A program made the position numbers and the translations under genes. Of a DNA stretch of 64,000 nt, positions 1-64,000 are shown piece after piece. The notes beneath the pieces were generated by a model, which ran no database searches, was not told the DNA's origin, and saw only the letters and a list, made by a program, of their open reading frames with translations. Origin of the DNA: Octopus vulgaris (Eukaryota); the NCBI GenBank assembly GCA_951406725.2, contig OX597822.1:98952001-99016000 (forward strand). Reading direction: 5' to 3'. The number at the start of each line of letters is the position of its first letter. Position 1 is the stretch's first letter.

Positions 1-613
1 CAAACCTGATTACACCTAATCACTGAAATATGAATGAAAATTTCAGAACAGCACAAGCTGAGCTGGATTTCATCTATGTTGTGATTTTCACGGTGTGTTT
101 GCACTGCGTTACTATGTTAGACCAATAGGTCTGGCACAGTATTTATTACTCAAAAAGAATATGTTAAAACCTTTTGCTAATTCAGTTTGATTTCATCATT
201 CAGCATTATTAGATTTTAAAACAAGCTGCATTCAGATTATATCTTAATACTACAAAAACAGAATTATTATAAAGGAAAATAGTTCTGCTTAATATATTTC
301 CAATGAATTTATGTAAACAACTTCTCACTGTGAAAACATGGTGTTTATAAGACTCTTATAAACACTTATAAGATGAATGTAAAAAAGAAAGAATAAGATA
401 TATAAGTAACTGGTAAAAAATAGACTGAGAAAATCAGGGAGAGGAAGGGAAAAAAAAATCAAATAATAGTAAATTATAAGCTAGTTAGTGAGAGTTCGCA
501 AGAAAGGGTATATTTCCGAGAGGGGTGTAAAAGCAAGTAGTAAATATGAAGTCTACTGGTGAAATGTCACCAGTCCCATGTTGTTATTTTTCTCCCTCTT
601 TTATTATGTTACC

Positions 614-846
614 TATTTCTTTACCACCCACAAGAGGCTAAACACAGAGAAGACAAATAAGGACAGACAAACGGATTAAGTCGATTATATCGAGCCCAGT
701 GTGTAACTGGTACTTATTTAATTGACCCCGAAAGGATGAAAGGCAAAGTCGACCTTGGTGGAATTTGAACTCAGAACGTAACCGCAGACGAAATACCACT
801 GAGCATTTCGCCTGGTGTGCTAACAATTCTGCCAGCTCGCTGCCTT
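614..846 (-). mobile_element. tRNA-derived SINE family A (MetaSINE-like core)
   Basis: Head GGCGAGCTGGCAGAA..GTTCAAATTC, core GCCTTTCATCCTTTCGGGGTCGATAAA..AGTACCAG, tail ..AAAGAAATA; TSD of about 15 bp TTTATTATGTTAYCT. Other copies: about 10860-11016(-), 18030-18250(+), 24551-24740(+), 34490-34690(+), 35927-36340(+, dimeric), 37648-37882(+), 55168-55402(-), 55410-55572(-). Confidence 0.85.
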
Positions 847-1203
847 TATTATGTTATCTGATGATAACTATATTTTATACAACTAGCTGTGAGGTGTTCA
901 GAGCTGTCTTAGAGCAATTGCCACAACATTCAATGACAAAGACCAGGAAAATTAGGTTCCCATTACGATTTTAGCATTTCTGTGAAAGTTACCATCTTTG
1001 ATGGGTGTGATGCACTCAAATAACATACTCAGAATAATTGCCCTTACCGCAGTGTGATTCAAAGATGGTGGTAGGTGTAAGAACTGGGAGTCGTTTCCTT
1101 TAACTCAGAATTCAACCAGTTTATCTTATATCTTGCTGAATGGAGTCCAGTTTAGTGAAGGTTTGAGTGTGTGTGTGTTTCTGAATATGCATGTATTCAT
1201 AAA

Positions 1204-1243
<40 letters not shown>

Positions 1244-1439
1244 TATACACACTTGTATATATACATATATGCATATATACCTACATTAGCACTGACACAC
1301 ACACACACTCACACACACACTCATTTACTCACACACATATTCACACTCACTGGTCACATACACACATATTAGTGATGTACACATATCATATACACAAACA
1401 TACATGTAATATATATATATGCGTGTATAAAATTCAAAA

Positions 1440-1479
1440 TGGCTGAAGATTAGCATCACACTTGAAACTCAGAGTACCA
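1440..1479 (+). ncRNA. Minimal type I hammerhead-like motif
   Basis: TGG CTGAAGA ... GAAA CTCAGAG TA CCA; stem II is weak. Downstream flank is homologous to about 54470-54570. Confidence 0.5.
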
Positions 1480-1899
1480 ACGAATTCGAATCAAATTGTT
1501 TTGATCCATACATGTAACTCTCAATAAATGTGTTGAGTGCCCTTCTTTTGTTTGTCCACTCATTCATACACACACACACACACACATTCACACACACACG
1601 CATACATATGTTTTGTATGTTTGTGTATGTTTGTGTATGTGTTTATGTATGTGTATGCGAGTATGTGTATTACTGTCTTCTTGATATCACATGATATTTG
1701 CTTTTGGCAAAATTTGATGCAGATTCTTTGCTCAACTTTCTCTGTCATAGTCAATGCAACAATTACATGCTACACACCTTCCTTCCAAGCAGTGCTGTAA
1801 ATAACAGAAGTGAGCTAGAATGTTAAAACTTAGTGCACATGCACATCAGTGTTTAAGGTCAATCTGTGTCAAGCAGCTTCACTCTGTGTGCTTTAGCTT

Positions 1900-2539
1900 C
1901 GTTAGTATGATAACAGATACTTATTGATCAGACCACGTATGGACAAGGACAACTGTGTAAAGAAGTGCTGGTCTCTAACTGCGGAGGGAACCTGTGGTAG
2001 AGGTAGACTCAGGAAGACATGGGACAAGGTGGTGAAGCATGATCTTTGAATTTTGGGCCTCACAGAGACAATGACTGGTGACCGAGACCTTTGGCAAAAT
2101 ACAGTGCTTGAGAAGATCCATCAAGCCAAGTGAAATCCTAGTTGTGGTTGATGCTGGTGTCGCGTAACTTGGCACCCGTGCTGGTGGCATGTAAAAAGCA
2201 CCTTTGGAGGAAAAGTGGATGATGCTAGTGGCACGTGAAAAGTTCCTTTTGAGTCTTGGGTCGCACAGAGGCAATAATCGAGACCTTTGGCATCATGCTG
2301 TGTTTGAGAAGAAGACCCATCAAGCCAAATCGCAGTTATGGTAGATACTGGTGTCACGCAAATGGCACCTGTGCCGGTGGCACATAAAAGCACCCATTAC
2401 ACTCAAAAGTGGTTGGCATTAGGAAGAGCATCCAGCCATGGAAAACCATGCCAAATCAGACTGGAGTTTGTTGCAGCATCCAGGTTACCAGCCCTGGTCA
2501 AACCATCCAACCCCTGCCAGTACGGACAATGGATGTTAA

Positions 2540-2570
<31 letters not shown>
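1900..2570 (+). mobile_element. RTE LINE 3' end (ORF2 C-terminus + 3' UTR with (GAT)n tail)
   Basis: GTCGRGRLRKTWDKVVKHDL coding remnant running directly into the GGCACGTAAAAGCACC-containing UTR and (GAT)n. Confidence 0.75.
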
Positions 2571-2829
2571 GGGTCTCATATTATTTCAAATGCTCATAGA
2601 GATTTGTACAAATCAATGTGGTAACCTCTTTGTGGTATTTTATCCTGTTAGAAATGGGAACCAAATCTGTTACGAATTACAACTTACTGCCTTTAAGAAA
2701 ATGTTTAGAAACTATTTGAATATAAACATAAGAAGGTCACTTTTGGAATGTTTTTGATTATAAGATGTTCTTGATCAAACATTGCTGACCTGGTCTATAT
2801 GACAACATTGTCTGACATTTGCTTGTATA

Positions 2830-2861
<32 letters not shown>

Positions 2862-3722
2862 TGTAGGGAAGAAAGAGAACGAGAGAAAATGAGTGAAAAC
2901 TATTTGGATAAAAAATGTTAAGGTCATGTTTGGAATGTCTTTGACGAAAGATCTCAATCATTGCTGCCCTGAAAGTAAATGAAACAACATTGCCTGGCAT
3001 GTGTATGCATAGGGGACTGAAAAACATAGAAAGGGGAGAGGAGGTAAGAATAGGAGAGAGAGAGAGGAAGAGAGTGAAGGAGAGAGAATAAAGAGAAGAG
3101 GAGGAAAAAGAAAGAGAGGGAAAGGAGAGGCGATAGAATTTGTTTTTCATCTTTATTTTTTACTTGTTCAAGTCACTGGACTGTGGCCATCCTGGGGCAC
3201 TATCTTGTAGGGTTTTAATCAAACAACTTGACCCCAGTGCTTATCTTAAGTCTGGTATTTATTCTATTGGTCTCTTTAGCTGAACTTCTATGTTATGGGG
3301 ATAGAAAGAAACCAATTCTGGTTGTCAAGCAGTAGGAGGGGAAATACACAGACACAAAGACACACACATACATACATACACATATACATACATACATACA
3401 TGCTTATATATATATACATATACATATATATATATATATATATATGTGTTTATACAGTTTACTCAGCTGTAGAAAAGAGTTGCGGCGTCACAGGTGCCTT
3501 TGCCTTTCCCTTGCATAACATTGGTGGAGTGTAGAGGGGAGGCTTGTATGCATGGGCGACTGCTGGTCTTCCATAAACAACCTTGCCCGGACTTGTGCCT
3601 GGGAGAGTAACTTTCTAGGTGCAATCCCATGGTCTGTGTCGTGACCGAAGGGGGGGTCTCAGGATATATATATATATATATATGTATGTATATAGATACA
3701 CATACACACACACACACACACG

Positions 3723-3755
<33 letters not shown>

Positions 3756-4339
3756 CTATATACATATATATATGTGTATATAAATACATATACACATATA
3801 TACATATGATGGGCTTCTACACAGTTTCCATTGACCAAATTCACTCACAAGACATTTGTTAACCCAGAGCTATATTAGGAGTCACTTGCCCAAAGCGCTA
3901 TGTAGTGAGATTGAACCCCAAGATAACATGGTCGAGAAGCAAGCTTCTTAACCACACAGCCATTGTATTTATATTGAAACTAAAATCCAGTCATATGTTT
4001 GTAATTGCCTGGTTCCAACTTGGAGAGATTTGTTTCCTTTCTATTTTGGTAAACAAACTATGTGTGCGAGTGAAAGTTCCATAGCTTGAAATTCTAACAT
4101 TAATGCCATTCAGCATTGGTGATATCATGCAGACAATGTTAAAGATGCTTACAGCATCGTGAGGTGGAATAATTTCTCCATTTCTTTAGTCTTATGTTGG
4201 CAGCTGCAGAAGAAACAAGATTGGGCAGAAAATTGCTCCAGCTGCAATCAGTTTCTGAAACGTTATAATTAGACGCAGTAAAGTATCAGTAATAATGATA
4301 GCAAATGCAGTAATTATAGAAGTTAAGGTGCTAAAAAAG

Positions 4340-5172
4340 AATCAGAGAAAGAGCAGGGAGAGGAAGAGAGAGTGTGTGTGAAAGAGAGAGAGAGAGAGAG
4401 AGAGAGAGCAGGGGAGAGGAAGAGAGAGTGAGAGAGAGAGAGAAAGCAGGGGAGAGGAAGAAAGAGTGAGAGAGAGAGAGAAAGCAGGGGAGAGGAAGAG
4501 AGAGAGAGCAGGGGAGAGGAAGAGAGAGTGAGAGAGAGAGAGAAAGCAGAGGAGAGGAAGAGAGAGAGAGAGAGAGAAAGCAGGGGAGAGAGAGAGAGAG
4601 AGAGAGAGAGAAAGCAGGGGAGAGAGAGAGAGAGAGAAAGCAGGGGAGAGGAAGAGAGAGAGAGGGAGAGAAAGAGAGAGCAGGGGAGAGGAAGAGAGAG
4701 AGAGAGAAAGCAGGGGAGAGGAAGAGAGAGTGAGAGAGAGAGAGAAAGCAGGGGAGAGGAAGAGAGAGATAGAGAGAGAAAGCAGGGGAGAGGAAGAGAG
4801 AGTGAGAGAGAGAGAGAGAGAAGCAGGGGAGAGGAAGAGAGAGTGAGAGAGAGAAAGCAGGGGAGAGGAAGAGAGAGATATAGAAAGAGAGAGAGTGAGA
4901 GAAAGCAGGGGAGAGGAAGAGAGAGTGAGAGAGAGAGAGAAAGCAGGGGAGAGGAAGAGAGAGAGAGAGAGAAACCAGGGGAGAGAGAGAGAAAGCAGGG
5001 GAGAGGAAGAGAGAGTGAGAGAGAGAGAGAAAGCAGGGGAGAGGAAGAGAGAGAGAGAGAGAGAGAGAAAGCAGGGGAGAGGAAGAGAGAGAGAGAGAGA
5101 AAGCAGGGGAGAGGAAGAGAGAGAGAGAGAGAGAGAAAGCAGGGGAGAGGAAGAGACAGAGAGAGAGAGAGA
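4340..5172 (+). repeat. Compound minisatellite: (GA)n interleaved with AAGCAGGGGAGAGGAA
   Basis: More than 20 units over about 830 bp, almost pure purine strand; source of the 309-aa and 228-aa artefact ORFs. Confidence 0.95.
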
Positions 5173-5814
5173 AGTAAAAGATATAACTTAACAGGTGACA
5201 GGGGAAATAGATGAATTTTTCAAAAAGTTCTCTGATATTTCTTGCTGTTAATGTAGCCATTGATGTTGTTAATAGGCATTGCAGTCACATATTTCTCCCA
5301 ATTTTCATTTAATAAATGCTTCATGTTAGTCTTAAACAGAACCATTATTCTGTTATCTCCCTTCGTGATACAACAAACATTAATTTCATTTTGATTGGAT
5401 GCATGAATATTTTCTGAGAAGGAAGGAGCAGGCAAAATTATTAGGTTGTCCCAAAAGTTCATAAACACTTGCGAAAATTTAATTTTTACTCACCAAGTAC
5501 TAACAAAAGCAACAAAAATTATTCCTCAAAATAAAAACCATTATTTTCCAAGACTTTCTACGAACTTTTGGGACAACCTTATATTTGACCCATGTCACTG
5601 CAGGTAATATTCTTCTTTCCAGAATCAAGATAATTCTTGTCTTAGTGTCAAATATAAGAAAGAAGTAAAGATAGTTCAAAGAAGGTGAAAGCAAAAAAGT
5701 AGAATAAATGATGATGAAAAATAAAATGACACAAAAAATAAGACAGTTAAAAAGAGTTTGGGAAACATAAAATATAAGGTGCACATTATAATATAAACCA
5801 TTCAAAATCAAAAT

Positions 5815-6355
5815 CAAAATCAAATTCGATAACTGGCGTCTGTGCTAGCGGGGTGCAAAGAGCACCATACAAGTGTGATCATTGACAGAGTGGCTAACTG
5901 GCTTCTTAAAAGGCACCATTCGAGCGTGATCGTTACCAGCGTTGCCTTACTGGCATTCGAGCCCCGTGCTAGTAGGGTATGAAGAGCACCATCTGAGCAT
6001 GATCGTTGCCAGAGCGGCTATCTGGCCTCTGTGCCAGTGGCACGTAAAAGACACCATTCGAGCGTGATCATTACCAGCAACACCTTACTGGAACCTGTGC
6101 TGGTGGCATGTGTAAAAGATTTGAGCAAGGTTGTTGCCAGTACTGCCTGACTGGCCCTGTGCCGGTGGCACGTAAAAGCACCCACTACACTCTCGGAGTG
6201 GTTGGCGTTAGGAAAGGCATCAAGCTGTAGAAACTTTGCCAGATCAAGATGGAAGTCTGGTACAGCCATCTGGTTCGCCAGCCCTCAGTCATTCATCCAA
6301 CCCATGCTAGCATGGAAAGCGGACGTTAAACGATGATGATGATGAGGATGATGAT
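5815..6355 (+). mobile_element. RTE 3'-UTR-type repeat with (GAT)n tail
   Basis: Same ...GTTAGGAAGGGCATCCAGCTGTAGAAAC...CATGCTAGCATGGAAAGCGGACGTTAAACGATGATG tail. Other copies: about 9100-9340(+), 17190-17490(-), 30437-30818(+), 36497-36828(+), 37100-37204(+), 42737-43060(-), 44778-45018(+), 47630-47906(+), 53883-54110(-), 60795-60972(+), 62054-62320(-). Confidence 0.8.
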
Positions 6356-6825
6356 ATATATATTTGGGGGTAGGAATGACTGAGTAAGTGCAGGTAATGA
6401 TATGTGGTTAAGAGGTTTCAAACACAAGGTTCTGCATATGGTGGAATTATGAAGGGATAACTTACAAGTTTATTCCTGATGCCAAACTGTACTCCATACA
6501 GCAGGAATGGATGTGTGCTATTGTGTGGCAAAAATGCCTATCATTGGTTAATAGAAAGCAAACTATGTATGTATGTATGTATGTATGTATGCATGCATGT
6601 ATGTATGTATGTATGTATGTATGTATGTATGTATGTGTGTGTGTGTGTGTGTATGTGTGTATGTATGTATGTATGTATGTGTGTGTGTGTGTATGTATGT
6701 ACGTATGTATGTATGTATGCATGCATGCATGTATGTATGAATTATACATGACATTAAATAAATAAATGCACCCTTTTAAAGCCTAGCTAGACTCATGGGC
6801 CCAGTTTCCCAGTTTCTATGATGTA

Positions 6826-8078
6826 CGAGGGGCGTTCAATAAGTAATGCTCCTGACCCACTTCCCATAGCAGTAGAGCAACGAAACTTGGCACAGTAATT
6901 AGTCTTCTTCTACATAGGAACCACCCAGAGTTACGCATTTCTCCCATCGTATGATGCGGCTCTGGAGACCGTTTTTGTAGAAGACCCCAGCTTGGTCCTC
7001 CAACCTGAATGTGACTTCAGAAATCAAGGCTGCAACATCTGGGAAACGCTTTCCTTTCAAAAACAACTTCATGACTGGGAAGAGGTGAAAATCAGAGGGT
7101 GCAAGGTCAGGAAAGTAGGGGGATGGGGGAGGAGTTCATAGCCATACGCCTGTGCTTCTGATCTGGCGACAAGCGAGTTGTGGACTGGAGCGTTGTCCTG
7201 CAGGAGGAGGATGCCTTTGCTGATCTTGCCCCGCCTCTTGATTTTGATAACTTCTCTTAAATTCCTCAAAAGTGAAGCATAATAAGCTCCTGCAATTGTG
7301 GTACCCTTTGCCAGGAAATCTGTCATCACTACTCCGTCCTGGTCCCAGAAGACTGTGAGCATGACCTTGCCAGCGGAGGGCTGCACCCTTGCCTTCTTTG
7401 GAGGGGGTGAGTCACGGTGCTTCCACTGCATTGACTGGGCTTTGGTCTCTGGATCATCGTGATGGACCCAGGTTTCATCCTGTGTAATCAGTCTTTTGAA
7501 AAATTTTGACTCATCTTCTTGGCACATCTCCAAATTCACCCTCGAGCACTCGACACGTTCTTGCTTCTGGAAAGGTGTGAGCAACCTGGGAATCCATCTG
7601 GCAGACACCTTTTGCATATGCAAATGGTCATGAATGATAGTTTCCACAGACCCGGTACTAATCTTGACCTCATGGGCAATTTGGCGAATAATTATGCGTC
7701 GATCTTCCAAAATGGCAGCCTCAACTTGACGGACAGATGCCTCATCAATGGCAGAAGGGGCGACCAGATCTGGGAGCTGTTTCCACAGAGTTCTGACCAT
7801 GTTTGAATTCACGATGCCAGCGTTTTACAAGGTCATATGATGGGGCATCATCACCATAAGTTACTTTCATTTCATCGAAAGTCTCCCGTGGTGTGCGTCC
7901 TTTCAAATACAAAAACCGAATCACTGCTCAACACTCAACAGGCTCCATTTCACACTTGACTCGGTTCAAACACCTGTAAATCAGAAACCACAATTAATTC
8001 AGAGAGATATAAATGATTGCACATGCAAAATTTCAGCTAGATCAAACAACTGCAATTGGGTCAGAGGCATTACAGAGG
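6826..8078 (-). mobile_element. Mariner (DD34D) DNA transposon, decayed, inserted into a SINE
   Basis: TA TSD at 6824-6825 and 8079-8080. Left TIR CGAGGGGCGTTCAATAAGTAATGCTCCTGACCCA; right TIR partial (TGGGTCAGAGGCATTAC). Confidence 0.9.
6899..7948 (-). pseudogene. Mariner transposase pseudogene
   Basis: ARWIPRLL, TQDETWVHH and QDNAPVH motifs plus a frameshifted (Y)FPDLAPSD, giving D34D spacing. Early TGA after MEPVEC and at least two frameshifts. Confidence 0.9.
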
Positions 8079-8450
8079 TATGTATTTCCCAGCTGGATGG
8101 GACACCAGTCCTTCGCAGCATTACTCATTTTTGCCAGCTGAGTAGAGTGGAGCAACGTGAAATGAAGTGTTTTACTCAAGAGCACAATGTTTTGTCCGCT
8201 CCAGGAATCGAAACCACAACTTACGATCATGATGCTGACACCCTAACCACTAAGCCATGTGCCTCCACATATATGACATTAACAGAGTTGAATTTACTTT
8301 CTCTGATTCAATAATTGCAAAAAGAATTAAGCAATGTTGTTACTCATATATGCTTTATACTCTCTACAAATGATATTTGGAGCTACATTCTTAGATCTTA
8401 TTTCTTTGTTCAAGGCACTGAACTCCTGGTCATACTGAAGCACCAAGTAC

Positions 8451-8805
8451 TTTTCAAACTCCACCTGTCTAACACCCGTGGACATGTTTACAAAGTCAGA
8501 AAACAGCACAGCTCCCATGACTTTAGGAAACATTTTTTCACGCTAAGAGTTGCTGAAGCATGGAACAAACTGCCAGCATCAGTTGTTAGTTGTCGGAGCA
8601 CTGCATCCTTCAAAACTTCCATGCTTCCTGAGATTCGCCAACACCACACCTGATTTTCTCCCCTCCATACACACACAACCATGTATCTGACTCCTACACT
8701 GTTCACTTTCCAGACATTTGTACATTACTGCATATACTTTATACGCACTTTTGATAAGTTGTGGTGAACCTGAGCACTGTATACAATAATTTCATTATTA
8801 TTATT
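8451..8805 (+). mobile_element. CR1-clade LINE 3' fragment
   Basis: TRGHVYKVRK..RKHFFTLRVAEAWNKLP C-terminus, then a 3' UTR ending CTGAGCACTGTATACAATAATTTC(ATT)n. Confidence 0.85.
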
Positions 8806-9306
8806 ATTTTATTATTTATATTTATGTGACAATTCCCCATTTTCAATCATCTGTCACACTCTTTTCACACTCTAATGCCCTTGCTTGCCCACTCTTTCTG
8901 TTTCACAATTCCCTTTTTCTTTCTCTCTCTCACCTTCATATCCACCTCGGGCTTTGAGAGCATGCTCTCACCATCTCTCTCTCTCTCTATTTTTCCAGCC
9001 AAGGAAGCCATGGATTCACCTCTTTGGCAAAACATCTGTTTCTGTCTCTCTGTCATACTTTCACATTCTTCAATACTACACTCTACGCACTTAATGGGTC
9101 TTGTCTTGCAAGTACTTGGTGACCTCACTAATGTCAGTATCACAGAAAAAAAAAAAAAAGCTCTAGTACACACTATAAAGTGGTTGATGTTAGGAAAGGC
9201 ATCCCTCTGTAAAAATTACATCAAAGCAGACAATGGAGCTTGGTGCAGTCCTCTGGCTCCTGTTGAACCATCCAACCCATGCTAGCATGGAAAACAGGAT
9301 TATTAA

Positions 9307-9338
<32 letters not shown>

Positions 9339-11370
9339 AAGAATTTTAGTGATGATGACAATGATGACAATGTTAGCGATGCCGACAACAACAATGATGA
9401 TGATGAATATAACACAGGGTCATAACTTCTAAACAGCATTTCCTAGACATATTACCTTTGGACAATATCTTCCCAAGTGTATAATTTTCTAATGATCAGA
9501 TCAATGGTGAATCATTTCCAAACAGTCTCATCTGTGTACAGTCTCTCAATAACATGCTCAACAATGTAAAGCTTCTAACCAATGTTTCCCCCAACATAAT
9601 TAAACTATATTACATGATACTTCACTGATGATATTAATATCTCAACAACACTGGCTTTAACAGTATAAACAAATGTAATTTTACTTTGTAAATGCAATTA
9701 GCAGATTTTATTTTACGAGTGTGACAGTTTTTTTTTGGTTTTGTTTGTGTTTAACTGAAATAGATGCAAGTAATGTTTATTCAAAAATCTAATCTTTTCA
9801 TTTTGACAATATTCTAGAAATAATTATATTTGTCCTTCTCGTTTACTGTTTGAAATAAGAAATTAGCTTCCAGCCTGCTTTGAATTTCTCGTTTAAATTT
9901 GAAGTGGTAACAGTGCTAGTTAACTAAATTGGAAATTACATCTGAGAAAATGAAAGAGAAAGTAAGACAGAGATACAGAGAGAGTGGGGTAGAAATGGAA
10001 AGAAAGAGGAAAACAGGATCATCCAACAGGTGCATACAAGTCACTAACTGTTAGTAACCACCTACTCATTATAAACTGAAGCTCGTATACCAGTGAAAGT
10101 AAAACCAATTTAAATTTTGCACCTGGATGACAATTAACAACAGCTCAAAAAGTGATAAACACTTGAAGAAAATTCAAAGTAAATAGCTTAAACTTTAAAC
10201 ACAAATTACAGCTAGAAAGCAATTCTTTCTTAACATACGTAGGCATAGGAGTGGCTGTGTGGTAAGTAGCTTACTTACGAACCTTATGGTTCTGGGTTCA
10301 GTCCCACTACATGGCATCTTGGGCAAGTGTCTTTTACTATAGCCTCGGGCCAACCAAAGCCTTGTGAGTGGATTTGGTAGAGGGAAACTGAAGGAAGCCT
10401 GTCATATATATGTATATATATATATATATATATATACTAGCATTAAAGACCCGTCGTTGCCGGGTCATAGTGCTAGTGCATGTATATATGTGTACATATT
10501 ACATGTACATCTATATATATATATATACACATAAAATACAAAATACAAAGTTATATCTTGATATAGCTAGTGATAACAATACTCAAAATATATAACAGAC
10601 TGGAATTGTTAGCCCGTCTCTTGTAATTTCAATCAATTGTATCTTGTCCTCCCTCTTGTATAGAAGTGTGGCTACAATCCGACGGCTGCAGCGAAATTAA
10701 TTTTTGGACTTTCTTCTATCGAAGACATTTTGACAAAAGTACTTCTGTGTAAACGGTGAAAATATTGTCAATTTCCCCAAACAGGGACACAATTCAATTT
10801 TTAAACGATAACCAAAGCTCCTTCTCCCAAAGGGGGAGGGTTATGGTTTACAATTATTTAACAAATGCAACACAACAGTGTTCAACTGGTAATTGTTTTA
10901 TCGATCCCGCAAGGATGAAAGACGCCGACGACCTCGGCGGAATTAGAACTCAGAATGTAAAGACATGAAATACCACAAAGCATTTCACCCAGCGTGCTAA
11001 CGATTCTGCCAGCTTACGAGGAACCAACAAACGTGATAACAATAGTTAAACAGAAATAATAATAACAACAAACCTTACGGTTGAAGCTATAGGCCTTTAT
11101 GGATCAGAAATAAACTAACAGCGGTACTCAGTAGATATTTCTTTATTAAGATTATAAAAATCGATACACAGAAGGACAAATACAGGACATACATACAAAA
11201 ACATTTAAGAGATTCGATTAAAAATTATGTTTCAATTCGTTATAAAATATTAACCTTTGCATAACTAGTATAGCAAACAACAGTAGGTGAACTTGTAGTC
11301 TCACTGGAGCTTTTACACCCCGGCAATTTATGAGGCCCTGCAGCTTCCACTTCCTCTCTCTCCTCCATGG

Positions 11371-14300
11371 TCAAGCTGGGTTTCTCACACCCACCTTTCT
11401 TTCCACTTCCTTCCATCTTTTCTCATACACACCCCGCGGCAAGGCCCTCCTCTCCAGCCCCATTTTGCTCTTCAGATGATATCTGAAGTAGGTGAGCAAG
11501 CTGGGGCCGGAGACAAAGGACCCTATCGCGGCTCCTTCCATTCTCGTTCTCCACATGCATTCCTTTACCACTGCAACCGTGCAGTGAAAACATGCCTCAC
11601 CTTCCTTCGAGAGTCCAGTTGGCGGTATCATCTTAATCATAGACTCAGCCGACAGCTGTACTCGTCCCAGATGCGATAACACGTGTTCTGCGTAACTTAT
11701 CAAGTCGGACAACTTCCGACAGTGAACAAAAGCGTGCTGGACGGTTTCATCGTCCAACCCGCACCTTGGACACGTCGGTGGCACTTGAACTCCGTGCCGC
11801 GATAACTTCTCGCGAACAGGTAAAGCATTCCTGTAGCACTGCCAGGCCAGGGATCTTTGGAAATTATCCAAATACCCCGACCTGAAAGTTTTTTTAAACA
11901 GGTTGGCAAGCTGGTCTTCATCAAACCCCAGAGCCCCTCCTAGGACGTCGTCATTTTTTGCTTCCACCAGCCCTCTATAAAATACCGAGGTGGTATTTCC
12001 GCAGCCGGCCTTGCCCGTCCTGTGGATCAGCGTGAGTGCCTGTCGGCACTCCTTTTGCCATGGAGTCAGTTTCCATCTTTTGATGTAACCGGGTTTAAAA
12101 TTCACTAAGGAGGCCGGTCTCGGGAAAAAACCCTCTGCCAGCGGACTCCACACCTTATCACCCTCCAGGTGGTGCCAGAGGTGCCTTAGCCTCAACGCAT
12201 GTCTGCGCATCATCAACCAAGGCATCCCTAACCCACCCTTTAACGGTTCTTGGCAGCAAACGGAGCGTCTCACAAGTGGCTTTCCTCCTTTCCACAAAAA
12301 GCGGAAAAGGATTCGTTCCAACTTGTTAAGCCATGAATCGGGGCAAGGGACGACGGTCAGGCGGTAGGTGATTACAGATGCAATGAACATCTGTACCACC
12401 TCCGCCTTTCCTTTCAAGGACAGAGACCTTCCGGACCAGGTCCGTACTATGGCCTCCACCTTGCTCGTCACCTCACTCCAGTTCTTCTCCGTTTGGGAGT
12501 CTGGTCCAAACCAAACTCCCAGCAACTTAACAGGGCCATCCGTCCAGTGTCCCACGACACTGGACGATATCGGCTTGCTCCTCCAGGTGCCGAGGCGCAA
12601 GCCAACCGATTTGTCCTTGTTAACCCTTGCTCCTGCCACCGCCTCGTATCCTCTGATAGCCTCCTCTACACAAGGTAGTTGGGCCTCTTTGGACACGATG
12701 AGGGTGACGTCATCCGCGTAAGCAGTAACCGTCCTCCCACCTCCGATTTCATCCGAGTTACTCCCCAGCCTCTCCAACTTTCGCAGCAGTGGCTCAAGAG
12801 CCAATACGTACAAAAGTGGTGACAAGGGGCACCCCTGACGCACTGAACACTTGATCGAAAACGGTTCCGTTAGGTAACCGTTTATCTGGACGGTGGACTT
12901 GATGCCGCTATACATAGCGGAGATCCACCCGCGAAATTCAGGGCCCAGCCCAGTCGCTTCGAGGACCGTCGCCAGGTACCCATGGTCTACCCTATCGAAG
13001 GCTTTACTTTGGTCTAAATGGACCATTACCCCACCTTTGCCGGCTAATTTACCCACCCTATCTAAGGTGTAGCGTATAAGGTGAAGATTGTCCTGGATCG
13101 ACCTGCCTGGAATTGCACATGTCTGTGCTCTCCCTACAAGTTTCTCCACGACAACCGTCAACCTTTTTGCTAACACCTTGGCCAGAATCTTTAACTCTAC
13201 ATTAAGTAGAGTTATGGGCCTGTAGTTACTAATATTATCCCCCTTGCTCGGGTCTTTCTGGATTAGCGTCACCACTCCCCGGCTTACAGAACTGGGGATT
13301 CTCCCATTCTGCTGCCAGTTCGTGTAGACGCCTGCCAGTATTCCCCCGAACAAGTCCGGCATACTTTGGTAAAACTCATAGGGCAGACCATCCAACCCCG
13401 GCGACTTCTCCCCGGCGCATCCGGCCAGTATCTCCTTTATCTCCGCGGGAGTGATCGCTCCCTCACAGCACTCCACTTCACGCCCCGCGAGCCGCGGTCC
13501 GCCGGCCAGGAAGTCCTTTAAGGCCCTCCCCCGATCCAGCGAACCACCACCCCCGAACACGCGAGCGAAATGCTGGTGAAGAAACTTTTGCATCTCCTCC
13601 TGTCCATAGATCTTTTGTCCCTGTTCGTCAGTCAAAGATTTAATTGAGGCTCTATTGCCTCTCTTACTCTCCACACGACGGGCCCATCCGGCCACGTTAA
13701 TACCTTCTCGTTTCCCAGCACGCAGCTTAGCTCTGACTCTGCAACCTTCGTACTTGGAGTTAAGGTGACGGTACAATACCGTCCTTGCCGCCAACACTCC
13801 GGATGCAGAGCCAGCTTCCATTGCCTCGTCTAGATTCTTGACTAAATCGCCCTCTAGACTAGCCCTATCTATCCTTAGCTGATTGCTAAATCTGACGGAC
13901 TCTAAACGAATGGCTCTTTTGAGGGCGTGCCACCATCTATTGTTAATGATGGTGCCACACAATGCCCTCTGAACTAACACCTTAATCCGGGTACGGAAGT
14001 CTTCACAATTCAAAATAGCCTTGTTCAGCTTCCAGTACCCGGGTCCCTGTCTATGACACTTGTCTAATTGCACCTCACACGTCACAAATTTGTGATCCGA
14101 GTAAGGTACAATATGAAATTGTGGACAACTAAACGTATCCTTATCTCTTTTCTTAATAAATATCCTATCTAGATACGATCTGTGTGAGCCGTCGTTGTTA
14201 CTCCACGTCCACTGTGGAACGCTCGGCTCATCCAGTCGGTAACGGTCCACTAGATCAAAGCTCTCTAGTAGACCCTTGAGGCTAGGGTTCCCCTTCCTAT

Positions 14301-14760
14301 TGGTTGAGCCAACACTGTCGATGTGCGCTTCAAGGACAGTGTTAAAGTCCCCTACTAGGATTACTGTTTTCGACGTCGCTAAAAAGGGCTCCAGGTTCCG
14401 GAAAAAACCCGTCTGTCTACCCTCGTTCGGGGCGTAGACAGCTACCAACCTGAAGGACTGTTTACTTACGTGAGTCACATCCAGGACAACCAGCCTGCCT
14501 TCTGGGTCCAGAAAGACAGTACTTACCTGCAAGTCCAAGCTCTTCCTGATGAAGACTGCCACGCCTCTGCCTCTTCCTCGGCTAGGAGAAATAAATTTCT
14601 CGAAACCATTTAGAAGAGGCGAGAACGCTTGGGTCTCGCTCATCTTGGACTCGGTTGCAATAGCAATATCTACACTGTGTGTCGTGAGGTCGTTCAGGAA
14701 ACAAATTTGTTTCCGTTTCGACCCCATTCCACGTACATTTATACAGCCCAGCTTAGCCAT
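11371..14760 (-). CDS. LINE ORF2: APE endonuclease + reverse transcriptase + C-terminal zf-RVT, 1129 aa, uninterrupted
   Basis: APE motifs INVRG, ATES, VYAP, GDFN, LDRIFI, SDHK; linker GPGYWKLN; RT motifs KSPGLDG, NYRPITLLN, KAFDRVDH, VRQGCPLSP, AYADD; CPRC..ETVQHAFVHC zinc finger. This architecture is typical of Tx1/L1. Confidence 0.95.
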   Translation of the reverse strand: MAKLGCINVRGMGSKRKQICFLNDLTTHSVDIAIATESKMSETQAFSPLLNGFEKFISPSRGRGRGVAVFIRKSLDLQVSTVFLDPEGRLVVLDVTHVSKQSFRLVAVYAPNEGRQTGFFRNLEPFLATSKTVILVGDFNTVLEAHIDSVGSTNRKGNPSLKGLLESFDLVDRYRLDEPSVPQWTWSNNDGSHRSYLDRIFIKKRDKDTFSCPQFHIVPYSDHKFVTCEVQLDKCHRQGPGYWKLNKAILNCEDFRTRIKVLVQRALCGTIINNRWWHALKRAIRLESVRFSNQLRIDRASLEGDLVKNLDEAMEAGSASGVLAARTVLYRHLNSKYEGCRVRAKLRAGKREGINVAGWARRVESKRGNRASIKSLTDEQGQKIYGQEEMQKFLHQHFARVFGGGGSLDRGRALKDFLAGGPRLAGREVECCEGAITPAEIKEILAGCAGEKSPGLDGLPYEFYQSMPDLFGGILAGVYTNWQQNGRIPSSVSRGVVTLIQKDPSKGDNISNYRPITLLNVELKILAKVLAKRLTVVVEKLVGRAQTCAIPGRSIQDNLHLIRYTLDRVGKLAGKGGVMVHLDQSKAFDRVDHGYLATVLEATGLGPEFRGWISAMYSGIKSTVQINGYLTEPFSIKCSVRQGCPLSPLLYVLALEPLLRKLERLGSNSDEIGGGRTVTAYADDVTLIVSKEAQLPCVEEAIRGYEAVAGARVNKDKSVGLRLGTWRSKPISSSVVGHWTDGPVKLLGVWFGPDSQTEKNWSEVTSKVEAIVRTWSGRSLSLKGKAEVVQMFIASVITYRLTVVPCPDSWLNKLERILFRFLWKGGKPLVRRSVCCQEPLKGGLGMPWLMMRRHALRLRHLWHHLEGDKVWSPLAEGFFPRPASLVNFKPGYIKRWKLTPWQKECRQALTLIHRTGKAGCGNTTSVFYRGLVEAKNDDVLGGALGFDEDQLANLFKKTFRSGYLDNFQRSLAWQCYRNALPVREKLSRHGVQVPPTCPRCGLDDETVQHAFVHCRKLSDLISYAEHVLSHLGRVQLSAESMIKMIPPTGLSKEGEACFHCTVAVVKECMWRTRMEGAAIGSFVSGPSLLTYFRYHLKSKMGLERRALPRGVYEKRWKEVERKVGVRNPA

Positions 14761-14788
14761 TGTGGGTGAGAGAAGGAAATGTATATAC

Positions 14789-16212
14789 TCACGGTTGCGA
14801 GAGGGAGCATGACAGTTTCAATCTGCCTGCTTCCCTTTCTTCCGTTGCTGCAGGGTTCTTGACCGGCGTTGCCACTGGGCTCTGGGTGGGTGTGGTTGCC
14901 GGGGTTATTGCCAGTTTACCCTCCATTACCTCCTTGGTTACATCTCTAATAAGACGGTTCCTCAGGTGTTCCTGAAGAACCTCCTCCTTCCACTCGTTCT
15001 CCCCTACCTTCGCGAAACGAGCGGTCGCCTTCCCATCTGAGGTTCTACTATACAGTGGAAATCTCGCGAGTTTGCAGCATTTGTAAACTTTTTCATTTTT
15101 TTCATCAAAGGCTATAATTCTTTCGTTTTTCGATATGCACTTTTTGATGTCTTGTTTTATGGGGAGGGGTTTGGCAAACTGTTTTCCAATGAAAACAGTG
15201 CCATGGGGGTAGGGTTGGGGGATTTGTTTAATGTGTGTGTCTGCTGTGTTTGTTGTTTTTTTCCTTGTTTGGGGAGGGGAGTCCTGGGTGTTCTCTTTTT
15301 TCTTTTGTGTGTGACTTGTGTGTAGTCCATTGGTTCTTTTGAATCCGTTTTCGTTTCCGTACTTGTCTTCTTCATTTGGTTGTTCTTGCTTGTTTCCTCC
15401 CCTTCAGTGACAGGTACACTTTGAGGAGGCGTTTCTTCTGTTCTTTTTTTCTTAATGCAGTTGGACCGGACGTGACCCTTCTCTCCACACTTGAAGCATC
15501 TGGGTCTACGTCCCTCCACCGACACTCTCATGGACGTGCCGTCCTCATTAAAAATTCTGTCAGGCAGGCTCTCCAAGATCTTGTTCTCTGCCTGTACGAG
15601 GAGTTCCAAGGTCTGACCCTTCCAGCGTACCACTTCCTTCCTTCTCATTTGCAGAATTGAAATTTCCCGCTCCATGTTGTGTAGTACCGCCGCTGCCACC
15701 CACATGATGTCGTACCCTCTGGGTATGTCATCTACCACTAACTTTGCAGTTCGTTTCCCCATATACGAGGGTAACAACATGATGTCGTCGCTTTTTAAGG
15801 TTAACGACGACACCTCCTTCGCCACTTCTGCCGTGTCGAAGTGCACCTCTACCGTAGCACTACGTGCGCCTCTCGCGATGTGACGAATTCTGTCCCACAC
15901 CGGGGACAGGCACTTCTCAACAATTTCGTTTTTCGCGTCCATAATCTTTTTTTCCTTAAAGCTATACACTTTATAAGTTACAATCCTTTCCTTGATTTCT
16001 TGCACTTTCGCTTGCGGCGGTACCAGCCTTATCTCTCCTCCTTCCACCTTTACAAGATTCCTGTATTCATACAGCTGTTCGATCTTGAATTCGACCTCTA
16101 TCATAGCGCCGCCCACCGCGGCCGAGAATGACTGTTTGGTTACTGGGTTTTCCATGGTTTCACCTTTTCCCATCACGGGAAAATCGTCCTTCGACGTTAA
16201 GTCGAACTCCAT
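14789..16212 (-). CDS. LINE ORF1 (gag-like, CCHC zinc knuckle), split by a -1 frameshift; about 474 aa if restored
   Basis: Zinc knuckle CFKCGEKGHVRSNC; likely start ATG at 16212. Frame 0 stops at 15157, but the -1 frame is open from the A7 run (15256-15262) to a TGA at 14789-14791, 28 nt before the ORF2 ATG. Confidence 0.8.
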
Positions 16213-17152
16213 CACCTCAAAGGTAGCAAATTTCAAATAATACAAAATTTTCTGCCCCGTAGGGCGAAAATCACCGTTTCACAACGGGCACTGTTCAAAG
16301 CAGTTGGTACAAACAATAAATTCACAACTTCGACTCTCTTAAATGGGAGCAGCAATTTTCTCACAACGCAAACAGAAAAATAACGCAATTAACAGAAGCG
16401 GTACTCAGTAGAATGCTTAATGCTAGCTAATTAGCATATAATCTAATGTAAAAGCCGTGCACACTGCCATCTGGACTATTCCATTTCTGCACTTAAATTT
16501 TATTTTATATTTATTCCCATTCATGTGAAACCACTGATTCAAGTTCAAGTCATTGATGCAATTTCATACCAATTGCTATTTTTACTTTTGTTATGTTACG
16601 ATAATATTATACTTTAGTTTGATTTTAATTATTACTTACTACATATAATTCAATTGTTATTATTATTTTTATTGTTAAAGTGAAAGTATCTGACATAAAA
16701 TAGGGAAATGTTTTTGTTTCACTTTTAACATGTAATACTGAAATAGTGGAGAAGATATGATATTGCTATGGGCTCGCTCTAGGCAAGAAGTTGAACATTT
16801 TTTTTGCCCATGAAACTACATGGACCCTAAGTAAGGCATGTGTAAAATTTGAATGAAATTGTTTGTGTAGTTCTCAAGTTTTAGGAAAACACACAGACAG
16901 ACACACATTCTCAGTTTTATATATATAAAGATGTATGTGTGTGTATATGAATATACATATATATATATATATAGTTAATCCTCCAAAAAGGAAGAAAAAC
17001 CACAACAAGAAAAAACAACAATGAGAGGACGTGGCACATACAAAGTATTAGTAGATGCTCAGGGAAAGAAAGAAAGGTAGTTTTATGTCTCGAGTAAAGC
17101 TCCTCAGAAACCGGAGGCAGAGGAAAGTCCAAGAGAAAAGGAAGATGGAGGA

Positions 17153-17190
<38 letters not shown>

Positions 17191-18580
17191 CATCATCATC
17201 CTCATTTAACATCCGCTTTCCATGCTAGCATGGGTTTGACAATTTGACGGAGGTCTGGCGAACCAGACACCAATCTGATCTGGCAGAGTTTCTACAGCTG
17301 GATGCCCTTCCTAATGCCAACCACTCCAAGAGTGTGGTGGGTGCTTTTATGTGCCACCGGCACATGGGCCAGTTTGGAGGTACTGGCAACGGCCATGCCC
17401 AAATGGTGCTTTTTATGTGCTACCTGCACAGGAGTCAGTCCAGCGGCACTGATGATGACCTCGCTTGAGCGGCACTGGCGACGACCTCGCTATACACACA
17501 CATACACATACATATTCAATGTGTATGTGTGTCTTTGTGTGTGCGCTTGTCCCCTCACCACTGTGTGATAACTGTTGCTGGGTGTATTTATATCCCACGA
17601 CTTAGAGGTTTGGCAAAAGAGTCCAATATAAATATCAGGCTTTACAAAATATAAAAAATAAATAAATACAGGTTTTGATTTGTTCAACTAAAATTCCTCA
17701 AGGCAATGCTCCAGCATGGCTGCAGTCTAATGGCTGAAACAAGTAAAAGATAAATGTATAAAATTACACAGAAAAACAAAAAAAAATTAGGAAAGCAAAA
17801 GTTCATAGTAGTTCTTCATAGATAAGTAAATTTCTTGAAGTTCAGACTCTAACCTTTCTTATCTGTGAAGTTAGAATATGAATTCTCTGGATATCTACCT
17901 ATCCAGGAAGAACTACTACAAAGGAATACTTGGAATTTTCATTCTCTCTTTTATCTGTGAAAAAATATTATGAATTTTTGATTTCTTGATTTTCCTGCTT
18001 TTCTGCTTAGTTATATTTATATTCACTTAAAAGGCGGCGAGCTGGCAGAAACGTTAGCATGCCCGGTGAAATGCTTAGCAGTATTTCGTCTGCCGTTACG
18101 TTCTGAGTTCAAATTCCGCCGAGGTCGACTTTGCCTTTCATCCTTTCGGGGTCGATAAATTAAGGACCAGTTACGCACTGGGGTCGATATAATCGACTTA
18201 ATCCAATTGTCTGTCCTTGTTTGTCCCTTCTATGTTTAGCCCCTTGTGAGCTATATATATTTATATTCACTTCTGTATTGTGTGCTATATATATTTATAT
18301 TCACTTCTGTATTATTTTTTGTATGTGTTTTGATGCCATTAACAACCAATAATCCATCTTTGATTTTAAAAATAGGAATTACAAATTATAGACAATAATG
18401 TCTCGTTGCATCATACACACACAAGCACATGAAAGCACATATACATACACACACATACAGGCACATACACAATCTCTATAACACACAAACACACACACAA
18501 CACACACACAAATACATGCACACATACACACTTACACACATGATTGCATAATTTACCTCTTAGAATTAATTATTAACTGA

Positions 18581-18985
18581 TAGGTGCAGGAGTGGCTGTG
18601 TGGTAAGTAGCTTGCTTCCAAACCACATGGTACCGGGTTCAGTCCCACTGTGTGATACCTTGGGCAAGTGTCTTCTACTATAGCCTCGGGCTGACCAAAG
18701 CCTTGTGAGTGGATTTGGTAGATGGAAACTGAAAGGAGCCCATTTTATATATGTGTGTGTGTGTGTGTGTATGTTTGTGTGTGTGTTTGTCCCCCCAACA
18801 TCGCTTGACAACCGATGCTGGTGTGTTTACGTCCTCGTCACTTAGTGGTTCGGCAGGAGAGACCGATATAATAAGTACTAGGCTTACAAAGAATAAGTCT
18901 TGGGGTCGATTTGCTCGACTAAAGGCAGTGCTCCAGCATGGCCGCAGTCAAATGACTGAAACAAATAAAAGTAAAAGGAAAAGGA
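18581..18985 (+). mobile_element. tRNA-derived SINE family B with a central (TA/TG)n microsatellite
   Basis: Head GCAGGAGTGGCTGTGTGGTAAG..GGTTCAGTCCC, tail GCATGGCCGCAGTCAAATGACTGAAACAAGTAAAAG. Other copies: 3150-3965(-), 10238-17752(+, split), 21041-21508(+), 22909-23136(+), 24117-24537(-), 32620-33255(+), 45905-46760(+), 56229-56628(-), 56898-57770(+), 60995-61165(-), 61295-61648(+). Confidence 0.85.
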
Positions 18986-19174
18986 AAGGAAAGGATTGAG
19001 ATAAGATGAGAAAATAGTGACAAATCAAACATGAGAAATTTGTTGATATTTTTACAAAAAAACATATTTCGAACATTCTTGCCTAAAAAAAAAAAAGGGG
19101 CCAAAAAGACACTATAAATTTTTTAATAGATTTTAGGAATTCCAATTTATAACAAACAAAAAGAAAATTTCAAT

Positions 19175-19243
19175 TTGCATAAGTGGGGTTTGAACCCACA
19201 AGGACAAGCATCTATTAAAACTTAAGTCCACTGCCTCAACCAT
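19175..19243 (-). pseudogene. Decayed tRNA-Leu(TAA) copy
   Basis: Minus strand TGGTTGAGGCAGTGGACTTAAG...GTGGGTTCAAACCCCACTT: anticodon arm, long variable arm and T arm recognisable; acceptor stem lost. Confidence 0.55.
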
Positions 19244-19385
19244 CGTGTGGGACAACAGCCATCGAGCGGGACAACAAAATTTATCACTGCTTCATGCTAG
19301 CAGTGATAAAATATGTCATATGAATAAATAGTTTATTGTTTAACCATAATCTTATCATTTCTAGCAGAATAACAAATGATGTAGA

Positions 19386-19426
<41 letters not shown>

Positions 19427-19486
19427 TATATATATGTATATATAAATATATATATACATATATATATATATATATGTATATATATT

Positions 19487-19517
<31 letters not shown>

Positions 19518-19529
19518 GTGTGTGTGTGC

Positions 19530-19567
<38 letters not shown>

Positions 19568-19642
19568 CTATATATATGCATATATATATTTATATATATA
19601 ACTTCCATGGGTTCAATATCTTTTGCAGTTCTTATGATGTTA

Positions 19643-19675
<33 letters not shown>

Positions 19676-20007
19676 GCTTTTATTATCTGCAGTCCAATAT
19701 TTACATATCTGCCATAGTCCACCAGAATCTGTCCTGGCCAATGTATTGCAACTGAATTAATCATAATATTAGGAAACTTCATAGAAATTATGCATAACAA
19801 GCTTTTACCTAAATAACATACACCCTTTCTCTCTCTTTTACGCACACACGCACTCACACATACACACACACACCAACCAGCACAAACACGTGCTGTGTGC
19901 GTGAAAAACGTCTGTGTAGTTTGCCTCTTGGAAACAAATATTATTCTATTGGGATCATACAGGACATGAAAACAAATCGAGATATGAGAAAATTACTGAT
20001 ACTTTCA

Positions 20008-20545
20008 GAAGAGGAAGAGGAGGAGGAGAAGGAGAGAGAAGAGGAAGGGGATGAAGGAAAAGGAGGATGCAGATAAAGGATGAAGGAACACTAGGAAGAA
20101 GAGGAGGAGGGGGAAGAAGAGGAAGAGGATGAAGGAAGACTAGGAAAAGGAGAAGGAGGGGAGGAAGAGGAAAAGGAGGAAGAGGATGAAGGATGAAGGA
20201 ACACAAGGAAGAAGAGGTGGAGGGGGAAGAAGAGGAAGGGGATGAAGGAAAACTAGGAAAAGGAGAAGAAGGAGGGAAGGAAGAGGAAAAGGAGAAGAAG
20301 GAGGGAAGGAAGAGGAAAAGGAGGATGCGGATAAAGGATGAAGGGACACTAGGAAGAAGAGGAGGAGGGAGAAGAAGAGGAAGAGGATGAAGGATGAAGG
20401 AACACAAGGAAGAAGAGGAGGAGGGGGAAGCGTAAAAGGAGGAAGAAAAGGAAAAGGAAGAGGAAGAGGAAGGAAAGAGAAAGGAAAAAGGAAGAGGAGG
20501 TGGAGGAGGAGGAGGAAGAAAAAAGAAGAGATGAAGAGGATGCAG
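20008..20545 (+). repeat. Polypurine low-complexity tract with internal duplications
   Basis: GAA/GGA-rich; GGATGAAGGAACAC and CTAGGAA sub-units recur. Confidence 0.9.
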
Positions 20546-22103
20546 AGGGGTGAAGCTGTGGAAGTAGAGAGGTTCAGGAGAACAGGCATTACTGTGGAAG
20601 CAATATAACAGACAATGTGAGAAGACCAAGTACTTGTAGATAGATAATAAGTCTTCAAGTGAAATATTAAGATATTTTCCTGCCTACACAAAGTATTTAT
20701 AATAAAAAAATTTTTTTTTTTTTCTATACATTGTGCAGTGAAGCACAATGGCTGAGTGGTGTAGGTGTTGGACTTAATACCCAATTGCATTCATGGTTTC
20801 AATCCCTCCTTGTGTTAATGCAATATCTTTTATTACCTCTTGTGTTCCTTAAGGTTTTATTCAATTTTAAAATAATTATTCTGAAAATTTTGTTTATTTA
20901 TTTTAATTTCTGAATATTTCAAGTATCCTTTTTTGGTAAAGATAGCTGTAATTCTCCCTTTTTTTTTAGTTTTCATTTCGTAACTGACTCCACTGAGTCA
21001 ATATCAGTTTCCATTAAGACTTACATTGTATATTTCTAAAGAGTGGCTGTGTGGTAAGTAGCTTGCTTACCAACCACATGGTTCCAGGTTCAGTCCCACT
21101 GCATGGTACCTTGGGCAAGTGTCTTCTACTATAGCCTCGAGCCAAACAAAGCCTTGTGAGTGGATTTGGTAGATGGAAACTGAAAGAAGCCTGTCGTATA
21201 TATATATGTGCTGAGGCCCCTTCGGTCATCACTGACCATGGGATTGCACCTAGAAAGTTACCCTCCCAGGTAGAAGTCCAGGCAAGGTTGTTTATGGAAG
21301 ACCAGCAGTCACCCATGCATACTGACCTCCCCTCTCCATGCCACTAATATTATCGAAGGGAAAAGCAAAGGCTGATACAGCTTGGCACCTGTGACGTTGC
21401 AACTCATTTCTACAGCTGAGTGAACTGGAGCAATGTGAAATACTAGGCTAGACTAACTGTGGTGCTCCAGCATGGCCACAGTCAAATGACTGAAGCAAGT
21501 AAAAGAATTGCTCTCTGACAAGTTTATGCTTAAGCCTGTGGCAGTGGACACCATTGGCGTTTTGAACCCCCAGACCACATCTCTGCTCCCCACTATCGGT
21601 TTGGAGTGCAAGCCCCATTAGTCAGAGTGACTGTTCTTGCACATTTCCTTTGCCATCCTCCAGGTAAAGCCTGGTACTTATCCTATTGGTCTCTTATACT
21701 ATGAAACCACCAAAATTATGGGGGTGTAAGCATGCCAACACCAGTTATCAAGTGGTGGAACAGCCATTCCGACTCATGGGCTCACACTTGCAGATAGCCA
21801 TCTCTGCATCAACAGTGGTGAGCAGGGATATGGTCCAGGGGTTGAGAATACTGGAGGTCTCTACTGCCTTTTCTATTTTGTCTGCTGAGATCATAAGGTG
21901 GTCTGACCTACAGGAAATCAAAAGAATGTAAGGGTTTTGTAGATTACTACTCAGACTACAGATTTGCACCTAGATTATAGAAATTTTGGTAAAGATGCAC
22001 ACCTCTTGAAGGAGGATATGATATGCTATGCAGCTTTTTAATTCTATATTTGCTTAGTAATTGTTTTCATTTAGACTCAGATGAAACATATTTTCTTTTT
22101 AAA

Positions 22104-22482
22104 TCTCTCTCTATATAAAGCTGAAGTTGTCTGTGTATGGCAGGTTTGGTAGCTTTCAACTAACACTATCTTCTCTGAGACCCTGTGGCGCAAGTTGACC
22201 AAAATTGAGAGTATGATAGAAGAAGGCTTGCTCTTCCTTTCGTAGAAGAAAAAATTCAAATCGGACCATGTTAACACCAAAAATTATTTACATCAAAAAG
22301 GTGCATTTTTTCTATGAAAATACCTATTTTTTACGATTTTTTGACTGCTGTGTCACCATTTTTCGGTGTATTTCAGCCAGAAAAATGTTCACTTGAAGAG
22401 AATAACAAGCTACATAATGCAAAATTTTTACTTTTCAAAAATTCCAATTCTAAAGGGTCGAAACGCCGGGTGATACTGCTAG
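22104..22482 (+). mobile_element. Non-autonomous Helitron, second family (3' hairpin partly deleted)
   Basis: Starts A|TCTCTCTCTATATAAAG, ends ...AACGCCGGGTGATACTGCTAG|T. Confidence 0.7.
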
Positions 22483-23352
22483 TCTTTGCATATTTCTAAT
22501 AGTTTTTTTTTGTAAACATAACTGTAATTATTTAAATTTTTGTTTTGTCTTCATTCATTTATCTGACCCCAGTGAATTTATCTTTGTCTTCCAGAGATAA
22601 ATTATGCAATTGCTTCTGTGCATGTGTGTGTTTGTGTGTGTATGTGATGGTGTATATGTGTGTGATCTACTGAAATAAGCTTCTATGTGTTTAGTCTGAG
22701 CATAATTTAGCAACATAATAGAGACATGAGATGTCTAGGTTGCGTGCAGATAATGTATGTTAGTGGAAGGTTAAGGAGAGGCAAAGTGTGGTATTATTGT
22801 GACAGGAAAGAGCATTGGTGAAAGCAAAAGAGACTGACAGAAAAAGTACCAGACATATACAAAAAAAAATCCCCAAAACACTGGGCTTGATTTGTTTCAG
22901 TTTCACTATAGACGCAGGAGTGGCTGTGTGGTAAGTAGCTTGCTTACCAACCACATGGTTCCGGGTTCAGTCCCACTGCATGGTACCTTGGGCAAGTAAG
23001 TGTCTTCTACTATAGCCTCGGGCCGACCAAAGCCTTCTGAGTGGTTTTGATTGACAGAAACTGAAAGAAGCCCATTGTATATATGTATATGCATGGCCGT
23101 AGTCAAATGACTGAAACAAGTAAAAGAGTAAAAGAGTAACCCTTTCAAGGAATTATACACACACATGCACACACGAGCATGATCGTTACCTGTGTCGCCT
23201 TACTGGCACTTGTGCTGGTGGCACATAAAAAAAACTGTTAAGTTCTATGTTTCTAGTTTGATAATAGAGTTTATTATAAGTAAAATTATTATATTATTTA
23301 TATCTTAAAAATATTGTTTAAATATTTCTGATTATATTTTAGATATTTCAAT

Positions 23353-23421
23353 CACCTGAAGATTGACTGTAACCATAACTCGAATTATTACGAATTGGAC
23401 AGCCATGAAACGATCGTAGTG
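23353..23421 (+). ncRNA. Minimal type I hammerhead ribozyme motif
   Basis: CAC CTGAAGA TTGACTGT..ACAGCCAT GAAA CGATCG TA GTG; palindromic loop III. Confidence 0.7.
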
Positions 23422-23561
23422 TTTTAATCATTATCTTTTATTAATCTTTTAATACTTTTGATATATATTTAAAATAATTTAAATTAATTAATTTTATGTA
23501 TTGGCTTAAGTTTTTCATTGTTTGATTTGCCTAATAGTGGTTTTATCTCTAATTTAATATA

Positions 23562-23598
<37 letters not shown>

Positions 23599-23893
23599 GG
23601 TTTGGCGATGATGTACAGGTATTTTATATTAGGAGAAATGAGGTACTCAGAAATTTGGATGGTTTTATATTTACAGATATTTATTTGTATATTACATGTT
23701 TTTATACATCATATAACATATATTATATATCATATATTAGCGCTTTCGCCCATTCTAGTGTGGTTTTCAAATTGAACTAAGTTCTTGTGGAAAAATTTGA
23801 CCATTTTATAGTGTTATTGAGTGTGTAGAGGTGGGGAGGGATATGATATAGTACAAGAGTGTGATGAATGGGGAGAAAGTGAGAGAGAGCATG

Positions 23894-23925
<32 letters not shown>

Positions 23926-24070
23926 TGTGTGTGTGTGTGTGCTTTTGTATCTGAAAAAGGTGTTAAAGAAAAAGAAGGAAAGGAAGAAAAGGAAGAGAAG
24001 GAAGAAGAAAAAATTGTTTTGCTGGTTTCTTTTGTAGTTGGTCAGGATGTTTACTCCAAGGAGGGTCTAT

Positions 24071-24101
<31 letters not shown>

Positions 24102-24336
24102 CTATATATATATATCATTTACTCGTTTCAGTTGTTGGACTGCGGCCATGCTGGGGCACTGCCTTGTAGAAATTTTAGTTGAATGAATCAATCCCAGTAC
24201 ACATTTTATTTTTAAGCTTGGTACTTACTCCTTTAGTCTCTTTAACAGAACTGCTAAGTTACAGGGACATAAACACACCAACATCAGTTGTCAAGCAGTA
24301 GTGGAGGATAAACACAGACATAAAAACACATACACA

Positions 24337-24379
<43 letters not shown>

Positions 24380-24747
24380 TGGGCTTCTTTCAGTTTCTGT
24401 CGACCAAATCTACTCACAAGGCTTTTGTCAGCTTGAGGCTACAATAGAAGACACTTGGCCAAGGTGCCACATAGTAAGAACTGAACCCGGAGCCATGTGG
24501 TTGGGAAGCAAGCTTCTTAACTCATAGCTATGCCTATAGAACCAATATATAAAGGCGGCAAGCTGGCAGAAACGTTAGCATGGCAGGTGAAATTCTTAGT
24601 TCAAATTCCGCTGAGGTCGACTTTGCCTTCCATCCTTTTGAGGTCAATAAATGGAGTACCAGTTGCATACTGGGGTTGATCTAATCGACTGTCCCCCTCC
24701 CCCAAAATTTCGGACCTTGTGCTTAGAGTAGAAAAGTATATAACCAA

Positions 24748-24850
<103 letters not shown>

Positions 24851-25103
24851 TTATCTATCTACCTATCTATTTATTGCCCCCTCCTCTTGTACATACCCTA
24901 TACACACACACACACACACATACATCCATGTCTTCCTTAATGATCAATCAATAAGAAGCTCCACCCACTTTTGCCCTGCAAACGAAGGGCATGGATGAAC
25001 TACATCTACATTCTTGCAATTAAGTAATTTGTATAATTGAAGTTATAATTAATTTCAAAGCAAAAGCTTTCTAATACGCTTAGATTTAATTCAATATGTT
25101 TGA

Positions 25104-25146
<43 letters not shown>

Positions 25147-25296
25147 TATATATACATACTTGCATACATATATACATATATATGGAGGGAGAGAGCGCAA
25201 GAGGGCAAGAGAATGCGTGTGAGTATATCTATATATATTTGTGCGTACATATATATATATGTATATATATATGTGTGTGTGTGTGTGTGTGCATGT

Positions 25297-25340
<44 letters not shown>

Positions 25341-25460
25341 TAACAATTAAGGAACGGCCATAATAGGCCATTCACCCACTAGAAATAACAGCCAAAGCTT
25401 CTACCGCAAATAAAGATTAATTCCGTAAACAGGAGAAAATTAAAAAAACATTTACCCTGT

Positions 25461-25569
25461 TATTTCTTGTACGGTATACCGTTTCATCTGCTGTTTAATG
25501 GTAAACTAACCTGATTAAATTAAATCAAGCCAATCTTCCATAAGCCCTCAGATTCTTCAGCAAGAAATA
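25461..25569 (-). ncRNA. Type I hammerhead ribozyme, copy 1
   Basis: Minus strand: UAUUUCUUG CUGAAGA AUCUG...CAGAU GAAA CGGUAUACCG UA CAAGAAAUA. Stem I is 9 bp, the core is intact and the cleavage triplet is GUA. Confidence 0.85.
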
Positions 25570-25945
25570 GCTCAAGTCGGAACAGATATTTACACGAGGC
25601 ATACCCAATCCTGCCAAGGCAATATCTGACCTAAAATTTTCAAATCGTCGCACTCGCGCCAAATTTATCGGCAGCAAATAAATCGTCGATTCCATTACGG
25701 AATTAACCAAAAAATTCATAATTAATCAATATAGGGTGGCAAGGAAAATTTTGTAGAATTTTTTTGCCACCAGCGGCCCAGTGGGAAAAAATTAAATAGT
25801 CATAGACCATTTTTAAGTTCAACATTAACAATTAAGGAACGGCCATAATAGGCCATTCACCCACTAGAAATAACAGCCAAAGCTTCTACCGCAAATAAAG
25901 ATTAATTCCGTAAACAGGAGAAAATTAAAAAAACATTTACCCTGT

Positions 25946-26054
25946 TATTTCTTGTACGGTATACCGTTTCATCTGCTGTTTAATGGTAAACTAACCTGAT
26001 TAAATTAAATCAAGCCAATCTTCCATAAGCCCTCAGATTCTTCAGCAAGAAATA
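25946..26054 (-). ncRNA. Type I hammerhead ribozyme, copy 2 (identical to copy 1)
   Basis: Same sequence, offset by 485 bp. Confidence 0.85.
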
Positions 26055-26171
26055 GCTCAAGTCGGAACAGATATTTACACGAGGCATACCCAATCCTGCC
26101 AAGGCAATATCTGACCTAAAATTTTCAAATCGTCGCACTCGCGCCAAATTTATCGGCAGCAAATATATTGA

Positions 26172-26207
<36 letters not shown>

Positions 26208-26378
26208 TGATATATATATATGTATATATATGTAAACATTATCCATTACACATAAACTACACATGTGCAACTGATAGTATTTACATTACTAGAGCTTTTT
26301 ATAATTTGTAATTTAATATATATATATATTTAGATACATATGTATATATATATATATGCATGTGTGTGTGTGTATACA

Positions 26379-26411
<33 letters not shown>

Positions 26412-27292
26412 GTATATGTATACATACATACACAACTTTGAAGACATCATCTGCAACAGTTAATCAGTTATGCATCAATGCATTTCTGAGCATTTGTTAA
26501 TTGAGACAGAATGGTGCTTTAGAAACAGAACACCACTTCTATAATAACAGAAGTTTGCCAACATTGGATTTCTTTTTGCAAAATTGTGCTTTGTTAATTA
26601 GTTCAGTCAACCAAAATAGCAAAGGAATCAATAATATGAAATGGTCCACTCTATGTAGAACTGAGTTTACCAAAAGCTTTCTGTTATTCATAGACTATTT
26701 TCCTCAACTCTCTTTCTTTGTGAAAATTCCAGTGTCTTCCAAATCCTCAAATTCCCATGACCATTTTGGCTTATGTCCAATTTTTAACTGTATTCTCACA
26801 TACATACATAGATACATACATACATACATACATACATACATACATACATACATACATACATACATACATACATGCATACATGTATAGATATATGTAAATA
26901 TTATATATGCATGTGTATATATATATATGTATATCGTTCATCGTTTAAGCAAATTTTTGCTGAACCCTAATTATAATTATACTCATAATTATGAAATATT
27001 GTTTAAGTTTACCTAAAATGGTCCTTTTAACATGCCGAATACTACTTGGTGGAATTATTAATTACTAGTTAATTAATTAATTTTACCTTTTATCATTATT
27101 GATTATATATATATATATATGTACAAAATTTAAAGGACTGACCACTAAAAGTGGACGGTCAATATGCTAGATATAGACGTCAAAATCGCTATTTTCCACG
27201 AAGAATGTGTTCTCAAGAAAAAACTCAGCAAAAAAACCAAAGTGTAAAAATAAGCAAGACAAATGAAAATATACGAAATAAAAAACGATTAC

Positions 27293-27367
27293 CTATGTAC
27301 TAATTAGTTTCATGTGTTAATATTCACGTATATGTACACGCGAACATCTGCAAGATCATCAGCATAG
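27293..27367 (-). ncRNA. Minimal type I hammerhead ribozyme motif in the loop of a 150-bp inverted repeat
   Basis: Minus strand: CTATG CTGATGA ... GAAA CTAATTAG TA CATAG. Confidence 0.7.
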
Positions 27368-27611
27368 TCTGTCGTATATTTTCATTTGTCTTGCTTATTT
27401 TTACACTTTGGTTTTTTGCTGAGTTTTTTCTTGAGAACACATTCTTCATGGAAAATAGCGATTTTGACGTCTATATCTAGCATATTGACTGTCCACTTTT
27501 AGTGGTCAGTCCTTTAAATTTTATATGTAAAAAATATTTTCAATCTTCGGATTTTTTAAAATATGCTAGGCCACTGGTTTTAATTGATTAATATCAATTT
27601 CTACCCTTATT

Positions 27612-27648
<37 letters not shown>

Positions 27649-27677
27649 TATATATATATACATACATACATACGTGT

Positions 27678-27725
<48 letters not shown>

Positions 27726-28210
27726 CAACGTAAGCAGTGGTTTAGCAATGTGTTACCAAAATGGAAAACTATAATTGTCATTAAATATGACCGAGGGTGT
27801 TAGAACTCCTACAATATTACAAATTATAAGCTAAAGTGCTCTAATGCTGCAGTCAATGTTCATAATTGTATACATCCATACCGACAGCAACTGTAAATGT
27901 CTGCAAGCAGCACTCAAGATATTCCTATACTGTCGAAAACAGTTTCGGCTTTCACACTGGAACATCTTAAGTAGGGTCAGTCAACTGACCAGATTCCGGA
28001 CAAGATTGCCCACAGTATATATGTTTACACCATAGAAAACTATGGATGATTTAGTGAATTGCTAATGTGTATACAAATAATGAAGGTGGGCAGTAGTTTA
28101 GTAATGTGTCGCCAAAAAGGAAGACTATAACTGACATTGAATATGATTGAGGGTGTTAGAACACCTACAATGCTGGAAATAAGAGCTATATATGTGTATG
28201 TGTGTGTGTA

Positions 28211-28276
<66 letters not shown>

Positions 28277-28491
28277 TATATATATATGCACATATATGTA
28301 TATATACACATATACGTGTATATATATATGCATATATATGTATATATATGCATATATGTATGTATGTATATATATATATATATATATAAAATAAAGAGAT
28401 ATTCTATTGACATTCAATAATTTATCTATATTACAATATTACATTTAATACTATGAATATAATATATAACATAAAACATAATATATATATA

Positions 28492-28591
<100 letters not shown>

Positions 28592-28779
28592 CATACATAT
28601 ATATATATATACTGGATGTGTGTGTGTGTGTGTGTTATATATGTTATATATATATATATATGTGTTATATATATATATAACATATATAACACACACACAC
28701 ATATATATATATGTATATATATATATAGCCAGATTGATTACACTATCACCAGACAGTGGGATGCATGGTTGTTCTTATA

Positions 28780-29870
28780 TACAAAGACCCTCCCTAGTGA
28801 AGAATGTACGTCCCAGCATAGACTAGTCATTAGTGATTTAGACTCTAAGCCAGAAGGTTACTAAGAAGCAGACTAATCTGAAAAAGAAGGATTTATAAGT
28901 TCAAAGACCCTTCATATGGTCAGAGATTTATGGACATTCTAATTGAGACATTTGATGAGAGGGAGGAGCTACAGATATATGACATAGAGGGTAACTGGGA
29001 ATTCTTGCAGGACAGCTTGCTGAGTGCTACAGACCAAATCTGCAGCTGGTGCCAAGTCCCATCCAGATCTTGGGTAACATGGTGGTTGAATGATGTGATA
29101 GACAGGACCGTTAGAACAAAGAAACAGGGCTGGAAGGCCTGGAAGAATTGGGGTAGGTGGAAACTGTATCAGATAGCCAGAAGGGAAGCTAGGAGGCTGG
29201 TAGAAGGGAGAAGCAGAAAAGAAGTTTGCCTATGTTCAGTGATGTGAGGACCAAAAAACTGAAGTGTTTTGGATTGCTAGACGGTATGTGAGAGAAAATC
29301 GTGATGTCATAGGAGAGAAATGTGTTTGCATGGATGATGGTGTCCTTGCGTTTAATGATTCTGCAAAGAAAGAGGCTTGGAGATGCTATTGTGAAAGAGT
29401 ACTGAATGTGGAGAATGAATGGGAGGAGGAGACTCAGCCAAATGTTGATCCAGTTAAGGGACCAACTACCTGAATTGACAGTTCCTTGGTAGATAAAGCA
29501 ATTAAGGATATGAAGGCAGAGAAATCCCCTGGCCCCTCAGGAACCACTGCTGAGAAGCTTAAAATATCTGGCAGTGTGAGATATGGTCTAGTTACCCATA
29601 TTGTAAATCAGGTGGTTCACGAGGGAGTCATACCTGATGACTGGTGTAGCAGCACAATAGTCAACTGCTACAAAGGTAAAGTTGATGCTTTAGAAATAAT
29701 TACAGAGGTATCAAATTGGTGATGAAAGTTACAGAGAGGGTCATAGCCCAACTAATAAGGGAGAGAGTTAGTCTAGATGAGATGCAGTTTGGTTTTGTAC
29801 CAGGGAGAAGCACTACTGATGCTATATTTCTGGTAAGGCAGCTGCAGGAGAAATACATAGTCAAAGATAT
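28780..29870 (+). mobile_element. RTE-clade LINE fragment (endonuclease end to RT start), decayed
   Basis: [54 protein letters not shown]. Confidence 0.85.
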
Positions 29871-29899
29871 ATCCCTGCCTTCTGTATGGCCAACAAGTG

Positions 29900-30960
29900 G
29901 AGAGAAACCACGGCAAAGGAAGACCTGTCCTTAGGTATAAGGATAAGTTGGAGCAATCACTAAAATCTCTACAGGTTAACTTGATATCTTGGGAAAGCCA
30001 TTGCTTAGATTGATCTACGTGGTATAAAATGTGTCATGATGCATCCAAATGATTTGAGTTGAAGAAGAACAACAATAGAAGAACTATATCCTACAACCTT
30101 TGCCATGGTTTTCTTCCACTTGTTGGCCATACAGAAGAATTTTTGGAATGCAGTCATTTTTCATTCGAATAACATGTCCTACTCATCTGCACTGAATTCT
30201 CATCAGCATTCTTTGGATACTGAGATGTCACAATTTTCAAAGATTTTGACATTAGATATCTCATCTTGCTATTTTATGCTGCATATGTTGAGCAAACAGA
30301 ACATGTGAAAGGTTTCAAGTTTCTTTATATGTCTCAAGTAGGTAGTCCATGTTTCTGCCCCATAGAAGAGTGTGCTCAAAAAACAAGATTTGTATACAAT
30401 TATTTTAGTTTTCAGACTGACATTGTGTTTATCCCACTGCCGGTGGCACGTAAAAAGCACCATCCATTCGTGGTCGTTGCCAGCAGCGCCCCGACTGGCC
30501 TCCATGCCGGTGGCATATAAAAGCACCATCGGTTCATGTCCGTTGCCAGCCTCACCTGGCCCCCGTGCCAGTGGCACATAAAAGCACCATCCGTTCGTGG
30601 CCGTTTGCCAGCTCCATCTGGCACCTGTGCGGGTGGCACGTAAAAAGCACCCACTACACTCGCGGAGTGGTTGGCGTTAGGAAGGGCATCCAGTCGTAGA
30701 AACACTGCCAGATCAGACTGGGCCTGATGCAGCCTTCTGGCTTCACAGACCCCAGTTGAACCGTCCTACCCATGCTAGCATGGAAAACGGACGCTAAATG
30801 GTGATGATGATGATGATGAGAAAGTTTTCCAAAAGCCTTTGTAGCCTTAGATATTCTAACATTCATTTTGTCATCAAGAGTACTCTTCAAGTTTACTGTA
30901 CTTCCAAGATATTTAAATGGCCTGACCCATTTGAGTGGCTTGTTGTCTATCATCACTTTT
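29900..30960 (-). mobile_element. RTE/BovB-like LINE 3' coding fragment, interrupted by an RTE tail at 30437-30818
   Basis: FKYLGSTVN..RISKATKAFGKL and YKSCFLSTLFYGAETWT..KKLETFH. Confidence 0.75.
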
Positions 30961-31471
30961 GAGTCTTGAGTATGTCCTGCCCCAGGCCTTGGTTAGAATA
31001 AAACAGACACATTTGCCCAATCCCAGGGGAAATCGAAATCCTCAATGTCCCCACTGTGACTTCATACTAAAATCTGTTCCTAGACTCAAATTACATCATG
31101 CAGCCATCGTGAATAGATACAGCTTCTTAGTGTTTTCTCTTTTCTTTCTATTCTTGGTGTTTTTTCCTTTCTTTCTATTCTCTTTAAATTTAAGTCCCCT
31201 CCTTCAAACACTCATATGTCAAAAGCAACAGGAGCGACCATCACACACACAGACACACAGACACACACACACTCACACGTACATGCACATGCACACACAC
31301 ACATGCACGCACACGTACATGCACACACACACACACACACATGCACTCACCCCATCCACACATATTTAGTCGAATATGCAATGCCATTCAGATCAATAAA
31401 TAAATCTTACATAATCTACCCACTGGCGTTATTTTATTTATAAGCACTATTGTAAAGAAAAATTCAAGTTT

Positions 31472-31526
<55 letters not shown>

Positions 31527-31631
31527 CAATGACGTTAAAGTGCATTTGGTTATCTCTAACTAACAGGCAATATAATTGTTGATTGGCTGGCTGGTTAGCC
31601 AGGTTGATATCATTAGGCATTCTTTATACTG

Positions 31632-31679
<48 letters not shown>

Positions 31680-32130
31680 GTAAAAGAGAGATACAGGGAC
31701 TCAACATGAGGTTCATGCAGTGGATAAAAGAATGCTCTCTTTTTCTTTCTATCTCTCTCTCTCTCCACACACATACACACACACATGCACGCGCACACAC
31801 ACACACACACACACACACAGTGTGAGGGAAAGAACAACCGAGACAGAAAATGACAGGGAATAAATGACAAAGTACTTATGGGGAGAAGTTATACAAATGA
31901 GAAATTTATTTATTTGATTTTATTTTTAGGAAATAAATATTTTTCTTTTTGAAAATTAGTATTCATTTCATCATTTTGTATAAGCGGCAAGATATTTGAT
32001 AAAAGTTGATAAAAATTGTAATTACTTGATGTATATTATCATCCAGTGCACCTGAGCACTGTATACAATAATTTCATTATTATATATATTAATCATCATC
32101 ATCGTTTAATGTCCATCTTCCATGCATGCA

Positions 32131-32418
32131 AGTACAGAGGTTTATCTTTGGCTAGATATTTCTCCTGCAGTTGCCTTACCAGAAATATAGCATCAGTGGT
32201 GCTTCTGCCTGGCACAAAATCAAACTGCATCTCATATAGGCAAACTCTCTCCCTAAATAGTTGGGTTATGACCCTCTCTGCAACTTTCATCACCTGATCC
32301 AATAATCTGACACCCTTGTAGTTATTTCTATCTAAAACATCACCTTTCCCTTTGTAGCAGTTGACTACAGTGCTGCTACACCAGTCATTGGGTATGACTC
32401 CTTCATGAACTACCTGAT
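32131..32418 (-). mobile_element. RTE-clade LINE RT fragment
   Basis: QFDFVPGRSTTDAIFLVRQLQEKY; homologous to 29620-29870. Confidence 0.85.
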
Positions 32419-32687
32419 ATATATATATACATACATAGGAAAGGCATCGAGCTGTAGGAACTCTGCCAGATCAGATTGGAGCCTGGTTCTGCATTCATTT
32501 AAAGACTCTCCTTTGTTACTGACACCATCAGAAATGTTGTCAGGGTATTTACTCAAGATATGATTTAAAGTTTTGCATGTCTAAAATTTCATTTTATTGA
32601 TTTTTAAAAAAAAGAAGTAATCTTTGTGTGTTTAAGAAGTTTGTTTCACAACCACATTGTTTTGAGATCCACTTCAGAGTACTTTAA

Positions 32688-32908
32688 CCCTTTCGTTACT
32701 GTATTTATTTTGAGATGCTCTGTGTTTCTTTCAATTACTTTAAATATAACAAAGAATTTAGCAAAATAATTTAGTTATCATTCAGCTAGTGTTAGGATCA
32801 TAAATTGTGACTAAGGTTTGATAGAAGATTTTAATTAAAACCTTATGAAAACAAGGCATTTGTACAACAGTGCCAGAGCCGATTTCATCGGGCTTGGTAA
32901 CGAAAGGG
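32688..32908. mobile_element. piggyBac-type MITE (TTAA TSD)
   Basis: TTAA|CCCTTTCGTTAC ... GTAACGAAAGGG|TTAA; inserted in a family B SINE. Confidence 0.85.
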
Positions 32909-34421
32909 TTAAGCAAGTGTTTTCTTTTATTTCCTGAGTTGACCAATGCCTTGTCAGGAATTCATTGATAGAAACTGAATGGAAGCCCGTCATATGTGTG
33001 TGTGTTTGTGTGTGTATGTGTGTGTGTGCCTGTATGTATATGTACGTGCCTTTGTGTGTGTGCCTCCATCACTTGAAAACTGGTGTCGGTTTGTTTACCT
33101 CCCTTTAACTTAACAGATTGACAAAAGAGCCAGATCGAATAAGGATCAAACTATAAAAAAAAAAGTGCTGGGGTTAATTTGGTCAACTAAATCATTGAAG
33201 GTGATGCTCCAGCATGGCTACAGTCTAATGACTGAAACAGGAAAAAAAATAATAAAAGAAGGAAAATAAATTCGTTTGGAAATGAAGCACAAATAAATAT
33301 AGAAGAAGAAAGAAATTTGACGATGAATAAATATTAAGATTACATTATAAAAATAAGTTGAGGTTTATGTGACAAGGCTTACAGGCAAGTCTGATATTTG
33401 TTGCTCTTGTCAATATAATCTGTTTCACCTCTGTCAAATAACATAATCATTTAAGCAAGTATTTTCTGGCTGTATTTGAAATTTGGAAACACTTGTAATT
33501 CTCTATGCTTAAAGAAAGGATAATTGTTTTGTGCAAATTTCAGCTTTGTAACTAAAAACAAAACTGCCTGTGATAAGGTCAACTGTAATTGGGAAGAAAT
33601 AAAGAGAAAAATAACAAAAACTAAAAATAAGCCAAGGAAATAAATCAATCCTTTATTTATTTATTTTTTTCCTTGTTTTAGAAACTAATGAATTTTCTGG
33701 CCCAATTCTCCAGACAATAAGAATTTCGTTCACATCAAAAATATCAAGAAAAATACTGTGTTGCTTAAATAAAGTTTTTACAGCTGTGAAATAAACATCA
33801 TGTAAATAGAAAGATTTCAAATATCCAACAGTGCATTGTAAGTGATAGCTATTATGACAGATGTCACATCAATTAGATTTTACTTACATACGCAGCACGC
33901 ACAAGTGCTGGTGCATACACACACACATGACACAGGCATACACACATGCATGCACACATAAGAGCCAGATTGAATAAGGCTCAAACTATATAAAAAAAAA
34001 GTGCTGGGGGTCAATTTGATCAGCTAAATCATTGAAGGTGGTGCTCCAGCATGGCTGCAGTCCAAAGACTGAAACAGGAAAAAGAATAAAAGAAGGAAAA
34101 TAATTTTGTTTGGAAATGAAGCACAAATAAATACAGAAGAGAAAAGAAATTTGACAATGAATAAATATTAAGATTGGCTTTACATTCTGAGTTCAAATTC
34201 TGTCGAAGTCGATTTTACCATTCATCCTTTTAGCGGGGGGGGGGGTCGATAAAATAAGTACCAGTTGAGTACTGGGACTTACCCACTTGCTTCACTTACT
34301 GCATGTACTTTATATGCACTTTCTGACAAGTTGTGGTGCACCTGAGCACTGTATACAATAATTTCATTATTATTATATTATTATTATATTTGCCTTCATG
34401 GGAATAACTTTCCATTTAGCT

Positions 34422-34882
34422 CAGTGGTTCTCAACTGGGGTCTATATGACCCTGGTGTAGGGTACATAAGATTTTGTTGCTGTGCAATAAGGTGAGCTGG
34501 CAGAATTGTTAGCATGCTGGGCAAAATGCTAAGCAGCATTTCGTCTGGCTTTACATTCTGAGTTCAAATTCTGTCGAAGTCGATTTTACCATTCATCCTT
34601 TTTGGGGGGTCGATAAAATAAGTACCAGTTGAGTACTGGGACTTACCCACTTACCCCAATTTTGCTGGTCTTGTGCCAAAATCTGAAACCAAAATTTATG
34701 TGCAATAAATTTGCTATACTCTTACAAAATATTTTAACAATTTTTTTATATAATTCCTATTAATATTTAATTATATAAATATAAGATTTTTAAAACAGTG
34801 ATTGGCCGTGAAGGTCCAGAAGAGTTAAGTAGGCAACAAAAGGGGGATCTATAGGTAAAAAAAAAATCGTTGAGAACCACTG
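34422..34882. mobile_element. hAT/Charlie-type MITE containing a nested family A SINE
   Basis: 14-bp TIR CAGTGGTTCTCAAC / GTTGAGAACCACTG; the 8-bp TSD is only partly recognisable. Confidence 0.7.
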
Positions 34883-35569
34883 AATTTGATCATCATCATC
34901 AACATCATTTTAATGCACTCTTTTCCATGCAACTATGAATCAGATGGAATTCTTCAAAGTAGATTTTCTACAGATGGATGCCCTCCCTCTTGCTAACCCT
35001 TACAGCGAACAAGGATTGGTGACAGGAAGGAAAACATGACTGGAGTAGTTTTATGAGTTTTTATGAAGGTGTTTTCTTTCTCATACTTTCATATAAGATA
35101 CTTGCAGTTTGTTTTTAATAATAAAGTTCCTAAATGACCATTTAAGAAGATTCCACCAACATCCTACTATTGTCATACCACTCCCACATTCTTCTTCTTC
35201 TTCTTCTTCTTCTTCTTCTTCTTCTTCTTCTTTTTTGCTGCCACTGCCACCACCACCTCCTTTCTCAACTACTACTGCTGCTTAAACAAATAAAAACAAG
35301 AATTCATACCAAACTACTACTGCCTGCTGCCCACTACCTGGAACTCACACGAGTAAAAAAGACAGACTGAGACAGAGAAAAAAAAGGAAAATGTCCCTTG
35401 CATTTGAAACTATGGAAATATTTAAAAAAAACATTTAATTTAATTTTCCACTATTTAATTGTTTTTCATGCTTTACTCTAAGTTGAAAAAGTCGCAAAGA
35501 CTGAAACCAATACTAAAATGTTCTTCATGATAAAATTATTTTAGCATTTTCTACCTTGTCTTATTTTCC

Positions 35570-35647
<78 letters not shown>

Positions 35648-37893
35648 CTTTTTCCAACCCATGTTGGCATAAAAATTGGATATTAAATGATGATGAGGAT
35701 GATGTATGTGTATTGTAGAAAGTGCTGAACTGGAAAATGATTGGCCGAGGTATTTGTTTCAGTCTTTTATGAATTCACTGACCTGGTTGATATGGAGAAC
35801 TCGTCAATATCTAGTTGATAAGATAGTATCTCAAAAGAATACAACATGGAACCATCTTTGTATTACCCTACAAAAATTCCATGATGGGTATGAAACAAAT
35901 TTTATTAGTTGACTTAACTGAGTTTTTGGCAAGCTGACAGAATTGTTAGCATGCCAGGTGAAATGCTTAGAGGTATTTTGTCTGCCGTTATGTTCTGAGT
36001 TCAAATTTCACCAAGGTTGACTTTGCCTTTGATCCTTTCAGGGTCGATTAAATAAGTACCAGTCATGCACTGGGGTCGATATAATCGACTTAATCTATTT
36101 GTCTGTCCTTGTTTGTCCTCTCTGTGTTTAGCCCCTTGTAGGTAGTAAAGAAATAGGTATTTCGTCTGCCCTTACATTCTGAGTTCAAATTCTGCTGAGG
36201 TTGACTTTGCCTTTCATCCTTTCGGGGTTGATTAAATAAGAACCAGTCACGTACTGGGGTCGATATACTCGACTTAATCTCTTTGCCTGTCCTTGTTTGT
36301 CCCCTCTATGTTTAGCCCCCTGTGGGCAATAAAGAAATAAATCTATATAGATTTAACAGTAAATTAATAAATTATGGGATTTTGGGATTAGGGTTGACCA
36401 ACAAAACAAACTGAATTTTGATTCAATAAACAATGGTGTAAATAAATTACAGAGGAAAAGAGAAAATGAAAAATTTGAGAAGAATATAGTTGTGTAATCG
36501 TTACCGCGTTGCCTTACTAGCACTTGTGCTGGTGGCATGTGAAACATTCAAGCGAGGTCGTCGCCAGTGCCACTGGACTGGCTCCTGTGCAGGTGGCACA
36601 TAAAAAGCACCATTTGGGCGTGGCCGTTGCCAGTACCACCAAACTGGCCCTCATGCCGGTGGCACGTGAAAGCACCTACTACACTCCCAGAGTGGTTGAC
36701 ATTAGGAAGGGCATCCAGCTGTAGAAACTCTGCCAGATCATATTGGAGTTTGGTTCGCCAGACCTCAGTCAAATCGTCCAACCCATGCTAGCATGGAAAG
36801 CGGACGTTAAATGATGATGAAGATGATGTTTGTGTACATTAAAACTTAGAAAGATCTCTGTGGAAACTATTTCAGGAGAGATACTCTCCTTATAGATAAT
36901 ATATGAGTGAAAACACATTGAACTGAGCTTTAAGTGACATTATCAGACCACAAGACATGTGTTTCTGTGTTGATATACTTCATCAACTATGTATACTGAA
37001 TTCGATGTTCACAGCTGATGAAGTTTAACTATGCAGAAACATGTGTCCTATGATCCTATGACTTCCATCACAGCCTAGTTGTGTGTTTTTACATACACAG
37101 CCCGTGTTGGTGGCACGTAAAAAGCACCCACTACACTCAGTCAAAATCGTCCAACCCATGCTAGCATGGAAAGCGGACGTTAAACGATGATGATGATGAT
37201 GATGACAGCATATAAGAGGGCGAGGTTTCCCACCTGAGAATTTCCAAAGATAAGTCTTTTCATATTTGAGTGTATTGGAATGTGCTAGATATAAATGCAT
37301 ATGTGCTAGATATAAATGTATACAGTTTTATTTTAATCATCACTGATTAATGAACCTTCAATCAATAAAGAATTTTCATTTCTATCTTAAGTACAAGGCA
37401 GCGAATATTGGGGAAGAGTCTAGGTAATAGTATCAACTCCATTATTTGAGTGGGTACCAAAGAAAACAAGAAAAAACCAGTAGCACTGGTAGAGAACTCC
37501 TTCAAGTGCAGTCATTGTATGTGTGTCTGCCTATCCTGTGTGGTGCAGAAGATGCTGCACTACCATCAGCAGCTGATACATTTTCTTCAGGTGCAGATCC
37601 ATGGTTTCTTGGGACTGACAGATACCTACAGAATACTATTATTTATATAAAGGCAGTGAGCTGGCAGAATCATTAGCATGCCGGGTGAAATGCTTATCGG
37701 CATTTCGTCTGCCGTTACATTCTGAGTTCAAATTCCGCCGAGGTTGACTTTGCCTTTCATCCTTTCGGGGTCAATAAATTAAGTACCAGTTATGCACTGG
37801 GGTCGATGTAATCGACTTAATCCCTTTGTCTGTCCTTGTTTGTCCCCTCTATGTTTAGCCCCTTGTGGGTAGTAAGAAATAAGAATACTATTA

Positions 37894-38260
37894 TCTCTCT
37901 ATATATAAACGGCAGTTTGTCTGTGTGTGTTTCTGTGTGTCTGTTAGGTTGTACCCTCACCCTGACCACGGCTTTCAACCGATTCTGATGAAACTTGACA
38001 CACACATAGCCCAATGTCATAATTCAAAACTAACGCAGCGAAAATTTTGAAAAGTTCCCCCAGTTCTGAAAAAAATCGATAAATTCGACATGGGGTCGAG
38101 AATCAGAAACACAAACCACAGTCTGTCTAGGGGACGCAACTCGACCTTTTTAACTAAAAAAAAAAATTTACCATAATTTTTTTTCCATTTTTTGGCTATA
38201 ACTCTCTAAAAATGCTTTATTTCCCTTACAAACCCGAGCAACGCCGGGCGATACTGCTAG
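37894..38260 (+). mobile_element. Non-autonomous Helitron, about 370 bp
   Basis: 5' A|TC, 3' hairpin CCCGAGCAACGCCGGG then CTAG|T. Close copies at 57082-57465 and 63163-63534. Confidence 0.85.
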
Positions 38261-40064
38261 TTTATATATAAATGTACACAGCAGCATTTCAATAAAGAGG
38301 TAGACTAAGAACAAGGTGGTTGGATAATACCCATAGTCTCAGATGGTCATGCTTGGGAATCCAGCCGGAAAATGCAATGACAGTTACTTTTGATTGGACC
38401 CTGTGGAAGAGGTACATGAAGACTCTACCCCCATGACCATCCCAGGAATAGTGGGTGAAGAAGACTGATGGAAGGAACACAGCAACATAACACACAAATA
38501 TATTTTCCCTATCCTACTGAGATTTTTTTCTGTTTTATTTTATTTATAATTCAAACAACTAACATCGAAAATATTTCCACCATGTTATAATCCAAGGAAG
38601 ATATATATATTTTTTAGTGTGGCTGATATCCTCACTGTTTGAGAGATATATTAGAAATGATCTCGTGGTAGATAACAACCATCTTTGGCTAATTTGATCC
38701 TGTTGAGTCCACTGCTCTGATTGGTTGGCATTTGGCACAGTTTGTCTTTTGACTTATTTTGCACCAGTGTGTAAGCCAGCCAATCATGGCCTTTGGATAA
38801 GGTTCCTTGACACTGTTTTTTTTATGCTTCATTTGAGCCACCTAAACCCTTTAAAAGGGCGAGATCAACAGACTATTATTGGTCTTTGGCTCTAGACCTT
38901 CTAAGGTCTAGTCACTGTATACTTTATATCATGTATTTGGCTTCTTATTTTGTTAGGGCGACCGTGTGGCGTTTTAAAGGAGACGTTTCCGTCACCAACT
39001 CCTTACGCACAGTCGTATTCCCTACAATATCAAGCAAGTCAGACATTCAGTAAGATATAATACATGGAATGTTCAATGAAAACAACATAGTAGAGCTTCT
39101 CATATGGTGGATTACTGAAACATTTATTAACTGAAGTTGTTTAATTTAGTTCTAATCAAGCAGATCTACTATCAAAAGTGCTACAGATGTGTCCACCTCA
39201 TCTAATTTTTACCAAATGTAATACTTCCAAGTAAGCACTGTTCAGTGTGCACTTCCTTGTTTTAAAAGGATACGATGTGAGAGAAATTTAGTTGCTAGTT
39301 CTAACAGGTCACACAATCAACATACAAACACTGCAGCTGGCTTGCAGCTAACATTGTTTTCTTAATAGCTAGTTCTGGTGGGCGAAAGAGAGGATTAATG
39401 CAAATCTTAATTTACATCGAGTATGAAGAACTAGATTCTTATAAATAGCCCTGGTTCTTCCAATGTTCTGTTCTGAAGTAATTCTGAACAGCATGATGAT
39501 ATTAGTAGAGAGGCAAAAAGCAAACAGCTCAAAAGAGAGAAAATGCTAAATTCAAAGAGTGGTCTTTTTCTCTTATCAGCTTAACGTTGATAAATCGGAT
39601 TATGAAAACCCTACTCTAGAATTACAACTGTAAAGGCAAACCTACAGTTCATATAAGATGCATTTCATAATGTTCAGTATAATGTATTTAAATGGAATCT
39701 AGTCAACAGTGTTTGGCATCTATGGATATATCTTTTAATGTCAGTGGTTGTTTTTTTTTTCAGAATGATACACCATCGTAACAGCCACCTCCACAAGAAG
39801 GTCAACAAAAAACAAACAACTACAAACATAAGCATAGATAATAAACAACTGAACATTTGCCATGCTTTTGTGTGTATATATATATATATATATTACTGTT
39901 CTGTTAAGGTAAGATCAACAAAAAATATTCCATCCAGTGAGAGATAAATATTATTTAGTGTTCATTGAATTCAAATAAGAGCTACTAACCACGTGTCTTA
40001 ATGGCAAGGAGCTACTAGTATCTCTTATTTTAGTACAGTGTACATTAAACAATCTCTCTCTCTC

Positions 40065-40098
<34 letters not shown>

Positions 40099-40175
40099 AT
40101 AATTATTTGAGGGAATATTATTCCTAACTTACAGGGAAGAATTCAATTTAGAAATACTAAATCAAATTTCACAAA

Positions 40176-40235
<60 letters not shown>

Positions 40236-40559
40236 AACACCTTTTATCAATTCAAAATTAACAATTAAATTACACCATTTAGAAAATTACATATAATAGA
40301 AATATTAAAATTAGAATAACAATAATATACCGATGATTAAGTAAATTGCAAAATAATAATAAAAACGTATATATTTGGTATATATTATATATATATATAA
40401 ATATATATAATGCTAACTAAAGAACCCTCAGACACCCATACACGCAAAACAATCCAAGACATCAACATCGCCATACACCCAACCCAAACCCCTACATTTA
40501 TGCAGACAGCTCATACCAACACAACCACAACCAACATTTTTTAGCCTCAGACCAGAGAA

Positions 40560-41700
40560 AATGGGCCACAGGTGGGAACTTGATATACAGGAGAAACTGA
40601 AGGTAATTAACCTGTCATATGAATCTGTATTAACCACAAAGATTGATATTCTATCAAAACGACTAGATAAACTCCTGGAGTTCAAAAGACTCCTTAATAA
40701 TTTTAACATCAACACAAAATTTATAATGGAATACAATCAAGAAGAACTCCCATTCTTAGATATACTGGTTAAAAAAAATAAACGAAAAATAGAAACAGAA
40801 ATTTTTTACAAAACCACAGACACTTAACAATACCTATTATTTAGCTCATGCCACTTGAGACATATCAAAATAAATATCCCCTTCAACCTTGCAAGAAAAA
40901 TTTGCACCATAGTATCCAAAAAAATACCAGAGAACTAAGATTATTGCAAGAGCTTAAAAGCGTACTCATGGACAGACACTACCAAATTCAACTTATAAAT
41001 GATGGGATTAAACATGCAAGATCGATTGACATAAAAACATCAAGGAAAGTCAAACACAAAAACACACCTACTCTGAAAACACTACCATATGTATCCACAT
41101 ACAATACCAGAAACAAAGAAGCATTTAACATCATTGTCCAAAATCTCTCAATGCTCCATAAGGACCTCAAACCGAAGGAAATTCTATGTACCCATAAAAT
41201 CATTAAAAGCAGTAAACAACCAAAAACATTAAAGAAGATCTTCACAAATGCTAAATTATTCTCAAGAACAACAGATGTAAGAGTAAAAAAATGTGGCTAT
41301 CCTAACTGCGGAACATGTCTCAATGTGTTGGAAGGATCAGAATTCCATTTTAGACAAGGGCAAATAATCAAAATTTAATCCAACTTCCCTTGTGCCTCTG
41401 AAAACCTCATTTATGTAATCAGATGCTTGGGCTCTTATAAAAAACTATATAGGTTATACAGGAATGTCCATCAGATGAAGATATACAATCCACAGACAAC
41501 AGATATCTTCCCCATAATATTGCCATATATATCTCAGTGAACACATTGGCAGATGTGCAGAACAACAGCGACAACAGTTCCTAATCACCCCATTATATCA
41601 ATTTGCTGTTTGGACCTCATCACAAATGTGACTAAATAAAGAGGCCTCATTTATAGAAAAATATAAAGCAGAATTAAATATAAATCCATATTGAAAAGTA
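40560..41700 (+). mobile_element. Penelope-like element fragment (RT C-terminus + GIY-YIG endonuclease), decayed
   Basis: LPFLDILV..EIFYKTTDT, SCH..HIKINIPFNLARKI, KKCGYPNCGTC, C.SENLIYVIRC..NYIGYTG, read across frameshifts. Confidence 0.85.
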
Positions 41701-43875
41701 AAGATTTACCCCATCCAATGAATATAATATTGATATAAGCCAGAATCAAATACAAATCAATATTAAAAAGTACAGATTTACCTCCCCTTTACTGAAAAAT
41801 ACCTTGGTTACCAATTATCCCCACCCTAGCAAACAAAATCTCTAACTCTGATGTTGAAAAGTGTGAGCAAAACTGGTTATTATGTTGGAAGAAAAAAATC
41901 TCATTTTGTATAATATTATATAATACATTTGCTATGATGATTCTAATATATTCTTTAGTCATATAAAACGAATTTTCTGTGTCTGTCATTTTTCTCTTTC
42001 CTTGTATCTTCAACCATGTGGAATTAACGATCATACTTCCTATTTCATATACATACATACATATATATATATTGCTGCATTTTAGTTGTAGTAGCTTCTA
42101 TACAAATTGCAGTTACCCTTGCACTGGTTATTTAAGGGAACTTTTTGTGTTTTTGAATTGTAGTATCTCCAGTATCTCTTCTTTACATTGCTCTCTTTGT
42201 ATTGTGTTAAAGAATTTTATGGTTATGCCATAAAATTATTTTGTCTTTGTAGACGGTTAATGACTTTGGTTGTTTCTGTGCCATAGTTTCAGGTTAATAT
42301 TCAAGAATTTGGGTATAGTAATTTCCAAATGATCTTTATAATGGTTACTAAAGCAAAAGACCAGATCGTAATATATTGCAGTATGTGCAACATTATCTGC
42401 TGCTTTATGTGTAATTCAGGAAAGATATTGCAAAAATTTCATTCTATGCCTGCAAGCTGAGATTAGCTCTGATGTTCTCTTTGTTATTGATGTGGGAGTA
42501 ATTTTTAATATGATGTTCTGAAACGTAAATTTCACCTCTTTGAATGAGTAACCTTATCAATGAAAAGACTATGTTATATAGAGAATTTTTAGAAGGATAT
42601 GATTCTAGGAAATACCTTCATTGGAATCCATCTTGTGCAGTTTAAGCATGTGGCTTAAAGAAATAAGAAAATTATAGTACTTGTCTATTATCTTATGATA
42701 AATACATTCTCTAACACAACATACTGGGTACTCATTATCATCATCACCATTTAATGTCTGTTTTCAATGCTGGCATAAGTTGGATGATTTGACAGAACTG
42801 GTAAACCTGGGAGCTGCCCCAAGTTCCAATCTGATTGGATGCCCTTCCTGAAGCCAACCACTCTAACAGTGCAGTGGGTGCATTTTATGTGCCAGTTACA
42901 TGATACTGGCATCAGCCATGACTACAATCTCACTTGGCTTGACAGGTCTTCTCAAGCACAGCATAGTGCCAAAGGTCTCAGTCCCCTGTCACTGCCTCTG
43001 TAAGGCTCAACATTCAAACAGTGTTTTTTTGGCATGATAGATCTTCTCAAGCACAGCATATCACCCAGTATTCAAAGGGCAAATTCCAACAAATTACTAT
43101 AAAACACACACACACACACATTATGATATTGAATTGTGTCTAACAAATAGGAGAAGAATACTTAGTATAATGTTATAGAGTATATGATTTATTGAAATTA
43201 AATCTGAATGTATATTTTGCATAGACTTTCAGTTTCAATATATGGGTGTGTATGTGCATATGCGTGTATGTATATATCTGTGTGACTGTCTATGAACATG
43301 TGAGAGTGTATCTATGTGCATATCTGTGAATAAGTAACATGTTGGCTTAACAGAAAACACATTTTAAAGCCAATTACATTAATACAATAACTCTTTGAAA
43401 TAGCCATACAAAGAAAGTACTAGACTGCTCTCAAAGCATGCCTGGGAAAACATAAAATATGAGTGAGTCTACAAACATCACATGGTCTATCTTTGATAAA
43501 ACCACTGCATTCAAAATGTTGTGATGTTTATATGCATGACTGCATACGTAAGTATGTATGAATGTATATTAAGTCTATATACATTTGTATGTGTGTATGT
43601 GTTTGAAAGACAGAATTATTCGTTTGATGCTCAATAAAACATGAAAGTTTGTGACATTTTGAGTTTATGCACTTCTTCATAAAGTTAGCTTGTTAGAAGA
43701 AGGACATAGTATAAAGCATGGGAAATGTTTTATTGTAATAATTTTGACTTACAGTTGTTTCCAGTAGTCATTATAGGTTCATTATTAAGTTTATTCAATT
43801 GGTCCATTGATTGGTTGAGAAAACTTGAATGACCTAAAAAGCTAATGCTGCTTTGTCAGAGTCATAACTAGAAAT

Positions 43876-44011
43876 GACTCTGATGAAATGACTCTAATGA
43901 AAGTAGCATTAAGTTTTTAGGGTGTTCAATTCTTCTCAACTGATCAATGAACCTATTGAGTAAACCTATTAATAATAAACCCATAATGACTACTGGAAAC
44001 AGCTGTAAGTC
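43876..44011 (+). ncRNA. Type I hammerhead motif with a large stem II region, inside a 300-bp palindrome
   Basis: GACT CTGATGA ... GAAA CAGCTG TA AGTC. Confidence 0.6.
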
Positions 44012-44047
44012 GAATTTACTGCAATAAAGAAAAATATGTGATGACTA

Positions 44048-44085
<38 letters not shown>

Positions 44086-45234
44086 GTATGTTATAGAAAG
44101 TATGGGATATTTATGGAGTGCTCATAGAGAGCCAATGTGAAATAATACAAGGTAGAGGAAAATGAAAACGCAAATCCTCTGCAGTCAACCAAATTCCCAA
44201 ACGCATAAATGAAGATAGTCAATAAATGTAATTGAATCATATATATTCATACACATCAACATAAATCATGCATGTATAGGCGTAAAGATTCTCCAAGGGT
44301 ATAAAAAATAAAACCAAACATACATAAAAATATAGGAGAGATATAAAAGCATATAAAAATATACAAAAATACATATAAAATCACATATAAATAAGAATTA
44401 CATGTAAAAAGTTACGCGTGATAAATATAGGAAGCACAAAACGAATGAGAGGTTGATAAATATAGGAATAAAAATGTCAAACGTCTAAAATTTCTAATAC
44501 ATCTAAGATATGAGATCATAGTGACACAAGATATCAAGGTTAAGAGCAGTAAATAAAAAGGATCTGAAAAATAGGAGGGTGTTCCATCTGCGGCCATTTC
44601 AGGGGTACATTACCGGTCAGGGTTAAAAAATTAAAACTTCCATATATGTAATGTCCCCATCATCAGGATAATGTACTCCTTGGTGGCTGCCATCATACTC
44701 GATTCTTGGTTTGTGTCTATCACTGTTTGAGTTGCCTAATAGTGATTTTATCTCTAATTTAATTTATATATATATATGGCCTCTGTGCTGGTGGCATGTA
44801 ACAAACACCATCCGATCGTCTGGCACCTGTGTCGGTGGCACATAAAAAGCACCCACTACACTCACGGAGTGGTTGGCGTTAGGAAGGGCATCCAGCTGTA
44901 GAAACACTGCCAGATCTGACTGGCCTGGTGCAGCCTTCGGGCTTCCCAGACCCCAGTTGAACCGTCCAACCCATGCTAGCATGGAAAGCGGACGTTAAAC
45001 GATGATGATGATGATGATATATATATATATATATAAACAATTTATAAGTAAGGACAAAAGAAAAAATTTCTAATGCCAAAATATGCCGAAAATAGACACA
45101 ATGTCAATAACCATGTAGTTTATCACTACAAGCACGCATTTTGAAGAAAGCCGACAGAAATTTCTAAAAAATCCCGTTATTACCATTACACCCATGGGTG
45201 TAAGTAGGTATTTCACTTATTTCTTAACCGCATT

Positions 45235-45288
45235 TATCACTGATGAAGGGAAGGTTCTTATGAACCAACTCTGAAATCAGGTCCGATA
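45235..45288 (+). ncRNA. Type I hammerhead motif, slightly decayed, in the loop of a 155-bp inverted repeat
   Basis: TATCA CTGATGA AGGGAAGGTTCTTATGAACCAACTCT GAAA TCAG GTC CGATA. Confidence 0.6.
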
Positions 45289-46097
45289 TGGTAATATCGG
45301 GATTTTTTAGAAATTTCTGTTGGCTTTCTTCGAAACGCATGCTTGTAGTGATGAATTATAATGGTTATTGACATTGTTTCTATTTTCGGCATATTTTGGC
45401 ATTAGAAATTTTTTCTTTTGCCCTCAGTTATAAATTGTTTATAAATTTAACCTTTGCTAGAATTTTTTTTGAAAAATTTTATCCTATATTAGATATATAT
45501 ATATATATGTACAAATATTTGTGTGTATGCATGTGTGTGTATCTATGAATATTGCTCTCATGATATAGAATAGATGTCAGCTATTGAAAAGCAGTAGCAA
45601 GTTACAGTTTTGATTTCCAATTGAAATATTGTCCTCAACTCATTGTTAAAGCTTTTGTCTTGGGTTGAGATCCTTGAAACCTGTTATTTGCAGTATCTTT
45701 TAGATTCTTTGGAGCCTAGGGGCAAATGAAATATATGGCCTCCTGTAGAAGTGTGTTTAGTATTATGGTGTTATGTATGCGTATCATTTGCTTGAATGCC
45801 ATCCCTATTGATAACATTGCATCAAACTTGTTTTCATATTCTACCATATAAATAAACCAAAAATACATACTTTACCTGTTAGTGGGCATGACTGTGTGTG
45901 TGTAAGTGCAGGCATGACTGTGTGGTAAGAAGCTTGCTTCTCAACAACATTGTTCTGGGTTCAGTCCCACAGCATGGCACCTTGGGCTTGTATCTTCTGC
46001 TATAACCTCAGGCTGACCAAAGCCCTGTAAGTGGATTTGGTAGATGGAAACTGTAAAGGCCCACTGTACATATGTGTGTGTGTGTATGTGTGTGTGT

Positions 46098-46134
<37 letters not shown>

Positions 46135-46324
46135 GGTCCCCCTCCACTGCTTGACAGCTGGATGGAGAGCTAAATGGCTTAAGAGAATAAGAGAGTTACC
46201 AAGCAAAATACGGATTATATACTGAGGTGGAGAGGAAGATGAGATGAACACAAAGTTAGATGTAAAGAGAGGGATACACAAACAGACTGGCTGAAAGAAA
46301 TGTATCATCGACACATGGGTATGT

Positions 46325-46491
46325 ATGCATGTGTGTGTGTATGTGTGTTTGTGTGTGTGTGTTTGTGTTTGTGTTTGTGTGTGTGTGTATTTGTGTGTGT
46401 GTGTGTGTTTGTGTGTGTGTATGTGTTTGTGTGTGTGTGTGTTTGTGTTTGTGTGTGTGTGTATGTGTGTGTGTGTGTTTGTGTGTGTGTA

Positions 46492-46581
<90 letters not shown>

Positions 46582-46590
46582 TGTGTGTGT
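46325..46590 (+). repeat. Long imperfect (TG)n microsatellite; one of dozens of (TA)n, (CA)n, (TATG)n, (ATCT)n and (GA)n tracts
   Basis: Direct reading. Others include 6563-6740, 24748-24870, 28186-28727, 60238-60338. Confidence 0.95.
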
Positions 46591-47380
46591 TTCCCCATTA
46601 CTTGGCAGTTCAGCAAAAGAGACCAATAGAATAAATACTAGGCTTAAAAAAGAAAAAAAAGTCCTTCGAGTCGATTCGTCTGACTAAAACCCATCAAGGC
46701 AGTACCCCAGCATGGCTACAGTCTAATAAACTGAAACAAATAACGATTAAAAGATAAAGAATTACCTGTATTAAAACAAATTAACTATTTTACGTTTTTG
46801 GCGTTTAAATGATTTTCTTGCCAGAAAATACCAGCCAATGATTCCACTTGACTCCACTCTTCATGTCAATGCCTTAGACTGACCATAGTTCAATGACTGA
46901 CACTAACAAAACAGTAAAAGGAAGTATACATTATGTGTTGGCACTAAATCTCTAATGGGTAATTATCTGTATGTGTGTTTGGATACCATATGTGGTTAAG
47001 GATTCTTTTATTTGTTTGAAGAAGAAATTTTCTGATTATATTATTTTAAGAAGAAATATTCCTATTATAACATGGAATTATTATTAAGTTATTTCATTTT
47101 GAAATGTGTTTTTGCTGTGGCTGTTTATGGCAAATTAAAATAGATAAAGCAAGTTTATTAAACAGAAATAATTAATTATTGAAATCTCATGTATGGGAAA
47201 TTTTTGAATGTGTTTTGTTGTAATTTATTAAATATAACAATTTATCAATCTATCCACTTGTTTACACAATTCCATACAGACATACAAACACACACACATC
47301 ACATACATGCTCATGCATATTTACATATGCACACACTCGCCCCCCCCCCCCCCGCCCCCGCACACACATATATATATATA

Positions 47381-48815
47381 CAGGGTGCATAAAGTATTTG
47401 AGGCCAGTTATATACTTACACAATAATGACTCTTAGAAACAGACAATAATGGCTTTTTACTGAAAAAGGTTTTGAGGATAAGAATAAACATATTGTTTCC
47501 TCATTTTACTCAATAAAGTCTCTTTCAGCTTCAATAAGGGCTTCTATGCGAGGTCTGAATTACCTACATGCTAGGATCAAGTGGTCTGTGTTCAAATTGG
47601 ACATTACTCTGACTATGGAGGCTTTTAGGGATTTTTTGGTGTTATGGCTTCCATGTCGGTGGCATGTAAAACGCACCAACCGATCGTGGCCATTGCCTGC
47701 CTCCCCTTTTCCTGTGTCAGTGGCAAGTAAAAAGCACCTACTACACTCACAGAGTGGTTGGCGTTAGGAAGGGCATCCAGCTGTAGAAACACTGCCAGAT
47801 CAGACTGGAGCCTGGTGCAGCCTCCTGGCTTCCCAGACCCTGGTCGAACCATCCAACCTATGCTAGCATGGAAAATGGACGTTAAACCATGATGATGATG
47901 ATGATGAGGGTGCTCATAAACCTCTTTCTCAACTATGCTCCATACATAGTAGTCCAATGGATTGAGATTTGGGGAGCCAGGAGGCCAAATGTTGGGAGCT
48001 ATGTGGTCATGAAAATTTTCCGTCATCCATTCCTGTGTTGCTGTAGCCTTGTCTGTAGCCAAGTCTTGTTGAAACACATGAGGTTTTCTGTTGCGTACGT
48101 TATCGATTCATGACTTAATCGGTGTATTCAGAACATCTATGTAGGCAGTAGAATTTGCTCGAAGACCTTGTGGAAAGAAGTGAGGAGGCATCACATGTCC
48201 TTCATTGCTGACAACCCCCAAAACCATGACAGTTGCAGGAAATTTTGTATGTATTTCTCTTGGAACTTCCGAAGGGTCTGCATATAGCCATCTGTCATTT
48301 CTTCTGTTTACTTTCTGATCTTGATGAAAGTTTTCTTCATCTGAGAAGAACCAAATGATATCTTTCTCTGCTGGGTTTTTAAGCTTGTTTAGAACTGATT
48401 AAGGGATTTTCCTTCATTGTTTCTGACATGAAATTACCTTTTCTTATCATATAAGATTTGTATGTGATGTCTTTGTGGACAACATTTTGGATTGTTCCTT
48501 CTGATACATGGTGTTCTTTGGCAATTAACCTCATGGAACTTCTGAGATTGTCATCAATGGTCTGCTTTACTTGTTGAATAAATTCTGGTGTTTCTAATAA
48601 TCTCAGTGTGTCTACAGTGTTTCTTACATTTTGATACTGACGATACAGTTCTGTCTTTGGCCTCTAACTCCTTGGGAATTTTGTAGACAAAGGATCTAAT
48701 GACTTTTGAAAATTGTGCTATTTCTAAATTATTATGTTCAGCCTTTATAGCCACAATGACTGCATGCCTTCTCATAGCCATAGAGAAGTACTGCATGGCT
48801 GTGAAATGTAGCCTA
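47381..48815 (-). mobile_element. Decayed Tc1/mariner element of DD37D (maT-like) type
   Basis: TA|CAGGGTG terminus at 47381. Fragments FFSDEENF, VMVLGVVSNEG, FQQD...WPPGSPNLNPLDYYVW (36 residues between the D's, probably one codon lost). Interrupted by an RTE tail at about 47630-47906. Confidence 0.8.
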
Positions 48816-49132
48816 TGGGGGTGGTCGATCAACGAAGCTGGAAGTCTTCGACAATGACTGCCTCCGGTGCATTCTTCACTGCTGTCGGGTGGATCGAGTT
48901 CCCACCGCCAATCTCTGACTTTGCCTGTCTCTGCGGCCCCTTCCATCTGTCCTTCTGCAACGGCGCTTGTGGTGGTTTGGCCATGCATGTAGGCGTCCGG
49001 TGGGTGAACTGAGCCGTGATGTCCTTCTCCCAACTCCACTTCCCAACTATCTATCTATCTATAATCTGAAAAAGAAAATTAGTGTTCAATCCTTTGAAAG
49101 ACATATTTAACTATTAAGATTGTTGTTGCTGC

Positions 49133-49500
49133 TTGTTTGTTTGTTTGTTTGTTGAGCATCTCAGGACCGTCTGCAGTCTCAAACATGGTCCTTTGCTATT
49201 CGTAAGACCCACAGAAGAGAAAGCAGGTCAACCCCTGACACCGAGAGCATCGACGGATCGATGAATGCGCATCCAGGCTCAATGGTTGCGTAGGAAGTCA
49301 GGGACAAGAACCAGGAAGAAAGAGTGAAAGAAAGTTGGGGCGAAAGAGTACAACATGGGTCGCCACCACCCCCTGCAGGAGCCTCGTGGAGCTTTAGGTG
49401 CTTTCGCTCAATAAACACACACAACGCCTGGTCTGGGAATCAAAACCGGGATCCTCCGACTGCGAGTCCACTGCCCTAACCATTGGGCCATTGCGCCTCC
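49133..49500 (-). mobile_element. tRNA-derived SINE family E with (CAAA)n tail
   Basis: Head GGAGGCGCAATGGCCCAATGGTTAGGGCAG..GGTTTTGATTCCC; GC-rich body; (AAAC)n tail. Confidence 0.7.
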
Positions 49501-50501
49501 TTGTTGTTGCTGCTAAACATTAAGTCAGATTAGTTCTATATCAATGCTGTTCCATTTATGGCCATCACATCACTTTTTCAGTCACTGTATATCTAGGAAT
49601 CCCACAATCTAATGTATCCTCATTTTCATCATGGTAGGATGTGATTTGAAGAAGATTTGGTTGCTATTTTTAACATGTCTAGTGATTTTGTAGAGTCTCC
49701 TGTTGGTTGGCGATGGCAAGGTCGATACTGTTGGTGTTTAGCTTGAACATTTGCAACTTGGTGTTCCAGACAGATTCAGTTCTGGAGACGAAGGATGAGG
49801 AGAAATATTTAATGTGGTGGCTTGAGGAAGGGTTACAGTAGAAGTGATGAGAAGCAAAGAGAAAAGTGTGCATCAGACAGCCACAACACTGTCTGTACAT
49901 GCGTGTAGATGGTAATGCAAGAACTTTTCCAGTTCAGTGAAACTGAAAGCTGATGTGATTCCAATAGAATACAGGAACTCTGCAGCACATTAGTGAACTA
50001 ATAATTACAGAGTATTGCTGAGTTGAGTGTAATAACCTAATGAATAACAACTTAATGGACTCATTGGATAACCATGTTATTTATCACCATGCTGAAGGTA
50101 CATGGCTCAGTGGTTAGAGCATTGAGCTTACGATCGTGAGGTTGTGAGTTTGAATCCCGTACCGGGCTGTGTGTTGTGTTCTTGAGCAAGATACTTTATT
50201 TCACGTTGCTCCAGTTCACTCAGCTGTAGAAATGAGTTGCGACATCACAGGTGCCAAGCTGTATCGGCCTTTGCCTTTCCCTTGGATAACACTGGTGGCG
50301 TGGAGAAGGGAGGCCAGTATGCATGGGCAACTGTTGGTCTTCCATAAACAACCTTGCCTAGACTTGTGCCTGGGAGGGTAACTTTCTAAGTGCAATCCCA
50401 TGTTCAGTCATGACCAAAAGGGGTCTCAGTATCACCTTGCTAAATCATGGGGAACTACTAGCAATGGTGTACCAGATGTGGCTTACTAAAAACAGCTTTA
50501 A

Positions 50502-50725
50502 CACTTTAGCATCCAAACTGGCCATAACTGACCTAAATATTCCAGCTGTTTTATGTCAAACAGATCTGGCCAGATCTGGCTTATCACATTTATCCTACAA
50601 TATTATCCTAAAAATTAACAGTTACCTTGTCAAAATCTCCCAGCTACAAGATGACACATGATTAATTCAAAGCAATGTGAATAAATAATTATTACTTTTG
50701 ATAGAATAACATGAATGCTAAAGGG
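50502..50725. mobile_element. Decayed piggyBac-type MITE
   Basis: TTAA|CACTTTAGCAT ... ATGCTAAAGGG|TCAA. Confidence 0.6.
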
Positions 50726-52984
50726 TCAAAAAAAAGAGAAGGTGCTTTTACAATATAGTATTAGACACACTGTGTTTGAATTTAAAGAAATGTGACCGTC
50801 ACAGCTGAAACATCTTTGATCCTAGCTATCCTGATCAGGATTGATATGGGGCTAAACAACACTAGATAATGGCCAACTAACACTATAATGTAAGCAAGTC
50901 CTTGAGGGAGCTTGTATGCAGATACAGACCTATCTTTTTAAAATGTTGATTTCAAAAAGATATCTTTTTAAATGTGATTTAAGAGAAATGTTGCTACTAT
51001 TTTTAGCAAGTTGAGTGACTGCAAAGTGAATTATTTATCATTTACTATGCTATGTATTTACTGTTAGGTATCTCTTGATTAGGTGCATGGCTTAGTGGTT
51101 AGGGTGTTGTACTCATGATTGTGAGAGTGTGTTTTTGATCCCTGGACTGGGTGATGTGTCGTGTTCTTGAACAAAACACTTCATTTCATGTTGCTCTACT
51201 AATCCTGTGATGGACTCGTGTCCTGTCCAGGAAATATACATGCTACAGATTCTATGAAACCAGCCTTATGGCTCAGGAAGAACTTTTGACCCTTTTGATC
51301 TCAATTAAATAACATTGTGCCCACTTAAGCAAATCCATGACGTTATCATTCATTGAGTCATATGGTCACAGATACACTATGCATGAAAAAATAATTGGGA
51401 TGGTCATTATTGGAACACTTTTGATTATAGTTATACTTGATGAGGGGATAACCTTGAAGCTAAAAAATAATGGTTTCGAATTTAGGTACAAGGCAGGATT
51501 TAAGCACAGAGTGTAAAAAGCTGAAAGAAATATCACAAAGTATTTTGTTTGATGCTCTAACAATTCTGCAATCGACAGTCCTTAATTGTTTTTATGCTTC
51601 AAAGCCAGCAGTTTTGAAGAGAAAGGGTTAATTGGTACCACTAACTCCAGGACTTGACTGATCCTTTGTTTTGTTGGCATTGGAGGGATGAAAGGCAAAA
51701 TACACCATAATGAAATTTGAATTCATAATGTAAAGAACTGGAACAAATATTTCAATGCTTGTTTCTCAATGCGCCAATGATTCTGCCAGTTTGTTACCCT
51801 TAGGCTAAACAAAATTTAGGATATAAGAACTTACATGTATAAGTCATTGAATAGAAATATCAGATAATTTTTTTCCAAAAGACTAAACACTTTGCTTAGT
51901 GGTTAAGCAACTTGGCTCTTGATCATAAAATTGTGGGTTTGATTGCAAGTCTAGAAGTTGCATTGTATCATTAAGCAAGGCACTTTACTTTATGTTGCTC
52001 CTATCCACTCAGCTGGTAAAAATGAGTTTCAAGACTCATAGAAATCTGAAACAGTATTTAGTTAGTGTGGCAGCATTAATGAGTCTGTGATATAACCAAA
52101 GCACATTCAAGTATGAGGATGAATACACCTAGCAGTGAACTGCTGTATCTTGTCTGTACTTTTGCTTGATAACAGAAACTACTGTTAATTTAGACCACTA
52201 CTTGGTCCACTAATTGCTTTGAAGTAATAAAATAATTGAATAATTGGTAAATTCTCCGATAGATTGACTAGAGGTGGAGAAAAAGATTGTGATGAATATT
52301 CAACTGGTCAGCAAACATAATTTAGATCTTAAGTAGAACAGAATTTCCTCAGAAGAACAAGAAAATGTAATAAAATATATCATCTGAATATCTTATAAGC
52401 TTTCATTTCACTGAAGCTGTATTTCGTTTAGTGAAGATGAAAAGTAAAATTGTTTAACTTGAAACAGAAATAAGTTGAATTTGTTGGAAATATTTATGTA
52501 GCTTACTATACTATTTATAGAGTAAGCTTACTATCTACATAGCAGACTATACTTATATATTTATATAGCTTTTTGTACTAACTTTAGCTAATGGTACAAA
52601 ACCTTGAAGAGAAGTGAAACATGTATTCATCATAGCTTTTTTTCAGGCATTGGTCTTACAGGGTCATTTATTGCCAGTGTCTTATTATAGAATCTGCTGT
52701 CCATTTTTGGCTTAGATTTTAGTATTTTTATAATTTCTGTTTGCTCTCTTTTCTTTCTTTCTAAACTAGATCTCATTTCAGTCTCTGTTTTGTATTTGTT
52801 GGCTTCTTTGAAGAAAGAAAAGAGTCTCTTAGCTTGTGTTTCATAGGTATTTGTATTAGCTTTCTAGCATTTATTTCTAGATATTTTTGTAATTCTATAG
52901 TTGATATTAGTGGATACAATAGCAATACATATAAGCAATTTAGCAGCCAACATATATAATTTTGTGTATATATAAAACTTAGCA

Positions 52985-53015
<31 letters not shown>

Positions 53016-53025
53016 ATACAAATAC

Positions 53026-53652
53026 AATGAAATGAAATGATTGTATACAGTGCTCAGGTGCACCACAACTTGTCAAAAGTGCGTATAAAGCATATGCAGT
53101 AATGTACAAATGTCTGAGTTAGATACATGCTTGTGTGTGTATGGAGGGGAGAAAATCAGATGTAGTGTTGGTGATTCTCAGGAAGCATGGAAGTTTTGAA
53201 GGATGCAGTGCTCCGACAACTAACAACTGATGCCGGCAGTTTGTTCCATGCTTCAGCAACCCTTAGCTTGAAAAAATGTTTCCTAAAGTCATGGGAGCTG
53301 TGCTGTTTTCTGACTTTGTAAACATGTCCACGGGTGTTAGACAGGTGGAGTTTGAAAAGGTGCTCAGAGTTATTGTTTGTAAGATGGTTAATAATTTTAT
53401 GGATGTCTGCCAAGTCAGCTGCCAGATGTCGGAGTTTCAATGTATCCATGCCCAAGGAAGTAAGGCATTCAGAATATGGCAAATGCCTGATGGAGGGAAT
53501 TCTCTTGGTTGCACGTCACTGAACAGCTTCCAGATGATTAATATCCTGGGCAAGATAGGGGTTCCAGACCGATGATGCAAATTACAGGTGAGGTCATACC
53601 ATAGCTATATAAAGCTGCAGATAGATAGCCGGAGAGCGGTTCACAAAGGACT
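53026..53652 (-). mobile_element. CR1-clade LINE 3' fragment
   Basis: Same C-terminus, extended upstream to LYIAMV.PHL.FASSVWNPY; same 3' UTR. Confidence 0.85.
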
Positions 53653-53779
53653 TGGTGTTATTGTTTCTGATTGTACATAGTCCACTTTTTGTTTTCTATA
53701 CCTGCCACTGAGTGGTTGAAGCTTACAAACTTCCTACACTTGGATCCCTAGATCTTCTTACTCTTATATATCGATGTAG

Positions 53780-53836
<57 letters not shown>

Positions 53837-54107
53837 CATTCATGCATATATATATATATACATACATACATACATACATACACATCATCATCATCGTTTA
53901 ATGTCCGCTTTCCAAGCTAGCATGGGTTGGAGAGTTCAACTGGGGTCTGGGAAGCCAGAAGGCTGCACCAGGCCCAGTCTGATCTGGCAGTGTTTCTACA
54001 GCTGGATGCCCTTCCTAATGCCAACCACTCCGTGAGTGTACTGGGTGCCTTTTACGTGCCACATGAGACTGGCAAACGGCCACGATAGGATGGTGCTTTT
54101 TACGTGC

Positions 54108-54170
<63 letters not shown>

Positions 54171-57081
54171 TTTTTTTTATTAAAGCTTCAAAAACATTAC
54201 ATAAACTATTACTCAGAGTTTCACATTCTTGTTCGTCAGATGAATGGGAACATGAAACTCTGAGTAACAGTTTTTGTGATTTTTTTGCAGATCTAATAAA
54301 AAAAGTATATTACTCTACCTTCAATATTAAAGTACTATATTTTCCACCTTGTTTTGCATTTATGTGCTTACTTGTGTGTGTATTTATATATATATGGAAC
54401 AAAACAGTTTGATTCAAATTCTGTGGTACTTAAAGTTTCAAAGTGTGATGCTTATCCTATTACAAATGGCTTTGAAACTTTAAGTACCATAGAATTTGAA
54501 TCCAACTGTTTTGATCCATACATGTAACTCCCAATAAATGTGTTGAGTGCTCTTCTTTTGTTTGTCCACTCACTTGTGTGTGTGTGTGTGTATGTATGTA
54601 TATATATATATATATATAATCATTATCATAGGAGTGGGATTGAAACTGTGACTCCACGACTCACTCATTGTACTTGCTGAAGTCATGAAATATTTATATA
54701 ATTGAAATTCCCCAAATTTTCTATCACAACTTTCAGTTAATTTCATTCAAATTTGAAGACATCTCATATATTATCTTATAATTACATTTTATTAACACCT
54801 ATAAATGTTTTCAAATATTTTAGTAACCTTCCTCCTTAGGGAAGAGACAAGGCCATTATATGCGTTTTGTTTTCTATCAGACTATAATCTGTGTTGTTTT
54901 CTAAAGAAAGACAAAATTAAAGCTTGAACTGGTCAGTTGCAAGACTGAAAAATCATTAAGTAGTGAAAAGATAGCAGTAAGGTGGGTATAACTTGCAATA
55001 CTCAGAGTTGGCTACCAACTAAGTGATGTCATATAACAGACTTATCAGAGGATGAAGTGCAGGTATGAGAATTCTGATGGGAAACTGTGGTTTTGTGTCT
55101 TCTGATGAACTCACACTATTGGTTTCAAATTTTGGCAATTTCAGGGGCGGTGGGTAACTCTATTATCTATTTCTTTACTACCCACAAGGGGCTAAACACA
55201 GAGAGGACAAACAAGGACAGACAAATGGATCAAGTTGAATTTTATCGACCCCAGTGCGTAACTGGTACTTATTTAATCGACCCCGAAAGGATGAAAGGCA
55301 AAGTCGACCTGGGCGGAATTTAAACTCAGAATGTAGCAACTGACGAAATACTGCTAAGCATTTCGCCCGGTGTGCTAACGTTTCTGCCAACTCACCACCT
55401 TATAACTCTATTATCTCGACCCCAGTGCATGACTGGTACTTATTTTATGAACCTTGAAAGCATGAAAGGTAAAGTTGACCTTGGCAGAATTTGAACTCAG
55501 AATGTAAAGACAAATGAAATGCCACTAAGCATTTTGCCGAGAGTGCTAATAATTTTGCCAGTTCGCTGCCTTCATGAAATCACAAGACTGACAATGGTCT
55601 GTCCTCATGCATGGCCATGTATAATGCAAATGTAAGTTATAGACATTAGCCAAAAATAATTGAATTTATCGAGTTCCAGATGAATCACGTTACAATATTA
55701 TTTGGTTGCTTCTTTGGTCTTTCTTCCTGTCTTTTAGTGATATAGTCATATTTTGGTGGCATTAGTTCTGAACATTTCTGCAAACATTCTTGGACCTTAC
55801 AAGTTCTTTTAAAATTTTTATGGTTGATAAGCAAAACCTGAAAATATTGACTTCTATTGAACATTTTGGCTTCTTATCTGAAGAATGTTTGGATTTTAAT
55901 ATTCTTCCAATATTCATTAATTTTGCTTTTGATTTAGCCAGTTCTCTTTGACTCAACAACATCTCTTGGTTATTAGTTCCAGTTTTGTTTGATCATATTC
56001 CAAACATTCTGCTGTCTTGCCTGCTTATTGAATTGCTTCATAAATATTTGTTTATGAACAGCAATCGTTAGTAACAGACAGAATTTTAAAAAATGGAGCT
56101 TGCCTATGATTTTTTCATTGCTTGGAATAAAACATCACACCATACTTTTCCATACATAATTTTAAAAAAAAATGAATTCTTAATCCTTAAAATTATCCCC
56201 CTTTTTTGGAGGGGAAGTCACTAAGAGTTCTTACTCTTTTACTCTTTTACTTGTTTCAGTCATTTGACTGCGGCCATGCTGGAGCACCGCCTTTAATCGA
56301 GCAACTCAACCCCGGGACTTATTCATTGTAAGCCCAGTACTTATTCTATCGGTCTCTTTTGCCGAACCGCTAAGTGACGGGGACATAAACACACCAGCAT
56401 CGGTTGTCAAGCAATGTTAGGGGGACAAACACAAACATACACGCACACACATATATATCCATATATACGACGGACTTCTTTCAGTTTCCATCTAGCAAAT
56501 CCACTCACAAGGCTTTGGTCGGCCCGAGGCTATAGTAGAAGACACTTGCCGAAGGTGCCACGCAGTGGGACTGAACCTGGAACCATGTGGTTGGTAAACA
56601 AGCTACTTACCACACAGCCACTCCTGCGTCTCTTGTTAGGATTTTGTTTAAATTCTCCCATTAAATGATACATTTTATATTAAGAATTTTTCTTGTATGA
56701 CATTCTATATGAAGACTTTAACTTATTTATCCAAATTCATGCTATTGGTCCATTTGATTTATTTCCCTTAGCTCATTAAAATTTCTTTTTTATTATTCAA
56801 ATTATACTTGTTAGATTATCTCTTTTTCTATATATGAAATCTTTACTATACTGTATTACAGAATATATCAGTTTTAGCCAACACTCTACACAAAAAGTGG
56901 CATGGTTGTGTGGTTAAGAAGTTTGCTTTGCAACCACAAGGTATTGAGTTCAGTCTCATTGTACAGCACCTTAGGCAAGAGTCTCTTATTAACTGGACTT
57001 ATTAATAGCATGTGAGTGACTTTGGTAGGTGGAAACTGCATGGAAGCCTTTCATCTCTCTCTCTCTTGCTATATATACATA

Positions 57082-57465
57082 CTAGCAGTATCGCCCGGCA
57101 TTGCTCAGGTTTGTAAGGGAAATAACTATAAAGCATTTTTAGAGAGTTATAGGCAAAAAATAGCAAAAAAATGGAAAAAAATGATGGTAAATTTTTTTTT
57201 GAGATTTAAAAAAGGTAGAGTTGCGTCCCCTAGACAGTTTGTGGTTCGTATTCCTGATTCTCGACCCCATGTCGAATTTATCGATTTTTTCAGAACTGGG
57301 GGAACTTTTCAAAATTTTCGCTGCGTTAGTTTTGAATTATGACATTGGGCTATGTGTGTGTCAAGTTTCATCAGAATCGGTTGAAAGCCGTGGTCAGGGT
57401 GAGGGTACAAGCAAACAGACACACAGAAACACGCACAGACAAACTGCCGTTTATATAGAGAGAGA
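57082..57465 (-). mobile_element. Non-autonomous Helitron (same family as 37894)
   Basis: TC...CTAG termini in an AT site; nearly identical internal sequence. Confidence 0.85.
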
Positions 57466-58215
57466 TATTCATAATACATGTGTATGTGTGTGTGTATATA
57501 TAAATAGATGTATATATACACATGCATATATATGCATATGTATGTGCATGTATATATATATATATGCCTTCCTACGACTGCTTGACAACCAGTGTTGATT
57601 TTTTTGTGTTCCTGTAACTTAGCAGTTCAGCAAAAGATACTGATATATTAAGTAGACTTAAGCAGACTTTGAAAAAATAAACACCAGTGTTGATTTATTC
57701 AATTATTGCTTTCAAGGCAGTGCTACCACATGGCTGCAGTCCAATGACTACAGCAAGTAAAACAAAGAATGGACACAAAAAATAGATGGTCAGCTCAGAC
57801 AACAACAACAGCAACAACTTCAATTAGTCTCTGTCCACCTATATATATTCTTTTTTGCTAATTGTTATTCTTCTGTTCTCATCAGTTTCCTCTTTGAAAC
57901 TTTTGTCATATGTTTAAAATTCTATAAGTACATACAGAAAATATTAATTTGTATGTCAGAAATTCTTCTCTCTCTCTTCTTATTCTATTGCTAAACAATT
58001 TATGATATATGATGAGGCAGAAAAACATCCATGAATGGCTTCTAAGCTATACATTATTCTCTTCCAATAAAACTTAGCTTGCTTCCTGAAATGATTAATT
58101 TAGTGTGATTTATTTTCCTCAAGTTATGCAGTGCTGACAATTCAAAAGAAGGATGGAATGGCTACCAACGACTGAAAATTTTAATATCTTAATAATGTAA
58201 AGGAAATGAAATATA

Positions 58216-59080
58216 ATAATATAATAATAATAATGAAATGATTGTAAACAGTGCTCAGGTGCACCACAACTTGTCAAAAGTGCGTATAAAGCATATGCAG
58301 TAATGTACAAATGTCTGGAAAGTGAACAGTGTATGAGTCAGATACATGCTTGCATGTGTATGGAGGGGAGAAAGATCAGGTGTAGTGTTGGCGAATCTCA
58401 GGAAGCATGGAAGTTTTGAAGGATGCAGTGCTCCGACAACTAACAACTGATGCTGGCAGTTTGTTCCATGCTTCAGCAACTCTTTGTGTGAAAAAATGTT
58501 TCCGAAAGTCATGGGAGTTGTGCTGTTTTCTGACTTTGTAAACATGTCCATGGGCGTTAGACAGGTGGAGTTTGAAAAGGTGCTCAGAGTTATTGTTTGT
58601 AAGATGGTTAATAATTTTATGGGTGTCTGCCAAGTCAGCTGCCAGACGTCGGAGTTTCAATGTATCCATGACCAGGGAAGTAAGGTGTTCAGAATATGCC
58701 TTACTGGCTAACAATCTCAGGAAGCATGGAAGTTTTGAAGGATGCAGTGCTTTGACAACTAACAACTGATGCCGGCAGTTTGTTCCATACTTCAGCAACT
58801 CTTAGCATGAAAAAATGTTTCCGAAAGTCATGGGAGCTGTGCTGTTTTCTGACTTTGTAAACATATCCACGGGTGTTAGACAGGTGGAGTTTGAAAAGGT
58901 GCTCAGAGTTATTGTTTGTAAGATGGTTAATAATTTTATGGGTGTCTGCCAGACGTCGGAGTTTCAATGTATCCATGCCCAGGGAAGTAAGGCATTCAGA
59001 ATATGGCAAATGCCTGATGGAGGGTATTCTCTTGGTTGCACATCGCTGAAAAGTTTCCAGACGATTAATATCCTGGGCAA
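58216..59080 (-). mobile_element. CR1-clade LINE 3' fragment with an internal tandem duplication
   Basis: The C-terminal coding segment occurs twice (about 58390-58700 and 58712-59005). Confidence 0.85.
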
Positions 59081-60236
59081 TATTCTGCTGAAGTTGACTT
59101 AGTCTTTCATCCTTTTGATTTCAATAACATAAAATATATTAAATGCATATATTCTGTACTCTTCTTCTTTACTCTTAGATTTAAATTTCTAACTTCCAAA
59201 CCTGTCTCAGCTTAATTTAATCTAGAAGGGATTGTCTCCCTTGTGATAGCTGACCACCAGGGGAACATCTATATAATCTCTGTAAATAATTTTATTCAAT
59301 TTGTTGTTTTTATTGTTGTTTAGCCCAGGTCAGCCTCATTTGAGAAAATCCGTTATGATCAAAAGTGTTTCAGTTATTGTCAATCTTTCTTTTTGTTTCC
59401 AATGTATGAAGAAACCCAAGACTACATTACATTTCTTTCTTTTACCTTTTTCCTTTACTTGTTTCAGTCATTTGATTACGGCCATGCTGAGGCACCACCT
59501 CGAAGGGTTTCAGTTAAACAAATTGACACAGGATTACTTTTTTAAGCCTAGTACTTCTTTATTAGTCTTTTAGTGAAAGCATGTGGGTATTTCCAAATGG
59601 CTTGTTCTATGTTGTGGTTAAGACAGGTTCTGAATACATGTTATATTTATGTCAACTTGAGTGGCACAAAGGAGAATGCATGGAATAACAGAATAGATAT
59701 ATATGCAAACATGTTATTTTATCTAAAGGCTGCTAATATAGAGCTTGTCGTTGCAAGTCCGAGGCATCAGGTTAGCTGTGTGTGATTGTACAAGTTGAGC
59801 AGTAAGGCAAAGAGCTAATGTGCCAGAGAAAGCCAAGCAAGAAGAAGAAGAGAGAGAATTTTGTGGTACTTCACAAAATTTATATCAGCCGGTAGTAATG
59901 TCACCTGTGGGTTTTTCTGCCGGAAGTTGTAACATATTCCAGGATATCCTGTAGCAAAATAGGAAATGCAACTTTCATTTATTTCCCTTTCTCTCTGAAC
60001 CACTAGGCTACAAGGATGTAAACACACCAACACTGGTCGTCAAGTGGTAGTGAGGAACAAACACAGGCACAAAGACACACTCACATAGATATATACATAC
60101 ATACACGCACACACTTACACACACACACATATATATGTGAAGGGTTCTTTATATAATCTACAGCCAGAAGTGGTCAAATAAAGGGCCAGCTTCATCTCAG
60201 GAAATAGAATTAGCAGCAAGAAGACACTAATGAGGC

Positions 60237-60342
<106 letters not shown>

Positions 60343-62330
60343 TTGAAAGACTTGATCACTGGAGGAAAATCATGACAAGACTGAGAAAGACAAGTTATAA
60401 AACAAGGCAAGAGTGTTAACGAATTTTAGAGAGAGAAGGAGAGATTGCTGAGGAAATCATGGCAAAATATGGGAACACATGGGTTATGAGACAGAGAGAG
60501 AATAGTGCAAGGAGTTAAAGAATAATGAATTTTGAAAGTTACTTGAAGAATTAAAGAATTACAAATTTTGAAAGCTGTTTTAAATCAAGGTACAGCATGT
60601 TAGTATTACGAGTTAAATGAATGAATGATGAGAGATTAAAACTAGAGAAATTTCTTAGCTTAGCTGGTCATTTTGCATGGTACAATAGTGGAGCAAAGTC
60701 ATAGAGGTAGTCAGAGTGTGTGATAAAGTACTTAAGCTCAGGCTAGTCTTGCAGAATAGTATAGCAACAATTATCTCTGCCTATGCCCCACAAAGCGGTG
60801 GCATGTAAAAAGCGCCTGTCAAGCATTATACTCTCAAAGTGGTTGGCATTAAGAAGGGCATTCAGCCAAATCAGACTGGAGTCTGGTACATTCTTCCAGC
60901 TTGCCAGCCTTGGTCAAACTGTCCAACCCATGCCTGCATGGACAACAGATGCTAAATGATGATGATGATGATCACACTCACACACACACACACACACATG
61001 TATATGATGAGATTCTATTAGTTTCCGCCTACCAGATCCACTCACAAGGCTTTGGTTGGCCCAAGGCTAGTAAAAGACACTTTCTCAAGATGCCTTGCAG
61101 TAGGACTGAACTCAGAACAATGTGGTTGGGAAGCAAACTTCTTATCACACAGCTATGCCTGCACTACATTATTCAATGTATGACTTTTTCTTCCTTCTTT
61201 GCAGATACCCAGATATGATTTGAGAGACCGTATAGATCCTTTTGGCAGAATTGTTACTGCACTGGGCATGGTTCTTTACATACTGAGTTCAAATGCACAG
61301 GAGTGGCTGTGTGGTAAGTAGCTTGTTTACCAGCCACATGGTTCCGGGTTCAGTCCCACTGCGTGGCACCTTGGGCAAGTGTCTTCTACTATAACCTCGG
61401 GCCGACCAAAGCCGTGTGAGTGGATTTGGTAGATGGAAACTGAAAGAAGCCCGTCGTATATATGTATATATATATATGCGTGTGTTTGTGTGTCTGTATT
61501 TGTCCCCCTAGCATTGTTTGACAACTGATAAAATAAGTACTGGGCTTACAAAAGAATAAGTCCCGGGGTCGAGTTGCTCGATTAAAGGCAGTGCTCCAGC
61601 ATGGCCGCAGTCAAATGACTGAAACAAGTAAAAGAGTAAAAGAGTAAATGCTGCTGAAGTTGACTTAGTCTTTCATCCTTTTGATTTCAATAATATAAAA
61701 TACTGGTTGAGCACTGAGGTTGATGCAATCAATTCCCCCTCCCCTCAAAAATTTCTGGCTTTCTCTCAAATTTTGAAAGAATTATTGACTCGTTATCTGA
61801 TCTGTTTAGTGTTATTGTGGTGATGGCAGTAGGGGCGGTGGTGGTGGTGGTGGTGGTGGTGGTGGCTGCAGCCGCGGCTGTGGTGGTGGTGATGGTGGCG
61901 GTAAAGAAAGCTAAAACTGTTTAGATCATAGTGAATTCATATCAACTGATGAACATAATTAATTTACAATAAACAATAAGCAAACCAGAAAGCTATCTGA
62001 TATCTTTAGTGAAATGATATTTTAAAAATCACTAACATTATATGGGTGCATGTATCATCATCATCATTTAACGTCCGTTCTCCATGCTAGCATGGCTTGG
62101 ACGGTTCGACCGGGGTCTGGGAAGCCAGGAGGCTGCACCAGGCTCCAGTCTGATCTGGCAGTGTTGTTTCTACAGCTGGATGCCCTTCCTAACGCCAACC
62201 ACTCCGTGAGTGTAGTGGATGCTTTTTACGTGCCAGCGAGGCTGGCAAACGGCCATGATCGGTTGGTGCTTTTTACGTGCCACCGGCACGGAAGCCAGTC
62301 AAGGCGGAGCTGGCCTCTGCCAAATGTATA

Positions 62331-62365
<35 letters not shown>

Positions 62366-62377
62366 ATATGTGTGTGT

Positions 62378-62716
62378 AGGCGCATGGCTCAGTGGTTAGA
62401 GTGTCAAGCTTACGATCGTGAGGTTGTGAGCTCGAATCCCGGACCGGGCTGCGTGTTGTGTTCTTGAGCAAGGCACTTTATTTTCACGTTGCTCCAGTTC
62501 ACTCAGCAGTAGAAATGAGTTGCGACGTCACTGGTGCCAAGCTGTATCGGCCCCTTTGCCTTTCCCTTGGATAACACTGGTGGCGTGGAGAGGGGAGGCT
62601 GGTATGCATGGGCGACTGCTGGTCTTCCATAAAAACAACCTCGCCCGGACTTGTGTCTAGGAGGGTAACTTTCTAGGTGCAATCCCATGGTCTGTGTCGT
62701 GACTGAAGGGGGTCTC
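62378..62716 (+). mobile_element. tRNA-derived SINE family C
   Basis: A box TGGCTCAGTGG and B box-like GAGCTCGAATCCC; ends GAAGGGGGTCTC. Copies at 50096-50427(+), 3461-3660(+), 21214-21440(-). Confidence 0.85.
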
Positions 62717-63162
62717 CTCCGAATATGTGTGTGTGTGTATATATGTGTCTGCATGTGTGTGTGCATGTGTGCATGTGTGTGTGTGTGTGTGTGTGGATTT
62801 AGGACTTTTCAGTTCAATGTATTAATTATTTGAATATCTAACACCACCAGAGGGTAGGCTATATCTGAATTCTATTAATTTTGAAAGTGCATTTTTATGT
62901 CCCAATTTGACTGTAAATATAACATTGAATGCTTGCAATATGTAATTTCATTACACACCACATTAATATCGTACATCTATCTAATTTGCTTAAAAGGACA
63001 ATTGAATGTTTAACTTTCTCTTTCTATTTATTTCTGCTTGTTGCAACAATTTCCATTCCATTAAGTCTCTAATGTGCTGGGAAATATGCACATTAGGTGT
63101 ATGTACATGAATATATGTGTATGTATATATATTACATATATATATATATATATATATATATA

Positions 63163-63534
63163 CTAGCAGTATCGCCCGGCGTTGCTCTGGTTTGTAAGGG
63201 AAATAACTATAAAGCATTTTTAGAGAGTTATAGCCAAAAAATGGAAAAAAATGATGGTAACTTTTTTTGAGAGTAAAAAAAGGTGGAGTTGCGTCCCCTA
63301 GACAGTTTGCGGTTTGTGTTTCTGATTCTCGACCCCATGTCGAATTTATCGATTTTTTTCAGAACTGGGGGAACTTTTCAAAATTTTCGCTGCGTTAGTT
63401 TTGAATTATGACATTGGGCTATGTGTGTGTCAAGTTTCATCAGAATCGGTTGAAAGCCGTGGTCAGGGTGAGGGTACAAGCAAACAGACACACAGAAACA
63501 CGCACAGACAAACTGCCGTTTATATAGAGAGAGA
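63163..63534 (-). mobile_element. Non-autonomous Helitron (same family as 37894)
   Basis: TC...CTAG termini; inserted in a (TA)n tract. Confidence 0.85.
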
Positions 63535-63642
63535 TATATATTAGACACACACACACACACCACATTACATATATGTATATATTATATTCATATTTTGAAT
63601 TCTCTTTTCATGTTTTCATATAACTAAATACACATATACATG

Positions 63643-63678
<36 letters not shown>

Positions 63679-64000
63679 TTATAAATATACACACACACAT
63701 GTAAGTGAATATGTAATATATAATAATATTAGGGAGTAAATCCAAACTTACAGGGAAAAATTAGATTTAGGATTAAATCTAATTTTATAGTATAAATATA
63801 TATTATATTAAATTAGAGATAAAACCACTATTAGGCTAATCAAACGGTGCAAATCATAAGCCAATACATAGAAATAAAATTAATTAAAAAATATAAAATA
63901 TAAAATATAAAAAATATAAAATTCCAAATTAAAATATTTAAATTAAAGTAAAATTTTAAAAATTATTTAAATAATTTAAACTTATAAATTTTAAATATAT

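Follow-up and report, generated by a model that had tools for sequence, protein, structure and literature searches.

A shared, poly(A)-free 3′ tail suggests a Tx1/L1-group LINE lineage as partner of an abundant octopus SINE family

Known LINE/SINE pairs

The eel elements UnaL2 and UnaSINE1 form a stringent LINE/SINE pair with co-terminal homology, in another clade than the one that concerns us here. Bivalve SINE pairs resemble the octopus case in having co-terminal homology of similar size (35–61 bp at 72–95%) and one SINE body with swapped tails. Their partners belong to CR1, CR1-Zenon, L2 and Nimb, and the word "Tx1" is absent from the text (PMC11481361).

For the L1 clade, the accessible part of PMC3472496 counts three L1-tailed SINEs among more than 800 LINEs. 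The pairs given in the available part of PMC3747384 are ZmSINE2 and ZmSINE3 with LINE1-1_ZM (maize, sorghum) and SINEX-3_CR with L1-1_CR (Chlamydomonas). As far as that part goes, they resemble what we describe below in that about 50–80 nt of an L1-clade 3′ end are shared with a tRNA-type SINE and conserved blocks lie around a variable stem. They differ in that the plant and algal hairpins are solid (−10.8 to −17.7 kcal/mol) and carry compensatory changes, whereas the octopus fold is weak (−3.3), in that the Chlamydomonas pair ends in poly(A) and the octopus elements do not, and in that their hosts are plants and an alga rather than an animal. Among animals, Tx1-Mar, a Tx1-clade LINE, has been suggested as the mobilizer of the crocodilian SINEU elements (PMC4494074). 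In the part of that paper available, the link is a shared target preference, the SINEU-1 3′ end being found in no LINE, whereas the octopus link is a shared tail; SINEU elements also have poly(A) ends and snRNA heads, unlike the octopus SINE.

In the literature, mostly open papers and outside Repbase, Dfam and the SINEBase supplement, we found no animal SINE that shares its 3′ tail with a Tx1 or L1 element. No Tx1/L1–SINE pair is named in the accessible parts of PMC4758252, PMC8967140, PMC9115989, PMC3531059, PMC13295347, PMC4176376 and PMC10886601 (29 mentions of "TX1" in the available part of PMC4176376 proved to be mutant names), and "Tx1" is absent from that of PMC5786205. For Octopus vulgaris itself, the available part of PMC13282606 reports 13 recently active L1-Tx1 families, with no SINE partner named, and SINEs amounting to 11.6% of the genome. 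Tail sharing as an arrangement is well known; the Tx1/L1 partner clade appears to be new for animals. If the pairing proposed here is true, it would be the first animal case in which an L1/Tx1-group element shares its tail with a SINE partner, and the stringent state that has been proposed for ancestral L1 would have a living representative. According to that published proposal ancestral L1 was stringent and relaxed later, and a poly(A)-free animal Tx1/L1 element with its SINE would be a direct test system, standing beside the solved human ORF2p structures. It would also name the partner of one octopod SINE family.

The LINE

The window, by which we mean the whole stretch of 64,000 nucleotides of O. 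vulgaris DNA under analysis, contains a LINE with a 184-nt 5′ UTR, ORF1, ORF2 and a 235-nt 3′ UTR (Table 1). An earlier note on this DNA had quoted its end at 11136–11222; we found that end as quoted, enclosed by a perfect 16-bp target-site duplication (TSD). The same note called the element intact, which is right for ORF2 and doubtful for ORF1. Tx1 elements carry a CCHC knuckle in ORF1, as this one does. ORF1 scores E 2e-4 and 21.5 bits (cut-off 20.8) against its Pfam family, and a second open frame shares the last 247 nt of ORF1 and stops 29 nt ahead of the start of ORF2. Because of this overlap a frameshift of ORF1 is possible in the copy at hand; the second frame is possibly the frameshifted C-terminal part of ORF1, or it may be a small extra ORF.

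Table 1. Coordinates of the LINE, the SINE copies, the shared tail and the repeat families in the window
Feature	Positions	Strand	Remarks
LINE, full-length, assigned to Tx1/L1 group, 5,261 bp	11136..16396	minus	without poly(A)
LINE 3′-side TSD, 16 bp	11120..11135		perfect, GC 0.50
LINE 5′-side TSD, 16 bp	16397..16412
ORF1, 351 aa, CCHC zinc knuckle	15157..16212	minus	PF00098
ORF2, 1,129 aa, open	11371..14760	minus	AP endonuclease, reverse transcriptase, zf-RVT
Second open frame, 204 aa stop to stop	14789..15403	minus	overlaps end of ORF1
Pyrimidine-rich core, 28 nt, common to LINE and SINE tail	11166..11193	minus
Terminal 10 nt	11136..11145	minus	identical to 4/6 SINE ends
Weaker upstream match to end of SINE body	11205..11222	minus	0.6% of 23,478 null windows reach its score
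Possible 4-bp stem with 5-nt loop, in unshared spacer	11150..11162	minus	weak, non-significant
Flank, high-copy host repeat entered by LINE	11030..11119		other copies continue without LINE
SINE copy with shared tail	614..844	minus	TSD 15 bp, one mismatch (600-614, 845-859)
SINE copy, core but no terminal block	18032..18250	plus	TSD 17 bp (18012-18028, 18256-18272)
SINE copy with shared tail, tandem unit 1	35928..36155	plus	TSD none found
SINE unit with shared tail, headless, tandem unit 2	36156..36339	plus	hairpin 36315-36327
SINE copy with shared tail	37651..37881	plus	TSD 13 bp (37630-37642, 37882-37894)
SINE copy with shared tail, nested in related SINE	55168..55400	minus	TSD 14 bp (55155-55168, 55403-55416)
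SINE-body relatives, other tails or none	24553-24730, 34173-34300, 34491-34700, 51644-51797, 55415-55571, 59072-59131, 61645-61790
Older tail-less SINE piece, ~79% to others	10876-11017	minus	120 bp past LINE 3′ end
Unclassified repeat family	8450-8825, 53003-53556, 58211-59083
Unclassified repeat family	37892-38276, 57070-57468, 63147-63537
Unclassified repeat family	18586-18977, 56231-56627
Unclassified repeat family	50093-50429, 62054-62716

Scored by one program throughout, ORF2 reaches 326 bits against Xenopus Tx1L, 228 against human L1 (whose ORF2p is its closest relative with a solved structure) and 155 against plant L1, in a set of named comparisons that contains no CR1, L2 or RTE reference; the E-values are 1.7e-66 for human L1 ORF2p and 6e-25 for R2. 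The nearest named relative is a protein of the octopod Argonauta hians, 63% identical over the reverse transcriptase region. The two group together with 98% SH-aLRT in a quick reverse transcriptase tree of 29 rows, from which human L1 is absent, and their lineage is not joined with support to the Tx1L group. Cluster look-ups returned no Tx1 name. With its two ORFs, and an endonuclease and reverse transcriptase nearer to L1/Tx1 than to the other clade compared, the LINE is assigned to the L1/Tx1 group; it is probably Tx1, although the link to the Tx1L branch has no support in the tree. With Tx1L (P0486, YTX2_XENLA), its best-scoring named reference, and with fish Tx1-group elements it has in common an APE-RT ORF2 and insertion in another repeat, although its ORF2 is just 30% identical to that of Tx1L over 845 aa and the octopus LINE is known from one insertion.

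The SINE family

A profile of the SINE body finds 14 related copies in the window, six of which carry the tail in question. They make up a short, non-coding, interspersed family of about 230 bp with five full copies 86–92% alike, and TSDs accompany four of five insertions; none was found for the tandem pair at 35928–36339. The ends that the earlier note had described at 614, 55168 and 36339 are there, and to these we can add ends at 36155 and 37881 and a copy at about 18250 that lacks the last block. Since one SINE body occurs with several different tails, the tail looks like a swapped-in module.

A B-box-like motif is present in all five full copies and an A-box-like motif in three of them. 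ARAGORN (0 genes) and Rfam detected no tRNA in the SINE or the window, and on the window Rfam gave merely sub-threshold microRNA matches, on microsatellites. This SINE may be among the octopus SINEs of Ohshima and Okada 1994. The label MetaSINE, which had been suggested for it, we have dropped, the body being by eye unlike the bivalve Meta-domain SINEs. The superfamily is defined by a 66-bp Meta domain after the head and, in the available part of PMC4824008, has a tRNA-like head, a conserved body and variable tails and is present in molluscs, in all of which our SINE, with its possibly tRNA-like head, is similar. Yet in a comparison by eye with two bivalve families our SINE's body resembles neither BivaMeta-SINE1 nor BivaMD-SINE1, and its central 8-mer is absent from the PMC4824008 supplement.

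Some peculiarities of individual copies deserve mention. In the tandem at 35928–36339 a full unit is followed by a headless one that starts at an internal position. At 55155–55571 the insertion went into the end-of-body palindrome of an older relative, and the palindrome sequence is the TSD. Three to eight extra A/T bases separate the 5′ TSD from the first base of the SINE at 37630–37650, 55400–55403 and 18028–18032. A second tail type recurs at 24553 and 61645, and probably at 34491 and in the host copy at 55415.

The shared 3′ end

LINE and SINE share two blocks, core and terminal, which are in register; both elements stop at the same base, and the absence of poly(A) reported earlier for the two ends holds. 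Five of the six tail-bearing SINE units end at the last base of the LINE or within one base of it. Against the copy at 614 the core has 26 identical columns, one mismatch and two one-base gaps. Six copies of the terminal 10-mer lie in the window: four at SINE ends, one at the LINE end and one at an unrelated site (42656). Between the blocks lies a spacer of 16–18 nt that differs between LINE and SINE, and identity over the whole tail is 39–47 of 80 columns. The weaker match upstream is also present in the SINE relative with another tail at 24553.

The likeness, for which shuffled controls had been the suggested check, exceeds both shuffled and empirical controls from the window. The core scores a mean of 88.0 against the six SINE cores and the best other masked position 59.0, none of 124,010 positions reaching the LINE's score. 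An end-anchored 60-nt alignment gives 114.8 against a best of 66.4 elsewhere (0 of 17,526 windows reach it), and among 280 offsets it peaks at exactly 11136. In local alignment, 0–2 of 3,000 shuffled UTRs attained the score with 5/−4, 0–14 with 2/−3 and 0–6 with 2/−1, and up to 110 of 3,000 shuffled tails did so for the weakest SINE copy. When the window was cut into 1,276 tiles, the LINE end ranked top among those not overlapping a SINE tail. A joint motif, composed after both sequences had been seen, occurs five times, in four SINEs and in the LINE, and 100 shuffles yielded no copy of it. All these tests were selected once the match was known, although the window has a single LINE end to test. 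General search tools see less: BLASTN of the LINE end against the window returned no SINE match, and an nhmmer profile of five SINE tails placed the LINE at E = 4.7 after bias correction. The shared 3′ end is nevertheless real, and of the family rather than of single copies.

Outside the window, ORF2 gave four pattern matches in viral contigs, none confirmed, and the SINE motif none. The joint motif was found at 10 loci of metagenome contigs and at seven loci of GTDB genomes; none of the 17 encodes a relative of ORF1 or ORF2, and no tail-like sequence appears among the eight joint-motif matches listed. In one metagenome contig (L001), positions 1583–1637 match the SINE body over 55 nt at 75%, separately from the joint-motif match there; this is possibly an animal SINE with a related domain.

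The tail on other LINE copies

Contigs from four of 24 listed sequencing runs aligned to 11030–11780. These runs (X1, X2, X12 and X18) come from three organisms, A with two runs, B and C, and X1 is possibly the source of the window itself. In each run a collapsed contig extends out of the UTR into the core, and its depth is many times that of most other listed records: 1,762 over 11183–11360 against 45–72 in X1, 554 against 11–26 in X2, 757 over 11174–11344 against 37–60 in X12, and 98.5 over 11174–11352 against 5–7 in X18. These depths do not give the number of copies, and part of the depth over the core may stem from SINE copies. Depth over the core does exceed that beside it in all four runs, but contig depth cannot rank the parts.

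Differences from our copy are unevenly spread. In X12, 15 of 23, and in X18, 15 of 21, fall within 11224–11287, the 64 nt that directly precede the shared region, which leaves at most eight in 107 nt and at most six in 115 nt, respectively, for a remainder that includes the core as well as UTR foreign to the SINE. Place 11164, in the spacer, is covered by contigs of all four runs, with a common one-base insertion. The main X12 and X18 contigs close with 41 letters that do not align to 11133–11173, so that the last 38 nt are unseen in them; the length of this piece fits an end near 11133–11136, and its sequence may differ. All four runs also contain a joint 11157->11389, one side of which has 23 letters (sides below 30 count as weak). 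Most simply, it represents a relative whose last 22 nt are the same but whose UTR is another one. Contigs of all four runs thus place the tail on many copies of the LINE, from three organisms, which rejects capture by a single copy: the tail is a trait of the LINE family.

Insertion sites

The three SINE TSDs quoted in the earlier note are present (15 bp with one mismatch, 14 and 17), and a 13-bp one at 37630/37882 joins them. Its statement that SINE and LINE have TSDs of similar length stands too: 13, 14, 15 and 17 bp for SINEs (n = 4) and 16 bp for the LINE (n = 1). Published TSDs are 7–18 bp, with a mode of 13–15, for the L1 clade and 7–15 bp, with a mode of 10–12, for RTE, whose signature is a T stretch about ten bases upstream (PMC6007223). 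The SINE lengths fit the L1 clade better than RTE, and one of the four SINE sites has an upstream T stretch. In composition the two elements part company, for the SINE TSDs are AT-rich (GC 0.12–0.21 in all four, window 0.38) and three begin with AG, whereas the LINE TSD, a single site, has a GC of 0.50 and begins with TC.

Other copies of the repeat that the LINE entered have about 20 more bases near 11081 and continue past 11135 into sequence like the right flank (16397–16430). They are empty sites, and a target preference of the LINE is possible.

Hairpin and AATAAA

A stem-loop just before AATAAA had been claimed for both elements. It can be drawn, at the set position, in the LINE and in three of five SINE ends (four of five by MFE), with the same geometry and different letters, which would suit a structural signal. 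The folds are, however, no more stable than those of shuffled sequences: z-scores are −0.74 for the LINE and −1.55 to +1.16 for the SINEs, and 12.8% of shuffled LINE ends have a stem of 4 bp with a 5-nt loop. AATAAA itself is found in one of five complete SINE ends; the others read GGTAAA, AGTAAA or AGTAAG. Of 143 AATAAA sites in the window, two continue with the same six bases.

A proposed partnership and its rivals

We think that this is a stringent LINE/SINE pair driven by an octopus Tx1/L1-group LINE lineage or a sister of it, and would give that reading a probability of about 60%. The last 60 or so bases of the SINE were likely taken from a multi-copy lineage of that group. The larger claim, that an abundant octopod SINE family is driven by an animal Tx1/L1-group lineage through recognition of a specific 3′ RNA signal free of poly(A), is more tentative, and we would put it a little short of even odds.

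In such a partnership Pol III would transcribe the SINE from its tRNA-like head, as the A- and B-box-like motifs suggest. An ORF2 protein of this LINE family or a close sister would then recognize the tail and copy the SINE; by analogy with the stringent L2 elements it may bind the pyrimidine-rich core, perhaps together with the weak stem-loop. Its endonuclease would nick the target and reverse transcription would presumably start, with no poly(A), at the fixed shared end, whose position we observe. Staggered cuts would leave the duplications of 13–17 bp that we see. Four of the five full SINE copies have no T4 run (a Pol III stop), so their transcripts would run past the SINE end; that five of six units still stop within one base of the last base of the LINE favors a protein that chooses the start point.

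Which LINE would this be? The unlike spacer suggests a sister family or an ancestor as the actual driver; from a current partner one might expect a younger or closer match. The copy at 11136–16396, put forward in the earlier note as a possible mobilizer, is not supported as the driver: its spacer differs, its target GC is 0.50 against 0.12–0.21, and its ORF1 may be frameshifted. The tail may have passed from LINE to SINE or from SINE to LINE. Against the pairing, the weak match at 11205–11222 reaches into sequence that a SINE of another tail type also has, which would suit capture by the LINE.

That direction underlies the strongest competing explanation, which we nonetheless consider unlikely: an ancestor of the LINE lineage took the 3′ part of the SINE by template switch, and the real partner of the SINE is another LINE. 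The extension of the weak match into the end of the SINE body (0.6% of nulls, and present at 24553) speaks for it, as does the difference in target composition, and with 14 SINE bodies in 64 kb such a capture would be easy. Yet BLASTN within the window finds no other SINE body sequence inside the LINE. Many LINE copies in three organisms carry the tail, and it seems better conserved than the UTR next to it, suggesting that the LINE uses it; a relaxed element lacking poly(A) would presumably be left with no other sequence for priming. The usual direction, in the available part of PMC3747384, is from LINE to SINE.

Less probable again is a tail derived from, or shared with, a third LINE of another clade that is the true mobilizer of the SINE. 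There are candidates, for recently active RTE, Dong-R4 and CR1 families are reported from Octopus vulgaris in the part of PMC13282606 available, and reported mollusc SINE partners are CR1, CR1-Zenon, L2 and Nimb (PMC11481361, again in the part available). The 13–17-bp TSDs suit RTE poorly, however, as does the rarity of the T-stretch signature, and the SINE has no terminal microsatellite, a feature of RTE-linked SINEs. CR1 and L2 elements, too, usually end in a microsatellite, which counts against them. Nothing else in the window matches the tail.

Chance, or convergence of two T-rich 3′ ends with a motif like a poly(A) signal, is improbable. In its favor, BLASTN and bias-corrected nhmmer give the match no score, and the search for such likenesses by reading the window came ahead of the tests. 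Against it, none of 124,010 positions matches the core alone as well, leaving the AATAAA block aside, and the terminal block keeps register with it; AATAAA, moreover, is missing from four of five SINE ends, and its next six bases recur at the two sites noted above. Very improbable, finally, is a single LINE copy that gained a SINE tail or sits inside a split SINE, as the old tail-less piece 120 bp away might suggest: the TSD encloses the tail, the tail recurs in many copies from three organisms, and single-copy capture fails unless the collapsed contigs all derive from duplication of the 11136–16396 locus. We had tried the nearby piece as the other half of a split SINE and rejected it, as it lies downstream of the tail, in the wrong order, with the tail within the TSD.

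Other features of the window

Several further elements lie in the window. On the minus strand, an ORF of 243 aa at 7069–7800 encodes a mariner-type transposase domain (PF01359, E 1.6e-23). An ORF of 176 aa at 40848–41378 is by eye like what we take to be the GIY-YIG end of a Penelope-like element. Weak traces of a reverse transcriptase element at 30236–30436 and 32159–32491 (minus; tblastn E ~1e-6 to one distant reverse transcriptase protein) show no match to the tail. The unclassified interspersed repeat families of Table 1 have members of 200–500 bp that are 80–95% alike, and a near-perfect (99.7%) direct duplication of 345 bp occupies 25339–25683 and 25824–26168.
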